Source: Deltaproteobacteria bacterium (GTDB lineage: Bacteria > Myxococcota > Kuafuiibacteriia > Kuafuiibacteriales > Kuafuiibacteriaceae). Taken from it: 64,000 nucleotides of DNA. The position numbers and the translations under genes were made by a program. Positions 1-64,000 of the stretch are shown piece by piece. The notes under the pieces were generated by a model that was given only the letters and a program-made list of their open reading frames with translations, was not told where the DNA came from and did not search any database. Position 1 is the first letter of the stretch; each line of letters starts with the position of its first letter. Where the stretch lies: NCBI GenBank assembly GCA_040218735.1, contig JAVJQW010000064.1, positions 28,804 to 92,803 of the forward strand, read 5' to 3'.

Positions 1-1
1 C

Positions 2-613
2 AACACCTGTGTGCCGCTCCCCGAGAACCAGGACCTTGGCACAGTCACGATCGATGGGCTCACCGCGCCTGTGGAGATGACCGCGCGGGCGCCGGTGTTC
101 TTCTACAACTTCCTCGGCGACCTGCCGCACCCGGCCTTCGCGCAGGGCGATTCGATCGCGATGAGCGCGTCGATGGGGCCGTCGATCGCGACGGTCGGGG
201 TGGCGCCGCTGGAGGTGTCGACGTCGAGCCTCGCGGTGGAGCGCGACGTCGCGTCGACGCTACAGTGGTCCGCCGCAGCGGACGACGACGGCGTGCGGAT
301 GGAGCTCGAGCTTTCGATCGCGAACCACGGCGGGACGCCGGGCCGGATCCTCTGCACGATCGCCGACTCGGGTTCGTTCACGATCCCGGTCGCGCTGACG
401 AACGCGCTCCTCGACCGCGGCTTCTCGGGCTTCCCGAGCGTGACGCTCACCCGCCAGGGCGCGCAGACGGGCGCGACGAGCGACGGGTGCATGGAGCTCG
501 TGGCGCGGTCCGAGGTCGTGGTCCCGATCGAGATCCCGGGGCTCACCTCCTGCTCGAACGACGACGATTGTCCGGGGTCCGAGACCTGCCAGCCGGACCT
601 GACGTGTGGATGA
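2..613 (+). CDS. Cys-rich, probably secreted hypothetical protein (5' partial)
   Basis: Frame is open from the window edge (N-T-C-V-P...) to TGA at 611-613. GC3-rich codons. C-terminal Cys repeat CSNDDDCPGSETCQPDLTC. Confidence 0.75.
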   Translation, partial: NTCVPLPENQDLGTVTIDGLTAPVEMTARAPVFFYNFLGDLPHPAFAQGDSIAMSASMGPSIATVGVAPLEVSTSSLAVERDVASTLQWSAAADDDGVRMELELSIANHGGTPGRILCTIADSGSFTIPVALTNALLDRGFSGFPSVTLTRQGAQTGATSDGCMELVARSEVVVPIEIPGLTSCSNDDDCPGSETCQPDLTCG

Positions 614-626
614 AAGGTACTCCGTC

Positions 627-1547
627 ATGAAGCGACTCCTCCCCCTCTCGACTTTGGTCCTGGCCGCCTGCAGCGGGTCGACGACGAACGACCTCGACGA
701 TCCGCATGACGCGGGCGCGCAGAACGTCACCGACGCCGTCGTGCTGGACGGCGCACCGCGCGACGCCGGTGGACCCGACCGCGACGCCGGACCCCGAGAC
801 GCCGGGCCGCGGGACGGTGGGCCGCGAGACGGCGGCACGGGTCCCCTCGCGGACTGGTGCCGGGGGCAGCCGGCGACGTTTTCGTTCTTCGTGACGAGCA
901 TGGAGGCGCTGTGGGCGCTCTCCGGCGATCCGATCGACGACTGGAACGGAGGCTTCGGCGGCGACTACGGCGGCATCGCGGGGGCCGACGATATCTGCCA
1001 GCAGATCGGCGCGGCTACCGGGAACGGCGACCGCACCTGGCGCGCGTTCCTCTCTGCGACCGACGACGGCAACGGCAACCCGGTCCACGCCATCGAGCGC
1101 ATCGGGATGGGCCCGTGGTTCGACGCCAACGGCCTGATGGTCGCGAGCGGCATCCAGGGGTTGCTCGGCGACCGACCCGACGGGGACGCGCGCACCATCG
1201 ACGACCTCCCCAACGAGTGCGGCGTCCCGATCTCCGCGTTGGGTGACGCACACGACATCGTCACGGGATCGGACCAACAGGGGCGCCTCGCCGGTACGAA
1301 CCTTCAGAGGACGTGCAACGACTGGACGTCCTCGGACGGCAACGTGGGTTCCAACATGCGAAACGGCGTCATGATCGGCCACTCGTTCCCGCGCAGCGGA
1401 CGCGGCGGTCGCAACTGGGTGAGCGACCACGCCACACGCGGGTGCGGCAAGGGCGCCAACCTCCTCCAGGACGGCCCCGGCAGCGGCACCTGTATCGGGT
1501 GCTCGGGCGGCTTCGGCGGTCTGTACTGCTTCGCGGTGGCGCCATGA
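627..1547 (+). CDS. Lipoprotein with DUF1554/endostatin-like (lectin-like) domain
   Basis: ATG 627; MKRLLPLSTLVLAAC lipobox; RDAG/RDGG linker; motifs GGIAGADDICQ, TWRAFLSAT, CNDWTS and C-terminal GLYCFA. Confidence 0.7.
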   Translation: MKRLLPLSTLVLAACSGSTTNDLDDPHDAGAQNVTDAVVLDGAPRDAGGPDRDAGPRDAGPRDGGPRDGGTGPLADWCRGQPATFSFFVTSMEALWALSGDPIDDWNGGFGGDYGGIAGADDICQQIGAATGNGDRTWRAFLSATDDGNGNPVHAIERIGMGPWFDANGLMVASGIQGLLGDRPDGDARTIDDLPNECGVPISALGDAHDIVTGSDQQGRLAGTNLQRTCNDWTSSDGNVGSNMRNGVMIGHSFPRSGRGGRNWVSDHATRGCGKGANLLQDGPGSGTCIGCSGGFGGLYCFAVAP

Positions 1548-2200
1548 GGGCGGCGGTCGTGTTGGTGTTCCTCGGCTTGGTGGCGTGTGGCTCCGAGCCG
1601 CCGGTCGTCATCGACCCGGGTGACGGGGACCTGTACCCGCTCGCGGTCGGCAACCGGTGGACGTTCCGGGTGACGGACTCGAGCGGCGTGGTGTCGACGA
1701 AGACCCAAGAGATCACGGGGACGACGATGACGTCCGACGGGAAGACGGCGTTCGTCACGCTCACTCGGCGCGCCGAGGACAAGGGCACGCGCTCCGTTCA
1801 GGGTTACGAGGACGAGCGCATGGTTCGGTACTCGGAGCAGACGCTCCAGGGCGACAGCGTGATCTTCGACTACCGGTTCGACCCACCGGGGCTGCGCATT
1901 CACTCCGGCGAGCGCTCCGTCGGCGCGACGTACAGCGACACCCACGACAAGCTGAAGCTCGACGTGAACGGCGACGTCCTCGAGATCGAGCCGAAGGTCC
2001 ACACGTTCACGGTCGAAGCGATCGAGACCATCCAGGTCCCGGCCGGCGACTTCGAGTGTGTGCGCATCTCGCGCGCGAGCGAGACGACCACGGACAAGAT
2101 TTATTGGTACGCGCCCGGCGTCGGGAAGGTGAAGGAGATCGGTGGCCAGACGGAGGAGCTGGCGTCGGTCGACGTCGCCACCCCCTCCGCCGAGCAGTAG
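1544..2200 (+). CDS. Lipoprotein, beta-rich hypothetical (DUF3108-like)
   Basis: ATGA overlap with the previous stop; MRAAVVLVFLGLVAC lipobox; motifs YPLAVGNRWTF, VPAGDFEC, YWYAPGVGKVKE. Confidence 0.75.
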   Translation: MRAAVVLVFLGLVACGSEPPVVIDPGDGDLYPLAVGNRWTFRVTDSSGVVSTKTQEITGTTMTSDGKTAFVTLTRRAEDKGTRSVQGYEDERMVRYSEQTLQGDSVIFDYRFDPPGLRIHSGERSVGATYSDTHDKLKLDVNGDVLEIEPKVHTFTVEAIETIQVPAGDFECVRISRASETTTDKIYWYAPGVGKVKEIGGQTEELASVDVATPSAEQ

Positions 2201-2221
2201 CCGCGGGGGCCGAAGAGAGGC

Positions 2222-4939
2222 CTACGGCGCCATCACCTGGAGCTCGCGGACCGCGGCGGCGTCGATATCGCCAGGCGTGAATCGCACGGGGATCGGATCG
2301 TTCACGAGCCAGCGCTCGAGCAGATCGTCGTAGTGCGGTGACGTCGGGAACGAGCTTTGGCCTCCCGGGAGCTCGATGGTGCAGGCCATCGCGGTCGGCG
2401 CTGCTTCGCAGGCCAGCCGCATCGACGGGCCGGAGCCGTGCGCGTAGTTGTCGCTGTTGCGTCCGCCGGGGTTGGCGACGTCGACGGTGTAGAGGCCGCC
2501 GTCGTTGCAGTACGGGCCGTTGTTGTAGCGGTTCGTCAGCGCGCTGATCAGGTCGTAGGTCAGCGTGACGGTGTGGACGCGGCCCCAGCGCCAGTCGTCG
2601 GCGCTGTTGCCGAGGTTGGCGTTGAGCCAGGTGCCGGCGTCGTTCATCGCGGCGACGATCACCGCGGTGCTCGTCTCCACCGTGTCGGTCGTCGACACGT
2701 TGTCCCAGTACGACGCGCCGCGGAGGAGCTGGCTCGGCCCCGTGAGGAGTTTGATCGCGGCGGCGTCGCCCGCCGTGCGCGAGGTGCCGGCCGCCGACAG
2801 CTCGTCGGAGAACGCGCCGCGGACGATGCGCGGGAACAACACGTGGAACGCGGCGCAGCCGATGGACTCACGCGCCACGATCGGGTCCGCGGCCTTGGGG
2901 CCGGTCGGATCCGAGCCGTCGATGCCGGTCGTGCAGGTGTACTGCCAGGCGGCGAGGGCGTCGCGGACGCGTCCTCCGGTGTCGGCGTCGAGCTGACCCG
3001 AGCCGGCGTTCGCGGCGGCGAGGATCGTCGGGAGCGTGCGCTCCGCGAGGAGCGACTGCACGTCGGCCTGGATGTCCTGCATCGTGCCGCGGGTGTGCAT
3101 CGTGGTCTCTTCGAGCCGCTCCGCGATGCGCTCGTGGCGGTACCCGGTCGCGACGTAGTGCTGGATGGCGTCCTGTCCGTCGTTGGTGGGGTCGCCGTCC
3201 GCGAGGTGCCCGGTCATGTCGTTGTTGGCCGTCGCGACGTAGCCGCTCGCGGGGTTGAGCGTCTGCGGGAGCTCGGCGTACGGGACGTAGCCGTTCCACT
3301 CCGCGCTCCCGTCACCCGGGACGGGGAGCCACGACGGGATCTGCGCGCTGTTCCACGGGCGGTTCGGGACGCGGTTGTACGGGAACCAGCCGATGTTGCC
3401 GCCGCGGTCCGCGACGACCCAGTTCTGGCCGATCGTCGTCACGTTCTCGATCGCGGTGCGCGCCTCCTGGATGGTGGTGGCGGTGTAGAGGCCGTGCAGC
3501 ACGTTGAGGTCGGTGTCCGCCTCCTGGCCCGTCCACTTGATCGTGATGGCGATGCCCATCGCGACGTCCTTCGACACCACGGGGCCGTGGTGTTCGACGT
3601 ACTCGAAGGGCTCCGTCACGGGCTGCCCGCCGAGCACGTTGAACGTGTGGTTCACGGTGGTGATCGGGACCTCCTTGCCGTCGAGGATGACGGCGTCGCC
3701 CGCGGTGTTCAGCGTCTCGACGTAGACGTCGGCCATGTCGAAGAACGTCGTGGTGGCGCCCCACGCGATGTCCTCGTTCTGGCCGAGGATGATGCCCGGG
3801 AGCCCGGCGAACGACGCACCCGCGACGTGGATGTTTCCGCCGGCCGCCTTGCTGTCGAGGCTGACGAGGTACCAGACCGACGGCTGCGACATCCCGAGGT
3901 GCGGGTCGTTGGCGAGCAACGCGTAGTCGCCCGCGGTGCGCGTGGCGTCGACGACCCAGTTGTTCGAGCCGCGCCCGTCGGAGGCGATCTGATCGCGTTC
4001 GATGAGGCGCGCGGCGCGTAGCGCGTCGCGCGCATGGTCGAGGCGTGCGCCGACGGACGCGAAGTGCTTCGCGAGGTTCGGGTTCGCGGTGCGCAGGTCA
4101 CCGGTGAACGTCGCGACCTGCTCCGGGAGGATCACACTCGGGGATCCGGGCGCGAGGCCGAACGTGTCGATGAAGAGGTCGGCGGGGAGCACCGACGCGA
4201 GCTCACCGGCGCGGATCTCGCTGTCGGTCTGGTTGGTGAGCTGCTCGATGAGCGCGAGGATGCAGGCGATGCTGTCGATCTCCGTCCAGTCGGCGACGGA
4301 GCTCGCGTAGGCCTCGTACTCCGGCGGGAGGACCGCGCCGTTGCGATCGTTCCTCAGGTCGTCGATCCACGCGTTGATGCCCGCGGTGTACGCGGTGACC
4401 ATCGCTTGGGACGCGGCGTCCGAGTTGTCCCAGATCTGCTGCGCGACGGAGCCGCCCGTGCGCGTGGAGATGAAGTGGCGCGTGGCGCGGTCGTTGTCGA
4501 GCGCGAGCGGCCCGAAGACCTCCGCGAGGCGACCCGCGGCGAAGCGCCGACGAATGTCCATCTGCGGGAACCGCTCGGACGCGTGGAAGTAACCCTCTGC
4601 GCGGAAGCAGTCGGCGTCCGTCTGACAACGGACGTGGAGCACACCGTACTCGTCGAACTTCACATCGACTGGCGCGGACAGACCGGGGATGCGGATGTCC
4701 GGCGGGCCGCCGTCGCGCACCTCGCCGCCGTCGCGGGGGCCGCCGTCGCGTTCGCCGCCCGCGTCGCGCGGACCACCGTCGCGCACGACTTCGCCGCCGT
4801 CGCGCTCGTCGTCGCCGCCGTCCTGGGTCACGCCCGCGTCGCGCGGCGTGCCGTCGTCGTCGCCCATGTCGTCGTCATCGCCGGAGCAGGCGGCGAGGCC
4901 GACGCAGAGTGCCAGTGTGAGGGTGTGGCTGAGCTTCAT
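2222..4939 (-). CDS. Penicillin acylase / acyl-homoserine-lactone acylase family (S45 Ntn hydrolase), lipoprotein
   Basis: LAAC lipobox; DEYGVLHV, GYFHASERFPQMD; beta-chain start G/SNNWVV; ANDPHL; ATANND; PGGQS. Confidence 0.92.
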   Translation of the reverse strand: MKLSHTLTLALCVGLAACSGDDDDMGDDDGTPRDAGVTQDGGDDERDGGEVVRDGGPRDAGGERDGGPRDGGEVRDGGPPDIRIPGLSAPVDVKFDEYGVLHVRCQTDADCFRAEGYFHASERFPQMDIRRRFAAGRLAEVFGPLALDNDRATRHFISTRTGGSVAQQIWDNSDAASQAMVTAYTAGINAWIDDLRNDRNGAVLPPEYEAYASSVADWTEIDSIACILALIEQLTNQTDSEIRAGELASVLPADLFIDTFGLAPGSPSVILPEQVATFTGDLRTANPNLAKHFASVGARLDHARDALRAARLIERDQIASDGRGSNNWVVDATRTAGDYALLANDPHLGMSQPSVWYLVSLDSKAAGGNIHVAGASFAGLPGIILGQNEDIAWGATTTFFDMADVYVETLNTAGDAVILDGKEVPITTVNHTFNVLGGQPVTEPFEYVEHHGPVVSKDVAMGIAITIKWTGQEADTDLNVLHGLYTATTIQEARTAIENVTTIGQNWVVADRGGNIGWFPYNRVPNRPWNSAQIPSWLPVPGDGSAEWNGYVPYAELPQTLNPASGYVATANNDMTGHLADGDPTNDGQDAIQHYVATGYRHERIAERLEETTMHTRGTMQDIQADVQSLLAERTLPTILAAANAGSGQLDADTGGRVRDALAAWQYTCTTGIDGSDPTGPKAADPIVARESIGCAAFHVLFPRIVRGAFSDELSAAGTSRTAGDAAAIKLLTGPSQLLRGASYWDNVSTTDTVETSTAVIVAAMNDAGTWLNANLGNSADDWRWGRVHTVTLTYDLISALTNRYNNGPYCNDGGLYTVDVANPGGRNSDNYAHGSGPSMRLACEAAPTAMACTIELPGGQSSFPTSPHYDDLLERWLVNDPIPVRFTPGDIDAAAVRELQVMAP

Positions 4940-4947
4940 CGGCGCGC

Positions 4948-4976
4948 ATGGTCGACCGCGAATGCGGGGCCGTCAA
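4948..4976 (-). promoter_or_regulatory. Sigma70-like promoter of the acylase gene
   Basis: Minus strand TTGACG-N17-GACCAT, 8 nt before the ATG at 4939. Confidence 0.5.
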
Positions 4977-5019
4977 CGTGCCGCCGCTCACCGCGATCGC
5001 CGAGGCGGCCAAATGCCCA

Positions 5020-5123
5020 CCCCAAGAATCGAAATCTCCCTTCGATCTCCTCGTCTCCCGCCTCCCCGTTTTCTGAGGGGTTCACAGGGAGCCGGTGAGT
5101 TCTGGGAGTTCTTCAGGATGGGG
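5020..5123. repeat. Imperfect palindromic intergenic element (REP-like), possible terminator for purC
   Basis: Pyrimidine arm CTCCCGCCTCCCCGT (5055-5069) is roughly complementary to the purine arm ACAGGGAGCCGGTGAG (from 5084). Further CTCCC/GGGAG and CCCCA/TGGGG pairs lie outside. Confidence 0.5.
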
Positions 5124-6078
5124 TCGGGAGGAGGTGTGCGCGTTCGAGGTTTTTGCGGATGCGGGCGCCGACGTCGCCCACGGTGGGTTCGAAGGGGCTG
5201 CCGAGGATCGCTGCGTAGGCGTCGAAGTAGCGGGCGGCGAGGGTGGTGCGGATGTCGTCGTCGAGCGCGGGCGGGGTCCCGTGGCCCGAGAAGCCGTGTT
5301 TGTCGATCAACCAGCCGCGGAGGTTCTCCTTGTCGAGCATCTTCTGCGGCTCGCCGGCGGCGAAGCGCTCCTCGTACTCGCTCGCGATCCAGTAACGCGA
5401 CGAGTCAGGCGTGTGGATCTCGTCGATGACGTACAGCTCGCCGTCCTCGTCCTCGCCGAGCTCGTATTTGGTGTCGACGAGGATGAGGCCGCGGGCGGCG
5501 GCGCGCTCGGCGCCGCGTGCGAAGAGCTTGCGAGCGGTGGCCTCGGCGCGTTCGAGCTGGTCGGACGTCATCAGTCCGCGCGTGACGATGTCGGCCTTCG
5601 AAATCGGTTCGTCGTGGGTGCCGATCTCCGCCTTGGTGGAGGGCGTGAAGATCGGCGCGTCGAAGCGTTGGTCCTTCTTCAGGCCCTTGGCGAAGTCGAG
5701 CGCGTACGCGTCGGCGACGCCGGAGAGGTAGTCGCGCCACAGCGAGCCGGTGATGTACTGCCGGACGATCATCTCGACCGGGTAGGCCTTCAGCTTCTTC
5801 GCGACGACGACGTTCGGATCCGGGACGTCGATCAGGTGGTTCTTCGCGATGTCCTCGGTGGCGCGGAACGCGTCGACCGCCATTCGATTGAGTATCTCTC
5901 CTTTGAATGGAATCGTGCCGAGGACGTGGTCGAACGCCGAGACACGATCGGTGGTCACGATGATCAGGCGGTCCTCCTGCTGGTAGACGTCGCGGACCTT
6001 GCCGACGTAGCGCTCGCCGAGGCCTTCGAAGTCGGTGCCCTTCAGCGTGTGGGCGAGCTGTTCTTGGATCGGGTTCAC
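5113..6078 (-). CDS. purC: Phosphoribosylaminoimidazole-succinocarboxamide (SAICAR) synthase
   Basis: GKVRDVY, TDRVSAFD, IPFKG, PVEMIVRQYITGS, FTPSTKA, LVDTKYELG, DEIHTPDSSRYW, LDKE. GTG at 6078 overlaps the upstream TGA. Confidence 0.95.
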   Translation of the reverse strand: MNPIQEQLAHTLKGTDFEGLGERYVGKVRDVYQQEDRLIIVTTDRVSAFDHVLGTIPFKGEILNRMAVDAFRATEDIAKNHLIDVPDPNVVVAKKLKAYPVEMIVRQYITGSLWRDYLSGVADAYALDFAKGLKKDQRFDAPIFTPSTKAEIGTHDEPISKADIVTRGLMTSDQLERAEATARKLFARGAERAAARGLILVDTKYELGEDEDGELYVIDEIHTPDSSRYWIASEYEERFAAGEPQKMLDKENLRGWLIDKHGFSGHGTPPALDDDIRTTLAARYFDAYAAILGSPFEPTVGDVGARIRKNLERAHLLPTPS

Positions 6079-6830
6079 GCGAGGGCCTCCTGGACGGTGG
6101 TCGCGACCATGTCGACGAGTTTTTCGTAGGTGGCGTGGCCTTCCGCGATCGACGCCTCGGCGGGGCGACCGAAGTAACCCTCCGTGGCGCCCATCTCGAG
6201 GAAGTCCTTCTTGCCGGCCTTCATGCCGCCGATGAGATCGATCGCGCGCTCGGGGAGCTCGGCGCGGACTGCGTCTTCGATCGGTGCGCCTTCGATGGCC
6301 ATGATCAGCGAGCTTTCGTACTGGCCCGCGTGGCACTGCCCGCTCTGCAGCTCCTCGGTCAGTGTCGTGACCCAGCGGCGGTCGCAGGGGTCGGCGATGA
6401 CGACGGGGCACTCGGCGTCCTCGGCGGCCTTCACGCCGTCACGGAGTCCGTAGCGGTGCGCCGGTTCGAGGTGGGCGTTCACGAGGCAGACACACTTGAA
6501 CCCGTGGCGGCTCGCGCCGAGGACGACGTCGCGCACGTAGGCGACCGCGGTCTCTCTCGGGATGGAGATCGTCCCGGAGAAGGGCGCGGCGTAGTCGGTG
6601 ATCGTGAAGGCGAGCGGCGGGAGGATCAGGGCGTCGAGGTTGGTGCGTTCCTTCACGGCGGCGACCGCGCGGCGGCAGGTCTCGGTCGCGATGAGGACGT
6701 CGGTCGACAGCGGGAGGTGTGGGCCGTGGGCTTCGGTCGAGCCGGTGGGCCACAGCGCGACGGCGCCCGACTCGAGGAGCGCCTTCACCTTGGGGAACGT
6801 GAGATCGGCGAGGAACATCGGTGTGGTCAC
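6075..6830 (-). CDS. Creatininase / creatinine amidohydrolase family protein
   Basis: [28 protein letters not shown] metal-binding motifs. Start is GTG 6830 (overlap) or ATG 6818. Confidence 0.88.
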
Positions 6831-8386
6831 CGGCGGGCCGCGGCTTCGGCGGCGAGGGTCGCGAGGGCCTTGCGATCGAGTTTGTCGCGGTCGCCGCGGG
6901 GGAGGGTGTCGACGACCTCGATGAAGCGCGGCGCCTTGTACGGTGCGAGGGTGTCGGCGACGTGCTGGGACAGCGCCTTCTTCAGGGCGTCGTCGGCGGT
7001 GAAACCATCGCGCAGGATGACGAAGGCCATGGGTTTGTTGAGGCCGTCGTCTTGGTACGCGGCGGCGCCCGCTTCGAGGACGGCTTCGTGGCGGGTGAGG
7101 GCGTCTTCGATCTCCTGTGGGGAGAGCCAGCGGCCGGCGACCTTGAGGACGTCGTCGGCGCGGCCCTTGAACCAGTAATAGCCGTCGGCGTCGCGGATGA
7201 ACTGGTCGCTCGTGACGACCCACTCGCCCTGCAGCGTGGTGCGCGATTTCTCGTGGCGCTGCCAGTAGAACGCGGCGGAGCTGTGCCCCTTGATGTGGAG
7301 CGCGCCCATGTCGCCGTCTTCGACCTCCTTGCCGTCGGCGTCGACGATCTTCGCTTCGTAGCCGTCGACGATCGTGCCGAGGCTCCCGGGGCGCACCTCG
7401 CCGAGGCGCGCGCTGATGAAGACGTGGAACATCTCGGCGCTGCCGATGCCGTCGAGGATCTCGACGCCGACCTCGTTCATCCAGCGCTGGTACAGATCGG
7501 GCGGGAGCGCCTCGCCGGCGGAGGTGAGGAGGCGGAGGGTGTCGGTCTTCGGTTTGCTCTCGGCGGCGGCGTGGTGGGCGGCCATCTGCGCGATCATCGT
7601 GGGGACGTTGATCAGCACGGTCGCGCCGTGGCGCTCGGCCATGTCGAAGAGGCGCTCGGGCGTGGGCCGGTCCGGGAAGAGGATGGCGGCGCCGCCGAAG
7701 AAGAACGGGAAGAGGAGGTTCGAGCCGGTCGCGTAGCCGAAGAAGAGCTTCGGCACGGAGAGCGTGACGTCCTGGTCGGTGATCTGGAGGACGTCCTTGG
7801 CGTAGCGCTCGGTGTTGTAGACGAAGTCATACGCGCGGTGGACGGCGGCCTTGGGGGCGCCGGTGGAGCCGCTCGAGTACAGCCAGATCGCGAAGTCCTC
7901 TTCGAGGGTGGGGGCGACCTCGATCGTCGTGGGGTGCGCGGACACGTCGGTGTCGACGGTGTGGACGGCCTTCAGGTAGGGGCGCTCGCTCGGGAGGCGG
8001 GCGCCGATCTCGGCGGTGGTGACGACGCCCTTCGCGCGGCTGTCGGCGAGGTAGAAGGCGATCTCCTCGTCGCCGACGTTCGGGTTCAGGAACATCACGG
8101 TGCACCCGACGGCGAGGGCGCCGAAGAACGCGGCGACCCACTCGGCGCCGTCCTCGAGGATGATGAAGACGCGGTCTTCGAGCCCGAGCCCCTGTTCGGC
8201 GAGCGCGTGGCCGTACTGGGCGGCCAGCGCGGCGATCTCGCCGTAGGTGTAGGTCGTGACGCCGTCGGGTGTGTCGACGATCAGCGCGCGCTGGTCGGCG
8301 CGCCCCTCGGCGAGGCGATCGAACAGGAAGACCTGGGCGAGGTTCATCGGCCGCCCCGGGACCACGAAGCGCGCGTTGGTGCTCAT
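6827..8386 (-). CDS. Benzoate/aminobenzoate-CoA ligase family (ANL adenylate-forming enzyme)
   Basis: [57 protein letters not shown]. Start set at ATG 8386. Confidence 0.9.
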
Positions 8387-8462
8387 CTTCCGCGGGGTTA
8401 GCACCCAAATCGGGGGCCTGTCACGCAGGGCGAAGTGGGCGCTTGCCAGGGAGGCGGCGCGC

Positions 8463-10400
8463 GTGATTCGAGGGCGGTTCGTGGCGGGTCCCGACGAGAG
8501 GAAGTCCGAGCCGGCCGAGGCCGATGCGGAGGACCCCGTGCAGGCGCCGGAGCCCGCGAGCGGAGCCGAGGCGTCCGAGCCGGAGGGCGAGGAGCCCGGT
8601 CCGGGTCCCGGTTCCGGTCCGGGTCCCGAGTCCGCATCCGAGCCTGGCGAGGAGCCCGGTCCGGGTCCCGGTTCCGGTCCGGGTCCCGAGTCCGCATCCG
8701 AGCCTGGCGAGGAGCCCGGTCCGGGTCCCGGTTCCGGTCCGGGTCCCGAGTCAGAGTCCGTCTCCGAATCCGGGTCCGAGTCCGAATCCGAATCCGAATC
8801 CGAATCCGAATCCGAGTCCGGGTCCGAATCCGCGTCCGGGTCCGAACCCGGGTCCGAACCCGGGTCCGCGTCCGGATCCGACTCGGAGTCCGATTCGGAC
8901 TCGGTCACGGGATCGGACTCGGCTACGGAATCGGGCTCGGTGTCGGGCACGGAATCGGATTCGGACTCGGCCACGGAATCGGACACGGAATCGGCCACGG
9001 ACTCGGACTCGGACTCGGCCACGGACTCGGACTCCGCCACCGACTCCGCCACCGCCGCATCGGGACCGGGCCCGGGACCCGAACCGGGACCGGGCTCGGG
9101 CTCGCCTGAGGGCTCGCCCTCGAAGGAGACCCCCGCCGAGCAGGCCCAGCGCGAGGTCGAGGAGTTCCTGGGCCCCGACGTGCGCACGCCCGTCGGAATC
9201 CCCCGCGACTACAAACCCACCGACACCAGCATCCACGAGCTCTTCCGCGTGGAGCTGTCCGAGTTCGCGGGGCCGCTCGATCTCCTGCTGTACCTCATCC
9301 GCAAACACGAGCTCGACATCTTCGACATCCCGATCGCGTTCATCACGGATCGCTACGTCGCGATGATCGACGCGCTGCAGGCGCTCGAGGTCGACATCGC
9401 CGCGGACTTCCTCGTGATGGCAGCCGAGCTCACGCACATCAAGTCGAAGATGTTGCTCCCCGTGAAGGAGGGCGTCGCGGTCGAGGACGAAGAGGACGAG
9501 GGCGACCCGCGTGAAGAGCTCGTGCGGCGGCTGCTCGAGTACCAAAAGTACCGCGACGCTGCGCACCAGCTCGCCGACCGCGACCGGCTGGGGCGCGACG
9601 TCTTCGCACGCAACCCGCCGACGATCGAGCTGGTCGACGAGCTCGACCCGGGCCTCAAGAGCGTCAGCATCTTCAAGCTCGTCGAGCTGATGGCGAAGCT
9701 GCTTAGGCGCGCGCCGCCGGCGCACCACGAGATCTCGTTCGAGTCGGTCTCGATCGCGGAGCGCATCCACTACGTGATGGCGTTCGGCGAGGCGCGCGAG
9801 GGCAAGTTCACGCTGGTGCAGCTCCTCGACGGGATCCTCGCGCGGGCCGAGCTCATCGTGACGTTCATCGCCGTGCTCGAGATGACGAAGCTCGGCCTCA
9901 TCAAGATCCTCATGGAGGACCTCCCGTCCTGGCGCGCGTCGTCGCTCCCGAAGAAGGCCGACGTCGACGAAGACGACGAGGACGCGCCGCTGCCCGTGCC
10001 GCCGGCCGTCGAGGACGAGGACGACGCACCGGCCGTCGAGGACGACGTGGCCGCCGACGACGCAGCCGCAGACCAATCGACCGCAGACCAATCGACCGCA
10101 GACGACGCGGCCGCGGACGACGCGGCCGCAGACGACTCGACCGCGGACGACACGGCCGACGACGAGCCACCGCCCGTCGTCGACGACCACGCGGACGAAG
10201 GCAGCGCCGCAGCCGCGCGCCGGCTCGCCGACGAGCTCGACGCCGCCGCGCCGGAGCTCGAAGCGCTCTCCGAGATCAGCGCCGCGCCGCCCGCGGCGCC
10301 CAAGGCGACGACTCCGTGGGAGGACGAGCCCCTCCCCGAGATCTGGATTCACTTCACGGGCAAGCGCTTCGAGGGTGACATCCTCGACGACTATCAGTGA
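8463..10400 (+). CDS. scpA: Segregation and condensation protein A (kleisin) with long N-terminal and internal low-complexity regions
   Basis: [72 protein letters not shown]. Start uncertain (GTG 8463 after GGAGG, or GTG 8481). Confidence 0.9.
8586..8752 (+). repeat. 60-bp tandem repeat (~2.8 copies) inside scpA
   Basis: GGCGAGGAGCCCGGTCCGGGTCCCGGTTCCGGTCCGGGTCCCGAGTC recurs at 8586, 8646 and 8706 with no unique spacers. Confidence 0.9.
8753..9110. repeat. Hexamer arrays (TCCGAR)n then (TCGGAY)n, mutually complementary
   Basis: Ser-Glu repeats (TCC GAA/GAG) switch near 8880 to Ser-Asp repeats (TCG GAC/GAT), which are their reverse complement. Confidence 0.8.
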
Positions 10401-11362
10401 CGGCGTAGCCGCGCCTTCACGCGCGCCCCGAAGCCCTCGATCTCCTCCGGTCGGAAGAACGCCGGGAAGAACGCGAGCATCGCCCACGGGAAGATGCCGA
10501 GGTACATCGTCACGGCGAGCGACAGGTGAAAGCCGACGCCGATGAAGACGTAGACGTCACGCACCCGGAGCCGCTCGAACCACCGCCGCATGAACCCGCC
10601 GCGCTCCGCCGTCCGCCGGTAGTACGCCGCGAGGAGCACCACCGGCGCGCCCATCTCCCACGTGTGTGTGATGCCGGTCCCGACCTGCGTGAAGAAGTAC
10701 AGGACGGGGTGTTCGAGGAACGCGAAGCTCATCTTCGCGTAGATCGGATCCTGCAGGATCACGTACAGCGCGCCGTACCCGCCCCACGGGAACCACAGCG
10801 TCCCGCCCTTCGAAAAACCGGCCGCGCAGTACAACAGCACCAGCTGCCCCAGCACCAAGAACCGCGGCCACGCGGGCACCGGCTTGCCGTCGCCGCGCCA
10901 CGACCCGGTCTTGCGCCACGCGTCGAACGAGTACGCGGCCCCCGCCGCCGAGAACGAGAGGATCAACATCACGACGCGCACGGCGCGATCGATGCCGCGG
11001 TCGCCGTAGTCGTTCGCCATCGCGGACTGCGCGTAGACGAACACAAACACCAACCCCGAGGTGCGCGTGAAGCAGCCGACGCCGAACATCGTGATCGAGA
11101 CGAGGAGCACGACGTAGATCAGCGTCGCCGTCCCCGCGTCGAGCCCGAACCACTGGTAGATCACCGGCGGGTTCTGGTGGACGGCGGGGGAGATGCCGCC
11201 CTCCGAGACCGGCGCCCACAGCCAGTCCGACACGCCGAAGTAGCCGATCCACAGCAGGTCGGAGAGCATCACCGTCGCGAGCAGCACGCGGATCAACACG
11301 AGCGCCGTGGGCGACTCACGCTCGTCGAACGCCGCGACGATGCGCTGGACGAAGCGCTTCAT
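10394..11362 (-). CDS. HTTM-domain membrane protein (SdpB / vitamin K-dependent carboxylase-like)
   Basis: Multiple TM segments; LVLIRVLLA, GCFTR, YSFDAW, PAWPRFLVLGQLVLLYCAAGFSK, GVGFHLSLAVTMYLGIFPWAM. Confidence 0.8.
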   Translation of the reverse strand: MKRFVQRIVAAFDERESPTALVLIRVLLATVMLSDLLWIGYFGVSDWLWAPVSEGGISPAVHQNPPVIYQWFGLDAGTATLIYVVLLVSITMFGVGCFTRTSGLVFVFVYAQSAMANDYGDRGIDRAVRVVMLILSFSAAGAAYSFDAWRKTGSWRGDGKPVPAWPRFLVLGQLVLLYCAAGFSKGGTLWFPWGGYGALYVILQDPIYAKMSFAFLEHPVLYFFTQVGTGITHTWEMGAPVVLLAAYYRRTAERGGFMRRWFERLRVRDVYVFIGVGFHLSLAVTMYLGIFPWAMLAFFPAFFRPEEIEGFGARVKARLRRH

Positions 11363-12075
11363 GACTTCGGCCTCGTGAACGTACGGACGTAGCGCTCCTC
11401 CGCGGTGGGGTCCTTCGGTTTACCGGGGAGCGTGGTGTGCGTCTGGATCATCGAGATGATCACTTCGTCGGCGTCCGGGAACTCCTCGAAGACCATCGCG
11501 CTCACGTTGCGCGCGAAGCCATCGTAGGTGCCGGGTGCGTAGAGGTTGCCGGGGTTGAACGACCCGCGGATGCGGCGGAAGCGGAAGAGCGCGTCGTTCC
11601 AGTCGTGTTCGTCGCTCGCGGTGCGGTAGAGCACGCGCCGCTCCCCGCCGAACGACGCGACGATCTGCAGCGAGAACGGCCGCTCGTCCGGCATCCCGAA
11701 GAGGCGCCAACCCTGGTGGGTCTTCGTCCACGCCTGCACGGGCCCGATCGGCGCGACGACCGTGCGTTTGATCCCTTCGAGGTCCTTCGCGAGGTCGACG
11801 TACCACTGCGCGAGCTCGTCCGGCTCGACCTCGATGCCCCAGCCGTCGAGGATCTTCACCCACCGCAGCAGCTCGGCGCGGTTCGTCTTCAGGTTGATCT
11901 TCTGCATCGTGACGTTCCCCGGCGTCGGCACGGCCGACAGCACCGAGAACACGATGAAGAACGAGAGGATCGCGGCGCGCAGCGGCGGCCACCACCGCGG
12001 CGAAGAGGGATCCGGCGCCCCCTCGACGGGGGCCGCGGACGGGCCCGCCTTTCGACGCCGGCGCTTCTTCGCCAC
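11359..12075 (-). CDS. Single-TM partner of the HTTM protein (SdpA/DUF5819-like)
   Basis: Basic N-terminus, one TM helix, QGWRLFGMP motif; ATGA-coupled to the HTTM gene. Confidence 0.65.
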   Translation of the reverse strand: MAKKRRRRKAGPSAAPVEGAPDPSSPRWWPPLRAAILSFFIVFSVLSAVPTPGNVTMQKINLKTNRAELLRWVKILDGWGIEVEPDELAQWYVDLAKDLEGIKRTVVAPIGPVQAWTKTHQGWRLFGMPDERPFSLQIVASFGGERRVLYRTASDEHDWNDALFRFRRIRGSFNPGNLYAPGTYDGFARNVSAMVFEEFPDADEVIISMIQTHTTLPGKPKDPTAEERYVRTFTRPKS

Positions 12076-12106
12076 GCCCGGACGCTAGCGCGAACGTCGG
12101 CGCGCG

Positions 12107-13309
12107 TCAGTCGGCGAATCGCGTCGTGATGTGCGGCTTGTTCTCGAGCGTCCGGTGCACGGGGCAGCGGTTCGCGATCTCCAGGAGGCGCGCGCGCTGG
12201 GCTTCGTCGAGGGGGCCCTCCAGCCGAATCGCCCGCGTGATGCGCTCAATGCGGCCCTCCTTCTGCTCACACTCCTCGCAGTCCTTCGCGTGCATCCGCT
12301 CGTGTTTCAGGTCCACCGCGACCCGCTCCAGCGGCCACTCTTTTCTTCGCGCGTACATCTGGAGCGTCATCGACGTGCAGGCGCCGAGCCCGGCGAGGAG
12401 CAGGTCGTACGGCGAGCCCCCGAGGTCGGCGCCGCCCACCGACTCGGGCTCGTCCGCGAGCAGGTGGTGATGCCCCATCGTCACCGCCTGGGTGAGGTGC
12501 CCGACCGACTGAACGCGCACCTCGCCGTGCGGCATCGTCTCCTCCTCGGGCGGCGCCGGGAGGTACCGCGACGCCCACGCGGCGATCGCCCGCCCCACGT
12601 ACTGCGAGTCGCGCGGCCGCGACAGCAGGTGGTCCGCGCCGTCGAGCGCGATGAAGCTCTTCGGGTGCATCGCGCTCGTGTAGATCTTCCGCGCTTCGTC
12701 GATCGAGACCAGCTCGTCGAGCGGTGCGTGCAGGATGAGGAGCGCGCGTCGGAGGCGGTGCACCCGCTCGCTCGTTCGCTGCTCGTCGAGGTCCTCCACG
12801 AACTGCTTCTTGATCGTGAACTGCCGCCCCGCCAGCGTGACCTCGGCGCGCCCGTCGCGCGTGATGTCGTCGAGCTCCCCGGCGAACAGGTTCTTCACGT
12901 GCGCCGGATCCGCGGGGGCGCCGATCGTCACGACCGCCTTCACCGAGGGGAGCTGCTCCGCCGCCGCGAGGACCGCCGCGCCACCGAGGCTGTGACCGAC
13001 GAGGAGCTGCGGCGCAGCGTACGCCGCCTCCAGCGCGGCGGCGGCCGCGACGAGGTCCTCGACGTTCGAGGAGAAGTTCGTGTTCGCAAAGTCACCGTCG
13101 CTGTTCCCGAGCCCCGTGAAGTCGAACCGCAGCACCGCGATCCCCTCCGCGACGAGCGCGCGCGAGATTCGCGAAGCGGCCGCGATGTCCTTGCTGCACG
13201 TGAAGCAGTGCGCGAACAGCGCGTAGGCCGTGGGCGGGGTCGCCGGGGTCTCCAGTCGTCCGGCGAGGCGGTGCTCGCCGCTGTCGAAGTCGAAGCGCTC
13301 GTTGGGCAT
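12107..13309 (-). CDS. Bifunctional alpha/beta hydrolase - OsmC family protein
   Basis: [30 protein letters not shown]; OsmC part [35 protein letters not shown]. Confidence 0.93.
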
Positions 13310-13350
13310 GTCGCGACCCTAACACCTGACGAACGGGTTAATCTCCCGGC

Positions 13351-13767
13351 GTGCTGAATCCGGAGTCGTGCCCGCAGTGCGGCGGTGCGCTCGAGGGCGC
13401 GCAGGGGCAGGTGTTCGTCGCGTGCCCGTTCTGCGGCGTGGAGCTCACGCGGACGCTGTCGCCGATCGAGTCGATGAAGCGCGCGCTCGAGAAACGCGCG
13501 TCAGTGGAACCGAAGATGAACGCGTTGATGGGCGTCTACGCCGAGCACCTCGGCGCCGGCCGCAAGGCGAGGGCGCTCGAGTACTACGAGTGCTTTCAGT
13601 ACCTCGTGCTCTACACCGCGTACGAGGTGGAGGACCTCGACGAGCTCGAAGCGATGGCGACCCCGCTGATGCGGGACGTCGCACGTCAGCTCGACGTCGC
13701 CTACGAGCCCCCGCACGCCCGCGGCGTGCGCATCACGTTCGAGACGATCGATCGCCTACTCGAGTGA
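13351..13767 (+). CDS. Zinc-ribbon hypothetical protein
   Basis: CPQCGG...CPFCG at the N-terminus, helical remainder; overlaps the end of the convergent nei gene. Confidence 0.7.
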   Translation: MLNPESCPQCGGALEGAQGQVFVACPFCGVELTRTLSPIESMKRALEKRASVEPKMNALMGVYAEHLGAGRKARALEYYECFQYLVLYTAYEVEDLDELEAMATPLMRDVARQLDVAYEPPHARGVRITFETIDRLLE

Positions 13768-14550
13768 GACGCCCTGGCAGTGCGGGCAGAAGTACGTCGA
13801 CCGCATCTGCGCGCCCTGACGTTTCATGCGCACGGTGCGCCCGCACGCGCGGCACGGCTTTCCGCTGCGGCCGTAGACCCACTCGTAGCCGGGATCGAGC
13901 GCGAAGCGTGTGCGTCGCTTGCCGCCGGTGAGGTTCTTCTTCAGCAGCTCGGCGGCGCGGTGGACGACGCGAAGGAGCGTCGCGTCGTCGAGCGTGTGCA
14001 CCGGGACGAACGGGTCCACGCGCTCGATGAACAACACCTCCGCCTTGTAGACGTTGCCGATGCCCGCGACGATCGATTGGTTCATCACCGCGACGCCGAT
14101 CGGGTCGTCGTCGTGTCGTCGGAAGCGTTGGATGATCACGTCGTCGACGAGCGCGTCCGCGATGAGGTCCGGGCCGAGCTCGACGAGCGGCGGATACGCG
14201 CGGAGCTGAAACGGCGTGAGCAGCGCGACCACCGGCGCGTCGAAACACACCGCGACGTAACGCGCGGTGTGGAGCGCGACACGTGCGCGGTGGGCGCCGA
14301 CCTTCCAGCGCTCGCCGGTTCGGTACACGTGCCAGCTCCCCTCCATCTTCATGTGTGAATGCAGGCAGCGCCCGTCGTCGAGCTCGATGAGGAGGTTCTT
14401 CCCGCGCGCGTAGACGCGGGCGACGTCGTGCCCGTCGAGGTCGGCGTCGGCGAGCTTGGGGAGCGGGGACTCGAAGGCGGTGATCTTCGCGCCCTCGATC
14501 GCGCGCCGCAGGGTGTTCGCAGTGCGGTGGATCGTGTCGCCCTCAGGCAC
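13756..14550 (-). CDS. nei: Fpg/Nei family DNA glycosylase (endonuclease VIII-like)
   Basis: N-terminal PEG, RGKNLL, HMKMEGSW, H2TH motif AGIGNVYKAEVLF, C-terminal zinc finger CRAC...CPHCQ. Confidence 0.92.
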   Translation of the reverse strand: MPEGDTIHRTANTLRRAIEGAKITAFESPLPKLADADLDGHDVARVYARGKNLLIELDDGRCLHSHMKMEGSWHVYRTGERWKVGAHRARVALHTARYVAVCFDAPVVALLTPFQLRAYPPLVELGPDLIADALVDDVIIQRFRRHDDDPIGVAVMNQSIVAGIGNVYKAEVLFIERVDPFVPVHTLDDATLLRVVHRAAELLKKNLTGGKRRTRFALDPGYEWVYGRSGKPCRACGRTVRMKRQGAQMRSTYFCPHCQGVSLE

Positions 14551-17500
14551 GCGACAGCCTCCGCCTCAACAGAAAGCCGCGGCTCGACGCCGAGAACCCC
14601 GCCTCCGCGAAGCGTGGCGCGAGCTCGGAGGCGGACGGCTCGTCGCCGTCGATCTTCGACACGAGCAGCGCGCGCCGGTCCCCATTCGTCACCAGCTCTG
14701 CGAGGGCCGCGACGAGCTGCCGCGCCGCCCCGGTGCGCTCCGGATCGCGCGGCGGGAGGAACGTGAGCAGCGACTTCTCGGTGCGCCCGACGTACGCGAG
14801 CAGGCGCCCGTTCGACAGCACCACGTGCGCGCCCGCGGCGCGTTGCGGTCGTGCGCCTTCGCGCTCCGGCCACGGGAGCATCGTGCCGTACGGGTTCGCC
14901 GGGTCCGTCGCCGCGAGGACGAGCGTGGTGACTTCTTCGGGGGCGTCGCGGAAACCGCGCAGCCGATCTTCGGCGCCCAGGAGCGCGAACTGCGTCGCGC
15001 CGAGCCCGTCGACGAAGTACCCGCGGCGAATCTTGCCGGACTCCTCCATCGCCTTGAGCACGGTGTAGACCGCGGAGAAGCCGCCGGTGACGTTCTCCGC
15101 GTGCACCGCCTCACGCACGAGGACGCCGTAGCGTTCGAGGAGCTGCCGCGCGAGCGCCGTCTTCTGCGCGGTGGGGGTGACGTCGGCGGCGCGGAGCAGC
15201 GACCACCGCCCCTCCGTGCCCGGCGGACCGAGCCGCCGCGATCGGAAGGAGCGCCCCGGGCGCCCGCGGGACTTCGACGTCTTCTTCCCGCCGACGAAGC
15301 TCCGCAGCGGCGCCACCGTGTCGTTCGTGACCTCGCCCGCCCAGACCAACGCCCAGATCGCGGACACCAGATCCGCGGGGAACGCGCCGGTGGCCTTGGC
15401 GAGGTCCGAGTAGAACAGCGCCCCACGCTCCGCGAGCAACGCGCGCACCCGCTCCGCGAGCTCCCCCTCCGCGGCGGTGATCGGCGTCGCGAGCGCGGGG
15501 TAGTGATCGGTGAGGTACAGCGCGACGCGCCCGTCGTTCACGCCGAGCGGCTCGTGCCCCCGCCAAACGATCTCGCCGGCCGCGCACAGCTCGTCGAGCA
15601 TCGACGGCGTGTACTTCGCGACGCGCGCCGGGAGGATCTCCGACTCCAACACCGACGCGGGGATCGGCGCCCCCTGCAGCTGCTCCACCGCGGACAACAC
15701 GCCGTCCAACCCGCGCTGCGGGCGCGCGACGCTCTGCCAGTCCACGAGGAACCGCGCGAGCGCGTCGCCCTCGACCGGTTCGACTTGCCGCCGCAGCTTC
15801 GCGAGTGACTGCCGCTTCAATGCGCGCAGCACGTCCTTGTCGACCCACTCCGTCCCGCGCCCGCCCGGGATGAACTCCCCCTCCAGCACGCGGTCCTGCT
15901 CCGCGAGCCGCAGCAGCGCCGCGCGAACGGGCGCGACGCCGATGCCGAAGCGATCTGCGACGCTCTCCGCCGTGAACGGCGCGTGCGTGCGCGCGTACCG
16001 CGCGACGAGCTCTTCGAGCGGATCACCGACGGTCTCTAGGAACGCCTCGGGGAGCCCCGGCGGCGGCATCACGCCCAGCGCGTCGCGGAGCTTGGCGATG
16101 TCCTCCGCCGCGGCCCAGCGACGCTCGTTGGCGATCGTCACCTCGACGATCCGGCGCGTCCGCTTCAGCTCGGGGAGCCACTCGTCGACCGCCCCCTCGG
16201 CGCGCGCGCGGATGTCGTCGGTGGTGAGGTCACCGATCGACAGCAACAGATCGTGCACGCCGTCCGCGTGTTTGATCGGGTAGGGCGAGTCGAGCCGCTG
16301 CAGGCGGAGCTCGAGCTGTTCGAGGACGTCGCCGTCGAGGAGCTCGCGGAGCTCGGCTTCACCGAGGAGCTCCGCGAGCTGCGCGTGGTCGATCGACAGC
16401 GCCTGCGCGCGGCGCTCCGCGAGGGGGGCGTCGCCGTCGTAGATGAAGTTCGCGACGTACGAGAACAGCAGGTTCGCGGCGAACGGCGACGGCGTCTTCG
16501 TCTGCACCGTCTTCACGCGCACCTTCCGCGACGCGACGTTCCGCATCAGCTCGGTCAGCGCGGTGATGTCGAAGACGTCGCGCAGGCACTCGCGGTACGT
16601 CTCGAGGATGATCGGGAACTGCGGGAACTCGGACGCGACGGACAACAGATCCGCCGACCGGCGACGCTGCGCCCACAGCGGCGTGCGCTTCTGCGGGTGT
16701 TTCTTCGGGAGCAGCAGCGACCGCCCCGCGTTCTCGCGGAAACGCGCCGCGAACAGCGACGTGGAGCCGAGCTGACGCACGACGAGATCTTCGAGGTCGT
16801 CCGGCGCGGGGAAGAAGTCCTCCGGCTCCGGCGGCGCGTCGGCCTCCGGGAGGCGGAAGACGATGCCGTCGTCCGCCCACATCAGATCGACCTGGCCGCC
16901 GGTGTCCGCTTCGAGCTTGCCGAGCACGGCCGTCGCCCACGGCGCGTGCACACGCGCGCCGAACGGCGAGAGGATGCAGACGCGCCAGTCGCCGACCTCG
17001 TCGACGAAGCGTTCGAACACGATCGTGCGATCGCTCGGCACCTCGTCGGTGACCTCGACCTGCTCCGCGAGGAACTGCACGAGGTTCTGCGCGGCGAGGC
17101 GGTCGAGGCGGTGCTCCTCCTCCAGGTGGGTGATCGCTTCGCCGTCCTTCATGCGCGCGACCTTCCGCGCGAGCGCGCCGATCGCCGCGCCGAGCTCCGC
17201 CGGTCGACCGGGGCGGTCGCCGTGCCAGAACGGCATCTTCCCCGGCTCCCCGGGGGCCGGGCTCACGAGGACCTTGTCGTGGTCGATGTCCTCGATGCGC
17301 CACGACGACGCGCCGAGGAGGAAGACGTCGCCGGTGCGCGACTCGAAGACCATCTCCTCGTCCAGCTCGCCGACGCGTCGGCTCTTCTTCGTCTCGTCGC
17401 CCGCGAGGAAGACGCCGTACAGGCCGCGGTCGGGGATGGTGCCGCCGTTGACGATCGCGACGCGTTTGCTGCCGCGACGCGCTTCGACGATCCCCGCGAC

Positions 17501-19024
17501 GCGGTCCCACGTGATGCGCGGCCGCAGCTCCGCGAAGCGGTCCGACGGGTAGCGCCCCGACAACATGTCGAGCACACCTTCGAACGACGAGCGCGGCAGA
17601 TCCGCGAACGACGCCGCGCCGCGGATCTGATCGTAGAGCTGCTCGACGTCGAGCTGATCCGCGCTCGCCATCGCGACGATCTGCTGCGCGAGGACGTCGA
17701 GCGGGTTTCGCGGGTAGTACGTCTCCTCGACCTTGCCCTCCAGCATCCGCACCGTCGCCGCGGCGCACGCGAGGAGGTCGCCGCGGAACTTCGGGAAGAT
17801 GTGGCCCTTCGAGGTGGCGCCGACCTGGTGGCCCGCGCGGCCGATGCGCTGCAGGCCGGAGGCGACCGACGGCGGCGCCTCGATCTGGATGACGAGATCC
17901 ACCGCGCCCATGTCGATGCCGAGCTCGAGCGAGGAGGTCGCGACGATCGCGGGGAGCAGCCCCTTCTTCAGGCGGTCTTCGATGACGAGGCGGGTGTCCT
18001 TCGCGATCGAGCCGTGGTGGGCGAGGGCGATCTCCTCCTCGGCACACTCGTTCAACGCACCCGCGAGCCGCTCCGCGAGGCGGCGGCTGTTCACGAAGAT
18101 CATCGTGGAGCGGTGCTGGCGGATCAGCTCGACGAGGCGCGGGTGGATCGACGGCCAGATGCTCTTGCCGCCGCTCTGATCCGCGGACGCGGGGCCGGAA
18201 CGGATCGGGGCGTCGTCGCCGATTCCTCGGATCGGGGCGTCGTCGCCGAGGCGGGCCATGTCCTCGACCGGGACCTCGACGGAGATTTGTAAGTCGCGGC
18301 GGCGGCCGGCGTCGATCACGTTCACGGGGCGCGGGCGCCACGCGTCGCCGTCGACGACGCCGCCCGCGAGGAGGCGCGCGATCTCGTCGAGCGGGCGCTG
18401 CGTCGCGGACAGGCCGATGCGGACGAGCGGGTCTGAGGAGCGGCGCAGCGCTTCGAGGCGCTCCAGCGAGAGGAACAGGTGCGTCCCGCGTTTGGTGGGG
18501 ACGAGGGAGTGGATCTCGTCGACGATCAGGGTGTCGACGGAGCGCAGCATCTCGCGCGCCTGCGAGGTGAGGATCAGGTAGAGCGACTCCGGCGTGGTGA
18601 TCAGGATGTCCGGCGGCGTGCGCTGCATCTTCGCGCGCTCCGACGACGGGGTGTCGCCGGAGCGCACGCCGACGGTGAGCTCGCGGTGCGGGACGCCGTC
18701 CCTCGCGGCGAGCGCGCGGATGCCGGTGAGGGGGGCGCGCAGGTTGCGCTCGACGTCGACGCCGAGCGCCTTGAGCGGCGAGATGTAGAGGACGCGGCAG
18801 CGCTCCATCTTCTCGGGCTCGGGCGAGAACATCAGCTCGTCGATCGCGGAGAGGAACGCGGCGAGGGTCTTGCCGGAGCCGGTCGGCGCGAGCAGGAGCG
18901 TGGAGCTGCGGTCTTGGATCGACGGCCAGCCCTTCCGCTGGGCGAGCGTGGGCCCGTCGGGGAACGACGCGTTGAACCACTGCTGCACCACGGGGTGGAG
19001 CCTCTCGAGCGCCGCTTTCGCCAC
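14543..19024 (-). CDS. lhr: Long-form Lhr DEAD/H-box helicase with C-terminal winged-helix domains
   Basis: APTGSGKT, YISPLKAL, TTPESL, DEIH, GLSAT, AHHGS, SSLELGID, QRIGRAGH, GGTIPDRG, RRGYFV. Start GTG 19024. Confidence 0.95.
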   Translation of the reverse strand: MAKAALERLHPVVQQWFNASFPDGPTLAQRKGWPSIQDRSSTLLLAPTGSGKTLAAFLSAIDELMFSPEPEKMERCRVLYISPLKALGVDVERNLRAPLTGIRALAARDGVPHRELTVGVRSGDTPSSERAKMQRTPPDILITTPESLYLILTSQAREMLRSVDTLIVDEIHSLVPTKRGTHLFLSLERLEALRRSSDPLVRIGLSATQRPLDEIARLLAGGVVDGDAWRPRPVNVIDAGRRRDLQISVEVPVEDMARLGDDAPIRGIGDDAPIRSGPASADQSGGKSIWPSIHPRLVELIRQHRSTMIFVNSRRLAERLAGALNECAEEEIALAHHGSIAKDTRLVIEDRLKKGLLPAIVATSSLELGIDMGAVDLVIQIEAPPSVASGLQRIGRAGHQVGATSKGHIFPKFRGDLLACAAATVRMLEGKVEETYYPRNPLDVLAQQIVAMASADQLDVEQLYDQIRGAASFADLPRSSFEGVLDMLSGRYPSDRFAELRPRITWDRVAGIVEARRGSKRVAIVNGGTIPDRGLYGVFLAGDETKKSRRVGELDEEMVFESRTGDVFLLGASSWRIEDIDHDKVLVSPAPGEPGKMPFWHGDRPGRPAELGAAIGALARKVARMKDGEAITHLEEEHRLDRLAAQNLVQFLAEQVEVTDEVPSDRTIVFERFVDEVGDWRVCILSPFGARVHAPWATAVLGKLEADTGGQVDLMWADDGIVFRLPEADAPPEPEDFFPAPDDLEDLVVRQLGSTSLFAARFRENAGRSLLLPKKHPQKRTPLWAQRRRSADLLSVASEFPQFPIILETYRECLRDVFDITALTELMRNVASRKVRVKTVQTKTPSPFAANLLFSYVANFIYDGDAPLAERRAQALSIDHAQLAELLGEAELRELLDGDVLEQLELRLQRLDSPYPIKHADGVHDLLLSIGDLTTDDIRARAEGAVDEWLPELKRTRRIVEVTIANERRWAAAEDIAKLRDALGVMPPPGLPEAFLETVGDPLEELVARYARTHAPFTAESVADRFGIGVAPVRAALLRLAEQDRVLEGEFIPGGRGTEWVDKDVLRALKRQSLAKLRRQVEPVEGDALARFLVDWQSVARPQRGLDGVLSAVEQLQGAPIPASVLESEILPARVAKYTPSMLDELCAAGEIVWRGHEPLGVNDGRVALYLTDHYPALATPITAAEGELAERVRALLAERGALFYSDLAKATGAFPADLVSAIWALVWAGEVTNDTVAPLRSFVGGKKTSKSRGRPGRSFRSRRLGPPGTEGRWSLLRAADVTPTAQKTALARQLLERYGVLVREAVHAENVTGGFSAVYTVLKAMEESGKIRRGYFVDGLGATQFALLGAEDRLRGFRDAPEEVTTLVLAATDPANPYGTMLPWPEREGARPQRAAGAHVVLSNGRLLAYVGRTEKSLLTFLPPRDPERTGAARQLVAALAELVTNGDRRALLVSKIDGDEPSASELAPRFAEAGFSASSRGFLLRRRLSRA

Positions 19025-19085
19025 GGACCGACGATGATAACGAAACGGGCGAAAAGTGCACGCGTGTTCAGGTGCTCCAATCCGC

Positions 19086-19115
19086 TTGACCCTGGGGCGG
19101 CCCGAAACGTACACG
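19086..19115 (+). promoter_or_regulatory. Sigma70-like promoter of scpB-rluB
   Basis: TTGACC-N18-TACACG, 9 nt before GTG 19125. Confidence 0.4.
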
Positions 19116-19124
19116 CGCCGGACC

Positions 19125-20084
19125 GTGGCGCTCGGGGAAGAACGGCTCCGCTCGATCGTCGAGTCTCTGCTCCTGATTTCGGCCGACCCGGTGCCGGTGG
19201 CGCGCCTCGTGGAGGTCATCCGCATCGAGGACCCCCAGACCGAGGAGGACACGATTCGGGCGGCGATCGGCAGCCTGGTCGAGCACTACGCCAACGCCGA
19301 GCGGCCGCTGGCCCGGGGCTTTCGGGTCGATGAGGTCGCCGGGGGCCTGCAGTACCGGACGACCCCGGAGAACGCGCAGTACGTGCGGCGCTACCTGGCG
19401 GCGAAGCCGCAGCGCCTCACGAAGGCGGCGCTCGAGACGCTCGCGATCATCGCGTACCGGCAGCCGGTGACGAAGCCGGAGGTCGAGGCGATCCGCGGGG
19501 TCGACGTGGGGGCCGCGCTCAAGGGGCTCTTGGAGCGCGACCTGATCAAGATCCTCGGCAAGCGCGACGAGGTCGGGCGGCCGATCATCTACGGCACGAC
19601 GACGGCGTTCTTGGAGTTCTTCGGGCTGAAGGCGCTCGGGGAGCTGCCCACGCTGCGCGAGTACCACGAGCTGGACGACGAGCATCAAAAGGAAGTCGAC
19701 GCCCTCGGCGGCGAGGAGAAGCAGTCGGTCGCGGACCTCGCGGCCGCGGCGAGCTTCCTCGTGGAGCGGCGCGAGGACCCGGAGCTCGACGCGCTCGACG
19801 CCGCGGTGGCGGACGTCGACCGCGTGAAGAAGACGGCCGACGACGCCCTGGATCCGCCCAAGCCCGAAGGGGCCGAGGGGGCGCCGGGCTCGGACGGAGC
19901 CAACGGTCCGGAGGGTCCGGAGGGAGCGGCGCCGAGCGCCGCAGAGGACGCCGCGCCCGAGCGCGTGGCCCAAGAAGCCGCGCCGGCGAGCGCGGACGAT
20001 GGTGCCGCACCCGAGGGTGCGGACGATGGCGCCGCTCGTGAGAGCGCCGCACCCGAGGCGCCGGCTGCGCCGACTGAGAGCTGA
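19125..20084 (+). CDS. scpB: Segregation and condensation protein B with acidic C-terminal tail
   Basis: IVESLLL, VAGGLQYRT, LTKAALETLAIIAYRQPVTK, IRGVD, GRPIIYGTTTAFLEFFGL. Confidence 0.95.
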   Translation: MALGEERLRSIVESLLLISADPVPVARLVEVIRIEDPQTEEDTIRAAIGSLVEHYANAERPLARGFRVDEVAGGLQYRTTPENAQYVRRYLAAKPQRLTKAALETLAIIAYRQPVTKPEVEAIRGVDVGAALKGLLERDLIKILGKRDEVGRPIIYGTTTAFLEFFGLKALGELPTLREYHELDDEHQKEVDALGGEEKQSVADLAAAASFLVERREDPELDALDAAVADVDRVKKTADDALDPPKPEGAEGAPGSDGANGPEGPEGAAPSAAEDAAPERVAQEAAPASADDGAAPEGADDGAARESAAPEAPAAPTES

Positions 20085-20087
20085 AAG

Positions 20088-22310
20088 ATGTCCATACGCC
20101 TGCAGGTGGTGTTGTCGCGCGCGGGGATCGCGTCGCGGCGGACCGCCGAGAAGATGATCGAGGACGGCCGCGTCGCCGTGAACGGCGAGGTCGTGCGCGA
20201 GCAGGGGACGAAGGTGGAAGACGCCGACGTCGTCACGCTCGATGGCGAGGTGGTGGGGCCCAAACAGGACCCGGTCACGCTCGTGATGTTCAAGCCGGCC
20301 GAGGTGGTCACGACGATGTCGGATCCCGAGGGCCGCGAGACGGTCGCCGACATCGTGCGCAACGAGCCGTACCGGTTGGTGCCGGTGGGGCGGCTCGACT
20401 ACCTCACCGAGGGCCTGCTGTTGATGTCGACGGACGGGGAGCTCATCGAGCGCCTCCTGCATCCGCGCCACAAGGTCCCGAAGATCTACGTCGTCAAGAC
20501 GGTCGGCACGATGGGCGACGAGGCGGTGACGCAGCTGATCGAGGGCGTGGAGCTCGAGGACGGCGTGACGCACCCGGCGGTGGTCGAGGTGCTCGAGCAG
20601 ACGCCGCGGCGGACGTGGATCGAGATCGTCGTGACCGAGGGGCGCAACCGATTGGTGCGTCGTATGTGCGAAGCGGTCGGGCACGAGGCGCTGCGCGTGG
20701 TGCGGACGGCGATCGGGACGATCGATCTCGGTGACCTGAAGCCCGGGCAGTACCGCTACCTCACCGCGCAGGAGCTCGGCGCGCTGTACAAGGCGGCGGG
20801 CCTCGAGAAGGCGCGACGCTTCGAGCCGGCCAACGCGGGCTACGTCATCGGCAAGGCGCGGCGCGGCAAGGGCGCGTTCCCGGGGTACGGCAACTTCGTG
20901 CACACGACCGTCGTGGAGCGCGAGCCGACGGGCCGGAACAAGAGGAAGGGGCCGCATCGCGAACGCAAGGACGACAAACGCCGCGGCGACCGCAGCGGCG
21001 CCGGGCGCGCACGACGCAACGACCGCGGCGGCGATCGTAGCGGCGCGGGGCGCTGGGGACGCGACGGCGACGAGCGCCGCACGCGTAGCGGCGACCGCGG
21101 CGGCGCGGGGCGCGAACGCCACGACGACCGCGGCGGCGACCGCAGCGGCGCCGGGCACTGGGGCAACGACGATCGCAAGGGCGGTGGACGAGGGCGCGAC
21201 GACCGCAGGGGCGGCGAGCGCTGGGACCGAGGCCACCGCGAGCGGGACGACGAACGGCGCGGCGCCGACGACGCACGCCGCGGACGCTGGAACCGCGACG
21301 ACCGCGACGGTGGCTCGGGCGGCGAGCGCGGCGGCGGATCCCGCGACCGCGCGGACGGGGATCGCCGCGGGCGCTGGAGCCGCGACGGTGGCTCGGGCGG
21401 CGAGCGCGGCGGCGGTGGCTATCGCGCGAGAGACGGCGCCCAGCGCCGAGGTGGTTCGGGCGGCGAGCGCGGCGATGGCGGCGACCGCCGAGGACGCGGA
21501 CGCTGGAGTCGCGACGACCGTGACAGTGGTTCGGGTCGCGAGCGCGGCGGACTGGACGACCGTGACGGTGGCTCGGGTCGCGAGCGCGGCGGACGCAACG
21601 ACCGCGGTTCGGATCGCGGGGGCGGCGGGCGTTGGGGTCGCGACGATGGCGAACGCCGTGGGCGCGGAGGCTGGAGTCGCGACGGCGACGATCGCGGCGG
21701 CCGCGGACGCGGCGGCGGATACCGCAACCGCGCGGGCGGCGACGATCGCGGCGACCGCGGCCGCGGAGGCTGGAGCCGCGACGGCGACGATCGCGGCGGC
21801 CGCGGACGTGGCGGCGGGTACCGCGACCGCGCGGGCGGTGACGATCGCGGCGGCCGCGGACGCTCGGCTCGGGACGATCGCAAGGGTGGCTCGGGTCGCG
21901 GTCGTGACGATCGCGAGGGCGGTTCGGGTCGCGGCGGCGGACGCTGGGGTCGCGACGACCGCGCGGGCGGCGATCGCCGAGGCGGCGGCCGAGACCGCGA
22001 TGACCGCAAGGGCGGTCGAGATCGTGATGACCGCAAGGGCGGTCGAGGCGGCGGCCGAGACCGCGATGACCGCAAGGGCGGTCGAGTCGGAGGGCGCGGA
22101 CAGGGCGAGCGCGAGGCCGGGGGCCGGAGCGGACGTGACGACCGCGGCGCCGGTGACGACGCCAAGCGCGGTGGCGGCTACGGCCGCGGCGATCGCAAAG
22201 GCGCGCGCGGCCGCAGCTCGAGCAAGGGCGCGCCGCGGGGCAGGTCGGGACCACGCGGCAAGCCGCGCGCGGGCGGACGCAAGGGCCCGCGCAAGGGCAG
22301 CCGGGACTGA
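20088..22310 (+). CDS. rluB: RsuA-family rRNA pseudouridine synthase (RluB-like) with >400-aa Arg/Gly/Asp-rich tail
   Basis: S4 domain RLQVVLSRAGIASRR, catalytic VGRLD, EGRNRLVRRM; lies directly after scpB. Confidence 0.88.
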   Translation: MSIRLQVVLSRAGIASRRTAEKMIEDGRVAVNGEVVREQGTKVEDADVVTLDGEVVGPKQDPVTLVMFKPAEVVTTMSDPEGRETVADIVRNEPYRLVPVGRLDYLTEGLLLMSTDGELIERLLHPRHKVPKIYVVKTVGTMGDEAVTQLIEGVELEDGVTHPAVVEVLEQTPRRTWIEIVVTEGRNRLVRRMCEAVGHEALRVVRTAIGTIDLGDLKPGQYRYLTAQELGALYKAAGLEKARRFEPANAGYVIGKARRGKGAFPGYGNFVHTTVVEREPTGRNKRKGPHRERKDDKRRGDRSGAGRARRNDRGGDRSGAGRWGRDGDERRTRSGDRGGAGRERHDDRGGDRSGAGHWGNDDRKGGGRGRDDRRGGERWDRGHRERDDERRGADDARRGRWNRDDRDGGSGGERGGGSRDRADGDRRGRWSRDGGSGGERGGGGYRARDGAQRRGGSGGERGDGGDRRGRGRWSRDDRDSGSGRERGGLDDRDGGSGRERGGRNDRGSDRGGGGRWGRDDGERRGRGGWSRDGDDRGGRGRGGGYRNRAGGDDRGDRGRGGWSRDGDDRGGRGRGGGYRDRAGGDDRGGRGRSARDDRKGGSGRGRDDREGGSGRGGGRWGRDDRAGGDRRGGGRDRDDRKGGRDRDDRKGGRGGGRDRDDRKGGRVGGRGQGEREAGGRSGRDDRGAGDDAKRGGGYGRGDRKGARGRSSSKGAPRGRSGPRGKPRAGGRKGPRKGSRD
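21663..21860 (+). repeat. 99-bp tandem duplication in the rluB tail
   Basis: Encodes GGWSRDGDDRGGRGRGGGYR(N/D)RAGGDDRG twice; further shorter DRDDRKGG repeats follow. Confidence 0.8.
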
Positions 22311-22420
22311 GCCCCTGCCCGCAACTCGACTTGCGGTTCGTGACGCCGTGATGGCTCGCCGAACCGATCCGATCCGAGGCGGTGGGTTGCGAGTCCGCAG
22401 GACGTTCGCGACACTGACGC

Positions 22421-24247
22421 ATCGTTCGACCCGTACCGCTGATCGTCGCCGTCCTGTGGGCTTCGTCCGCGTGGGCGTTCCCGGGCGGCAAGGCGCTCTG
22501 CACGAACGCGCGAGGTCAGGTCTACGCGTGTGACACCGTGCTCCGGCCCGGCAAGTTCTCCAAGTGGGAGCGGGTCATCGCCCCGGAGATCGATTGGAAC
22601 GAGGTGGTCGAGCGATCGAACGCGTCTCAGCGTCGCGCCGAGCAGCGTCACCGCGTGTCACCCCTCGGGCGTCGTGAGGCGGCGTGGAGCGAGCTGATCC
22701 GTCCGTGCGGGCGTGCTGATCCGTGTGCGTGCGCCATCGCGACGAGCGCCGCGCCGGCGTTCTGCAACACCGGCGTCAAGTCGGCTTGCGGGATGATCTT
22801 CCGGGGGCGTGGGGCCGCCGAGCCCGACTACGCCCGACGATGCCGAGCCCGACCCGACGCCATGCACCGCACGCTCCGCGAAGTCTGCGTGGCGCGCGCC
22901 AACCTCCAACACAGCATCGACCAGGCGCGTTCGTCCCAGGCGCAGAGCGATCTACGGAAGGGGCTCGCGAGCATCGACCGGTTGCGTCCGATGATGGAGG
23001 CACCCGCGGGGGGTGAGGGGTACTACCGGAAGAAGGACTTTCGGGCGTGGTGGTCGATGTACTGCGCGTCGAGCTCGCCCGAGGACTTTCGGCGACGTCA
23101 GCGCGAGGTCCGCCGCGGTGAGCAACAGGCGCGCCTCGACTCCGAGCGTCGCGAGCAAGCCGAGCGGCGCAAACGAGAGCAACGCGAGCGGCGGCTGGAC
23201 ACGGAGCCGCCCGCGGCTGCTCCGGCCGCTCGCCTCGAACACGACGGTCGACGACTCTTCGACCTCGTCGGTCTACCGATCGACGACGACCGCGTGGAGC
23301 GCGCGCTCGCGGCGCTCGGACGGCCGACGATGCGCCGGGCGAACGTGCAAACGTGGTCGTCGTCGAAACACGCGCCGCGACGCATCGACTACAACGTGTC
23401 GATCACCACGGACGACGCCAACCGCGTGCGTTCGGTCAGGCTCGGGGCGCGCTGGCCGGGACGTCTCCCGTACGGGCTTCATGCGTTCGGCCGGTCCGGG
23501 GAGAAGGGCGTCCCCGACGGCGACGATCTGCGGGACGCGCTCGGTCGCCCGCACGCGCGGGAGAAACAGAACGGCGGGCGCACGGCCGAGTGGTCCTGGA
23601 CGTTCGGCGACAAGAGGATCACCGCGTACGTCGGCCGCGGGCGCGCGCCGTCGCTGAAGTGGATCTGGGCCGAACGCGTTGAGCACACGGACGATCGGAC
23701 CGAGTCGAAGCGAGCCGGGCCCCGCGCGGATCCTCGCACCGCCGAGCTCGCGGCGCGCCGCTCCGAGAGGAGGCGAACGCGGGACGCGCGCATCGCCGAC
23801 GGGAAGGCGAAGCAGGCGGCCGAGTCCGCGCGCCGCGCCCGGCTCGGCGCCGATCTCGTCGAGCCGGGGCCGCTCGGGGTCTTCGATGTCGTCGGTCGCG
23901 ACATCGACGATTCGAACGTGACATCGCGCCTCGCCGCGCTCGGTGCTCCGGCGCGAAGCTCCGACACGAGTCGGCACTGGGAGGGCGTGAGTCTGTTCGG
24001 CGAGGGGGTCGTGCGGAAGGTCGTCCTGCGCCCGAAGTACGCGGGGCGGTTCCCGTACGGCCTTGGCGATCGTCGCCCGATCCGGGAGGCGGATCTCGAA
24101 GCGGCCCTCGGCGATCCGCTCACGAAGCGGCCGGGCTTCGGGACCCGCGTGATTTGGATCTGGCGCTTCGGCGACTTCGAGGTCTTCGCGTTCTTCGACG
24201 GCGGGACGAAGACGCTCACGCGCCTCGAACGACGCTCCGTGCGTTGA
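22421..24247 (+). CDS. Probably secreted hypothetical protein (Cys-rich N-region, charged helices, two related C-terminal modules)
   Basis: First canonical start is GTG 22538, but the frame is open back to TGA 22415-22417 and encodes a signal-like IVRPVPLIVAVLWASSAWA. Related modules FDLVG...GRLPYGL...LRDALG and FDVVG...GRFPYGL...LEAALG. Confidence 0.6.
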   Translation: MVRPVPLIVAVLWASSAWAFPGGKALCTNARGQVYACDTVLRPGKFSKWERVIAPEIDWNEVVERSNASQRRAEQRHRVSPLGRREAAWSELIRPCGRADPCACAIATSAAPAFCNTGVKSACGMIFRGRGAAEPDYARRCRARPDAMHRTLREVCVARANLQHSIDQARSSQAQSDLRKGLASIDRLRPMMEAPAGGEGYYRKKDFRAWWSMYCASSSPEDFRRRQREVRRGEQQARLDSERREQAERRKREQRERRLDTEPPAAAPAARLEHDGRRLFDLVGLPIDDDRVERALAALGRPTMRRANVQTWSSSKHAPRRIDYNVSITTDDANRVRSVRLGARWPGRLPYGLHAFGRSGEKGVPDGDDLRDALGRPHAREKQNGGRTAEWSWTFGDKRITAYVGRGRAPSLKWIWAERVEHTDDRTESKRAGPRADPRTAELAARRSERRRTRDARIADGKAKQAAESARRARLGADLVEPGPLGVFDVVGRDIDDSNVTSRLAALGAPARSSDTSRHWEGVSLFGEGVVRKVVLRPKYAGRFPYGLGDRRPIREADLEAALGDPLTKRPGFGTRVIWIWRFGDFEVFAFFDGGTKTLTRLERRSVR

Positions 24248-24252
24248 ACGTG

Positions 24253-24963
24253 TCAGCGCGGTGGGCCGCGCCCGCGCCCGGGGCCAAAGCGCCGGATCTC
24301 TTCGAACGCTTCGAGCTGCGTCGCGTCCAGGACCTCTGCGGCGCGCTGCTTCGTCGCGTCGCGCGCGGCCTCGAGGGCGGGGCGGATCTTGTCGAAGTCG
24401 GGTGGGCCGTCGCCGGCTTCGCGCTCGAACAGCGCGTGCAGCTTCTCGCGCTCGGCGTCGATCGCCTGGCGGAGGACCTGCGTCTGCGAGCTGTCGAGGC
24501 TGTGGTCTTCGACGAAGGACTGGAAACGTTCGTCCTCGCGCCGCTCGAACCGCTCGCGCATCTGCTTTCCGCGCTCCCGAAAGACGTCGTCCTGCACGCC
24601 GCGGACGATCGTCTCGAGGCGCTTGCGACCGGCCTCGGTGTCGAGGGGCTGATAGGCGAGCACGGCATCGACGTCCTCTCGGAGCGTCTCGATCTCCTTG
24701 GCGACTTCGCCCTCCGGGGCCTCGGCCACGGCGGTCGTGGGGAGCGTCCGCCGCTCGAGCGCCGAGACCCGCGCGGCGAGCGTCCGGACCTGGTGCTCGA
24801 GCGCCTGCACGCGCCCGTCGTCGGTGCGGTCCACTTCGGCGGCGCGGGGCTCGGCCGGCTCGGGGTGCGCGCGCGGTTCGGGTCGCGTCAGGCTGACGAC
24901 GAGCGCCGCAGCGCCCAGGACTGCGCCGAGGAGTGAGAGGAGTGTCGAGGTACGTGGATTCAT
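24253..24963 (-). CDS. Membrane-anchored coiled-coil hypothetical protein
   Basis: N-terminal hydrophobic helix, coiled-coil body, Spy/CpxP-like ending EVLDATQLEAF and a GPGRG tail. Confidence 0.7.
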   Translation of the reverse strand: MNPRTSTLLSLLGAVLGAAALVVSLTRPEPRAHPEPAEPRAAEVDRTDDGRVQALEHQVRTLAARVSALERRTLPTTAVAEAPEGEVAKEIETLREDVDAVLAYQPLDTEAGRKRLETIVRGVQDDVFRERGKQMRERFERREDERFQSFVEDHSLDSSQTQVLRQAIDAEREKLHALFEREAGDGPPDFDKIRPALEAARDATKQRAAEVLDATQLEAFEEIRRFGPGRGRGPPR

Positions 24964-24978
24964 CGGGCGACCCGGCGC

Positions 24979-25266
24979 TCACAGGCGCGCGAACTTGGAC
25001 GGCTGGGGGCGACCGTCGATCACCTTGTAGCCTTGTTTCCGCAGCCGTCGCAGGAAGTCGTTCAGGTTCCGCGCGCGCTTCATGTGGTTGAGCACGTCCG
25101 GTTCCACTTCGGTCAGGTAGCACTGCATCGTCGCAAAGGGGCACATCACGATGTCCGTGCCGTCCTCGGGGATGCGCGTGAAGTTGAACTCGCCGGGCTC
25201 TTCGGACAGGGCGAGCACGAGGCGATCGTCCCGGTTGTACACCGACCAGATCCGAACCTCGTCCAC
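24979..25266 (-). CDS. Small hypothetical protein (95 aa)
   Basis: GTG 25266 preceded by TACGCT; globular-looking sequence; divergent from aspS. Confidence 0.7.
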   Translation of the reverse strand: MDEVRIWSVYNRDDRLVLALSEEPGEFNFTRIPEDGTDIVMCPFATMQCYLTEVEPDVLNHMKRARNLNDFLRRLRKQGYKVIDGRPQPSKFARL

Positions 25267-25309
25267 GCCCCCGAGCGTACCCGATCGTGCGGCGCGAAGC
25301 CCTTCCGAA

Positions 25310-25338
25310 TTGACCGTGTGCACCCTTCGGGCTAACCG
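25310..25338 (+). promoter_or_regulatory. Sigma70-like promoter of aspS
   Basis: TTGACC-N17-TAACCG, 11 nt before ATG 25350. Confidence 0.45.
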
Positions 25339-25349
25339 CGCGGGCACCG

Positions 25350-27155
25350 ATGTCGGGCGAGAAGCTGATTACGGAGCGAAAGCGCACGCACATGTGCGGC
25401 GACCTGCGGGCCGACCACGAGGGCCAGGAGGTCGTGTTGATGGGGTGGGTGCAGACCGCCCGCGATCACGGTGGCGCCGTGTTCTTCGATCTCCGGGATC
25501 GCACCGGGATCGTGCAGGTCGTGTTCGACGAGTCCGAGGGCAAGGACGTCCACACGATCGCCGAGCGTGTCCGCAGCGAGTGGGTCATCGGGATCGTCGG
25601 CAAGGTCCGCTCACGCGGCGCCAACGTGAACCCGAACATCGCGACCGGCGCGATCGAGATCGCCGCGGACTCGATCGAGGTCTTCAACGAAGCCAAGACC
25701 CCGCCCTTCGAGATCGAGGACGACATCGACACCGCCGAGGAGAAGCGCCTCGTGCACCGCTACCTCGACCTGCGGCGCCCGCGCATCCAGCGGAACCTGA
25801 TGCTGCGTTCGAAGCTCAACCACGTCGTCCGCAAGTCGCTCGTCGACCAGGGCTTCATCGAGCTCGAGACGCCGTTCATGGTGAAGTACACGCCGGGCGG
25901 CGCGCGTAACTTCCTCGTGCCGTCGCGCCTGTCGCAGGGGTGCTTCTACGCGCTCGCCGAGAGCCCGCAGCTGTACAAGCAGCTGTTCATGATGTCGGGC
26001 TTCGATCGCTACTTCCAGATCACGAAGTGCTTCCGCGACGAGGACCTTCGCAACGACCGGCAGCCCGAGTTCACGCAGATCGATCTCGAGATGTCGTTCG
26101 CGGACATGGACGACGTACACACCGTGATGACCAAGGTCGTCCGCGGGATGTTCAAGGAGGCGCTCGACGTCGAGCTCCCCGAGCAGTTCCCGCGCATGAC
26201 CTACGACGAGGCGATGCGCCGCTTCGGCAGCGACAAGCCGGACCTGCGCTTCGGGCTCGAGCACATCACGCTCACCGACCTCGTGAAGGCCAACCCCGAC
26301 GGTGGGCTCCCGCTCTTCGAGCAGGCCGTCGCGCAGGGCGGCATGGTCAAGGCGATGGTCGTCCCCGCCGAGCACAAACTCTCGCGCAAGGACGTCGACA
26401 ACCTCGAGGCGAAGGCGAAGGAGGTGAAGGCCAAGGGTCTCGGTCGCGCGAAGGTGAACGAGGACGGCGGCTGGACGCAGTCCCCGTTCGCGAAGACCGT
26501 GAAGGACGAGGTCCGCCTCGCGATCAACGAGGCGTGCGGCGCGAAGCCCGGCGACCTCATCCTCTTCCAGTTCGGCCCCGAGAAGCTCGTGCAGACGGTG
26601 ATGAACCACCTGCGCCTCCTCCTCGGGAAGCAGCTCGACCTCATCCCGCCGAACACCTGGTCGGTGCTGTGGGTCGTCGAGTTCCCGCTGTTCGAGTACA
26701 GCGAAGAGAACAAGACGTACGTCGCGGCGCACCACCCGTTCACGTCGCCGCGCGCCGAGGACGTCGACCGCCTCACCACGGACCCCGGCGCTTGTCGCGC
26801 ACGTGCGTACGACCTCGTGCTCAACGGCAACGAGATCGCGGGCGGCTCGGTCCGAATCCACGACCCGATCGTGCAGGCGAAGGTCTTCGACGCGCTGTCG
26901 ATCTCCGAGGAGGAGCAGCGCGCGAAGTTCGGCTTCCTGCTCGACGCGCTCTCCTACGGCTGCCCGCCGCACGCGGGCATCGCGGGCGGCATGGACCGCA
27001 TCGCGATGTTGATCGCCGGTGCGTCCTCGCTCCGGGAGGTCATCCCGTTCCCGAAGACGCAGAAGGGCCAGGACCTCATGACCGGCGCGCCGACGCCGGT
27101 GGACGACGCGCAGCTCGCCGAGCTGTCCGTGAAGTCGATCGCGCCGAGGGACTGA
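25350..27155 (+). CDS. aspS: Aspartate-tRNA ligase, probably non-discriminating (Asp/Asn)
   Basis: RTHMCG, RDHGG (His is typical of non-discriminating enzymes), SPQLYKQL, CFRDED, RQPEFTQ, AHHPFT, PPHAG, GMDR, IPFPKT. Confidence 0.97.
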   Translation: MSGEKLITERKRTHMCGDLRADHEGQEVVLMGWVQTARDHGGAVFFDLRDRTGIVQVVFDESEGKDVHTIAERVRSEWVIGIVGKVRSRGANVNPNIATGAIEIAADSIEVFNEAKTPPFEIEDDIDTAEEKRLVHRYLDLRRPRIQRNLMLRSKLNHVVRKSLVDQGFIELETPFMVKYTPGGARNFLVPSRLSQGCFYALAESPQLYKQLFMMSGFDRYFQITKCFRDEDLRNDRQPEFTQIDLEMSFADMDDVHTVMTKVVRGMFKEALDVELPEQFPRMTYDEAMRRFGSDKPDLRFGLEHITLTDLVKANPDGGLPLFEQAVAQGGMVKAMVVPAEHKLSRKDVDNLEAKAKEVKAKGLGRAKVNEDGGWTQSPFAKTVKDEVRLAINEACGAKPGDLILFQFGPEKLVQTVMNHLRLLLGKQLDLIPPNTWSVLWVVEFPLFEYSEENKTYVAAHHPFTSPRAEDVDRLTTDPGACRARAYDLVLNGNEIAGGSVRIHDPIVQAKVFDALSISEEEQRAKFGFLLDALSYGCPPHAGIAGGMDRIAMLIAGASSLREVIPFPKTQKGQDLMTGAPTPVDDAQLAELSVKSIAPRD

Positions 27156-27158
27156 CCC

Positions 27159-27506
27159 ATCAGCGACGACGACGCCGAGGTCGCCGCGCTCGCGGCGTTT
27201 CAGCAGCAGGTCACACGCGCGCGCCTGTCGATCGGGCTGCCGTGCATCGGTGTCGGTCTGGTGCTCGGCGTGGTCGGTGCGATCTGGGTGCACCAGCTCG
27301 CGATCGACGCCGGCTTCTCGGGCGGGGCCGCGGTGACCATCGCGCTCGCGGGCTTCGCGCCGCCGGTCGCGATCGCGCTGGTCGGGGGCGTCATCGCGGC
27401 GCGCAGGATCACGAACGCCAAGAAGGGCGCCTGGCTCGACGCGCTCGCGGCCGAGCACGGCGTCCCACCCGAGCGCCTGCGCGAGGTCGCGGAGATCTTC
27501 GACTGA
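27159..27506 (+). CDS. Small two-TM membrane protein (start uncertain: ATC 27159 or GTG 27261)
   Basis: Two hydrophobic helices; frame is open from the aspS TGA; GAGGG lies 8 nt before ATC 27159. Confidence 0.65.
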   Translation: MSDDDAEVAALAAFQQQVTRARLSIGLPCIGVGLVLGVVGAIWVHQLAIDAGFSGGAAVTIALAGFAPPVAIALVGGVIAARRITNAKKGAWLDALAAEHGVPPERLREVAEIFD

Positions 27507-27572
27507 CCGCGCGATCTACGACGGCCGACGGATACGCGAGTGCCCTGACATTGGGTCCAAATGTGGGTGGAC

Positions 27573-28100
27573 ATGGGTGCGGGTGTGTATTCGGGCCGCC
27601 GCCGTCTGCTGCGCGTCTTGGGGCGCGGCGCGGTCGGCGCGGGGATCTTTGGCCTCACGGCCGCGACACGGGACGAGCTGACGCCGAGCGCGCACGGGAC
27701 CGAGGTGCGTCGGTACTACCCGCGCGTGCGTGTCGCTTCGATCGCGGAGGTCGGCGCGGAGCCGATCGCGTTCGGTTATCCGGATGAAGCGTCGCCCTGC
27801 TTCCTGGTGCGGCTCGATCGCCCGGCGGAGCATGGCGTCGGGCCGAACGAAGCCATCGTCGCGTTCAGTCGAATTTGTCCGCACATGGGCTGCCCCATCG
27901 AGCGCGTCGTGGTCGCCGATGCGCAGCTCGGGCCCTGCGGCTGTCACTACAGTGCGTTCGATCTCGCGTTCGCGGGACGGCAGCTTCAGGGGCAGTCCAC
28001 CGAAGACCTCCCGCAGGTGCTCCTCGAGACCGATGACGACACGGTGTGGGCCGTGGGGATGCGGGGCCTGGTCTACGGCCGCTTCGCCAACGTGCCATGA
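27573..28100 (+). CDS. Rieske [2Fe-2S] small subunit, AioB/IdrB-like, Tat signal
   Basis: SGRRRLL Tat motif; YPD...GVGP...IVAFS; CPHMGC and CGCHYSAFD; C-terminal GLVYGR, all typical of AioB. Confidence 0.88.
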   Translation: MGAGVYSGRRRLLRVLGRGAVGAGIFGLTAATRDELTPSAHGTEVRRYYPRVRVASIAEVGAEPIAFGYPDEASPCFLVRLDRPAEHGVGPNEAIVAFSRICPHMGCPIERVVVADAQLGPCGCHYSAFDLAFAGRQLQGQSTEDLPQVLLETDDDTVWAVGMRGLVYGRFANVP

Positions 28101-30619
28101 AGTTCACACGTCGAGAGTTCTCGGGCCTCGCCGCCGCCGGTGTCGCGGGCGGGTGTGCCGCGACCCAGAGCGAGCCGACCCACGTCGACGACACGTCGCT
28201 GCCGATCATCCCCGCCCACGCGAAGCGCGTCCCGACGGCGTGTGACTACTGCATCGTCGGTTGCGGCTACGAGGCGATCACGTGGCCGGTCGAAGACCGC
28301 GGGACCGACGAGGACCCCGCCGATTGGTACGCGCCCGCGATGCATACGATTGCGGACGTCGACGGACGTCCTCACCACGTCGTCGTGCGACCGGACCGCA
28401 GCTCGCGCGTGGTCAACGTCGGCGGAGACTTCAGCGTGCGCGGCGGAACGCTCGCGCAGAAGCTCTACTCCAAGGATCGCGCGACGCGCGAACGCCTCAC
28501 GACGCCGCTCCTCCGAGTCGACGGTGAGCTCGTGCCCATCGGGTGGGACGAAGCGCTCGAGATCAACGCGCGCGTCGGCCGGTACGTGCTCGACCGCCAC
28601 GGCGAGCTCGCGTGGGGGATGAAGCACTACTCGTATCAGTACTACGAGAACACCTACGCGTTGACGAAGCTCGCGCTCGGCGCGGTGAACACGCCGGTCT
28701 GGGCGGTGCACGACAAGCCGGCGGAAGCCTCGGACACCCCCGGGCTCAGCGACGCCGGGGTGTACGCGTTCAACGCTTCGTATCAGGACTGGCGTGACGC
28801 CGAAGTCATCTTCGTGTCCGGCGTCTCGCTGTACGACGCCAAGTCGATCCTCTTCCAGGACTGGGTCGCGCCGGGGGGCGCGAAGCTGATCGTCGTGAAC
28901 CCGCGGCGCGATCTCACCGCGTCGTACGCGCTCGCGAACGGTGGGTTGCATCTGCAGGTCGTGCCGGGGACCGACACGCTCCTGCACAACGCCATCGCGC
29001 GGCAGATCATCGAGATGGGCGGTGAGGACGCGGCGTTCATCGCGGCTCGCACGGTGTCGGCCGAAGATCTCGCAGGCGAGGGCGGGTTCCGGCGCGCCGC
29101 GTTCGGTCGGACGTACGAGGACTACCGAGCGTTCATCCTCGGTCGCGACGAGCACCGCGCAGAGGCGGCGGCCGAGATCACCGGGGTGCCGGCGGAGCAG
29201 ATCCGCGCGGCGGCGCAGATGTTGGCGGCGCCTGCGAAGAGCGCCTTCATGCTCGAGAAGGGCAACTACTGGAGCCACAACGTCGACAACACGAACTCCT
29301 TCGTCAGCCTCGGCCTCCTCGTCGGAGCGGGCGGCGCCCCCGGGCGTGTCATCGGACGGGCCGGCGGACACCAGCGCGGGATGATCAAGGGCGGGCGCTA
29401 TCCGCACGACAAGTCGCCCGATCACTACGAGGGACACCCGCTCGCGTTGAACGTCGACCGTTGGGTGACGGAGGGGCGTGTGCGCTACATGTGGGTCGTC
29501 GGCACGACGTGGTGCGCGGCGATGGGCGCGACCGGGCACCTCGACGAGGTCATCTCGATCCTGACGCGACACACCGGACCCCAGATGACGAGCGCCGTGA
29601 TGCGCGCGGGACGTGTCGACGTCGAGGCGGCGGTCGACGCGCTGCGCGCGAAGGTCGACGCGCTCGGGATGGTGTTGGTTCAACAGGACATCTACGCCAA
29701 CGGGCTGAGCGCCTACGCAGACCTCGTGTTCCCAGCGGCGGGGTGGGGCGAGGCGGACTTCACGCGGATGCAGGGCGAGCGGAGGTTGCGCATGTACTCG
29801 CGCATCGCGGACGCGCCAGGCGATGCGAGACCCGACTGGTGGATCGTCGCGCAGACGGCGCAGCGCATGGGTTACGAAGGGTTCGACTGGCCGGACGGCA
29901 ACGCGATCTTCGAGGAGGCCGCCGAGGCCTCCGTCGGTTCGCCGCACGACTACCAGGCGCTCGTCGACCTCGCGCGGGAGCGCGGTGAGAGCGGTCATGA
30001 GTTCTTGCGCGCGCTGGGCACCGAGGGGGTGCAGTGTCCGATCCGTCGAGACGGCGACGCGTTGGTCGGCACGCCGCGACTTCACGACGAGCGGTTCTTC
30101 ACGACGTCCGGCCGCGCGGTGTTCATGGAGGGATCGTGGGCGCGCGTCGCGCCGGTGCAGGAACGCATCGCGCCGCGCGGCGACGAGCTTTGGGTGACGA
30201 ACATGCGCGTGAACGCGCTGTGGCAGTCCCTCGCGGACGACGCACGCATCCCGCAGCGCATCGATCGCTACCCCGCGAACGTCGTGCACATCCACCCCGC
30301 TGATGCCGCCGCGCGTGGCATCGCGACGGGAGACTGGGTCTCGCTCGAGAACGACTCCGTCCTCAATCACCAGGGCCAGCCACACCTGGGTCGTGTTCGC
30401 GCCGTCGCGCTCGTGACCGACTCCACGCGCCGGGGCGTGATGTGCACGTACTTCAACTACCGAGGTGACGTGTCTCAGAGCGCCAACTGCCTGACGGACG
30501 GCGAGGTGGACCCGATGAACCCGGTGTACCGCTACAAGCTCGCGCGCGCGCGTGTCGTACGCCTCGGACGCTCCGAGTTTGCGGAGACGATGGTGCGGCA
30601 CGCGCCGAACCGCGTGTGA
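28097..30619 (+). CDS. Molybdopterin oxidoreductase large subunit, AioA/IdrA-like, Tat signal
   Basis: TRREF Tat motif; [3Fe-4S] motif CDYCIVGCGY...SVRGG; ERLTTPL; HDKPA; EKG; GGHQRG; ADLVFPAA; ERRLR; IHPADA. ATGA overlap with the small subunit. Confidence 0.9.
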   Translation: MKFTRREFSGLAAAGVAGGCAATQSEPTHVDDTSLPIIPAHAKRVPTACDYCIVGCGYEAITWPVEDRGTDEDPADWYAPAMHTIADVDGRPHHVVVRPDRSSRVVNVGGDFSVRGGTLAQKLYSKDRATRERLTTPLLRVDGELVPIGWDEALEINARVGRYVLDRHGELAWGMKHYSYQYYENTYALTKLALGAVNTPVWAVHDKPAEASDTPGLSDAGVYAFNASYQDWRDAEVIFVSGVSLYDAKSILFQDWVAPGGAKLIVVNPRRDLTASYALANGGLHLQVVPGTDTLLHNAIARQIIEMGGEDAAFIAARTVSAEDLAGEGGFRRAAFGRTYEDYRAFILGRDEHRAEAAAEITGVPAEQIRAAAQMLAAPAKSAFMLEKGNYWSHNVDNTNSFVSLGLLVGAGGAPGRVIGRAGGHQRGMIKGGRYPHDKSPDHYEGHPLALNVDRWVTEGRVRYMWVVGTTWCAAMGATGHLDEVISILTRHTGPQMTSAVMRAGRVDVEAAVDALRAKVDALGMVLVQQDIYANGLSAYADLVFPAAGWGEADFTRMQGERRLRMYSRIADAPGDARPDWWIVAQTAQRMGYEGFDWPDGNAIFEEAAEASVGSPHDYQALVDLARERGESGHEFLRALGTEGVQCPIRRDGDALVGTPRLHDERFFTTSGRAVFMEGSWARVAPVQERIAPRGDELWVTNMRVNALWQSLADDARIPQRIDRYPANVVHIHPADAAARGIATGDWVSLENDSVLNHQGQPHLGRVRAVALVTDSTRRGVMCTYFNYRGDVSQSANCLTDGEVDPMNPVYRYKLARARVVRLGRSEFAETMVRHAPNRV

Positions 30620-30667
30620 AGCGGGAGCGAACGCAACCTTTCGGAGCTTCGAACCGATAACCCTCGC

Positions 30668-30886
30668 ATGACGCGACGCCTCCGCGCTTCCGACTTCGAC
30701 CCGCCCGCGCGCACGTTCACGCAGCGCCTGGTGCGCAACATGGGTCAGGACTACCAGCCCACGAACATCATGGGGCAGCCGATGCGCCGCGTTCCGTCGG
30801 GGCGGGCGACGGACCACGACCCGCAGCCGCGCACGTTCACGCAGTACCTCGTGAGCCGCATGAACGGCGACGTCTGGGAAGGTTAG
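30668..30886 (+). CDS. 72-aa protein with internal duplication
   Basis: DFDPPARTFTQRLVRNM / DHDPQPRTFTQYLVSRM at a 120-nt period; GC3-rich codons. Confidence 0.65.
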   Translation: MTRRLRASDFDPPARTFTQRLVRNMGQDYQPTNIMGQPMRRVPSGRATDHDPQPRTFTQYLVSRMNGDVWEG

Positions 30887-30890
30887 ACGC

Positions 30891-32213
30891 TCACTTCGCC
30901 AAGCGCCGCCACGCGGCGAGCCTCTTCCCGATCGTCGCCTCCTCGCCGTTCTTCGTCGGCTCGTAGTAGCGGCGCCCGAGCAAGGGCTCCGGGAGGTACG
31001 TCTCGCCGGGCGCGATGCCGCCGAGGTCGTGCGGGTACTTGTAGCCCTTGCCGTGGCCTTGCTGCTTCGCCATGGCGTTCTTCCCGGGGAGGATGTGTTT
31101 GGGGACGGGGAGCGGGCCGCGGGTGCGGACGTCCTTGAGCGCGGCGCCGTACGAGGTCACCGCGGTGTTCGATTTGGGGGCGGACGCAAGGTAGGTTGCG
31201 GCCTGCGTCATCGGCAGCACGCCCTCCGGCATGCCGACGAACTCGTAGGACTGGAGCGCGTTGATCGCGACCTGCAGCGCGGTCGGGTCGGCGTTGCCGA
31301 CGTCCTCCGACGCGAAGATCACCATCCGGCGCAGGACGAAGCGCGGGTCCTCGCCGCTCTCCAGCATGCGCACGAGGTAGTAGACCGCGGCGTCGGGGTC
31401 CGAGCCGCGCATCGACTTGATGAACGCCGAGACGACGCCGTAGTGCTCGTCGCCCGCCTTGTCGTAAAGGAGTGTCTTGTGCGCGGCGGCTTCGTCTGCG
31501 ACCTCGCGCGTGAGCCTCACGGGCTCGCCGGGCTCGGCGAGGAGCGTCGCGTCGCGCACCGCGAGGTCGAGCACCGTGAGCGCGCGCCGCGCGTCGCCGT
31601 AGGCGCCGTTGGCGATGAGCTCCAACGCGTCTTCTTCGACCTCGAGCTTCAGCCCCTTGAACCCGTCCGCGAGCGCGCGCCGTAGGATGGCGACGAGCGC
31701 CTCCGCGTCGATCGCCTGGAGCACGAACACCCGCGTCCGGGACAACAGCGCCGCGTTGAGCTCGAACGACGGGTTCTCGGTCGTGGCGCCGATCAGCGTG
31801 ACGAGGCCGCGTTCGACGGCGTCGAGGAGGGCGTCCTGCTGCGACTTCGACCAGCGGTGAATCTCGTCGACGAACAGGATCGTGCGCTCGCCGTGTTGGC
31901 CGCGCGCGACGCGTGCAGCCTCCAGCGTCTTCCGGAGATCGGCGACGCCCGACAGCACCGCGGACATCTGCACGAACCGCATCTTCGTCAAGCGCGCGAC
32001 GAGCCGCGCGATGGTCGTCTTGCCGGTGCCGGGCGGCCCCCAGAGGATCATCGACGGCACGCGGTCCGCTTCGATCAGCCGGCGCAACAGCTTGCCTTCG
32101 CCGAGCAGGTTCTCCTGGCCGAGGACGTCCTCCATCCGCGACGGCCGCATCCGATCCGCGAGCGGATCTTCGGAGTGCTTCGCGTCCGCGGCGTTGTCGA
32201 AGAGGTCGCGCAT
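30891..32213 (-). CDS. rarA: Replication-associated recombination protein A (RarA/MgsA AAA+ ATPase)
   Basis: PLADRMRP, WGPPGTGKTT, DEIHR, GATTENP, SAFIKSMRGSDPDAA, ASEDVG, GYKYPHD. ATG 32213. Confidence 0.96.
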   Translation of the reverse strand: MRDLFDNAADAKHSEDPLADRMRPSRMEDVLGQENLLGEGKLLRRLIEADRVPSMILWGPPGTGKTTIARLVARLTKMRFVQMSAVLSGVADLRKTLEAARVARGQHGERTILFVDEIHRWSKSQQDALLDAVERGLVTLIGATTENPSFELNAALLSRTRVFVLQAIDAEALVAILRRALADGFKGLKLEVEEDALELIANGAYGDARRALTVLDLAVRDATLLAEPGEPVRLTREVADEAAAHKTLLYDKAGDEHYGVVSAFIKSMRGSDPDAAVYYLVRMLESGEDPRFVLRRMVIFASEDVGNADPTALQVAINALQSYEFVGMPEGVLPMTQAATYLASAPKSNTAVTSYGAALKDVRTRGPLPVPKHILPGKNAMAKQQGHGKGYKYPHDLGGIAPGETYLPEPLLGRRYYEPTKNGEEATIGKRLAAWRRLAK

Positions 32214-32287
32214 GCGGACCAACGTGGCACGGTCCTTGACGCTCGTCACGACAGACCTAGTACGTCGGGCGGAGGTCGAAACCAGCC

Positions 32288-34861
<2,574 letters not shown>

Positions 34862-34970
34862 AGAATTACCGAGTATTCTTGGCGGCTTACGTCTCCGTTT
34901 CGAACAGGTAGTCCTTTGGGTCAGGTCGAGGCTCAAGGCCCCCATGCGGCGGCCGAATCACCACCGCAGG

Positions 34971-35828
34971 ATGCACGAACGGCCGCCGCCCACCTCGCTT
35001 CCCGACCCCGCCGTCGTCGGGCGCATCTGTGTCCAGGCGGTGCTCGCGACGTCGGCGGCCCGCTACATCGACAAGTACCGCCTCGGCGAGCTGGTCCGTC
35101 GGCACGTGGTCGACCGGCTGAAGGAGCGGCGCGTCGACTTCACGGAGGTGCTCCGAGGGCTGCTCGAGATCGAGAACGTGACGGAGGAGGACCTCTACGT
35201 CGGCCTCGTCAACATGATCGAATGCCTGCGCGGGATCGGCGTCGAGATGAGGATGCCGCCGATGACGCTCGACGAGCCGTCACGTGCGCGCATCCTCGAC
35301 GCGGGCCATGCGGCCACGCACAGCGCGAGGTCGGCGTTCGAGCTCAGGAGGCTTCGCGCCGTCTCCCACCGCGACGGCAGCGTCCGCCTGGGCGAGATGC
35401 TGGTGCAGGGGCACCACATCACGCAGGCGCAGCTCGACCAGGCGTTGGAGGCGCAGAAACTTCACGGGCGCCGGCTGGGGAGCAACCTCGTCGAAATGGG
35501 TTTCATCACCGCGTCGGGGCTCGCACGGTTCCTCGGGCGTCAACTCGGGATGCCGAGCGTGACGCGAATCGACGACGTCGACGAGGCGGTGCTGCGTCGG
35601 GTGCCGAAGGACATCGTCCGGCGGCTCCGCGTGTTCCCGCTCGCGATCGACGAAGACGGGCACCTCGAGCTCGCGATGGAAGATCCGCTCGACGTGGACG
35701 CCGTCCGCGTGGTCGAGCGCCTCACCGGGCTGAAGATCCGCCCGGTCGTCGCGCCCGAGTCGACGCTCACCTACGCGATGAGCCGCTTCTACGGTCAGCT
35801 CCAGCCCGCGCGCGTGCGGAGCGGCTGA
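34971..35828 (+). CDS. Stand-alone MshEN/GspE-N domain protein (putative c-di-GMP receptor)
   Basis: RLGEMLV...ITQAQLDQALEAQ...RLGSNLVEMG, then LAMEDP...GLKIRPVVA; no ATPase domain. Start ATG 34944 or 34971. Confidence 0.8.
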   Translation: MHERPPPTSLPDPAVVGRICVQAVLATSAARYIDKYRLGELVRRHVVDRLKERRVDFTEVLRGLLEIENVTEEDLYVGLVNMIECLRGIGVEMRMPPMTLDEPSRARILDAGHAATHSARSAFELRRLRAVSHRDGSVRLGEMLVQGHHITQAQLDQALEAQKLHGRRLGSNLVEMGFITASGLARFLGRQLGMPSVTRIDDVDEAVLRRVPKDIVRRLRVFPLAIDEDGHLELAMEDPLDVDAVRVVERLTGLKIRPVVAPESTLTYAMSRFYGQLQPARVRSG

Positions 35829-35879
35829 CGCGGCGCTGCGGGATTGACCGCCCCCCGCACGGGCTTACGGTTCGGGTCG

Positions 35880-36383
35880 ATGACGCGACCCCTCTTCGCC
35901 GCCGCACTCCTCGTCGCGGGCCTCGTGGCCTGCGCCAAGTCCCCCACGGAGGCCGGCACCGCGCTCGGTCGTGACCACGTCGAAGCCATCCGCGACGACA
36001 GCCTCACCTACGAACGATTCGCCGAGGACCTCGAGGCCGGCTTCGCCGCGTACGAGACCGAGGCGGAGCGCGACCAGTTCTCGGACGCCTACTTCGACGC
36101 GATCGAGCCCGAGCAGACCCGCATCGCCGCGCTCTACATGCAGTACCTCGGGCACCACGCGGGTGAGGCGATCGGCGACGCGATGGAGTCGGTCGGCCGC
36201 GGCTTCGGGCGCATGGCCGGCGGCTTCTTCGACGGTCTGAAGCAGGTCGGCGGCGACCGCGCCGAGGCCGAGAAGGACCGCTCGCTCCGCGACCTGGGCC
36301 GCAGCATCGGGCGCACCATGAAGAAGGTGGGCAACGACCTCGCCGAGGTCGCCGAAGGGATCGAAGAAGGCCTCGACGAGTGA
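35880..36383 (+). CDS. Helical lipoprotein
   Basis: MTRPLFAAALLVAGLVAC lipobox; TTGACC-N16-TACGGT ends 8 nt upstream. Confidence 0.75.
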   Translation: MTRPLFAAALLVAGLVACAKSPTEAGTALGRDHVEAIRDDSLTYERFAEDLEAGFAAYETEAERDQFSDAYFDAIEPEQTRIAALYMQYLGHHAGEAIGDAMESVGRGFGRMAGGFFDGLKQVGGDRAEAEKDRSLRDLGRSIGRTMKKVGNDLAEVAEGIEEGLDE

Positions 36384-36529
36384 CTCGACCGCTGCGGGTT
36401 TGACCGCGGTCACCCCACCGTTCTCACCCCGATCCCGGGGCGGATTCTCCGTGTCTTTTCCGACATGTTCCTGCTATAGGCGCCCCCGCGCGTGTGTGCG
36501 GCTGCCTCCCGCACACACCTCATTTCGTC

Positions 36530-39007
36530 ATGTCGGCCCGCCACGTCGTGTCTTCGCTCCCCCTCGGGGCCCGGTCCGTGGTGCTCGCGCTGGCGCTGTT
36601 GGCCCCGCAGCTGAGCTGGGCGCAGACCGCGACTTCGACCGCGGGGACGGGCCGGTTGCGCCCCGGCGACGTCGAAACCATCCGCTTCGAGGGCCTCAAA
36701 CGCGTGGAGCCGGCCGCGGTCCGGCTGGTGATGACCAACCGCGAGGGGCGCCCGTTCAGGGTCGAGGCGGTCGCGGACGACCTCAAGGCCATCTTCGGGA
36801 TGGGCTACTTCTCGAACGTCGAGGCGTATCGGGAGGATGGCCCCGATGACACGGTGCGCCTCGTCTTCGTGGTCACCGAGAAGCCGGCGGTGCGGAAGAT
36901 CGAGATCGCCGGGAACGACGACATCGGCGACGACGACATCAAGGAAGTCATCGATATCCGGCCGTTCACCATCTACTCCGAGACCAAGGTCAAGAAGAAC
37001 GTCCAGAAGATCAAAGACCTGTACAGCGAGAAGGGGTTCTACCTCGCGGAGGTGACCTCCCGCGTCGAGGAGACGGGACCGAACGAGGTCAAGGTCGTCT
37101 TCGTCATCGACGAGAACGCCAAGGTCGAGGTCCGACAGATCCGCTTCGTCGGCAACAAGTCCCTCGACTCCGAGCTGCTCAAGACCGGGCTGCTCACCCA
37201 GGAGGGGAACCTGCTGTCGTTCCTCTCGGGCGCGGGCACGTACCGCGCGGACGCCTTCCAGGTCGACATCCTGCGGATCACCTCGCACTACTTCGACAAC
37301 GGCTTCATCAATGTGAAGGTCGACACGCCGGACACCGAGATCTCGGCGGACCGCAAGTACGTCTACATCACCATCACGATCGAGGAGGGGCTGCAGTACA
37401 ACATCGGCAAGCTCGACTTCTCCGGTGACCTGCTCGAGTCGAAGGAGGACCTCCTCGACCGCCTGCAGATCGAGGCGGGCGACGTCTTCAACCGCACCAA
37501 GCTCGGCGAGGATCTCCAGAAGCTCAAGACGCGCTACGAAGACGACGGTTACGCGTACGCGAACATCACGCCCGTCACCTCGATCGACTCCGAGAAGCGC
37601 ACGATCGATCTCACCTTCGACATCCAGAAGGGCGACAAGGTCTACTACGAGCGCATCAACGTCGTCGGGAACACGAAGACCCGCGACAAGGTCGTGCGCC
37701 GCGAGCTCCGCATCTACGAAGGGGAGCTGACGTCCGCATCCAAACGTGACCTCTCGCAGCGCCGCGTGATGGCGCTCGGTTACTTCGAGAAGGTCGACAT
37801 CAAGACCCGCCGGGGCTCGACCGACCAGCTGCAGATCGTCGACGTCGAGATCAAGGAGAAGGCCACCGGCACGTTCCAAATCGGCGCCGGCTTCTCGTCC
37901 GCGGAGAACTTCATCGCGACCGCCCAGATCGCGCAGGACAACTTCCTGGGGCGCGGTCAGTCCGTCGCGCTGTCGGCGCAGATCTCGTCGCTGCGGCAGC
38001 TCTTCCAGCTACGCTTCACGGAGCCGTACTTCTACGACACCGAGTGGACGTTCTCGTTCAACGCGTTCAACACCGAGACGCAGTTCAGACAGTTCCTCCG
38101 TTCGGCGACCGGTGGTGACCTCACGTTCGGCCACCCGATCACCGACGACATCCGGCTCTTCCTCACCTACTCGCTGGAGTTCGTGCAGAGCCGCGGCTCG
38201 GACGGCTTCTTCTCGCAGCCGTCGTTCGCCGCGTTGAACAACCGTGGCCGCATCTCGTCGCTGCGCGCCACCGTCACCTACGACACGCGCGACAACCGCT
38301 TGTTCCCCACGAGCGGCATGTACCACTCGGCGTCGGCGGAGGTGTCCTCGCCGGTGTTCGGTGCCTCGGAGTCGCGTTCGTTCCAGCGCTACCGCGCGTT
38401 CTCGCGGTTCTACCGGCCCATCGCGTTCGGCTTCATCGGCAAGCTGTCGGTGCGCGCGGGTTACCTCAACGCGACGAGCGAGGTCGGGTTGTCACCGTCC
38501 GAGAAGTTCATCATGGGCGGCATCAACACCCTGCGCGGGTACCTGCCGTTCACGATCGGCCCGGAGCGTCGCGCCCTGCGCAACTCGCGCGGCAACCGCG
38601 GGCTCGACCCGCGCTCCGACTCGTTTGTGTTCACGGAGGGCGGCAACAAGGAGTTCCTCGCGAACTTCGAGATCGAGTTCCCGATCTTCCAGGCCGTCGG
38701 CATCCGCGGCGTGCTCTTCCTCGACGCCGGCAACGTCTACGCGGAGGACGAGAACTTCTTCTACCTCGGCGACAAGATCCGCGCGGCGCAGGTCGACAAC
38801 GTGGAGTTCGACTACGGCGACCTCCCGCTCGGCCTGTTCTGGTCGGTCGGCTTCGGCTTCCGCTGGTTCTCGCCGATCGGCCCGCTGCGCTTCGAGTGGG
38901 GCATCCCGCTCACCCGGCGCGTGCGCCCGCAGAACGACAACCTCGGGCTGCTTCAGTCCGACCCGTCCGGCCCGCTGTTCGAGTTCTCCATCGGCAACTC
39001 GTTCTGA
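36530..39007 (+). CDS. bamA: Outer membrane protein assembly factor BamA
   Basis: Signal peptide, POTRA repeats (GNTKTRDKVVRREL), NFLGRGQ, LRGY loop, WFSPIGPLRFEWG, terminal FSIGNSF. Confidence 0.95.
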   Translation: MSARHVVSSLPLGARSVVLALALLAPQLSWAQTATSTAGTGRLRPGDVETIRFEGLKRVEPAAVRLVMTNREGRPFRVEAVADDLKAIFGMGYFSNVEAYREDGPDDTVRLVFVVTEKPAVRKIEIAGNDDIGDDDIKEVIDIRPFTIYSETKVKKNVQKIKDLYSEKGFYLAEVTSRVEETGPNEVKVVFVIDENAKVEVRQIRFVGNKSLDSELLKTGLLTQEGNLLSFLSGAGTYRADAFQVDILRITSHYFDNGFINVKVDTPDTEISADRKYVYITITIEEGLQYNIGKLDFSGDLLESKEDLLDRLQIEAGDVFNRTKLGEDLQKLKTRYEDDGYAYANITPVTSIDSEKRTIDLTFDIQKGDKVYYERINVVGNTKTRDKVVRRELRIYEGELTSASKRDLSQRRVMALGYFEKVDIKTRRGSTDQLQIVDVEIKEKATGTFQIGAGFSSAENFIATAQIAQDNFLGRGQSVALSAQISSLRQLFQLRFTEPYFYDTEWTFSFNAFNTETQFRQFLRSATGGDLTFGHPITDDIRLFLTYSLEFVQSRGSDGFFSQPSFAALNNRGRISSLRATVTYDTRDNRLFPTSGMYHSASAEVSSPVFGASESRSFQRYRAFSRFYRPIAFGFIGKLSVRAGYLNATSEVGLSPSEKFIMGGINTLRGYLPFTIGPERRALRNSRGNRGLDPRSDSFVFTEGGNKEFLANFEIEFPIFQAVGIRGVLFLDAGNVYAEDENFFYLGDKIRAAQVDNVEFDYGDLPLGLFWSVGFGFRWFSPIGPLRFEWGIPLTRRVRPQNDNLGLLQSDPSGPLFEFSIGNSF

Positions 39008-39122
39008 CGCCGCAGCTCTCGAGCTCCAGCGCGACCATGCGTACGGGCGGGAAACGTCCGCCCGCGCGTCGGTGCCGTTCGGCGGCATGGCGCGCGCGGC
39101 CCGTTCGGCGTAGTCACCCCTC

Positions 39123-40523
39123 ATGCACCTCGAGTTCTACGGCGCCGCCGAGGGGGTCACCGGGTCGCTGCACCGCATTCACGTCCAGGAGCAGGACATC
39201 CTGCTGGACTGCGGCCTCTTCCAGGGCCGCCGCGAGCAGACCCACGCGCTCAACCGCGACCTCCCCAAGTGGGCGACGGGGGCGAAGGCGCTCGTGCTGA
39301 GCCACGCGCACCTCGACCACAGCGGCAACATCCCGACCCTCGTCGCGCGCGGCTTCGCAGGCAACGTGTACACGACGCCGCCCACCCGCGACCTGTGCGC
39401 GGTCATGCTTCGGGACTCCGCGATGATCCAGATGCAGGACGCCGCCTACCTCAACAAACGCAACGCACGCGACGGCATCGAGAAACACATCGAGCCGCTG
39501 TACACCGCCGCGGACGTGCAGGCTGCGATGGGGCGGATGATCTCCGTTCCGCTGCGCCGCCCGATCCCCGTGGCGCAGGGGGTGACCGTGACGTTCTACA
39601 ACTCCGGGCACGTGCTCGGGTCGGCGCTGGTGGTGCTCGACCTCGAAGAGCGCGGCCGGCGCGCGCGGCTGCTCTTCACGGGTGACCTCGGGCGCGACGA
39701 GCTCCCGCTGCTGCGGAACCCGGAGATCGTCGACGGCGTCGATCACCTCCTCATCGAGAGCACCTACGGCGACCGGACGCACCCGGACATCGCCACCATG
39801 GACGAGCAGCTCGGCAACATCGTTCGCGAGACGGTCGGGCGGGGCGGGCGCGTCTACATCCCCACGTTTGCGTTGGAGCGCGCGCAGGAGGTGCTGTTTT
39901 CGCTGGAGCGCCTGCACGAGAAAAACGCGATCCCCGACGTCCCGATCTACATCGACAGCCCCCTCGCGATCGCGATCACCGAGATCTACAAGCTGCACGT
40001 CGAGAACCTCGCCGAGGCCATCCAGCAGCGCTTCATCGAGCGCAACGATCCGTTCTCGCCGCCCGGGCTTCGCTACGTGTCGGACGTCGAAGCCTCGAAG
40101 CGCCTCCAGGGTGGCAGCGAGAGCTGCATCGTCATCGCGGGTTCGGGCATGTGTGAAGGCGGGCGCATCGTCCACCACTTCACCCGAGCCCTCGGCCACG
40201 CGAAGAACAGCGTCGTCATCGTCGGGTTCATGGCCGACCACACCCTCGGGCGTCGCCTCGTCGAGGGGCACCGGAAGGTGAAGGTCTTCGGGCTGGAGCG
40301 GGAGGTCTTCGCGGAGGTGCACAAGATCAACGGCCTGTCGGCGCACGCGGACCGGGACGACCTCGTCGACTTTGTCGACCGCACCCGCAAGGCGGGCCAC
40401 GTCCGCACCGTGTCGCTCGTACACGGCGAGGACGGGCCGCGCCTGGCGCTGAAGGAAGCGCTGAAGGCGCAGGGTGTGAACCACGTCGTGATTGCGAAGA
40501 AGGGCGAGCGCGTCGAGCTCTAG
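39123..40523 (+). CDS. Metallo-beta-lactamase / beta-CASP ribonuclease
   Basis: DCGLFQG, SHAHLDH, GHVLGS, GDLG, ESTYG, SGMCEGGRI, SAHAD, VHGE. Confidence 0.92.
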   Translation: MHLEFYGAAEGVTGSLHRIHVQEQDILLDCGLFQGRREQTHALNRDLPKWATGAKALVLSHAHLDHSGNIPTLVARGFAGNVYTTPPTRDLCAVMLRDSAMIQMQDAAYLNKRNARDGIEKHIEPLYTAADVQAAMGRMISVPLRRPIPVAQGVTVTFYNSGHVLGSALVVLDLEERGRRARLLFTGDLGRDELPLLRNPEIVDGVDHLLIESTYGDRTHPDIATMDEQLGNIVRETVGRGGRVYIPTFALERAQEVLFSLERLHEKNAIPDVPIYIDSPLAIAITEIYKLHVENLAEAIQQRFIERNDPFSPPGLRYVSDVEASKRLQGGSESCIVIAGSGMCEGGRIVHHFTRALGHAKNSVVIVGFMADHTLGRRLVEGHRKVKVFGLEREVFAEVHKINGLSAHADRDDLVDFVDRTRKAGHVRTVSLVHGEDGPRLALKEALKAQGVNHVVIAKKGERVEL

Positions 40524-40536
40524 TCAGGCGACGCGC

Positions 40537-41334
40537 TCAACCGAAGCGTCGCTGGTGGCGCTCCACCAACGGGCGCACACGACGCACCGCCTTCGCGACG
40601 CGGTCGGCGATCGAGCGTCCGCGATCGTCGGGCTGACGGACGACCGCGGCGTGCGCGGCGCACAGCACCTCGGCGTCGCGCGCGAGGGCGATGAGCTCGT
40701 CGGTCCACGCCGAGAACTCCGCGGCGGCGCCGGCGCGCCGGTCGAGGACGAAGCGCAGGGTGGGGTGGAGGCGGACGAGGTCGCGGCGAAGCGCGCGGAG
40801 CGGCTTCGGCAGCGTCGTCACCATGATCGTGTCATCGACGTGCAGCACCCGTGACGCCTTGTGCAGCGCGAGCACCGAAGCGAAGTGCAGGTTCTCGTTC
40901 GACGGGACGAACGCGACGCCGCGCGGCACCGAGAAGGTGAAGTCGTCGGCGAACAGCGCGGCGAACGCCGGGTCCTCGGTGCGCTCCGGCGCCCACGGCA
41001 GCTCGGGGAACCGTCGGTGGTGACGCGCCGTCCCGTACAGCTTCGCCTCGGGGAACATCGACGCCATCGAACGCACGTGCAGCGTGTGGAATGGGTGCAG
41101 GTGAACGATGGCCGCCGGGCCGTCCTGACCCATCAGCGCGGCGGCGCGCACGCGGGTCGCGTCGTCGAGCGCGCACCCGTCGAGGAAGACGAAGCGCCCG
41201 TCGGTCAGCCGCGACAACGACGCCTGGGTCCCGATGTCCACGGGGCCGATGTGAAACGACCCGCGAATGTTCCAGAACCCGTCCCCGACCTCGCGCACGC
41301 GGGGAGCATTCGCGGGCGGGTCGCTCGAGTCCAC
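40537..41334 (-). CDS. MBL-fold-like hypothetical (DUF4336-like)
   Basis: FWNIRGSF, HLHPFHTLH, LHVDDT, CAAH. Confidence 0.7.
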   Translation of the reverse strand: MDSSDPPANAPRVREVGDGFWNIRGSFHIGPVDIGTQASLSRLTDGRFVFLDGCALDDATRVRAAALMGQDGPAAIVHLHPFHTLHVRSMASMFPEAKLYGTARHHRRFPELPWAPERTEDPAFAALFADDFTFSVPRGVAFVPSNENLHFASVLALHKASRVLHVDDTIMVTTLPKPLRALRRDLVRLHPTLRFVLDRRAGAAAEFSAWTDELIALARDAEVLCAAHAAVVRQPDDRGRSIADRVAKAVRRVRPLVERHQRRFG

Positions 41335-41385
41335 CGCCTTGTCGAGGCGCGTGGTTCGCGGAGGGACCCGGCCTGCGTTCGAACC

Positions 41386-41829
41386 TCACTTCCGCGCGCG
41401 GCGCTCGGCGCGGATGCGGCCGTAGCGCTTCGCGAGCAGCACCAACCACAAGATCCACGTCAGCGGTCCGCCGACGAAGATCAGCGCCAGCTTCACGCCG
41501 CCACGTTTCCAGAGGGAGGTCTGGGCGTCGGCTTCGGGTGCGGTGTCGGTGAGGACGAAGGTGTCGCCCTCGATGCGGCCGCGCACCGCGATCGGTGTGC
41601 CGCACTTGATGACGCCGCCGTCATCGAACCAGTACGGGGCGCCGTCGTTGCCTGCGACGCGGTAGCTTCGATCGCCGATGCGGAGGGTGGCGCCGTCCGT
41701 CCACTTCGGTCCGGCTCGGACGCAGTCCGTCGTGCCGGGCGCGTCGACGACGGCCCCGACGCGGTCCGCCTCGAAGTCCTCCGGCCCGCAGGCCGCGAGC
41801 GCCAACAGAAGGATCGCGGCCCGTCTCAT
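41386..41829 (-). CDS. Lipoprotein with C-terminal TM helix and basic tail
   Basis: MRRAAILLLALAAC; ends LALIFVGGPLTWILWLVLLAKRYGRIRAERRARK. Confidence 0.7.
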   Translation of the reverse strand: MRRAAILLLALAACGPEDFEADRVGAVVDAPGTTDCVRAGPKWTDGATLRIGDRSYRVAGNDGAPYWFDDGGVIKCGTPIAVRGRIEGDTFVLTDTAPEADAQTSLWKRGGVKLALIFVGGPLTWILWLVLLAKRYGRIRAERRARK

Positions 41830-42446
41830 GTCCGGCTCCAGATCCAGAACCCGAGCCAGCTGAAGAACATCAGCGCGAACCCGGCGAACACCATCGCGAA
41901 CAACATCACGGACGTGAACGCGGAGAAGGTCTGCGCGCTCACCTGCTGTTGGAGCGGCCGGCTGTCATAGGCGACGAACCCGGCGTCGGTGACGAACCCC
42001 GCGATGTCGACGCTCGCTCCGCACTCGACGTAGCGCTCCGACAACCGGACGTAGCGGTAGCCGCAGCGCCGCTCGTCCTGCGCGCACCGGACGGCGTCGT
42101 CGAGTCCGAAGCCGAGCGCGCGATCGCTGACGTCGTCGTTGTGGGCCGACGCGCCCGAGCGTGCGCCGAGGAGCTGCCCGTCGCGACCGAAGACCTTCAG
42201 CGTGGCCTCGCCGATACGGACCCGCGCGCCCGGCGCGAAGACGAAGGGCGCGCGGTCGTAGGAGGACTTCGATCGGGTGGTGTCCGTGCGCCGCTCCGCG
42301 GTGAGGGCGACGGCGCAGGCCTGCTCGCCGGACAGCGGCGCGACGAGGCCGGCTTCGGCCTCGAGGATCGCTTCGTGGCGGGGGAGGGGCGTTCCACCGC
42401 AACCGGCGCACAGGAGCACCGCCGCGGTGAGGGGGGACCATCGCAC
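41826..42446 (-). CDS. Putative lipoprotein with C-terminal TM helix
   Basis: GTG 42446 (VRWSPLTAAVLLCAGC); hydrophobic C-terminus; ATGA-coupled to the next gene. Confidence 0.6.
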   Translation of the reverse strand: MRWSPLTAAVLLCAGCGGTPLPRHEAILEAEAGLVAPLSGEQACAVALTAERRTDTTRSKSSYDRAPFVFAPGARVRIGEATLKVFGRDGQLLGARSGASAHNDDVSDRALGFGLDDAVRCAQDERRCGYRYVRLSERYVECGASVDIAGFVTDAGFVAYDSRPLQQQVSAQTFSAFTSVMLFAMVFAGFALMFFSWLGFWIWSRT

Positions 42447-42524
42447 TCGGCCTACCCTCGGCACGGACGGTCTCCAAGACAAGGGGGGTGAGCGGACCCG
42501 CGCGTTTGTTATGGTGCTCTACCG

Positions 42525-43595
42525 ATGCGCACCCTCGTGCTCGAAGGCACCCCCACCCAGATCGGCGAAGCCCACGGCGAGGCCATGCGCGAGCCGATCC
42601 GCGAGCTGTTCGCGCACCGCATGGACAACGCGATCGCGCAGGCGAAGTCGTACGGCGGCGTCGACGTCGACGTCGAAGGGCTCGTCGCCATCGCGCGCGG
42701 GTGCCTCCCGATCGTGCAGGCCTACGCGCCCGAGGGGTACGCGGAGCTGGAGGGGATCGCGCGCGGCGCCGACTTCCCGCTGGAGCGGGTGTGGGCGATG
42801 AACGCGCTGACGGATCTGCGCGACGTCGCCGCGTTCCATCACCCCGAAGATCCGCCGGACGCGGAAGGCTGCTCCTCGTTCATCGTCTCTGCGTCGCGCA
42901 CCGCGAAGGGCACGCCGTACGTCGGCCAGACCTGGGACCTGTCGACGAGCAACCTGCCGTACGTGATCCTCGTCCGCCGCAAACCCAGCGACGCGCCCGC
43001 GACGCGTACGCTCACGACCGTCGGGTGCTTGAGCCTGATCGGCATGAACGACGAGGGGCTCGCGATCGGCACGACGAACCTCCGCACCGTCGACGCCAAA
43101 CCGGGGGTCGGCTACCTCGACATCATCCACGCGACGCTGCGCGCGACGAACCTCGACGACGCGATCGAGAACATCGTAAAGGCGCCGCGGGCCGGGGCGC
43201 ACTACTTCTACGTCATGGACCGCACCGGCGCGGCGGCGGCAGTGGAGTGCACCGCGACCGACGCCGTCGTGCAGCGCATCGAGGCGTCGTACGTGCACTG
43301 CAATCACATCCTCTGCGAGGCGAACGCCGCGCTGGAGGCGAAGGGGACGCCGGTGGCCTCCACGCACCACCGACAGCGCCGCATGGAGGCGCTGCTCGAC
43401 CGCGACGATCTCACCGAAGCGCTCCTGTTCGAGTTCCTCGCGGACCACGACGGTCGGCCGGACTCGATCTGCCGGCACGACTTCAACGGCATCACGAGCA
43501 ACGCCGGGGTCGTGATGTCGCCGACCGAGGGCGCGTTCTGGGCGGTACACGGCCCCGCGTGTGAGGGGACCTGGTCCCCGTTCGACATCGCTTGA
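42525..43595 (+). CDS. C45 family autoproteolytic acyltransferase/peptidase (Ntn hydrolase)
   Basis: GEAHG, ELEGIARG, autocleavage site EG/CSSF, GQTWD, GMNDEGL, HCNH. Confidence 0.88.
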   Translation: MRTLVLEGTPTQIGEAHGEAMREPIRELFAHRMDNAIAQAKSYGGVDVDVEGLVAIARGCLPIVQAYAPEGYAELEGIARGADFPLERVWAMNALTDLRDVAAFHHPEDPPDAEGCSSFIVSASRTAKGTPYVGQTWDLSTSNLPYVILVRRKPSDAPATRTLTTVGCLSLIGMNDEGLAIGTTNLRTVDAKPGVGYLDIIHATLRATNLDDAIENIVKAPRAGAHYFYVMDRTGAAAAVECTATDAVVQRIEASYVHCNHILCEANAALEAKGTPVASTHHRQRRMEALLDRDDLTEALLFEFLADHDGRPDSICRHDFNGITSNAGVVMSPTEGAFWAVHGPACEGTWSPFDIA

Positions 43596-43629
43596 GGTCG
43601 CGCCCCCATTCGTGGGAGACGATCGGGCG

Positions 43630-44277
43630 ATGGTCGACGTCTCGGACATCAAGACCACCGCGACGCTCCTCGAAGCGCTCGACCGACGCCAGGGCGACGC
43701 CGCCGCGAAGAAGGCCTTCGACGACGCGGTGTGGGCCGCCCGCGGGCGCGAAGCCGCGATCTTGGTGACGGACCTCTCCGGCTTCACCAAGCTGACGAAG
43801 CGCCACGGGATCCTGCACTTCCTCCAGGTCTTCCGCCGGTGCGAGCAGGCCTGCATGCCGGTCGTCGAAGCGCACGGCGGCGTGTTGATGAAACACGAGG
43901 CCGACGACCTCATCTGCATCTTCGACGACGCGCTCTCGGCGATCGGCGCGGCGTTCGGGATGCTGCGCGCGTGCGCCGCCGTGAACGCGACGCTCGACGA
44001 AGAGGACGACCACGTGAACCTCTGCATCGGCGTGGAGCACGGCCCGCTGCTGCGGCTCGACGACGACGCGTTCGGCGACGCGGTGAACGTCGCCTTCAAG
44101 CTCGGCGAAGACGTCGCGGAGCGGGGCGAGGTGTTGATCGGACCGACCGCCTACGCGGCCGCGCTCGACGCGGGGTACGACTTCTCGAAGATGATCATCG
44201 ACGGCCCGCGCGTCGTCACCACCGGCAACGTGCCGCTCGAACACTGGTCGGCTCGCCTCGAGCCCAAGAAGGACTGA
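43630..44277 (+). CDS. Stand-alone class III adenylate/guanylate cyclase domain protein
   Basis: ILVTDLSGFT, MKHEADD, CIGVEHG, DAFGDAVNVAFKL. Confidence 0.85.
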   Translation: MVDVSDIKTTATLLEALDRRQGDAAAKKAFDDAVWAARGREAAILVTDLSGFTKLTKRHGILHFLQVFRRCEQACMPVVEAHGGVLMKHEADDLICIFDDALSAIGAAFGMLRACAAVNATLDEEDDHVNLCIGVEHGPLLRLDDDAFGDAVNVAFKLGEDVAERGEVLIGPTAYAAALDAGYDFSKMIIDGPRVVTTGNVPLEHWSARLEPKKD

Positions 44278-44280
44278 CCC

Positions 44281-44829
44281 ATGAAGCTGGAGCTCTCCAA
44301 CACCCTGTTCCTCGTCGTCGACGTGCAGGAGCGCCTCGCGCCCGCGATGCTGCCCGAGCGGTTCGGGCCGATGCTCGACAACCTGAAGCGCCTCGGCGCG
44401 GCGACGCAGATCCTCGACGTCCCCGCGGTGGTGAGCGAGCAGTACCCGAAGGGGCTCGGGGGATCGGTCGCGCTGATCGCCGAGGCGTTCGAGGGGATCA
44501 CGCCGATCGACAAGGTCTCCTTCTCCGTGCTCGGCGAGCCGAGGCTGAAGGACGCGATCGAGGGGTCGGGGCGCAAGTCCGTGGTGCTCTCCGGGATGGA
44601 GACTCACATCTGCGTGTACCAGACCGCGCGTGATCTCGTAGACGCCGGGTATGCGGTCCACGTCCTCGCGGACGCGGTCGCGTCGCGGACCGAGGCGAAC
44701 TACCAGGTGGGGCTCGGCCTGATGGAGAAGGCCGGGGCGACCATCACTTCGACGGAGACGGTGCTGTTCGACCTCCTCGGCGCCGCGGGCTCGGACCGCT
44801 TCAAGGCGATCTCCAAGCTGATCCGCTGA
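44281..44829 (+). CDS. Isochorismatase-family hydrolase (YcaC-like)
   Basis: VVDVQERL, EQYPKGLG, K..FS, GMETHICVYQT, DAVASR. Confidence 0.92.
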   Translation: MKLELSNTLFLVVDVQERLAPAMLPERFGPMLDNLKRLGAATQILDVPAVVSEQYPKGLGGSVALIAEAFEGITPIDKVSFSVLGEPRLKDAIEGSGRKSVVLSGMETHICVYQTARDLVDAGYAVHVLADAVASRTEANYQVGLGLMEKAGATITSTETVLFDLLGAAGSDRFKAISKLIR

Positions 44830-44902
44830 CCGGGCGGCTCCGCCGGTTGTCGTAAGCCGGCATGTTGACGGTGCCCCGAGAACGCGGGAACGTCCGCCCG
44901 GC

Positions 44903-45523
44903 ATGGGGTACGTGCGGGTGGGCTCGGCGTTCGTCGCGCTCTTGGTCGGGATCGGCGCCAGCGGAGTCGCGGCCGCCCAGTCGGGTGACACGGCGGGCGA
45001 AGACGGGCCCAAGGTCCAGCAGATCCGCGCCGTCGAGCGCGGCGGCTTCGTCCAGATGGACGTGGGCCTGACCTACCTCGTCAACAAGATCGACGACCGC
45101 AGCTACGGGCTCGGCATGGTCGTCGGCTTCTTCGGCGGCTACGACGTGCTGCCGATCCTCAACATCGGCGTCGGCGTCACGGCCATCGCGGCGGGCGTCC
45201 AGGTCGACGACAACACCCCGCCCCCGGTGGGCGACCTGCTGTTCGTCATCCCCACGCTCCGCGTGCAGTTCGCGGTGCTCACCACCGAGCGCAACTTCGT
45301 CTGGATCCGCGGCGACGTGGGCTTCGGCCTGGGCCTTCCGGGCCAGATCGACGGCGCCGACTACGGCGGCAACGGCCTCGCAGGCGGGATCGCGGTCGGT
45401 TTCGAGCGCTTCACGAAGCTGCGGCACTTCTCGATCGGCGGGATCGTCGGCGCGAACGTGGTGACGAAGCCGGCGGTGGGGATCGGGATCTCGGTGATCC
45501 CGATGGTGAAGTACACCTTCTGA
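44903..45523 (+). CDS. cglE: Outer-membrane beta-barrel gliding protein, CglE/GltH-like
   Basis: Signal peptide, VERG motif, amphipathic beta strands, terminal KYTF; sits directly upstream of agmK-agmX as in Myxococcus. Confidence 0.7.
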   Translation: MGYVRVGSAFVALLVGIGASGVAAAQSGDTAGEDGPKVQQIRAVERGGFVQMDVGLTYLVNKIDDRSYGLGMVVGFFGGYDVLPILNIGVGVTAIAAGVQVDDNTPPPVGDLLFVIPTLRVQFAVLTTERNFVWIRGDVGFGLGLPGQIDGADYGGNGLAGGIAVGFERFTKLRHFSIGGIVGANVVTKPAVGIGISVIPMVKYTF

Positions 45524-45694
45524 CCTCCCCAGCCCCAGCCCCAGCCCTCTCCCTAGCCCATCAACGCAAAAGCGCGGCGTCACGCTGCGTGGACCTTTGT
45601 GCCCTTCGATATCGAGCGCCGCGCTTCGGGCGGCGTGGACCCTTGCGCCGGAAGGGCGAGGGCGAGGGCGAGGGCTGGGGCTGGGGGATTGAGG
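45524..45694. repeat. Long hexamer-armed palindromic intergenic element
   Basis: Left arm (CCCCAG)n CCCTCT CCCTAG; right arm (GGGCGA)n (GGGCTG)n; inner perfect IR AAGCGCGGCG (45570-45579) / CGCCGCGCTT (45617-45626). Confidence 0.8.
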
Positions 45695-45758
45695 AGCGCT
45701 CGACGGTGGGTACCACCGCCCATGGACGGTGGTGCGGACCAGGGCTATCGTCCCGCCG

Positions 45759-48700
45759 ATGCCCGAGATCGAGGTCCAGGACGGTGCGCAGGAAGCGCCG
45801 AAGACCGCGGCGGACGACGCCTCCAAGCCGAACGGCCACGTCCCGAAGAGTCGCGTCCTCGACACCGAGGGGTTGCTCGACAACGACCGGCTCGCGGCCG
45901 TCGAGCAGGAGCTCGTCGACGCCGAGCGGTGGGCGGATCTCGCGGCGGTGTACGGGGTCGCGGCGGAGCGGGCGCCGGACGCTTCAGTCGGTCGGCAGAT
46001 GCTCTTGTCCGCCGGGCTGCTCTGGCTCGAGAAGCTGAACCAGCCGCGGCGCGCCGAACCCTACCTGGCGCGCGTGCTCGCGTCCGATCCCGACAACGTC
46101 GACGCGCTCGAGGCGATGCGGGACATCTGCGTGGAGGCGGGGCGGTTCGAAGAGGCCGCCGATCTGCTCGACCGCGCGGCGCTCTTGGTACGGGACGAAG
46201 ATCGCTCGGAGCTGCTAGTGGAGATCGCGGGCATCGCGTACGCGAAGCTCTCGGAGGTCGACCGCGCGCTCGCGGCGCTGCGTTACGCGTACGAGCTCGA
46301 CCCCGCGCGCGTCGACGTGCTCGACGAGGCGCGCACCGTCTTCATCGCCGAGGAGCGGTGGCTCGACGCCAAGCGGGTCCTCGACGACCAGGCGCAGGTG
46401 GTCCTCGCGGCCATCGAGAAGCCCACCTCCGATCAGACCGCCGACGTGGCGGGTGCCAACGCCGACGAGGCGAAGCCGAGTGACACGCTCGACATGCAAG
46501 GCACCTTGCCGTCGTCGATGCAGAACGAGGCGACGGCATCGATCGCCGAGGCGTACCGTCACCTCGGGATCGCGCTGCTCGATCACGCCGTGTGGCACGA
46601 GCTGTCGCAGCAGTGCCTCGACCGGGCGCGCGCGCTCGGCGACGCCGAGGCGCTGTCGAAGCTCGACGAGCTCGCGCACATCAAGAACGAATGGAAGTCC
46701 CACGCGGCGCGGTACCGCGACGAGGGGATGGAGGCGCGCGACAAACGGCGCGCCGCGGCGCTCTACCTGAAGGCGGCCGAGCTGTACGCGCACTACGGCG
46801 AGGATCCGATCCGCGCCGACGAGTACCTGGATCGCTGCCTGTTGCTCGTGCCCGGTTACCCGCCCGCGTTGCGGTTCATCGAGGCGCGGCAGGCCGGTGC
46901 GGGCCCCTCCGAGGCGATCGTGAAACGCCTGGAGGGGATGGTCGCGAGCGTGAAGGATCCGACGATCAAGGTCGAGATCCTCCAGCGCCTCGCGCGGCTG
47001 CTGGAGACCACGCTCGCGCAGCTCCCGGAGGGTGAAGATGGGACGGCGACGGTCGATTCGATCGTCGCGGCGTACCGTCGCGCGCTCGCGCTCGCGCCCG
47101 GACACCGATCCGTCGCGGCGCGGGTCACGCAGATCCTGATGGCGGAGGAGCGCTTCGGGGACGCGGCGCAGGTCCTGGAGAGCCACCTTTCGGCGCTCAC
47201 CGACGAGTACGCGAAGAACCAGGCGCACCTCGAGCTGGGGCGCCTGTACGCCGAGATGCTCGGCGACTCCACGCGGGCACGCGCGCACTTCGAGGCGGTG
47301 CTCGTGCACAACCCCGCGCACCACGGCGCGGCGCGCGCGCTGTACGCGCTCTACAAGGACGCTGGCGACGCGCACCACCTGTTGTCGGTGCTGAAGGTCC
47401 TCGTCGAGTACAGCCCGGACCTGTTCTCGCGGCTCGACATGCTGCACGAGATGGCGTCGGTCGCGGCCGAGGTGAGCCGCGAGGAGGCCTTCCTCGTGAA
47501 CCGGCAGATCTTCGAGATCGATCCGGACGCCGACGGCGTACGGGATCGTCTCGAGACGCTCGCGGAGGCGCTGTCGCGGCACCACGCGCTCGCGGACGCG
47601 TACCGCGCGGCGGCGGAGAAGAAGGGCGGCGAGCGTGCGCTGTCGCTTTGGTTGGCGGCGGCGCGCATCTACGACGAGAAGCTCCCGCGGCCGAAGGATG
47701 CGATCGACGCGTACAAGTCGGCGCTCAACCTCGACAGCAGCAACGACGAAGCGCGCGCGGCGCTGGAGCGGTTGCTGCGCCAGCAGGACGATCCGGAGGC
47801 GCTCGTCGCGGTGCTGCAGAGCCAGCTCGACGGGAGCGACGACGCGGACAACAAGAAGCTCCTGCTCGCGAAGATCGGCGACGTCCTGGACCGCGAGCTG
47901 AACGACGTCGACGGCGCGATCGATCGCTTCGTGCAGGTGCTCGAGCTCGACCCGGACGACGCGACGGCGCTCGCGAACCTCGACGATCTCTACCGGCGCG
48001 CGGAGCGCTTCGAGGAGCAAGAGCAGATCCTCGTGCGGCGCGAGAGCAAGATGGAGACGGCGAGTGACCTCGTCGACATCCAGGTGCGCCGCGCGCGTGT
48101 GCTGCAGGAGAAGCTCGACAAGGCGGTCGACGCCGCGGAGCTGTACCTCGACATCCTCGCGCGCTCGCCGGACCACGGCGAGGTGATCGCGGCGCTCGGT
48201 CGCCTCCTCGTCGCCGACGTCGTCCCGGTGCGCATCGCACGCGCGCTGGAGCCGATCTTCGGGCAGCGCGGCCAGTACCAGCCGCAGCTCGACATGATCC
48301 TGATCCTCACGGACGCCGAGCAGGATCCGTCCGCCCGGGCGGAGCTCGCGCGGCGCGGCGCGCAGATCGCGCAGACGCGTCTCGGCGACGCCAACGCGGC
48401 GTTCGACCTCGTGGCGACCGCGCTCCGCGCGAGCCCGGGGAGCGAAGACCTCGCGGAGTGGTTGCTGCGGCTCGCGACCGAGCTCGAGACCCACGACCGC
48501 GCGGCCGAGGTGCTGTCGTCGATCCTGGAGGGGGATCTCGAGCCGGCGGTGGAGGGCAACATCGCCTCCGCGCTCGCGGAGCTGTACGAGCGCACGCTCG
48601 CGGACCCGTCCCAGGCCATCACGTATTACCGGCGCGCGCTCGACGCCGACGGCGGCAACGCGGCGGCGATCGCGGCGCTGGAGCGTCTGCTCGGCGCCGA

Positions 48701-51700
48701 GCAACGGTACGAAGAGCTCGCCGCGCTCCTCACCGAGCGGATGGCGGCGGCGGAGGACAAGTCGGCGAAGGTGCAGCTCGGGTTGGCGGTGGCGTCGATC
48801 CGCGCGGAGCACCTGAACGACACCGACGGATCGATCGAGGCCTATCGCGAGGTGCTCTCGCTCGAACCGAAGGAGGCGACGGCGCTCGCGCGCCTGGCCG
48901 AGACGTACGAGCGGGCCGAGCGGTGGCGTGAGCTGGTCGGCGTCCTGGATCGCATGCGCGACGCGAGCGACGACGCACGTGTCGTCGCCGCGACCGAGGT
49001 GAAGGCTGGCGAGGTGCTCCGCCTGCGCCTCAACGAGAAGAAGCAGTCGCTGGAGCGATACCAGGCCGCGCTCGCCGCGGATGACACGCACGACGGTGCG
49101 ATGCGCGGGCTGGAGGCGCTGCTCGAAGACGTCGAGCTGCGCGCGCAGGCGGGGGCTTCGCTGGAGCCCGCGTACACGAAGAAGGAGCGGTGGCGGGATC
49201 TCGTCATCGCGCTCGAGAGTCAGCTCGGCGCGGTCGTGGAGTCGGATCGGCGCCGCGATCTCTTCCTCAGGATCGCCGACGTCGAGAGCGACAAGCTGGA
49301 CCAGCCCGACGGTGCGTTCGACACCCTCGCGCGTGCGTTCCGCGAGGGCCTCGTACCCAACGAGGAGCGCGCCCGCCTCGCGACGCTCGCGCTGCGCGCG
49401 AACCGCGCCGGCGACCTCGCGGTGCTCTACGAAGACGCGCTCGAGACGAACAAGGACGACGCGGAGCTGCTCCGCGATCTCGCGCGCCTGTACGACGGCG
49501 CGGCGGGCGAGCCGAACAAGGCGCGCACGGCGTGGGAGCGCCTACGCAGCGCGGTGCCGGGCGACGAAGAGGCGCTCGGCGCGCTCGAGCGTCTGACCGC
49601 GGCGGGGGACGATCCGGGTGCGCTGGCCGAGGTGTTGATCGCTCGCGCCGATGCGTCCGCCGATGCGGCGGAGCGCGTCGCGTTCCTGAAGCGCGCGTCC
49701 GCGATCTACGAGGAGGCGGCCGAGGAGCTGGACCTCGCGACGCGCACGATGGAGCGCGCGCGGGACGTCGCGCCCACGGAGCGTTCGACGTGGCAGGAGC
49801 TGCAGCGGCTGTACGAGCTGCAGAGCAACGAGCAGGGGTTGATCAACGCCCTCGCGCAGGAGGCGAAGCTCATCGAGGAGCCGCTCGCGCGCGCCGGCGT
49901 GTTGGAGCGGTTGGCGCGCGCGCTGGTCGCGGCGGGCGAGCGGGACCGCGCGATCCAGGAGTTCACCGCGGCGCTCCAGGCGCACCCCGAGCACACCCCT
50001 TCACGCAACGGACTGGAGGATCTGCTCCAGACCGACGTCGCCGCGAAGGCGGCGGTCGCGCTCGAGCCCGTGTACCGGGCGGCGGGCGACTGGTCGCACC
50101 TCGTCGAGGCCTACGAGATCCTCGCGGGGGCGACCGAGGATTCGGCGGAGCGCGTGGAGCGGCTCGTTGCGATCCGTTCGATCTACGAGGAGCGCCTCGG
50201 CAAGCTCGACCGCGCGTTCTCCGCGGCGGCGCGGGCGTTCTCGGAGGCACCGCTCGACGAGGAGCTGCTGGAGTCGTTGGAGCGGCTCGGGCGCTTGTCG
50301 GGGCAGGTCGAGGAGCTGATCGGGATCGTCGAGGACCAGGCGGAGTCGCTGCCGGTCGCGGCGGACGAACGCAGCGCGCTCCGGCTGCGCGTCGCGCGTT
50401 ACGCGGAGGCGCTGCTGCGCGATCGCGACCAGGCGATCGCGGCGTACCAGAAGGTGATCGACGAGCGCCCGGACGCGGTCCTGGCGCTGGAGGCGCTGGA
50501 GCGCATCTACGCGAAGGGCGGCGACGCCCGCGAGCGCGTGGACGTCCTGCGGCGCATGGCGGACCTCACGGACGACGCCGAGGAGCGCGTCGCGCGGTTG
50601 CGATTGGCGGCGCAGATCCTCGACGAAAAGCTCGGCGACCGCGACAAGGCGGCGCACCTGTACGAGCAGGTCGTGATGCACGCGCCCGGTGACGCCGAGG
50701 CGCTCGGGCGCCTCGACGCGATCTACGCCGAGCTGCGTGACCACCCGATGCTCTCGCGCATCCTGGAGATGAAGGTCGCGGCTTCCTCGGGTGAGGCGTG
50801 GGCGCAATCCAACTTGCGGCTCGGTAACCTTCGGCGTGAGAAGCTCGACGATCCGCGCGGTGCGATGAACGCGTTCGTGCAGGTCCTCGACGCGGGGCCG
50901 GAGGTCGGCGCACCGTACGAAGCGGCGCTGTTCGCGCTGGACGATCTCGTCGACGCGCAGAAGGAGAACCACCCGGACCTCGCAGGGCTCGGCGCGGAGG
51001 CGATGGAGCCGCACTGGCTGAAGAAGGGGATGCCGCTGAAGGTGATCGGTGCGAAGGAAGCGCAGATCACCGCGGCCGACGATCCCGAGACGCGCCGGAA
51101 CCTCCTGCTGCAGATCGCGGATCTCTACGTCCAGGAGGCGGAGCAGCCCGAGATGGCGTTCCTCGCGCTGACGCGGGCGTTCTCGGAGCAGCCGAACGAC
51201 GCGGAGCTCGCGGACCGACTCGAGTCACTCGCGCGTCAGGCGGAGACCGAGGAAGAGCTCGCGGACGTGTACGCGGCGGCGCTGCCGTCGATCGAGGACC
51301 CGGAGCTTTCGCTGCGCCTCGCGCGGCGGACCGCGGATCTGTACGACCGGGTGTTGGGGCGCGGTGAGGCGTCGACCCCGTTCTACGAGCGGATCCTCGA
51401 GCAGTCCCCGGACGACGCCGCGGCGCTCGCGGCGTTGGAGCGCATCCACCGTCGCGCGGGCGACGCGAAGAAGCTCGTCGCGACGTACCGCGGGATGCTG
51501 CGGCTCGCGGAGCAGGACGCCGAGAAGGTGCGCTTGTGGGGGCAGATCGCTCAGCTGCTCGAAGGGGACATCGAGGACAGCGACGGTGCGTTCGAGGCGT
51601 ACCGCGAGATGATGTCGCTCATCCCGCACGACGTCGCGGTGCTCAAGAAGATGGCGTCGCTGTGCGAGCGCTCCGGGCGTGACCAGGACCTCGCGATGGT

Positions 51701-54700
51701 CCTCGCGAAGGAGTCGGCGCTCGCCGAGTCGCCGGCGGAGCGTTCGAAGGTGCTGTTGCGCCTCGCGACGCTGCAGCGCGAGAAGCTCGACGATCGCGTC
51801 GCGGCCGTCGACGCGTACGCCGAGGTCTTGGAGCTGTCGAAGTCGGACCCGGGTGCGATCGCGGGCCTGTCCTCGATCATGAAGTCCCAGGGCGACGGGC
51901 GCGCGGAGGCCGCCCGTGCGCTGGCGCCGGTCTACGAGATGACCGGCGCGTTCGACGAGCTGATCACGTGCCTGGAGGTGCAAGTCGGCGCGGCGCGCTC
52001 CGCGGAGGAGAAGAAGGCGCTGTTCTCGCGGATCGGTGAGATCTACGACGAGCGCGTCGGGCGCCCCGAGCACGCGTTCACGTATTACTCGCGCGCTTTG
52101 GTCGAGGACCTGTTCGACGAGGCGCTGTTCGAGAAGGTCGAGCTGCTGGCGAAGGAGAACGGGCTGTTCGAAGACCTCGCGGGGCTGTACCTCGACGAGG
52201 TCGACGCGGTCACGGATCACGCGCTGCAAGTTCGCTTGCACCGCCGGGTCGCGGAGATCTACGACGCCGATCTGAAGGACGTCCCGCGCGCGATTGCGGA
52301 GTACAACAAGGTGCTCGACGTCGCCCCGGGCGACGGCGGCGCGCTGCGTGCGTTGGAGCGGCTGTACCGCGACGCGGGCTCGTTCGGCTCGCTCGCCGAC
52401 GTCTATCGGCGGCGCATCGCCCAGACCGAGGACCCGGAGGGGCGCGGCAAGCTGATGCGCGAGTTCGCGCGGCTGCAGTCCGAGGAGCTCGACGATCTCC
52501 CTGGCGCGATCGCGACGCTGCGGCGGCTGCTCGAGCTGTTCCCGGACGACGTCGACGCGCTCGCGCGCCTCGCGAAGCTGTGTGAGGCGCAGGGCCGGGC
52601 GTCCGAGCTCGCGGACGTGTTGGAGCGCCTGATCGGCGCGGCCGAGGACGGCTCCGCGGTCCAGACGGACGCGCGCTTCTCGCTCGGCAAGCTGAAGGCC
52701 ACGCGCCTCGGTGACCTGGGCGGTGCGGACCTGCTGTTCGAGGAGGTCCTGGAGGCCAACCCCACGCACGAGGCCGCGCGTGACTACCTCGAAGAGCGCT
52801 TCGAGGACGCCGTCGCCGAGGAGGACGAAGCGGTCGCGACCGCGACCGGCGAGATGCTCGCGAAGGCGATGCGGACCGCGGAGCAGTGGGAGCAGCTCGT
52901 CTCGGTGCTGCGCGTGCGTGTGTCGCTAGCAGAGGATGCGTCGGAGCGCGTGCCGCTCAACCGCGAGATCGCGGACGTGCAGTGGCAGAAGCTCGAGGAG
53001 CCGCGGGCGGCGTTCGACACACTCGCGACGGTGTTCGTCGATGCGCCGGGTCTCGGTGAGGTGCGCGCGGGGCTGGAGTCCCTCGCGGAGCAGCTCGTCC
53101 GGCCGGACCGGTTGGTGGAGGTCTACGCGTCGGGGTTGTCGAACCTGCACGACACCGACGAGCGTGTGGAGGTCGAGCGTCGCATCGCGCAGATCCTCGA
53201 CCACGAGATCGCCGACAAGGAGCGCGCGGCGGAGGCGTGGCAAGACGTCTTGCGCGCGAAGCCCGAGGACGAGGAGGCGCTCGTCGCGCTCGACCGCCTC
53301 GACGAGATGCTCGGGCGCTGGGCGGCGCTGACCGACGTGCTCGAGAAGCGCGTCACCCTCGCGGAGGACGACGAAGAAAAACACCGCCTGTGTGTGCGGC
53401 TCGGCGCGACCTGGGACGAGCGGCTCGGCGAGCGCGCCGAGGCGATCGAGTGGTACCGCAAGGCGCGCGCGATCAAGACGCGTGACAAGGAGACGCTCCT
53501 CGCGCTGTCGCTCTTGCTGGATCCGGACGACCGCCCGCAGGAGCTGTTCGCGGTGCTGGAGGCGCTCGCGGAGCAGACCGAGGAGTCCCGCCAGAAGGTC
53601 CGGCTCACGAGCCGCATGGCGGAGCTCGCGTCGGGCCCGCTCGACCAGGGCAAGGAGGCGATCCAGCTCTATCAGAAGGTGCTGGAGGCCGACCCCGGGA
53701 ACAACGCGGCGACCAAGGCGCTCGAGGAGCTGTACGAGCGTGAGGGCCAGTGGTTCGAGCTCGCGCGGCACCTGGAGATGCAGCTCGAGAACGCGCGCGA
53801 CGAAAAGGACGTCATGCGTCTGCAGCGGCGCCTCGGGCTCGTGCGTGGCACGCGGCTCGGGAGCGTCGACGAGGCGGTGCGTTCGTGGACGGAGATCCTC
53901 AAGCGCAACCCGAACGACGTCGAAGCGCTCGAAGCGCTGCGCCAGACCTACCGCACCGCGGAGCGTTGGGACGACCTGGTCGCCACGCTCAGGAAGCTCA
54001 TCCCGCTGCAGATGGACGCGGCGGGGGTGAAGGCGATCCGGTTCGAGCTCGCGGAGGTGTTCCTCGAGCACACCGGCGAAAAGGACGAGGCGATCGAGTC
54101 CGCGAAGCGTGTGCTCGACGTGGAGCCGCACACCGTCGCGGAGCTGATGCGGCTGGAGGAGATCTTCACGCAGACCGGCGCGTACGGCGAGGCGGTCAAG
54201 GTGATGAACTACCGCGCCGAGCAGGCGGACACCGGCGGGGCGAAGGTCGACATCCTCTTCGAGATCGCGGCGATCTACGAGGACAAGATCAAGCGCAAGG
54301 CGGGTGCGGCCGCGGCGTACGAGCAGATCCTCGAGCTGGAGCCTTCGAGTCTGAAGGCGCACGAAGCGCTCGCGGCGATCTACGAGGACAACGGCGACTA
54401 CCGAAAGCTCGTCGAGCTCTACAACCGGCGGCTGAACGTCACGGAGGAGGTCGAGGAACGCAAGAAGCTGCTCTTCGCGGTGATCGACGTGCAGGAGCGC
54501 TGGCTCGGCCAGCCGGACCTCGCGTTCATGGCGGCGTGCCGGGCCTTCGGGGAAGAGGGCGCGGACGAGACGGCGCAAGAGATCGCGGAGCGGCTCGCGG
54601 AGGAGACGGACAGCTGGGAGATCCTGGCGGACGTCTACGCGGAGCAGGTCGAGCAGGTCGGCGTCGCGCGGGCGATCGAGCTGCGGCGTCGGCTCGGTGA

Positions 54701-57700
54701 GATCTACATTCAAAAGCTCGAGGAGGAGGACGAGGCCGAGAAGCAGTTCGAGATGGTGCTGTCGATGCGGCCCGAGGACGAGGTCGCGCGTGCGCACCTC
54801 GTCGAGCTGCTCGAGAAGAGCGACCGCTGGGGCGACCTCATCGCGCAGCTGCGCGAGAAGGTCGAGCTCGCGACGGACGTCGGCGACAAGAAGCGGCTGT
54901 ACCGCGAGATCGCGCAGATCGAGGAGACGCGCGTCGGTGACATCGAGGCGGCGATCTCCAGCACGAAGCGGGTGCTGGATCTCGATCCGGAGGACGGCCT
55001 CGCGCTCGCGGAGCTCGTGCGGATCTTCCGCTCGACGGAGAAGTGGCACCCGCTGCTCAACGTGCTCGGGCGTCAGCTCGAGCTCGCGGAGGAGGTCGAC
55101 GATCACAAGCGGCTGCGCTTCGAGATCGCGCAGGTCTGGGAGCAGGGGATCGAGGATCTCGATCGGGCGATCGAGCAGTACTCCGACGTGCTGCAGGTCG
55201 ACGCCGCCTACGCCCCCGCGCTGAAGGCGCTGGAGCGGCTCTACACTCAGGAGGAGCGGTGGATCGAGCTGGTCGACGTGTACGAGCGTCAGGTCGAGCT
55301 CACCGAGGATCCGACGGAGGCGGTGCGGCTGCTGACACGCGTCGCCTCGATCTGGGAGGACCAGTTCCGGGATCTGGAGGGCGCGAGCAAGACGTTGATC
55401 CGCGTGCTCGAGATCGAGCCCGAGCACCTGATGACCGTGAAGAGCCTGGAGCGCGTGTGGCGCCAGGCGGAGGACTGGGAGCACCTCGTCGAGGCGCTCG
55501 AACGGCACATCGAGCTGACCGACGACAAGATGGAGGTCGTCGGGCTGTACCTGGAGATCGGCGAGGTCATGAACCGCGAGCTGTCGCGGGCGGACCAGGC
55601 CGAAGAAGCGTTCACCGCCGCACTCGACGTGGACCCGAGCTCCCGCGAGGCGATCCACGCGCTCGGCGAGCTGCACGAGCGGCACGGCAACTGGTTCAAC
55701 GCGTTGGAGATGTTGCACCGCGAGGCGTCGCTGCTCGGCTCGCTGCCGGAGGCGGTGGAGCTGTACCACCGCATGGGCACCCTCAACGAGGACATGCTCA
55801 TGGACCGGGCGGCGGCGAAGGATTCGTACGGGCGCGCGCTGGAGATCGACCCGAGCTTCACGCCGGCGATTCGGGCGTTGCGCAAGATCCACGAGGCCGA
55901 GGGGAACTTCGTCGAGACGATCAACCTCGAGGCGCAGGAGGCGGAGCACACCGAGGACCTCGACGATCGCGCGGAGCTGTATCAGCTCGCGGCGGACACC
56001 TCGCTGGAGCAGTTCGACGACGAGGAGCGCGCGACGCAGTTGTACGAGCGTTCGCTCGAAGCGAACCCGTCGCACCTGCCGTCGGTCCGCACGCTTTCGG
56101 ACATCTACTTCGCGACCGAGGAGTGGGAGAAGGCGGAGAAGCTGCTGGAGCGTTTGGCGGATCGCCTGGACCGCGCGGCGGACACCGACGAGCTGTGCCG
56201 GACGTACTACCGGCTCGCGTACATCGCCGAGAAGCTCGGCGACGACCACGGCGCGCTGAAGCGTTACCTCGCGAGCTACGAGCTGGACTCGAGTTACCTC
56301 CCGACGCTGGAGGGGCTCGCGGCGGCGTTGCTCAGGGCCGAACGTTGGGAGGACGCGCAGCGGGTCTTCCAGACGATCCTCATCCAGCACAAGGCGTCGC
56401 TCACCGACGCCGAGGTGGTGGACCTGCACTTCTCGCTCGGTGAGCTCGCGATGAAGCTCGACCAGATCGAGCGCGCGCGGAAGAGCTTCGACAAGGCGCT
56501 CGCGCTCGACGCCGAACACGGCGCGACGCTCCGCGCGGCGGCGCAGCTCGCGGAGCGGCTCGAGGACTGGGAGGAGGCGTACGATCTTCGCGACCGGCTG
56601 ATCGTCTTGCTCGACGGCGACGAGAAGTTCGAGGAGCTCGTGCGGCAGGCGAAGCTCTGCCAGGAGAAGATCGGCGAGCCCTACCGGGCGATCGACGCCT
56701 ACGCGGAGGCGCGGCGGCTACGGCCGGACGACGTCGAAGTGCTGCGCGCGCTCGTCACGCTCTTCGAGGAGACGAGCCAGGTGCACCTGCTCGTCGAGGT
56801 GCTCTCGGATCTGGGGCGGTTGCTCGCCACGCCCGAGGAGCGGCGCGATGTGTTCGTGCAGCTCGCGGACGTCTACATGAAGAAGGGCGAGCCGGATCGG
56901 AAGGGCGCGGTGAAGGCGCTCAACGCCGCGCTCGACGAGGACCCGCGGTACCTGAAGGCGTTCTCGCGCATCGAGGAGATCCTGGGCCGCGCGAAGCAGT
57001 GGCAGGGCCTCGAAGAGAACTACCACCGGATGATCAAGCGGATGCCGAAGGAGGACAAGAAGGCGCGCGGCGTCCTCTGGCGCTCCCTCGGGGATCTGTA
57101 CACCCGCGTCATCAAGGATCCGGAGCGGGCGAAGGTCGCGTACGAGGTCGTGCTCAAGCTCGAGCCAGAGGCGACCGACATCGCGCTGCACCTCGCGACG
57201 ATCTACACGGCGAAGCGCGAGACGGCGTCGAAGGCGCTCGCGCTCTACCACCGGCTGCTGCCGGACGTGGACGATCCGGCGCTCCCCGCGCGGCGGCTGT
57301 TCGAGCTGTACTCGGCGCTCGGTCAGCGTGACCGGGCGTTCTGTGCGCTCGGTGCGTTGCATCTGATGCGAGCGGCGAGCGAGGACGAGCAGAAGGCGTA
57401 TCAGCTCCTCTTGAAACGTTCGCCGTCGTGGCCGTCGCGGGCGCTGACGGACAACCTGTGGCGGACGCAGGTCCTCCACCCGCTGTGCCGCAACCCGTTG
57501 GCGCAGATCCTCAGCGTGCTCTACCGGGGCGCGCCGGAGCTGTTCGCGGAGGGGCAGCGCGAGTTGGCGCTGAAGAAGAAGGAGCGGATCGACCTGTCGC
57601 CGAACACCCGGAACAAGCGGGTGCGGCTGAGGTACTTCGACATCTTCTCGCGGCTCGCGAGCGCGATGCACGTCCCGCCGATGGAGCACTTCCACCGGCC

Positions 57701-58277
57701 CGGCTCGACGGCGGCGCCGCGGCTGTATCCGGGTGCGCCGCCCGTGCTGTTCGCCGGTGAGGGGCACGAGACGTTCAAGGTCGCCAAGCCGCGGCAGATC
57801 GCGTGGACGCTCGCGCGGCAGATGGCGGCGGCGCGGCCGGAGCTGGCGCCGGTGCGTGCGCTGGCGCCGGAGGAGGTCGGTGCGGCGATCGAGGCGGCGA
57901 TCCTGTTGTGGTCGCCGGAGGGATCGGGTGTGAACCTGAACCTCGACCCGCGGCTGGTGCAGCAGTGGTCGAAGGCGCTCCAGCGGACGATGCAGGACCC
58001 GGCGATCAAGGCGTTGAAGGACCCGGTGGTCCAGTGTCTGCAGACGCGGCAGATGCGCCACCTCGCCAAGTTCCTGGAGGGGGCGGAGCACTCGGCGTCC
58101 CGGGCGGCGCTCCTGCTGTCCCATGACGTGGTAGCGGCGGAGCGTGGGCTCGGGGAGTCGGATCAGCTGGTGGACGTTTCGTTTAGATCCAGGGTGCGCA
58201 CCCTGATGCTGTTCACGCTCAGCGAGGACCACTTTTCGCTACGGGAGAAGCTGGGGTTGGCGATTCCCTCGGAGTAG
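45759..58277 (+). CDS. agmK: Giant tetratricopeptide-repeat gliding protein AgmK/GltI-like (~4170 aa)
   Basis: Continuous TPR-like repeats (A...Y..AL..DP....A...LERL); lies between cglE-like and agmX-like genes; ATG 45759. Confidence 0.85.
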   Translation: MPEIEVQDGAQEAPKTAADDASKPNGHVPKSRVLDTEGLLDNDRLAAVEQELVDAERWADLAAVYGVAAERAPDASVGRQMLLSAGLLWLEKLNQPRRAEPYLARVLASDPDNVDALEAMRDICVEAGRFEEAADLLDRAALLVRDEDRSELLVEIAGIAYAKLSEVDRALAALRYAYELDPARVDVLDEARTVFIAEERWLDAKRVLDDQAQVVLAAIEKPTSDQTADVAGANADEAKPSDTLDMQGTLPSSMQNEATASIAEAYRHLGIALLDHAVWHELSQQCLDRARALGDAEALSKLDELAHIKNEWKSHAARYRDEGMEARDKRRAAALYLKAAELYAHYGEDPIRADEYLDRCLLLVPGYPPALRFIEARQAGAGPSEAIVKRLEGMVASVKDPTIKVEILQRLARLLETTLAQLPEGEDGTATVDSIVAAYRRALALAPGHRSVAARVTQILMAEERFGDAAQVLESHLSALTDEYAKNQAHLELGRLYAEMLGDSTRARAHFEAVLVHNPAHHGAARALYALYKDAGDAHHLLSVLKVLVEYSPDLFSRLDMLHEMASVAAEVSREEAFLVNRQIFEIDPDADGVRDRLETLAEALSRHHALADAYRAAAEKKGGERALSLWLAAARIYDEKLPRPKDAIDAYKSALNLDSSNDEARAALERLLRQQDDPEALVAVLQSQLDGSDDADNKKLLLAKIGDVLDRELNDVDGAIDRFVQVLELDPDDATALANLDDLYRRAERFEEQEQILVRRESKMETASDLVDIQVRRARVLQEKLDKAVDAAELYLDILARSPDHGEVIAALGRLLVADVVPVRIARALEPIFGQRGQYQPQLDMILILTDAEQDPSARAELARRGAQIAQTRLGDANAAFDLVATALRASPGSEDLAEWLLRLATELETHDRAAEVLSSILEGDLEPAVEGNIASALAELYERTLADPSQAITYYRRALDADGGNAAAIAALERLLGAEQRYEELAALLTERMAAAEDKSAKVQLGLAVASIRAEHLNDTDGSIEAYREVLSLEPKEATALARLAETYERAERWRELVGVLDRMRDASDDARVVAATEVKAGEVLRLRLNEKKQSLERYQAALAADDTHDGAMRGLEALLEDVELRAQAGASLEPAYTKKERWRDLVIALESQLGAVVESDRRRDLFLRIADVESDKLDQPDGAFDTLARAFREGLVPNEERARLATLALRANRAGDLAVLYEDALETNKDDAELLRDLARLYDGAAGEPNKARTAWERLRSAVPGDEEALGALERLTAAGDDPGALAEVLIARADASADAAERVAFLKRASAIYEEAAEELDLATRTMERARDVAPTERSTWQELQRLYELQSNEQGLINALAQEAKLIEEPLARAGVLERLARALVAAGERDRAIQEFTAALQAHPEHTPSRNGLEDLLQTDVAAKAAVALEPVYRAAGDWSHLVEAYEILAGATEDSAERVERLVAIRSIYEERLGKLDRAFSAAARAFSEAPLDEELLESLERLGRLSGQVEELIGIVEDQAESLPVAADERSALRLRVARYAEALLRDRDQAIAAYQKVIDERPDAVLALEALERIYAKGGDARERVDVLRRMADLTDDAEERVARLRLAAQILDEKLGDRDKAAHLYEQVVMHAPGDAEALGRLDAIYAELRDHPMLSRILEMKVAASSGEAWAQSNLRLGNLRREKLDDPRGAMNAFVQVLDAGPEVGAPYEAALFALDDLVDAQKENHPDLAGLGAEAMEPHWLKKGMPLKVIGAKEAQITAADDPETRRNLLLQIADLYVQEAEQPEMAFLALTRAFSEQPNDAELADRLESLARQAETEEELADVYAAALPSIEDPELSLRLARRTADLYDRVLGRGEASTPFYERILEQSPDDAAALAALERIHRRAGDAKKLVATYRGMLRLAEQDAEKVRLWGQIAQLLEGDIEDSDGAFEAYREMMSLIPHDVAVLKKMASLCERSGRDQDLAMVLAKESALAESPAERSKVLLRLATLQREKLDDRVAAVDAYAEVLELSKSDPGAIAGLSSIMKSQGDGRAEAARALAPVYEMTGAFDELITCLEVQVGAARSAEEKKALFSRIGEIYDERVGRPEHAFTYYSRALVEDLFDEALFEKVELLAKENGLFEDLAGLYLDEVDAVTDHALQVRLHRRVAEIYDADLKDVPRAIAEYNKVLDVAPGDGGALRALERLYRDAGSFGSLADVYRRRIAQTEDPEGRGKLMREFARLQSEELDDLPGAIATLRRLLELFPDDVDALARLAKLCEAQGRASELADVLERLIGAAEDGSAVQTDARFSLGKLKATRLGDLGGADLLFEEVLEANPTHEAARDYLEERFEDAVAEEDEAVATATGEMLAKAMRTAEQWEQLVSVLRVRVSLAEDASERVPLNREIADVQWQKLEEPRAAFDTLATVFVDAPGLGEVRAGLESLAEQLVRPDRLVEVYASGLSNLHDTDERVEVERRIAQILDHEIADKERAAEAWQDVLRAKPEDEEALVALDRLDEMLGRWAALTDVLEKRVTLAEDDEEKHRLCVRLGATWDERLGERAEAIEWYRKARAIKTRDKETLLALSLLLDPDDRPQELFAVLEALAEQTEESRQKVRLTSRMAELASGPLDQGKEAIQLYQKVLEADPGNNAATKALEELYEREGQWFELARHLEMQLENARDEKDVMRLQRRLGLVRGTRLGSVDEAVRSWTEILKRNPNDVEALEALRQTYRTAERWDDLVATLRKLIPLQMDAAGVKAIRFELAEVFLEHTGEKDEAIESAKRVLDVEPHTVAELMRLEEIFTQTGAYGEAVKVMNYRAEQADTGGAKVDILFEIAAIYEDKIKRKAGAAAAYEQILELEPSSLKAHEALAAIYEDNGDYRKLVELYNRRLNVTEEVEERKKLLFAVIDVQERWLGQPDLAFMAACRAFGEEGADETAQEIAERLAEETDSWEILADVYAEQVEQVGVARAIELRRRLGEIYIQKLEEEDEAEKQFEMVLSMRPEDEVARAHLVELLEKSDRWGDLIAQLREKVELATDVGDKKRLYREIAQIEETRVGDIEAAISSTKRVLDLDPEDGLALAELVRIFRSTEKWHPLLNVLGRQLELAEEVDDHKRLRFEIAQVWEQGIEDLDRAIEQYSDVLQVDAAYAPALKALERLYTQEERWIELVDVYERQVELTEDPTEAVRLLTRVASIWEDQFRDLEGASKTLIRVLEIEPEHLMTVKSLERVWRQAEDWEHLVEALERHIELTDDKMEVVGLYLEIGEVMNRELSRADQAEEAFTAALDVDPSSREAIHALGELHERHGNWFNALEMLHREASLLGSLPEAVELYHRMGTLNEDMLMDRAAAKDSYGRALEIDPSFTPAIRALRKIHEAEGNFVETINLEAQEAEHTEDLDDRAELYQLAADTSLEQFDDEERATQLYERSLEANPSHLPSVRTLSDIYFATEEWEKAEKLLERLADRLDRAADTDELCRTYYRLAYIAEKLGDDHGALKRYLASYELDSSYLPTLEGLAAALLRAERWEDAQRVFQTILIQHKASLTDAEVVDLHFSLGELAMKLDQIERARKSFDKALALDAEHGATLRAAAQLAERLEDWEEAYDLRDRLIVLLDGDEKFEELVRQAKLCQEKIGEPYRAIDAYAEARRLRPDDVEVLRALVTLFEETSQVHLLVEVLSDLGRLLATPEERRDVFVQLADVYMKKGEPDRKGAVKALNAALDEDPRYLKAFSRIEEILGRAKQWQGLEENYHRMIKRMPKEDKKARGVLWRSLGDLYTRVIKDPERAKVAYEVVLKLEPEATDIALHLATIYTAKRETASKALALYHRLLPDVDDPALPARRLFELYSALGQRDRAFCALGALHLMRAASEDEQKAYQLLLKRSPSWPSRALTDNLWRTQVLHPLCRNPLAQILSVLYRGAPELFAEGQRELALKKKERIDLSPNTRNKRVRLRYFDIFSRLASAMHVPPMEHFHRPGSTAAPRLYPGAPPVLFAGEGHETFKVAKPRQIAWTLARQMAAARPELAPVRALAPEEVGAAIEAAILLWSPEGSGVNLNLDPRLVQQWSKALQRTMQDPAIKALKDPVVQCLQTRQMRHLAKFLEGAEHSASRAALLLSHDVVAAERGLGESDQLVDVSFRSRVRTLMLFTLSEDHFSLREKLGLAIPSE

Positions 58278-58299
58278 GGCGAGCCGTCAGGCGTCCAAC

Positions 58300-58328
58300 T
58301 TGACGGGCTTTCCGCGGCTTCCTAGGCT
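58300..58328 (+). promoter_or_regulatory. Sigma70-like promoter of agmX/gltJ
   Basis: TTGACG-N17-TAGGCT. Confidence 0.6.
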
Positions 58329-58371
58329 CTTCACGGATCTAGGCCGCGCTTCGTGCGTTGCGAGTTAATGG

Positions 58372-61300
58372 ATGAAATTCAGCTGCGACAACTGCGGAGC
58401 GCAATACTTGATCGCCGACACGAAGCTCGGCGACCGCGGCGTGAAGGTCCGGTGCAAGAAGTGTTCGTACGTGATCATTCTTCGCCCGGAGGGGTTCGTC
58501 GCGGAGCCGAAGAACGGCGCGACGAAGGCCAACGGCCACGACGCCCACGCCGAGGCGCCTGAAACGGCGGACGCCGAGACGCGTCACTCGATCCCGAACG
58601 ACGCGACGCTCCCCGGGGAGATCGTCGCGGCGACGTCCTCCGAGCTGGGGCTGTCGCAGGAGTTCATGGCGCTGGGCTTCGACGACGACAACGCCCCGGT
58701 GGCGCCGTCGCGGAACATGTCGCTCTCGGTCGGGCTGGACGTCGCACAGATCGACGGGGGCCTCGCGGAGTCGCACTCCTCGCCGTTCTCCTCCGAGCGG
58801 ACGGGCGGTTCGCTCGACTACGTGACGGATCGGCCGTCGGCGCAGCCGAGCGTCGTGCCGGCGAAGCCGTACGGGGACGACTCGACGGAGATCCTGCCCG
58901 GTGGCGGTGGCCTCGGGCACGCGCAGACGCGGGAGATCACCGCCGAAGAGGAGGAGGTCGCGACGCGCGTCGAAGCGCGCGAGGACCTCGAAGACGAACC
59001 TACGCTCGCGCGCGACGCGCCCGACGCCTTCGGCGGCGTGGATGGCGTCGCCGGCTTCGGTGACGAGGCCACGGTCGGCGAGCACGACGCCGCAGCGGAC
59101 GCGTTCCTGCCTCCGCCCGAGTCGCCCGCGGACGAACCGCCGGTGCCGGTGGCGTACGGGGTGTCCGAGGAGGACGCGCGGGCCGACTCGTTCGACGCCG
59201 CGTTGGGGAGCGCGCTCGAGCGCGAAGAACATCCGACCGACGAGGGTGATCTCGACAGCGAGGGCATCGGCGAGACGATGCAAGGCGACGCGCCGAAGTG
59301 GGCGATCGACGCCGTGAACGACGCCCTGGGCTCGGACGACGACATCAACGACGACGCCGCGCTCGCCGCGCTGGGCGTACCGCCCGATCCCGCCGAGGGC
59401 CTCGGCGCGGAGGGCGGCGGTCTCGACGACGACTTCAACGCCGACTTCGACGCGGGGCTGTCCGCGGACGAAGCGAACCAGTTCAGCACGGCGTTCGGTG
59501 ACGACGCCACGGCCGGGCTCGACGACGACGATGACGACGCCGCGGCACTCGCTGCGCTGGGGGCTTCGTCCGACGTCGTCGACGAGGACAGCGCCGACAT
59601 CAGCGGCGCGCTCTCCTCGATGCAGGTGAACGAGCTCGCGGACATGAAGTCCTCGATCGAGGGTGAGCTCGCGGGGCTCGGCTCCGAGCTTTCGGCGTTC
59701 GGCGCTGACGCGTCCGACGAAGACCCCAAGACGGCCGTCGGGCCCGCGCCCGAGATGGACGAGGCGCCGGCGCCCGAAGTGTTGGCCGCCCCCGAAGCGC
59801 AAGAAGAGGACGGTCCGCTGGTCGACGAAGGCTCCGTCGAGGACGAGCTGGGCAGCGCCTTCGCGGCGATGTTCGACGGCGATGGGCCCATGGCGGGCGG
59901 CGACGACGGAATGCCGGACCTCGCCTCCGAGCTCGCGCCGAGCGCCGGGGTGCCCGCCGAGACGCGGGTGTTCGACACGGACGCGATGGCGCAGGTCCAG
60001 GCCGAGCAGGAGATCGCGGGGCGGTCCCAGACTCGGGAGTGGTACGTCGCGATCAACGACGAGCAGGTGGGTCCGCTGAACCTCGACGAGCTCGAGGCAA
60101 AGTGGAAGACCGGCGAGATCGACGCGAACACGCTGTCGTGGCGCCAGGGCATGGCGGACTGGACGGCGATTCGGTTCACCGAAGGGCTCGAGCCGATCAG
60201 CGCGCTCGGTGCGGAGAAGGTGCCGGCCGTCGACGAGGCGGACGTACCGGAGCCCTCCGAGATGTCGCAGGACGGCACGCCGCCGCAGCTCGCGATGGAG
60301 CCGGAGGCGCCCGAAGAGGCCCCTGCCGCTTCGGCGTCGGCTCCGGAGCCGGAGCCCGAGGCGGAAGACGACGACTCGGGCTGGAAGCCCTCCGCGGCGA
60401 GCGCGTTGGCGTCGTTGGCCGCCGAGGAGCTGGCCGCCGCGCCGGAGCCTGCACCGGTCAGCGACGTCGCCGTGGGGCCGGCGATCCCGGCCGCGAGCAC
60501 GGCGCTCGAGAAGCTCCTCGAAGGGGAGAACGACGGCCCGGGCGCTTCGATGTTCGGGGCCGCCGAGAAGAGCGAGTCGGCGGTGCGGCCGCTGCCGCGT
60601 CGGCCGGACACGGTCAGCTCGGTGCCGCTCCGCGATCCGACGATCGAGCGCAGCAAGAAGAACTACACGATCCCCGCCGCGATCCTCGGTGGGTTCCTGC
60701 TCCTCGGCGTCGTCCTCGCGGGGACGATCTGGATGACGAGCGGGAGCAAGCCGAGCGAGCCCGTCGCCGCGGCACCGCCGCCCACCGACGTGGCGCCGCC
60801 GCCCACCGACGTGGCACCGCCGCCTGCGCCGCCGCCCGTGGTCCCGGCCGCAGGGGTCGCCGGAGCGACGGGGCCATCGGGTGCCACGGGGCCCACCGGC
60901 CCGACCGGCCCGTCGGGTGGGGCGACGGAGGTCGCGGCCGTGACGCCGCCGCCGGCGCCGCCGCCCGAGGTCGAGGAGAAGAAGGTCGACGAGGAGCCGC
61001 CGCCGCCGAAGAAGCGCCGTCGCCGTCGTCGTCGCAAGGTGGACGATGCGCCGCCGCCGCCGCCGCCGCCGCGTGAGCCGCCGCCGCCCCCGCCGGCACG
61101 TCGGCGGACGAGTTCGGACGACACCGCGGATCTGCTCGGCGCTGCGCCGGCGTCGCGCCGTCGTCTGCCGCCGCCGCCGCCCGAGTCGGACGTGCCGAAG
61201 CAGCTCGACGACTCCGACGTCCTCGGTGTCCTCCGCAAGAACGCGGGCGCGGTGCGGACCTGCCTCAAGAAGCAGGCGGCCGCGGACCCGGCGCTCGACG

Positions 61301-61488
61301 GCACGATGACGGTCAAGATGGTCATCACACGTTCGGGTCGGACGCGTCGGGTTTCGGTGTCGCCGGACAAGTTCAAGAGCGCCGTGATCGGCAAGTGTGT
61401 GTCGTCGTCGGTGAAGGGCTGGCGCTTCCCGAAGTTCTCGGGCCCCAACATGCCGATCGACTTCCCGGTGACGGTCCGCGGGCGCTGA
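58372..61488 (+). CDS. agmX: Gliding motility protein AgmX/GltJ
   Basis: Zinc ribbon CDNC...VRCKKC; acidic linker; GYF_2 domain WYVAINDEQVGP...WRQGMADW; one TM helix; Pro-rich stalk; TonB-C-like end (C...C...WRFPKF). Confidence 0.88.
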   Translation: MKFSCDNCGAQYLIADTKLGDRGVKVRCKKCSYVIILRPEGFVAEPKNGATKANGHDAHAEAPETADAETRHSIPNDATLPGEIVAATSSELGLSQEFMALGFDDDNAPVAPSRNMSLSVGLDVAQIDGGLAESHSSPFSSERTGGSLDYVTDRPSAQPSVVPAKPYGDDSTEILPGGGGLGHAQTREITAEEEEVATRVEAREDLEDEPTLARDAPDAFGGVDGVAGFGDEATVGEHDAAADAFLPPPESPADEPPVPVAYGVSEEDARADSFDAALGSALEREEHPTDEGDLDSEGIGETMQGDAPKWAIDAVNDALGSDDDINDDAALAALGVPPDPAEGLGAEGGGLDDDFNADFDAGLSADEANQFSTAFGDDATAGLDDDDDDAAALAALGASSDVVDEDSADISGALSSMQVNELADMKSSIEGELAGLGSELSAFGADASDEDPKTAVGPAPEMDEAPAPEVLAAPEAQEEDGPLVDEGSVEDELGSAFAAMFDGDGPMAGGDDGMPDLASELAPSAGVPAETRVFDTDAMAQVQAEQEIAGRSQTREWYVAINDEQVGPLNLDELEAKWKTGEIDANTLSWRQGMADWTAIRFTEGLEPISALGAEKVPAVDEADVPEPSEMSQDGTPPQLAMEPEAPEEAPAASASAPEPEPEAEDDDSGWKPSAASALASLAAEELAAAPEPAPVSDVAVGPAIPAASTALEKLLEGENDGPGASMFGAAEKSESAVRPLPRRPDTVSSVPLRDPTIERSKKNYTIPAAILGGFLLLGVVLAGTIWMTSGSKPSEPVAAAPPPTDVAPPPTDVAPPPAPPPVVPAAGVAGATGPSGATGPTGPTGPSGGATEVAAVTPPPAPPPEVEEKKVDEEPPPPKKRRRRRRRKVDDAPPPPPPPREPPPPPPARRRTSSDDTADLLGAAPASRRRLPPPPPESDVPKQLDDSDVLGVLRKNAGAVRTCLKKQAAADPALDGTMTVKMVITRSGRTRRVSVSPDKFKSAVIGKCVSSSVKGWRFPKFSGPNMPIDFPVTVRGR

Positions 61489-61490
61489 GC

Positions 61491-62624
61491 GTGCGGAGCG
61501 TCGTCCCGGTCCACCCCTCCGCGGAGTTCGCGCCGCTCGGGCGCTTCGGATCGCAGGACCTCGACGTCCTGCGCCTCATGCTCCGCGGGAGCTCGGTCGT
61601 CGACTGGTACCGCCTCCACTTCACGACGCGCGAGGGCATCGACGCCTTCGTGCGGGTCAACGAGCTGGACCCCGCGAACCCTTCGGACCGGTTCCGGCTG
61701 GAGACGCTGAAGAAGCGCGCGCTCGACTACCTGCGTGAGCACCTCGCGTACCGCCGCATCCCGGACGTGGTCCTCAACGCGGAGGTCCCGGAGCTGTTCG
61801 AGTACGCGTCCGGGAAGGGGCGGCGCGCGTATCGCATGTACGCGTGTCTGACGCTGAAGGTCATGCACATCATCCACTACGTCGAGGCGCACGAGCTGCT
61901 CTCGATGTTGCCGATCTCCAACGCGGAGATCGCGATCCTGTTGCACGGGAAGGTGGAGCGGGTGGTGCGTGGGTTGCTGGAGCGCAACTTCCCGATCCTC
62001 GAGTTCTCCGGGAACACCAAGACGCGCAACTCGATGATCTCGAAGCTGCTCGCGAAGAAGGACACGCAGGCGGCGCAGGTGTTCGACAAGTTGCGCTTCC
62101 GGTTCGTGGTGGAGCGGCACGAGGAGATCCCGTCGCTGTTGTTGGCGCTGACGCGGGAGCTGCTGCCGTTCAACTACTTGGTGCCCGCGCAGGCGGACAA
62201 CACCCTCGTCGATCTCGAGCGGATGTTGATGCGCGCCGGCAACCTCACGGCGATTCGCGAGTCGCAGGCGGAGCGCGTCGCGATGAACGAGCGCGCCGAC
62301 GCAAAGTTCCCGATGGACCCGACCAACGAGTTCTCCGGCCCCGACTACCGCGTGGTGCACTTCGTGGCCGAAGTGCCGATTCGGATCGACCGCGTGATGG
62401 AGGTGCAGGGCCGGCGGATGCGCGGCTTGGGGCCCGTGGTCTTCGGCACTGTCGAGTTCCAGGTGATGGACGCGGAGACCGCGAAGACCAACGAAACCGG
62501 CCCGAACAGCCACGCCAACTACAAGCGGCGGCAGCGCTCGCGGGTGAAGGAGCGGCTCGAGCGCGGCAAGCGCGAGAAGGTCGTCGCGCCGGCATCATCC
62601 ACGCCGCCCAAGGGTTCTGCTTGA
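61491..62624 (+). CDS. TIGR04552-like protein with RelA/SpoT synthetase-like motifs
   Basis: LRGSSVVDW N-terminus; KTRNSMISKLL, FDKLRFR, YRVVH, VEFQ...E.G...H..YK. GTG 61491, 2 nt after the agmX stop. Confidence 0.8.
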   Translation: MRSVVPVHPSAEFAPLGRFGSQDLDVLRLMLRGSSVVDWYRLHFTTREGIDAFVRVNELDPANPSDRFRLETLKKRALDYLREHLAYRRIPDVVLNAEVPELFEYASGKGRRAYRMYACLTLKVMHIIHYVEAHELLSMLPISNAEIAILLHGKVERVVRGLLERNFPILEFSGNTKTRNSMISKLLAKKDTQAAQVFDKLRFRFVVERHEEIPSLLLALTRELLPFNYLVPAQADNTLVDLERMLMRAGNLTAIRESQAERVAMNERADAKFPMDPTNEFSGPDYRVVHFVAEVPIRIDRVMEVQGRRMRGLGPVVFGTVEFQVMDAETAKTNETGPNSHANYKRRQRSRVKERLERGKREKVVAPASSTPPKGSA

Positions 62625-62652
62625 CAGGGCGCCGCGTGCGCCGCGGAAGTCG

Positions 62653-63432
62653 ATGACGATGCGAGGTGGAATGCAGACGCAGCTGGCGTGGGGGAAGCCG
62701 GGCAAGACGATCATCGCGCTGATGGCCTCCGTGGTCGTCGCGTACGTCCTGCAGCTCATCCTCCTGCGCGCCGGCCAGGCGTGGGTCCGCGACCTGTACC
62801 TGTCACCGCGCGGGGTCTTCGAGTCGTACTACCTGTGGCAGCCGGTCACGTACCTGTGGATGCACGCGCCCGACTCGCCGTTCCACATGATCTTCAACAT
62901 GCTCTGGCTGTGGATCTTCGGGACGCAGCTCGAGCAGTGGTGGGGGCGCAAGCGCTTCCTCATCGCCTACCTCGTCTTCGGGCTGTCGGGCGCCGCGCTG
63001 ATCCTCATCCTCGGGCTGTTGTCGCTGACCCCGGTGCTCCGCCCGCTGCTCGGGAGCTTCTGGGTCGTCCCGCACCTCGGCGCCTCGGGCGCGACCATCG
63101 GCATCACCGTCGCGTGGGGCCTCACCTACGCGAACCAGGAGATGAACTTCTTCCTGCTCGGGCGCATGAAGGGGAAGACGTTCGTCCTGATCGTCGTCGC
63201 CATCGAGCTGCTCATGGCGCTGTCCTTCTCGGCGGTGTCGAGCGCGGCGCACTTCGGGGGGATCATCGGGGCGTTTGTGCTGTGCCGGGGGCTTTGGAAG
63301 CCGAGTAAGTGGAAGCAGATGGTGAAGAAGCAGAAGCTTCAGCGGCAGCGGAAGAAGATCGAGACTGAGCTTCGGATCATCGAGGGGGGTGGTGGGGATG
63401 AGCCGCCTGATGATCCGATGAAGTGGAATTAG
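62653..63432 (+). CDS. Rhomboid family intramembrane serine protease
   Basis: LWQPVTY, HMIFNM, catalytic GASG and AHFGG. Confidence 0.92.
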   Translation: MTMRGGMQTQLAWGKPGKTIIALMASVVVAYVLQLILLRAGQAWVRDLYLSPRGVFESYYLWQPVTYLWMHAPDSPFHMIFNMLWLWIFGTQLEQWWGRKRFLIAYLVFGLSGAALILILGLLSLTPVLRPLLGSFWVVPHLGASGATIGITVAWGLTYANQEMNFFLLGRMKGKTFVLIVVAIELLMALSFSAVSSAAHFGGIIGAFVLCRGLWKPSKWKQMVKKQKLQRQRKKIETELRIIEGGGGDEPPDDPMKWN

Positions 63433-63860
63433 GGATTTGAAAGGGGGAGGGGAGTGCCAGGTGCGGTTCGCTTTGGGCGCCGGCCGGGGGCCTCTCTTCC
63501 GGTCAGAAGCCGTTCGACTCGCGCGGTGGAGCCGCTCGGCTACGATGAAGGCCTCCGACCGCGAGCCGAACTGATTCCCTCCAGAGAGGCCCCCGCCCGA
63601 CACCCACGCTTCACATGACCCGTTGCCTCTCGTGAGCGGTCCTCCCCCATGGGGTTTGGACCCGGGGAGGCACGATCGGTGCGCCCCGCTTGGGCGGCGC
63701 GTTGCCCAGGCGCCCGCTACGCTCCGGCGGCGGTCACGACGCCCTCGGTTCGGCCGTGGTGGGCCGTCGCCGTCCCGGGGACCGGTGCGTGGCCGGAGAG
63801 ACACTCGCTGAAGCGCTCGGCGGGGCGGGCCGGCTGTCGGATCGTCGCGCCCGCCGCCTC

Positions 63861-64000
63861 TGATTCGGCCGCTCAGGAACTGACCCACTCGGACGGTCTA
63901 AAACTGACCCACCCAGTTGGTCTGGACGTTCTTTAGCTCATGACCGCCGCCCGGCGCCAGTGGGGTCATCGGCGCCGGCCTTGCTGGCCCGTTTCCGCAT
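63861..64000 (-). mobile_element. End of an IS21-family insertion sequence (partial), probably including the istB C-terminus
   Basis: Starts TG; direct repeats AACTGACCCAC at 63878 and 63902 (24-bp period), as in IS21 ends. A minus-strand frame MRKRASKAG...RRS enters from the edge and stops at 63938-63940. Confidence 0.7.

Follow-up and report, generated by a model that had tools for sequence, protein, structure and literature searches.

The two-gene unit at positions 27573 to 30619 of a 64,000-nucleotide stretch of Deltaproteobacteria bacterium DNA (the window) encodes a Rieske protein and a molybdenum enzyme whose sequences place them in a distinct, widespread, and uncharacterised clade, the sister group of the iodate reductase IdrA. 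The catalytic subunit probably carries its own export signal and lipid anchor, to judge from N-terminal motifs conserved across that clade. By analogy with IdrA, we put at roughly 0.5 the probability that the product is a Tat-exported, membrane-tethered heterodimeric oxyanion oxidoreductase working like IdrA, with iodate as its lead substrate.

Both genes lie on the forward (+) strand. The first (27573..28100) encodes a 175-aa small subunit, an AioB/IdrB-like Rieske [2Fe-2S] protein, with an alternative ATG at 27561, and the second (28097..30619) encodes the 840-aa large catalytic subunit of the Mo-bisPGD/[3Fe-4S] type. The TGA of the small-subunit gene is overlapped by the ATG of the large-subunit gene in an ATGA at 28097-28100. 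The N-termini of the nearest homologues, MKFNRRQL and MKLTRRQL, support the start at 28097. The original prediction had described a Rieske gene followed by a Mo-bisPGD gene with an ATGA overlap (aioBA order). Both open reading frames were confirmed, and every motif that it quoted was found: SGRRRLL in the small subunit, and MKFTRREFSGLAAAGVAGGC, CDYCIVGC, HDKPAEASD, and RAGGHQRG in the large subunit. Across the clade, the Rieske gene stood directly upstream of the large-subunit gene in all 29 assessable loci. A pseudogene was ruled out, as both frames are intact (GC3 0.83 and 0.89) and every cofactor motif is there.

The small subunit could be placed among AioB/IdrB proteins by profile, PDB match, and motifs. 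It scored 128.8 bits against TIGR02694 (cut-off 95.65), its best PDB match was AioB (E = 2e-31), and its CxH...CxxH ligands are present, with box I (CPHMGC) and box II (CGCH) intact, both disulfide cysteines included. Reading the sequence from the N-terminus, a twin-arginine motif, SGRRRLL (27591..27611, +), is followed by the h-region GAVGAGIFGLTAA. An RR motif with a hydrophobic stretch was seen on the small subunits of every clade examined, and the Tat motif on the Rieske partner is common to the query, IdrAB, and AioAB. The disulfide cysteines are kept in most Rieske subunits of the query clade, as in Alcaligenes faecalis AioB, whereas IdrB has lost them; this retention counts against an IdrA-like reading.

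The large subunit scored 393.4 bits against TIGR02693 (cut-off 359.05), and both subunits thus passed the two profiles named for scoring in the original prediction. Validated IdrA (438.7 bits) also exceeds this cut-off, as does canonical AioA (1149), and the cut-off therefore does not separate functions. Pfam matches of the large-subunit entry were Rieske_3, Molybdopterin, and Molydop_binding, and the PDB sequence match was to AioA (E = 1e-76). The AF2 model of the large subunit had a mean pLDDT of 91.4, and its best Foldseek matches were the AioA structures 8r3a, 4aay, and 1g8j (TM 0.80-0.82). The homologue alignment located the [3Fe-4S] motif C49-x2-C52-x3-C56 (CDYCIVGC, 28241..28264, +), whose three cysteines are invariant across 43 aligned homologues, and the Ser residues of FSVRGG in the query and GSVRGA in NT-26 AioA are aligned with each other; the CxxCxxxC...S motif is intact, as had been claimed. 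The query resembles AioAB (NT-26, 4aay/5nqd; A. faecalis, 1g8k) in its fold, in this cluster motif, and in having an Ala at the Mo, but differs in its identity of ~30%, its TIGR02693 score (393 vs 1149), and four second-sphere changes. With IdrAB (Denitromonas iodatirespirans IR-12 locus L106; Pseudomonas sp. SCT), it shares the Rieske plus Mo-bisPGD/[3Fe-4S] architecture, the B-then-A gene order, and the CDYC variant of the cluster motif, at 42% identity for the large subunit and 41% for the small.

Among large subunits, homologues from metagenomes and Dehalococcoidia are 79-58% identical to the query, the genetically validated D. iodatirespirans IR-12 IdrA is 42% identical, and canonical AioA 29-31%. 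An IQ-TREE phylogeny (LG+C20, 49 rows) recovered the query clade with a support of 99 (SH-aLRT), as sister to IdrA plus a clade labelled 'ECF', within a 99-supported group without AioA. The AioA representatives (Scytonema, Rhodobacteraceae, Meiothermus, and one relative's copy) formed a separate 99-supported clade, and FastTree on 99 and on 250 rows agreed with the placement. Canonical AioA identity was rejected, with the query outside the AioA clade in the trees. Nesting in IdrA was likewise rejected, both by the tree and by an AU test in which forcing the query subclade together with 12 IdrA rows cost 184.8 lnL (p-AU 3.8e-11), the constrained group having been defined with the tree already in hand. 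The phylogeny proposed as a check thus found nesting neither in AioA nor in IdrA, and it upheld the suggestion that the enzyme is closer to IdrA and the uncharacterised Aio-like clades than to AioA, placing it in a sister clade outside both AioA and the peroxidase-associated IdrA.

Members of this clade come from Dehalococcoidia (the largest named group), Myxococcota, and metagenomes. They are 46-79% identical to the query, make up a large part of the best 120 matches, and are common in Dehalococcoidia and Myxococcota genomes. Of 40 genomes related to that of the host, none has an orthologue of the two-gene unit. Ten positions are at least 85% conserved in the clade while a different residue is fixed in IdrA: I148, L245, D272, T274, A275, R333, H394, G446, Q559, and F676. 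The clade is likely the 'unknown clade' of Reyes-Umana et al. 2021 (PMC8692401), to which sequences from Halorubrum spp. and GCA_002730485.1 belong. In the accessible part of that paper, the 'unknown clade' falls outside IdrA, is without neighbouring peroxidases, and includes a Dehalococcoidia bacterium; the same part does not mention a large-subunit signal peptide such as that predicted for the query clade. Scans for the Halorubrum members recovered none, P0115 returning mostly Acidimicrobiia and P0123 two Thermoplasmata loci. A literature search, covering article text outside supplements and figures, returned no paper on the clade or on a signal peptide of Aio/Idr large subunits.

We then compared the active site with those of AioA and IdrA. 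Eight conserved second-sphere residues are described for NT-26 Aio in the accessible part of PMC10448176: Asp169, His199, Arg201, Glu207, Lys413, Arg447, His451, and Glu453. The query has S179, H205, K207, D213, K388, R421, H425, and R427 at these positions, identical to Denitromonas IdrA at all eight and to AioA at four (His199, Lys413, Arg447, and His451 kept; Asp169Ser, Arg201Lys, Glu207Asp, and Glu453Arg changed). Alignment to 5nqd equated the loop H205-D-K-P-A-E-A-S-D213 (28709..28735, +) with NT-26 His199 to Glu207, and the segment R421-A-G-G-H425-Q-R427-G (29357..29380, +) was aligned with NT-26 Arg447, His451, and Glu453. NT-26 Asn200/Arg201 are replaced by Asp/Lys exactly as in IdrA, and Ala209 of HDKPA, at NT-26 position 203, is kept, leaving no protein ligand to Mo. 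R421, H425, and Q426 were invariant in homologue alignment A1. The AioA motifs given in the original prediction were right for NT-26 AioA (CHFCIVGC, HNRPAYNSE, and RLGGHQEG in the PDB alignment). Its description of a rewired active site held relative to AioA (4/8 identical) but not as something special to this enzyme, given the 8/8 match to IdrA and the occurrence of this signature in neighbouring clades. The IdrA-type signature (S, H, K, D, K, R, H, R) also occurs in the ECF-type clade and partly in an Acidimicrobiia clade, and is therefore not exclusive to IdrA; by its distribution among sequences, it may be an ancestral trait and not a marker for iodate as substrate.

The N-terminus of the large subunit consists of TRREF (28106-28120, +), FSGLAAAGVAGG, and C20, forming a predicted Tat signal peptide (28097..28156, +) that ends in a lipobox-like A-G-G-C. 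A textbook lipobox is of the L-A-A-C type, and A-G-G-C fits a permissive pattern only. In the clade, at least 84 of 95 large subunits have a Tat signal, with an RR motif and then an uncharged h-region of at least 12 residues; 71 of the 95 continue into [..][AGS]C, and 13 more are without the Cys. The Dehalococcoidia members have an L-A-A-C lipobox followed by Pro/Thr-rich linkers. This conservation argues that the signal is no chance feature of one sequence, and it bears out the Tat motif with a possible lipobox that had been noted on the large subunit. A credible signal was found on 1 of 99 sequences in the IdrA clade and on 0 of 4 AioA, while in large subunits of the 'ECF' clade the h-region that follows the RR motif is too short for a signal. 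In the AF2 model, residues 1-5 and 8-32 have a pLDDT <50. Tat-signal profile HMMs (NCBIfam, Pfam) gave no relevant match at E <= 10 in the first 50 residues of either subunit. The host genome encodes TatC (226 bits), Lgt (three matches), and signal peptidase II (three Peptidase_A8 matches).

This predicted export architecture sets the enzyme apart from its characterised relatives. As described in the accessible part of a 2026 review (PMC13673990), the two Aio subunits leave the cytoplasm together, as a heterodimer, by way of the small-subunit signal, which agrees, together with the 0 of 4 AioA signals, with the earlier statement that canonical AioA has no signal peptide and is co-exported with AioB. 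IdrA is also without its own signal in the available portion of PMC8692401, whereas the query large subunit has both a predicted Tat signal and a lipobox-like Cys. Most molybdopterin Tat substrates carry the signal on the catalytic subunit, according to the literature, and class II (lipoprotein) Tat substrates and MopB enzymes with such a catalytic-subunit signal are among the closest known systems; in the query, both subunits carry a predicted signal.

Next, we examined the gene neighbourhood. A Pfam scan of 19 neighbouring ORFs (13.7 to 43.6 kb) identified ScpB, RluB-like, AspS, RarA/MgsA, ClpB, BamA, an RNase J-like protein, Lhr helicase, and Fpg. The 19 included no gene for a peroxidase, a cytochrome c, an ars/aio regulator, or the Mo cofactor. 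The Pfam scans agree here with the original description of an orphan locus, with no peroxidase, aioXSR, ars, cytochrome c, or Mo-cofactor gene nearby; the absence of aioXSR and ars genes is a point of difference from AioAB. Apart from the two enzyme subunits, no called ORF at 17001-41000 of the window contains a CxxCH haem motif, and no electron-partner gene adjoins the two-gene unit. A scan of 27000-31000 gave 0 sigma-70 promoter sites and 0 intrinsic terminator sites.

Loci across the clade differ from those of IdrA, for which idrABP1P2 synteny with two cytochrome c peroxidases is typical, as stated in the accessible part of PMC8692401. A CCP_MauG (idrP-type peroxidase) gene was found in 0 of 24 clade loci vs 92 of 98 IdrA loci, counts that do not take in the neighbourhoods of the 66-79% identical relatives P0004-P0007, which the metagenome scan missed. 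The clade is also off any conserved island, with no conserved neighbour gene in 34 loci save MobA in 5. The search of the host genome for idrP, as had been suggested, found no IdrP1/P2 orthologue: its CCP genes are 28-34% identical to IdrP1/P2, compared with 46-72% for true orthologues, and idrP genes elsewhere in the genome were rejected on this basis. The missing IdrP-type peroxidases and the divergence of the host CCPs argue for a different chemistry or physiological role.

Taken with an IdrA-type second sphere, the replacement of both acidic funnel-mouth residues (by Ser and Arg) makes an enzyme working like IdrA the most likely reading, with substrate and direction of catalysis drawn by analogy. 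The analysis as a whole supports the inference in the original prediction of an uncharacterised oxyanion oxidoreductase that is possibly membrane-tethered. Both subunits would be exported folded through Tat, each by its own twin-arginine signal, the Rieske subunit then being held by its signal or released from it. The enzyme would act outside the cytoplasm, with Mo-bisPGD and [3Fe-4S] on the large subunit and the Rieske [2Fe-2S] cluster on the small one. Electrons would pass from a high-potential periplasmic donor to the Rieske cluster, to [3Fe-4S], and to the Mo, and there reduce an anionic oxyanion without dedicated IdrP peroxidases.

Other readings of substrate have to be weighed against this. 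In our view it is unlikely that the enzyme is an arsenite or antimonite oxidase that has diverged, with cytochrome c or a cupredoxin accepting the electrons from As(III)/Sb(III) and only the anchoring unlike that of AioAB. Although the TIGR02693 and TIGR02694 cut-offs are passed, the former is not discriminating, as the scores of IdrA (438.7), AioA (1149), and the query (393.4) illustrate. The His, Arg, and His that hydrogen-bond Mo=O are kept, the Glu-to-Asp change is conservative, and the Rieske disulfide cysteines are as in A. faecalis AioB; against this, the funnel acids Asp169 and Glu453 are lost, Asn200/Arg201 have become Asp/Lys as in IdrA, and the query lies outside the AioA clade. A lack of peroxidases fits an oxidase, but aioXSR, ars, and cytochrome c genes are also absent nearby. 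Arsenite-oxidising organisms are reported in the 'unknown clade' in the accessible part of PMC8692401, yet the P0115 and P0123 scans placed none in ours. It is rather doubtful, too, that the substrate is neither arsenite nor iodate but a different oxyanion (of a halogen, a chalcogen, or nitrogen) or a small uncharged molecule, making this a third Aio/Idr class. The separate, well-supported clade, the ten positions fixed differently from IdrA, and the absent peroxidases would fit such a class, as would an export architecture and Rieske disulfide state unlike those of IdrAB and a genomic context unlike aio and idr islands. However, the neighbouring genes give no hint of a pathway, and with all eight second-sphere residues equal to those of IdrA, the immediate surroundings of the catalytic site do not point to a new substrate.

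A further alternative concerns export rather than catalysis. The RR segment of the large subunit could be a non-working remnant, for example a chaperone-binding peptide, with export depending on the Rieske signal alone; NarG offers a parallel for a chaperone-binding N-terminal peptide. The lack of Tat-signal HMM matches and the atypical A-G-G-C lipobox are compatible with this, and the RR motif with a too-short h-region in the 'ECF' clade indicates that such remnants exist in the family. We nevertheless regard it as very unlikely, in view of the 84 or more of 95 members in which the RR motif precedes an h-region at least 12 residues long (71 with the lipobox Cys), the textbook L-A-A-C and Pro/Thr-rich linkers in Dehalococcoidia, and the 32 N-terminal residues that are unstructured in the model.

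More tentatively, and at less than even odds, the clade may form a third Aio/Idr class, lipid-anchored and with Tat signals on both subunits, whose physiological substrate is something other than arsenite or respiratory iodate, or which reduces iodate independently of peroxidases and is common in marine Dehalococcoidia. With a Tat signal of its own, the catalytic subunit may retain the way in which ancestral members of the family were exported; if so, the truncated RR motif of the 'ECF' clade may be an intermediate towards the signal-less IdrA. Automatic pipelines label these genes 'arsenite oxidase' or 'arsenate reductase (azurin) large subunit', and as the NCBIfam equivalog cut-off passes both IdrA and the query clade, surveys of arsenic and iodine cycling that count such matches lump together three or more kinds of enzyme. 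The dual Tat signals and lipid anchor would provide a test case for the export of two-subunit cofactor enzymes. Knowledge of the substrate would locate the point in the family at which enzymes changed between oxidising arsenite and reducing iodate, and a peroxidase-independent iodate reductase in marine Dehalococcoidia would be an overlooked sink in marine iodine cycling.

The pair comprises a small Rieske subunit (27573-28100, forward strand, 175 aa) and a large subunit (28097-30619, forward strand, 840 aa; hereafter the query), with the start of the large-subunit gene overlapping the stop of its co-directional neighbor in an ATGA. The starts of its closest homologues (MKFNRRQL and MKLTRRQL) favor the ATG at 28097 over an upstream in-frame GTG. 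All motifs quoted in the original prediction are present, and the AioA motifs it gave are right for NT-26 AioA, as confirmed by PDB alignment. Pfam assigned Rieske to the small subunit; in the large one it recognized Rieske_3, Molybdopterin, and Molydop_binding. Against NCBIfam, the small subunit scored 128.8 bits with TIGR02694 (cut-off 95.65) and the query 393.4 bits with TIGR02693 (cut-off 359.05). As canonical AioA scores 1149 bits with TIGR02693 and validated IdrA 438.7, this model does not discriminate between these functions. An AlphaFold2 model of the large subunit, built from an alignment of 43 homologues, had a mean pLDDT of 91.4, with values below 50 at residues 1-5 and 8-32. Structurally it was closest to AioA chains (TM 0.80-0.82), with Nap and Fdh next (0.62-0.70).

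A word-indexed protein search returned 542 homologues at E ≤ 1e-20, the best 120 of which were 46-100% identical to the query, far above any solved AioA. Genome scans identified carriers in Dehalococcoidia (54-59% identity), Myxococcota (45-50%), and, at 41-47%, in Alpha-, Beta-, and Gammaproteobacteria, Nitrospinota, Rokubacteria, Methylomirabilales, and others. The second scan recovered Denitromonas iodatirespirans IR-12, in which genetics, as reported in the available text of Reyes-Umana et al., showed that idrA is needed for iodate respiration (PMC8692401). In three representative proteins an AioA-like catalytic domain is joined at its C-terminus to another oxidoreductase: P0134 (1591 aa) to a flavin amine oxidase, P0150 (1835 aa) to PSCyt1 plus a glucose/sorbosone dehydrogenase, and P0166 (2111 aa) to a LodA-type L-lysine epsilon-oxidase. 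The same list includes ~20 more proteins of 1000-2100 aa.

Trees built with FastTree (99 and 250 rows) and with IQ-TREE under LG+C20 (49 rows) were concordant. Moving inward from canonical AioA representatives, they place two deep lineages, a clade of mostly Acidimicrobiia (a make-up known from a later scan), and then a group with support of 99. This group contains the query's clade, IdrA together with an alpha/gammaproteobacterial “ECF” clade whose loci lie next to ECF sigma and anti-sigma genes, and a small pair that is probably archaeal. The query's clade itself has support of 99, and its nearest neighbor is a small Chloroflexota group without a signal. Placement of the query's subclade within IdrA was rejected (p-AU 3.8e-11), for a group defined post hoc from a tree already seen.

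The export signals were then compared across these clades. We scored an RR motif followed by at least 12 uncharged, mostly hydrophobic residues and then [hydrophobic/small][AGS]C, in 95 distinct clade sequences; these were the 97-row MRCA set minus P0098 and P0123, which were left out because IQ-TREE puts both outside the clade. A Tat signal with a lipobox-like Cys was present in 71 of the 95 large subunits, and a Tat signal without the Cys in 13. Four failed the h-region rule (two are signal-like on inspection), four were truncated at the N-terminus, and three had no RR, two of these at contig starts. Dehalococcoidia large subunits have a textbook L-A-A-C followed by Pro/Thr-rich linkers, and the query has A-G-G-C20 at the lipobox position. 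The clade's large subunits thus mostly carry their own Tat signal, in contrast to IdrA, where the rule flagged 3 of 99 rows, and AioA, where it flagged none of four. Two of the three flagged IdrA-clade rows had the signal within upstream translation, 5′ of the homologues' start. The third, L050 from a Methanobacteriota archaeon MAG, looks real and is the sole IdrA-clade member with a credible large-subunit Tat signal (SRREFLRWGAAAAAVATLSLPALG); a peroxidase gene adjoins it. The small-subunit Tat motif was present in every clade, and TatC, Lgt, and signal peptidase II are all represented in the host genome. Large subunits of the “ECF” clade (L022, L024-L027, L038, L041) have a conserved N-terminal RR motif (e.g., SRRDLLAARSPS[IV]D[FY]G), which may be a vestigial Tat motif, as the h-region falls below the length needed for a signal. 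In the available text of the published work, IdrA lacks a signal peptide while IdrB carries one of the Tat type (PMC8692401), and a 2026 review describes Aio heterodimer export via the small-subunit signal as unusual among molybdopterin Tat substrates (PMC13673990, in the portion available). A search of the literature, covering text passages, found no Aio/Idr large subunit described as carrying a Tat or lipoprotein signal.

Gene neighborhoods also separate the query's clade from IdrA. In the IdrA clade, 92 of 98 loci have a di-heme peroxidase gene alongside and the other six are short or edge loci; in the query's clade, 0 of 24 have one. The host's CCP genes were rejected as idrP genes located elsewhere, with 28-34% identity to IdrP1/P2 versus 46-72% among true orthologues. 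Across 34 clade loci, the only neighbors to recur were MobA (5 loci) and, at 4 loci each, a hybrid sensor kinase and a short-chain dehydrogenase. The Rieske gene lies immediately 5′ in 29 of 33 other clade loci, and the remaining four begin at a contig edge. Both Rieske disulfide cysteines (CxHxGC...CxCH) are retained in the query's partner and most of the clade, whereas IdrB and the “ECF” clade have CxHxGG...CPxH. All seven “ECF” loci are preceded by ECF sigma and anti-sigma genes and followed by a cytochrome c, but only one has a peroxidase. In L032-L044, from Nitrospinota and other bacteria, idrP1P2BA is followed by a conserved module (cytochrome c, FAD/FeS oxidoreductase, second Rieske protein, cytochrome b, and FixO-like cytochrome c) that might supply Idr with electrons as a dedicated complex.

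Within the window, the pair is flanked by aspS (25350-27155) and by the convergent rarA/mgsA (30891-32249), among housekeeping genes including ScpB, an RluB-like gene, ClpB, and BamA. As predicted, the locus is an orphan: the 19 ORFs scanned (13.7-43.6 kb) yielded neither a peroxidase or cytochrome c nor an aio/ars regulator or Mo-cofactor gene, and no CxxCH motif occurs in the called neighbor ORFs of 17001-41000, the two subunits left aside. Immediately 3′ of the large-subunit gene is a 72-aa ORF (30668-30886, forward strand, GC3 0.92) with two copies of an internal repeat, D-P-x-P/A-R-T-F-T-Q-x-L-V-x-x-M, and between aspS and the Rieske gene is an 81-aa ORF (27261-27506, forward strand, GC3 0.96) whose two hydrophobic stretches are typical for small membrane proteins. 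Neither has a relative in the fetched loci, and the 81-aa ORF has no Pfam match. Further along, a 4182-aa ORF of nearly all TPR-type repeats (45729-58277, forward strand) precedes a 1038-aa zinc-ribbon/GYF-domain protein.

The query is the single TIGR02693 match over cut-off in the host genome (11.6 Mb, ~70% GC), which itself has no canonical AioA. No orthologue was found in 40 relatives, including one same-genus and 18 more same-family genomes. Three relatives (G001:C984, G004:C67, G016:C5; L163-L165) have another homologue 36-38% identical to the query, and that of G016, the only one placed in the tree, groups with canonical AioA. As two relatives keep the rarA-clpB-bamA block without aspS across from rarA, the pair sits at a synteny break; this, with a composition that agrees with the genome (GC3 0.83 and 0.89), fits either old acquisition or widespread loss. 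Elsewhere in the host genome, a MopB gene (G000:C55:397074-399020, reverse strand) with one in-frame TGA in a 945-aa open frame is probably a selenocysteine formate dehydrogenase.

What the data show directly is the enzyme's clade and fold, together with its cofactor motifs, signal motifs, and gene context. Eight conserved second-sphere residues have been defined for NT-26 Aio, with Asp169 and Glu453 at the substrate-funnel mouth (PMC10448176, in the text available). The query keeps His199 (H205), Lys413 (K388), Arg447 (R421), and His451 (H425), has conservative replacements at Arg201 (K207) and Glu207 (D213), and is changed at Asp169 (S179) and Glu453 (R427). It therefore matches AioA at four of eight positions and Denitromonas IdrA at all eight, so that the active site is IdrA-type rather than uniquely rewired, the one correction to the original prediction. 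Because the funnel-mouth pair becomes Ser/Arg in the query and IdrA alike, the funnel would, judged from sequence, suit an anion such as iodate better than neutral As(OH)3. The same signature is common to the “ECF” clade and partly present in the Acidimicrobiia clade; it thus predates peroxidase association and does not demonstrate iodate specificity.

At ten positions, the query's clade has a conserved residue where IdrA is fixed to a different one. The main argument against simple IdrAB equivalence is the absent peroxidases. Published models, in the available text, have IdrP1/P2 clear H2O2 or another oxidant arising in iodate reduction (PMC8692401). We favor IdrA-like, reductive activity on an anionic oxyanion, iodate first, with a probability of roughly 0.4-0.5. 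Action on a different substrate is less likely, and an arsenite or antimonite oxidase somewhat less likely still. Tat would export both subunits folded, the catalytic subunit would be lipid-anchored at Cys20, the enzyme would face the periplasm, and an electron path would link a high-potential partner, soluble or membrane-bound, through the Rieske and [3Fe-4S] clusters to the Mo site.

The trees and IdrA-type residues support the predicted assignment to an uncharacterized Aio/Idr-like oxyanion oxidoreductase outside AioA and nearer IdrA. From the published description, the query's clade is probably the “unknown clade” of Reyes-Umana et al., which in the available text lies outside IdrA, is devoid of peroxidases, and counts a Dehalococcoidia bacterium among its members (PMC8692401). 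In the text passages covered by the literature search, no assay of the query's clade was found. Collectively, iodate reductase has a populous, mis-annotated sister clade with an export architecture of its own.

Follow-up and report, generated by a model that had tools for sequence, protein, structure and literature searches.

The gene examined here lies at positions 61491 to 62624 on the forward strand of the window (the whole stretch of 64,000 nucleotides that was analyzed) and encodes a protein of TIGR04552, a catalogued family without any characterized member or assigned function. The genes around it and the two domains of its product are as follows.

44903..45523 (+): CglE-like gene preceding the TPR giant (NF033755, 77.7 bits, cut-off 70)
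45729..58277 (+): giant TPR protein in the GltI/AgmK position, 4182 aa, with 94 nt between it and the gltJ-like gene; TPR models only
58372..61488 (+): GltJ-like gene, 1038 aa; zinc ribbon 1–35, GYF 557–606, membrane span at about 764–790, AgmX/PglI-type C-terminal domain 945–1033
61491..62624 (+): TIGR04552-family gene, 377 aa, GTG start, stop included (translation)
61491..61913 (+): family-specific N-terminal helical domain, residues 1–141 (AF2 models)
61914..62555 (+): predicted C-terminal RelA/SpoT (RSH) synthetase-like domain, residues 142–355 (VIA, PDB-wide search, ESM Atlas, hhalign)
62653..63432 (+): gene for a membrane protease of the rhomboid family, 28 nt past the TIGR04552 stop (PF01694, E = 9.6e-22)

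Translation of 61491–62624 (+) yields 377 residues and a stop, and the ORF is judged to be real; the four motifs that a first-pass annotation had read in it are found at the places given there. The same annotation had put the start 2 nt past the gltJ stop, and the DNA agrees (...cgc tga gc gtg..., with the upstream ORF ending at 61488), although that neighbor can be called only GltJ-like. The GTG start is also agreed by orthologues of 97, 82 and 74% identity, all of which open with MRSVVP at the same position. The product is soluble (no membrane-span-like stretch, hydropathy maximum 1.21), and it matches NCBIfam TIGR04552 at 312.6 bits against a cut-off of 125 (E = 3.9e-93; residues 21–357 on model positions 2–351 of 352) and TIGR04562 at 295.1 bits against a cut-off of 140. 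At E ≤ 0.001 the protein has 236 relatives of similar length and two-domain build, and the family comprises 1017 representative clusters at the same threshold. The gene is single-copy and present in 145 of 201 Myxococcota genomes, and its tree groups the rows by genome family, as expected of vertical descent. No longer fused forms (661–2000 aa) turned up in a search, although this counts as weak evidence, and no Pfam domain was found within the extensions of the 459–501-aa representatives.

The upstream neighbor carries an MJ0042-type zinc ribbon, and its best NCBIfam match is NF033761 at 266 bits, below the 450-bit cut-off; on these features it can be called GltJ-like but not certified as GltJ. 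The GltI/AgmK name of the TPR giant rests on its position and on tblastn conservation in 26 of 40 loci. The rhomboid gene, downstream of which the window and the contig end together, follows the TIGR04552 gene in the window's own clade: the two are neighbors in 5/5 same-family loci and, with the rhomboid gene on either strand, in 16 of 19 named loci that are closest to this one (L076–L094). The TPR giant, gltJ-like, TIGR04552 and rhomboid genes form a same-strand string with gaps of 94, 2 and 28 nt, and because these gaps are so tight, the TIGR04552 gene very probably shares a transcript with gltJ and is translationally coupled to it. No terminator-like sites were found on the plus strand between the four genes. 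In metatranscriptome run X22, three short contigs from a 93–97% relative match at 62042–62192, 62609–63097 and 63130–63280; the 488-nt contig extends just 16 nt past the junction on the side of the TIGR04552 gene, libraries of this kind may contain DNA, and the matches are too thin for a claim of transcription.

The genome also has a canonical Rel of 732 aa (L072 370–2568, minus strand), and because it keeps this enzyme, the TIGR04552 protein stands beside it as a further, paralogue-like protein of much greater divergence. At E ≤ 0.01, PADLOC gave no match for the TIGR04552 protein, and no defense-island or cognate-antitoxin context was seen. Another small RSH of the genome (L073) does match a PADLOC candidate model.

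The C-terminal domain and RSH synthetases

The first-pass annotation had proposed a divergent RelA/SpoT-type synthetase, and this proposal is supported by the PDB-wide Z scores, a profile–profile E value of 5e-5 and the conserved catalytic residues. In the AF2 model of the protein (pLDDT 80.6), the predicted fold of residues 142–355 supports assignment to the RSH-type nucleotidyltransferases. The top 12 Foldseek matches listed are all RelP, RelQ or Rel (E = 3–7e-4); comparison with RelP and RelQ had been suggested. VIA structure comparison with Rel, RelA, RelP and RelQ gives Z scores of 9–11.3 at an rmsd of about 3 Å over 124–153 aligned residues, with the highest value, 11.3, to RelSeq. In a PDB-wide search that does not use Foldseek, 7 of 48,161 representatives reach Z ≥ 8, and all seven are RSH proteins (Rel, RelA, SpoT, RelP and RelQ; Z 8.7–10.7). 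The first match outside RSH is MenT1, an unrelated nucleotidyltransferase toxin, at Z 6.8, so that RSH chains score about 2 Z units higher than any other nucleotidyltransferase. A structural row of the ESM Atlas, which comes from a separate predictor, matches a 183-aa SAS with a TM of 0.71 normalized by that row, and the two independent predictors, AF2 and ESM, thus agree on the fold.

Sequence evidence for the same kinship is weak in several tests and depends on how the Rel side is represented. When a profile of 41 family sequences was aligned by hhalign with a profile of 31 myxobacterial Rel synthetase domains, the match scored 41.0 (E = 5.3e-5, probability 67%) over 151 columns and spanned every catalytic motif of Rel, whereas the 21 controls reached at most 19.5 (E = 0.087), the top value among 20 column shuffles; the reversed profile scored 18.5. 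The method was informative only once the Rel side was an alignment rather than a single sequence: a 27-sequence family alignment against the single Rel or the small RSH of the genome gave E values of 0.093 and 0.19, neither of which is significant. Against the PDB, the best match of the family HMM is S. aureus Rel (7oiw; E = 0.058), with both halves colinear, and phmmer of the protein against PDB sequences returned only a chance match to spectrin (E = 1.4). Comparison with Pfam PF04607 (RelA_SpoT), which had also been proposed, gave a weak match of 17.5 bits that stays short of the gathering threshold of 27 (E = 0.0053; residues 176–220 on model positions 3–46 of 113). Weak matches to this model occur in 21 of 27 family members (best E = 3.4e-4), no printed score, including those of two further relatives, reaches 27 bits, and a PF04607 search of 41 genomes at E ≤ 1e-8 found no match at a listed TIGR04552 locus. 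Within the genome, a default-filter hmmsearch of 75,494 six-frame ORFs with the family HMM found only the protein itself; with hmmsearch --max, the Rel of the genome ranked 8 of 75,494 with the C-terminal HMM (E = 14) and about 50 with the full-length HMM (E = 130).

The N-terminal domain is specific to the family and has conserved residues of its own (G33, S35, D38, Y80, C119, K123 and H126). When it was modeled alone, no convincing match to a recognized fold emerged: the best Foldseek E value was 1.5, and the best match in a wide VIA search was RbcX at Z 5.8, which is the chance level for helical models. The first-pass annotation had seen no HD, TGS or ACT domain, and Pfam and the structural searches listed none either, though an HD-like origin of the N-terminal domain is possible: no HD domain was matched by Pfam at E ≤ 1 or appeared among the N-domain structural matches listed, no TGS or ACT domain was matched by Pfam, and the protein ends 32 residues past its YK motif. 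At E ≤ 1, Pfam gave for the whole protein only the weak PF04607 match and one chance match.

Catalytic residues and the acceptor side

Conservation was counted over 41 family sequences from 23 families. Within the RSH-like domain, the following segments were aligned with Rel by hhalign, the first, second and last of them also in the HMM alignment to 7oiw.

62019..62045 (+): K177-x3-S181-x3-K185, aligned with the ATP-phosphate-binding KxxxSxxxK of Rel
62085..62102 (+): strand D199-K-L-R-F-R204, aligned with FDxxAxR of Rel, which holds its catalytic Asp and the next Arg
62166..62324 (+): family-specific segment, residues 226–278, with PFNYxVPxQxxN opposite the WxPVPGR of Rel and then an insertion of about 40 residues (233–276)
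62325..62360 (+): rebuilt acceptor loop N279-E-F-S-G-P-D-Y286-R-V-V-H290, facing PKPNGYQSLH of Rel
62454..62525 (+): E322-x-Q324 ... E335-x-G337 ... H341-x-x-Y344-K345, gap-free with ExQxRT...AExGxAAHWxYK of Rel

Residues of the ATP/Mg core (K177, S181, K185, D199, R204, E322, Q324, H341, Y344 and K345) are kept in 38–41 of 41 relatives. In the first segment (KTRNSMISKLLAKK, residues 177–190), K177 is found in 40/41, S181 in 39/41 and K185 in 41/41, so that the two Lys and the Ser of the RxKxxxSxxxK motif read by the first-pass annotation are present; its Arg is not, the position being N175 here and G, S or N in 40/41. The strand FDKLRFRFVV (residues 198–207) keeps D199 and R202 in 40/41 and R204 in 39/41. 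By alignment, D199 (40/41) and E322 (41/41) correspond to the catalytic Asp of the DxxxxR strand and the catalytic Glu of ExQ in RSH enzymes (D264 and E323 in RelSeq). The last motif (EFQVMDAETAKTNETGPNSHANYK, residues 322–345) had been read as aligning without gaps to the Rel consensus, and the profile alignment concurs: E322 is found in 41/41, Q324, G337, H341 and Y344 in 40/41 each, and K345 in 38/41, and D327 is kept in 39–41 of 41 like the other core residues. The pattern E.Q.{10}E.G...H..YK occurs in 2 of the 75,494 six-frame ORFs (≥ 80 aa) of the genome, namely this ORF and the canonical long Rel.

The acceptor side is built otherwise. The PFNYxVPxQxxN element is conserved (P226 41/41, P232 39/41, N237 40/41), and the hhalign alignment places N279 on the Asn and Y286 on the Tyr of Rel with five extra residues between them. 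N279 is found in 41/41, S282 in 40/41 and Y286 in 37/41, with Phe in the other four. The first-pass annotation had read DYRVVH (residues 285–290) as YxSxH; Tyr and His are indeed present here, but the stretch runs Y-R-V-V-H, Val replaces the Ser of PKxNGYxSxH, and position 290 is Asn in 33/41. Model confidence is low (pLDDT < 50) at residues 264–281, which cover part of the insertion and part of the acceptor loop. Because the acceptor loop is rebuilt and the conserved insertion of about 40 residues lies beside it, the acceptor probably differs from that of Rel or is bound differently. By analogy with RSH enzymes, the protein would be an ATP-dependent pyrophosphokinase that transfers the beta-gamma pyrophosphate of ATP to the 3′-OH of a ribose, and the acceptor may be something other than GDP or GTP, or GDP or GTP may be bound otherwise than in Rel.

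Linkage to gltJ and candidate functions

Taken together, the protein is most simply read as a soluble, two-domain member of TIGR04552, composed of a helical N-terminal domain of no recognized fold and a deeply diverged RSH synthetase domain, that acts as a pyrophosphokinase with a differing acceptor and whose gene is coupled to gltJ; a rough probability of 0.55 is given to this reading as a whole. The residue conservation indicates that the protein is probably an active enzyme. Where the gltJ arrangement is kept, it would most likely supply or sense a nucleotide as the cytosolic switch module of GltJ is being produced; this module has been reported to bind MglA–GTP.

The first-pass annotation had called for the linkage to gltJ to be followed across Myxococcota and had described the protein as wired to the gliding machinery. 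The related loci compared were the best 80, all of them from Myxococcota (Bdellovibrionota, which have TIGR04562 members and also glide, are not among them). Linkage to gltJ is common, not universal: it is found in 27 of 40 loci, which represent 23 families (25 with a gltJ-like gene encoding zinc ribbon and GYF domains upstream on the same strand, and two partial) and in 29 of 58 informative loci of a second, overlapping sample. All 14 informative loci of the window's own clade are linked. Among 62 linked loci, the gap from gltJ to the TIGR04552 gene is ≤ 300 bp in 37 and is often < 40 bp. In the family tree the linked rows occupy two deep clades, across which linkage is retained at about 40% protein identity, and they require a minimum of 4 changes as compared with 11.2 in shuffles. 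In a 2026 preprint, the Tn-seq pattern of M. xanthus MXAN_4858, a TIGR04552 member, is reported to resemble that of most glt genes. The adjacency and the Tn-seq pattern thus speak for the proposed wiring, but the gene lies away from gltJ in 11 of the 23 families, and one family (f3) has GltJ-like genes in 18/18 genomes and a TIGR04552 match, a weak one, in 1/18. No TIGR04552 relative was found at three gltJ loci inspected in f3. Owing to f3, the gene does not co-occur with the Agl–Glt machine wherever that machine exists, as a core component would; the protein is no mandatory component of that machine, and its tie to gliding is plausible and unproven.

The exceptions to linkage also lend some weight to the idea, possible though less probable than the reading given above, that the protein is a housekeeping RSH-like enzyme of general physiology or of the envelope, that its adjacency to gltJ is historical and that gliding is independent of it. 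Besides the single copy in 145/201 genomes and the retention of GltJ without the gene in f3, this idea draws on the settings of the unlinked genes, which are followed by MurJ and then a convergent MazG in four families, have a GlnD-like gene and MazG beside them in a fifth, and elsewhere lie beside a convergent Ser/Thr kinase gene or after rpoA–rplQ. The MazG neighborhood recalls the E. coli relA–mazEFG operon, which is noted as a curiosity only. An MXAN_4858 insertion mutant had no overt motility defect, as the same preprint cites from earlier work (Pathak and Wall, 2012). Conversely, a purely historical adjacency fits poorly with linkage across two deep clades with such short gaps, with the glt-like Tn-seq pattern in M. 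xanthus and with this genome, where gltI–gltJ are separate from the GltE/GltG-like clusters and yet remain together with the TIGR04552 gene.

Loss of catalysis within a retained fold is unlikely. A nucleotide-binding or scaffold protein that no longer carries out transfer could account for the missing Arg of RxK, the rebuilt acceptor loop and the PF04607 score below threshold, and in one outlier lineage (locus L040) most core residues are lost together and the gene is kept. On the other hand, the Mg/ATP residues D199 and E322 and every residue of the K-S-K triad persist in 39–41 of 41 sequences from 23 families, as is expected of catalysis and not of mere binding, and this conservation favors an enzyme over a pseudo-enzyme.

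An RSH-type enzyme with a macromolecular acceptor, for example the tRNA 3′ end as for the toxSAS CapRel or FaRel2, rather than one producing a free alarmone, seems a rather improbable alternative. In its favor, the guanine-side loop is rebuilt, and a strongly basic conserved helix lies beyond the YK motif: residues 341–377 contain 12 K/R and 3 D/E, and R347, Q348 and R355 are each kept in 39–41/41. CapRel is among the structural matches (Z 6.4–6.5), and RSH toxins have been reported to pyrophosphorylate tRNA. The model is nevertheless nearer to Rel, RelP and RelQ (Z 9–11) than to CapRel (Z 6.5), PADLOC gives no match, the neighbors are gltJ and the rhomboid gene with no small antitoxin-like partner, and the gene is single-copy with a tree as under vertical descent. 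Finally, a generic Pol-beta-type nucleotidyltransferase fold, or a modeling artefact that resembles RSH, is very improbable: the family-side sequence searches are weak and Pol X, CD-NTases and MenT reach Z 5–7, but RSH chains stand about 2 Z units clear of other nucleotidyltransferases, the motif order and catalytic residues are colinear with RSH, the controls of the profile comparison fail and two independent predictors give one fold.

Relation to known systems and significance

Among other TIGR04552/TIGR04562 members, including M. xanthus MXAN_4858, the protein is a full-length member of the same length and two-domain build, with no defining difference. Its locus differs from the Myxococcaceae type, in which genes for a Cys-rich lipoprotein-like and a MORN-repeat protein stand between gltJ and the TIGR04552 member, whereas here the two abut. 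With RelQ (SAS1) and RelP (SAS2) of Bacillota, the protein shares the fold (Z 9–10.7, rmsd 2.9–3.8 Å, 141–153 residues), a stand-alone build in which no HD, TGS or ACT domain is recognized, and the K-S-K, Asp, Glu-x-Gln and H-x-x-Y-K motifs. Its identity to these enzymes is 14–19%; unlike them, it fails to reach PF04607, lacks the Arg of RxK, begins with an additional domain (about 140 residues) of no recognized fold, and has a rebuilt acceptor loop and about 40 inserted residues. The long RSH enzymes (Rel, RelA and SpoT) provide the best structural match (RelSeq, Z 11.3), the 151-column profile match and the last motif, shared only with Rel in this genome, but no counterpart of their HD, TGS or ACT domains was found. 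RSH enzymes make (p)ppGpp and (p)ppApp and include toxins that pyrophosphorylate tRNA; among them, CapRel and FaRel2 are toxSAS tRNA pyrophosphokinases, and Tas1 is a (p)ppApp synthetase. CapRel (Z 6.4–6.5), FaRel2 and Tas1 (Z 5.5) likewise combine an RSH fold with an altered acceptor side, but they match at lower Z than Rel or the SAS, and the TIGR04552 gene lacks a toxin–antitoxin or defense context and is a conserved single copy across the phylum.

Published RSH censuses find their members with HMMs. One of them lists a 'bdRel' group for beta- and delta-proteobacteria (Atkinson, 2011); another has no 'Myxococc' in the main text and gives only Rel for Anaeromyxobacter in three supplement files (Jimmy, 2020). 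A literature search found no paper that links TIGR04552, TIGR04562 or MXAN_4858 to RSH and no pyrophosphokinase assay in print for the TIGR04552 family. Because the family falls below the Pfam RSH threshold while the censuses use HMMs, it has probably gone uncounted so far as an RSH branch that is single-copy, spans the phylum and seems to be catalytic.

With the acceptor site rebuilt, the product could be new. In a more far-reaching version, which is a long shot, the proteins would be active pyrophosphokinases whose product is a non-canonical nucleotide, or which convert GTP/GDP locally, would be made stoichiometrically with GltJ, a membrane switch reading the MglA–GTP gradient, in Myxococcia and in the clade of the window, and would provide a dedicated nucleotide signal that tunes the assembly or disassembly of bacterial focal adhesions. 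If true, this would amount to a second, motility-specific branch of alarmone-type signaling alongside the stringent response. For M. xanthus genetics, the coupling to gltJ and the glt-like Tn-seq pattern of MXAN_4858 in the preprint offer a concrete and cheap hypothesis. Should the tie to gliding fail, TIGR04552 remains an uncharacterized branch of RSH that deserves an enzyme assay; as it stands, a conserved myxobacterial gene behind gltJ hints at a putative nucleotide signal with a possible link to gliding.

The TIGR04552 gene, its family and its neighbors

The gene directly behind the GltJ-like gene encodes a protein of 377 residues on translation, which belongs firmly to the NCBIfam family TIGR04552 (312.6 bits vs. 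a cut-off of 125) and also matches the sister model TIGR04562. The genes around it follow one another in this order from upstream to downstream, with no terminator-like site on the + strand between them:

44903–45523, CglE-like gene (NF033755, above cut-off)
45729–58277, gene for a TPR protein of 4182 aa, placed where GltI would be
58372–61488, GltJ-like gene encoding a zinc ribbon, a GYF domain and an AgmX/PglI tail (best match NF033761, below cut-off)
61491–62624, + strand, TIGR04552 gene with a GTG start
28 nt beyond the TIGR04552 gene, rhomboid gene

The GTG lies 2 bases past the TGA of ORF 58372–61488, a spacing already noted in the first-pass annotation, and the start residue is common to orthologues of 97, 82, and 74% identity. 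No stretch of the protein resembles a membrane span; in its upstream neighbor one does, at ~764–790. At E ≤ 0.001, the family comprises 236 relatives (90% clusters), and 1017 representative clusters among 1.84 billion. A TIGR04552 match is found in 145 of 201 sampled Myxococcota genomes, nearly always as a single copy, and a Bdellovibrio genome annotation includes a TIGR04552 family protein.

Farther upstream in the window, gene 34722–35828 has a c-di-GMP-binding domain of the MshE type (NF053729, 66 bits), gene 39123–40523 encodes a beta-CASP nuclease whose best NCBIfam match is a type VII CRISPR Cas14 model (383 bits vs. a cut-off of 800), and the 238-aa product of gene 43561–44277 matches an adenylate/guanylate cyclase domain at a borderline level (E 1.2e-4). 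Positions 61102–63400 are covered by a 12,976-nt sponge-metagenome contig with 21 differences and mostly covered by biofloc-metagenome contigs; therefore, near-identical relatives occur in marine or aquaculture samples. A metatranscriptome run contains three short contigs of a relative at 93–97% identity (62042–62192, 62609–63097, and 63130–63280), which amount to negligible evidence of transcription.

Predicted RSH synthetase fold and putative active site

The first-pass annotation had proposed a divergent RelA/SpoT-type synthetase domain. Its four motifs are present (residues 177–190, 198–207, 285–290, and 322–345), and its reading of the ORF, motifs, and position stands with two small corrections, one of which concerns the Arg of RxK and the other the YxSxH motif, which reads YRVVH. 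The Pfam RelA_SpoT model (PF04607) matches residues 176–220 below threshold (E 0.0053, 17.5 bits vs. 27), and the protein formally lies outside that family. PF04607 is weakly matched by 21 of 27 TIGR04552 members (best E 3.4e-4), vs. at most two members for any other Pfam family. When a 41-sequence family alignment was compared by hhalign with one of 31 Rel synthetase domains from myxobacteria, the score was 41.0 (E 5.3e-5, probability 67%, 151 columns), vs. 18.5 for the reversed alignment and 19.5 for the best of 20 column shuffles. Searched against the PDB, the family HMM has S. aureus Rel as its best match (E 0.058), with both halves aligned in the correct order, and a regular expression for the last motif matches the TIGR04552 ORF and canonical Rel and nothing else among 75,494 genome ORFs. 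Single-sequence hhalign gave no significant match, and the C-terminal family HMM placed Rel only at rank 8 (E 14) among the genome ORFs. Since the stronger sequence tests were positive and the weaker ones failed, the relationship to RSH is remote but real.

Four structure searches (Foldseek, VIA-align, PDB-wide, and ESM Atlas) agree on RSH. For an AlphaFold2 model built with 27 sequences (mean pLDDT 80.6), the top 12 among the Foldseek matches listed from the PDB are RelP, RelQ, or Rel (E 3–7e-4); global TM-scores are low (0.20–0.49), since the match extends over just half of the protein. Re-scoring with VIA-align gave Z 9.0–11.3 for Rel, RelA, RelP, and RelQ (rmsd 2.7–3.8 Å over 124–153 residues, model range 142–354), 7.2–9.3 for SpoT and T. 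thermophilus Rel, and ~7 for polymerase X. When 48,161 PDB representatives were searched without Foldseek, the seven chains with Z of at least 8 were all RSH enzymes and MenT1 came next at 6.8, which bears out the synthetase-domain proposal. The model that the ESM Atlas itself provides for the protein aligns over residues 130–348 with a "GTP pyrophosphokinase" cluster of 183 aa (TM 0.71, normalized by that entry). Fold, motif order, and conservation all give the RSH reading good support, and we put the probability that the protein is a true RSH relative at roughly 0.9. In the literature covered, which took in text of the RSH censuses, no paper linking TIGR04552 to RSH was found; the censuses are HMM-based.

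The remainder of the protein is a confident helical domain (residues 1–141; pLDDT 84–97 over residues 41–130). Modeled alone, it gave no fold match: the best Foldseek E was 1.5, and the best VIA match, to RbcX at Z 5.8, is within the chance range for helical models. Pfam found no HD, TGS, or ACT domain, in agreement with the first-pass annotation, and no longer fused TIGR04552 forms were found, which is weak evidence.

In the alignments, K177, S181, and K185 pair with KxxxSxxxK of Rel, D199 and R204 with its FDxxAxR strand, P226 and P232 with WxPVPGR, N279 and Y286 with PKPNGY, E322 and Q324 with ExQ, and E335, G337, H341, Y344, and K345 with AExGxAAHWxYK. Among 41 sequences from 23 genome families, K185, E322, and D327 are kept in all 41, K177, D199, R202, Q324, H341, and Y344 in 40, S181 and R204 in 39, K345 in 38, and Y286 in 37 (F in the other four). 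We take D199 and E322, from work on RelSeq, to be the catalytic pair. The sole outlier is L040, a locus in a Myxococcota genome of roughly 3 Mb and 34% G+C (G033:C39, 9400–10443, minus strand), where most catalytic residues are gone together, including those at the K177, S181, D199, R202, R204, Q324, H341, and Y344 positions, while the ORF is still open (347 aa). It looks like one degenerate lineage and may be a pseudo-enzyme lineage. Unlike canonical RSH, the family has G, S, or N at the RxK Arg position, a ~40-residue insertion (233–276) after the PFNYxVP motif, an acceptor loop five residues longer with the sequence NEFSGPDYRVV(N/H), and a strongly basic conserved helix behind YK. This pattern fits an enzyme that would still use ATP and Mg and treat the second substrate differently, and we lean toward the putative enzyme being active. 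Published work describes RSH-only proteins that synthesize (pp)pApp or pyrophosphorylate tRNA.

Also encoded in the genome are a canonical Rel (732 aa) and a small RSH passing PF04607. The latter (G000:C28, locus L073) directly follows a GajA/OLD-like ATPase fragment (1366–2334 and 4–1290, respectively), is 322 aa long (PF04607 E 1.1e-15), and has a hit to the PADLOC candidate model PDC-S33 (E 2.4e-18). It resembles a defense-type small alarmone synthetase, separate from the TIGR04552 finding.

Linkage to gltJ

Linkage across Myxococcota was assessed in two samples with overlapping source genomes. In sample A (40 loci of ~20 kb from 23 GTDB families, picked for diversity and contig span), 25 loci carry a same-strand upstream gene with both zinc ribbon and GYF, one has GYF only, and one the C-terminal tail only (27/40); counted by family, linkage is clear in 10, partial in 2, and absent in 11. 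In sample B (the best 80 named loci), 58 loci have an upstream flank of 3 kb or more and divide evenly, 29 with at least two GltJ domains upstream and 29 with none; in the window's own clade (56–65% identity), linkage holds in 14 of 14 informative loci. Linkage is common, but 11 of 23 families lack it. Whole-genome coordinate tables were compared by hand, with G195 left out and with GltJ-like genes taken from the best 150 of 810 matches. Ninety-one genomes appear there with both genes; in 78 of them, the best GltJ-like match shares contig and strand with the TIGR04552 match and lies upstream of it. Among the matches listed, all 50 genomes with GltJ above the curated cut-off show this arrangement; all 50 come from three families only, and in two of them the contig concerned has just the 3' half of gltJ.

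Of the linked loci, 62 across the two samples, 37 have a gap of ≤300 bp and 25 one of 0.3–3.6 kb. The two genes abut in the window's clade and one further group of genomes, and Myxococcaceae-type loci have two genes interposed, as at L042:

7758–8699, 313-aa Cys-rich lipoprotein-like protein
8830–9402, 190-aa MORN-repeat protein

In a maximum-likelihood tree of 41 TIGR04552 proteins, linked members form two large clades, and unlinked members a third clade and basal branches. The minimum number of linkage changes is 4 (2 forced by starred branches) vs. a shuffled mean of 11.2, and none of 500 shuffles was as low.

Because the GltE/GltG-like pairs of the window's genome sit on other contigs (G000:C1:4835-8893, C23:116647-120213, and C9:426076-428853), the gltI–gltJ unit is detached here yet keeps its TIGR04552 gene, which no other such unit carries. 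These three pairs, together with a second TPR-matching open frame, ~4170 aa long (G000:C39:286004), suggest that the genome may have several Glt/Nfs-type paralogous systems.

Loci away from gltJ and the possible tie to gliding

At L037, L055, L059, and L061, from four families, the TIGR04552 gene is followed by MurJ (lipid II flippase) and a convergent MazG gene; in a fifth family (L064, L065), a GlnD-like gene lies upstream and MazG downstream. In the window's own family, MurJ and MazG lie 5–8 kb downstream at L034 (15893–18907). The placement of a gene for the nucleotide pyrophosphohydrolase MazG beside an RSH-like one could be significant or coincidental. In one Myxococcaceae-labeled MAG, rpoA–rplQ precede the TIGR04552 gene. 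In Haliangiales/Polyangia-labeled MAGs, a convergent PEGA-domain Ser/Thr protein kinase of 900–1100 aa lies behind it at all four loci looked at:

L096, 7095–9815, minus strand
L098, 7200–10217, minus strand
L099, 7162–10440, minus strand
L110, 9188–11914, minus strand

In f3, one Myxococcota genome family, all 18 genomes carry GltJ-like genes, some of them full-length (E 1e-81), and 1 of the 18 has a TIGR04552 match, a weak one; a search with filters off gave no relative at three f3 gltJ loci. These genomes and the unlinked neighborhoods are evidence against an obligatory link to gltJ.

The proposal that the protein is wired to the gliding machinery therefore holds in part. In its favor, linkage is common, and MXAN_4858, the Myxococcus xanthus member, behaved like most glt genes in developmental Tn-seq, according to a 2026 preprint. 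Against it stand the unlinked families, f3, and an earlier insertion that, in the preprint's account of its reference 27, had no overt motility effect (Pathak and Wall, 2012). The cytosolic zinc ribbon and GYF module of GltJ is described as binding MglA–GTP and AglZ (PMC11135422). A tie to gliding is not a property of the whole TIGR04552 family; in the lineages that keep the operon, it is a good, if tentative, hypothesis.
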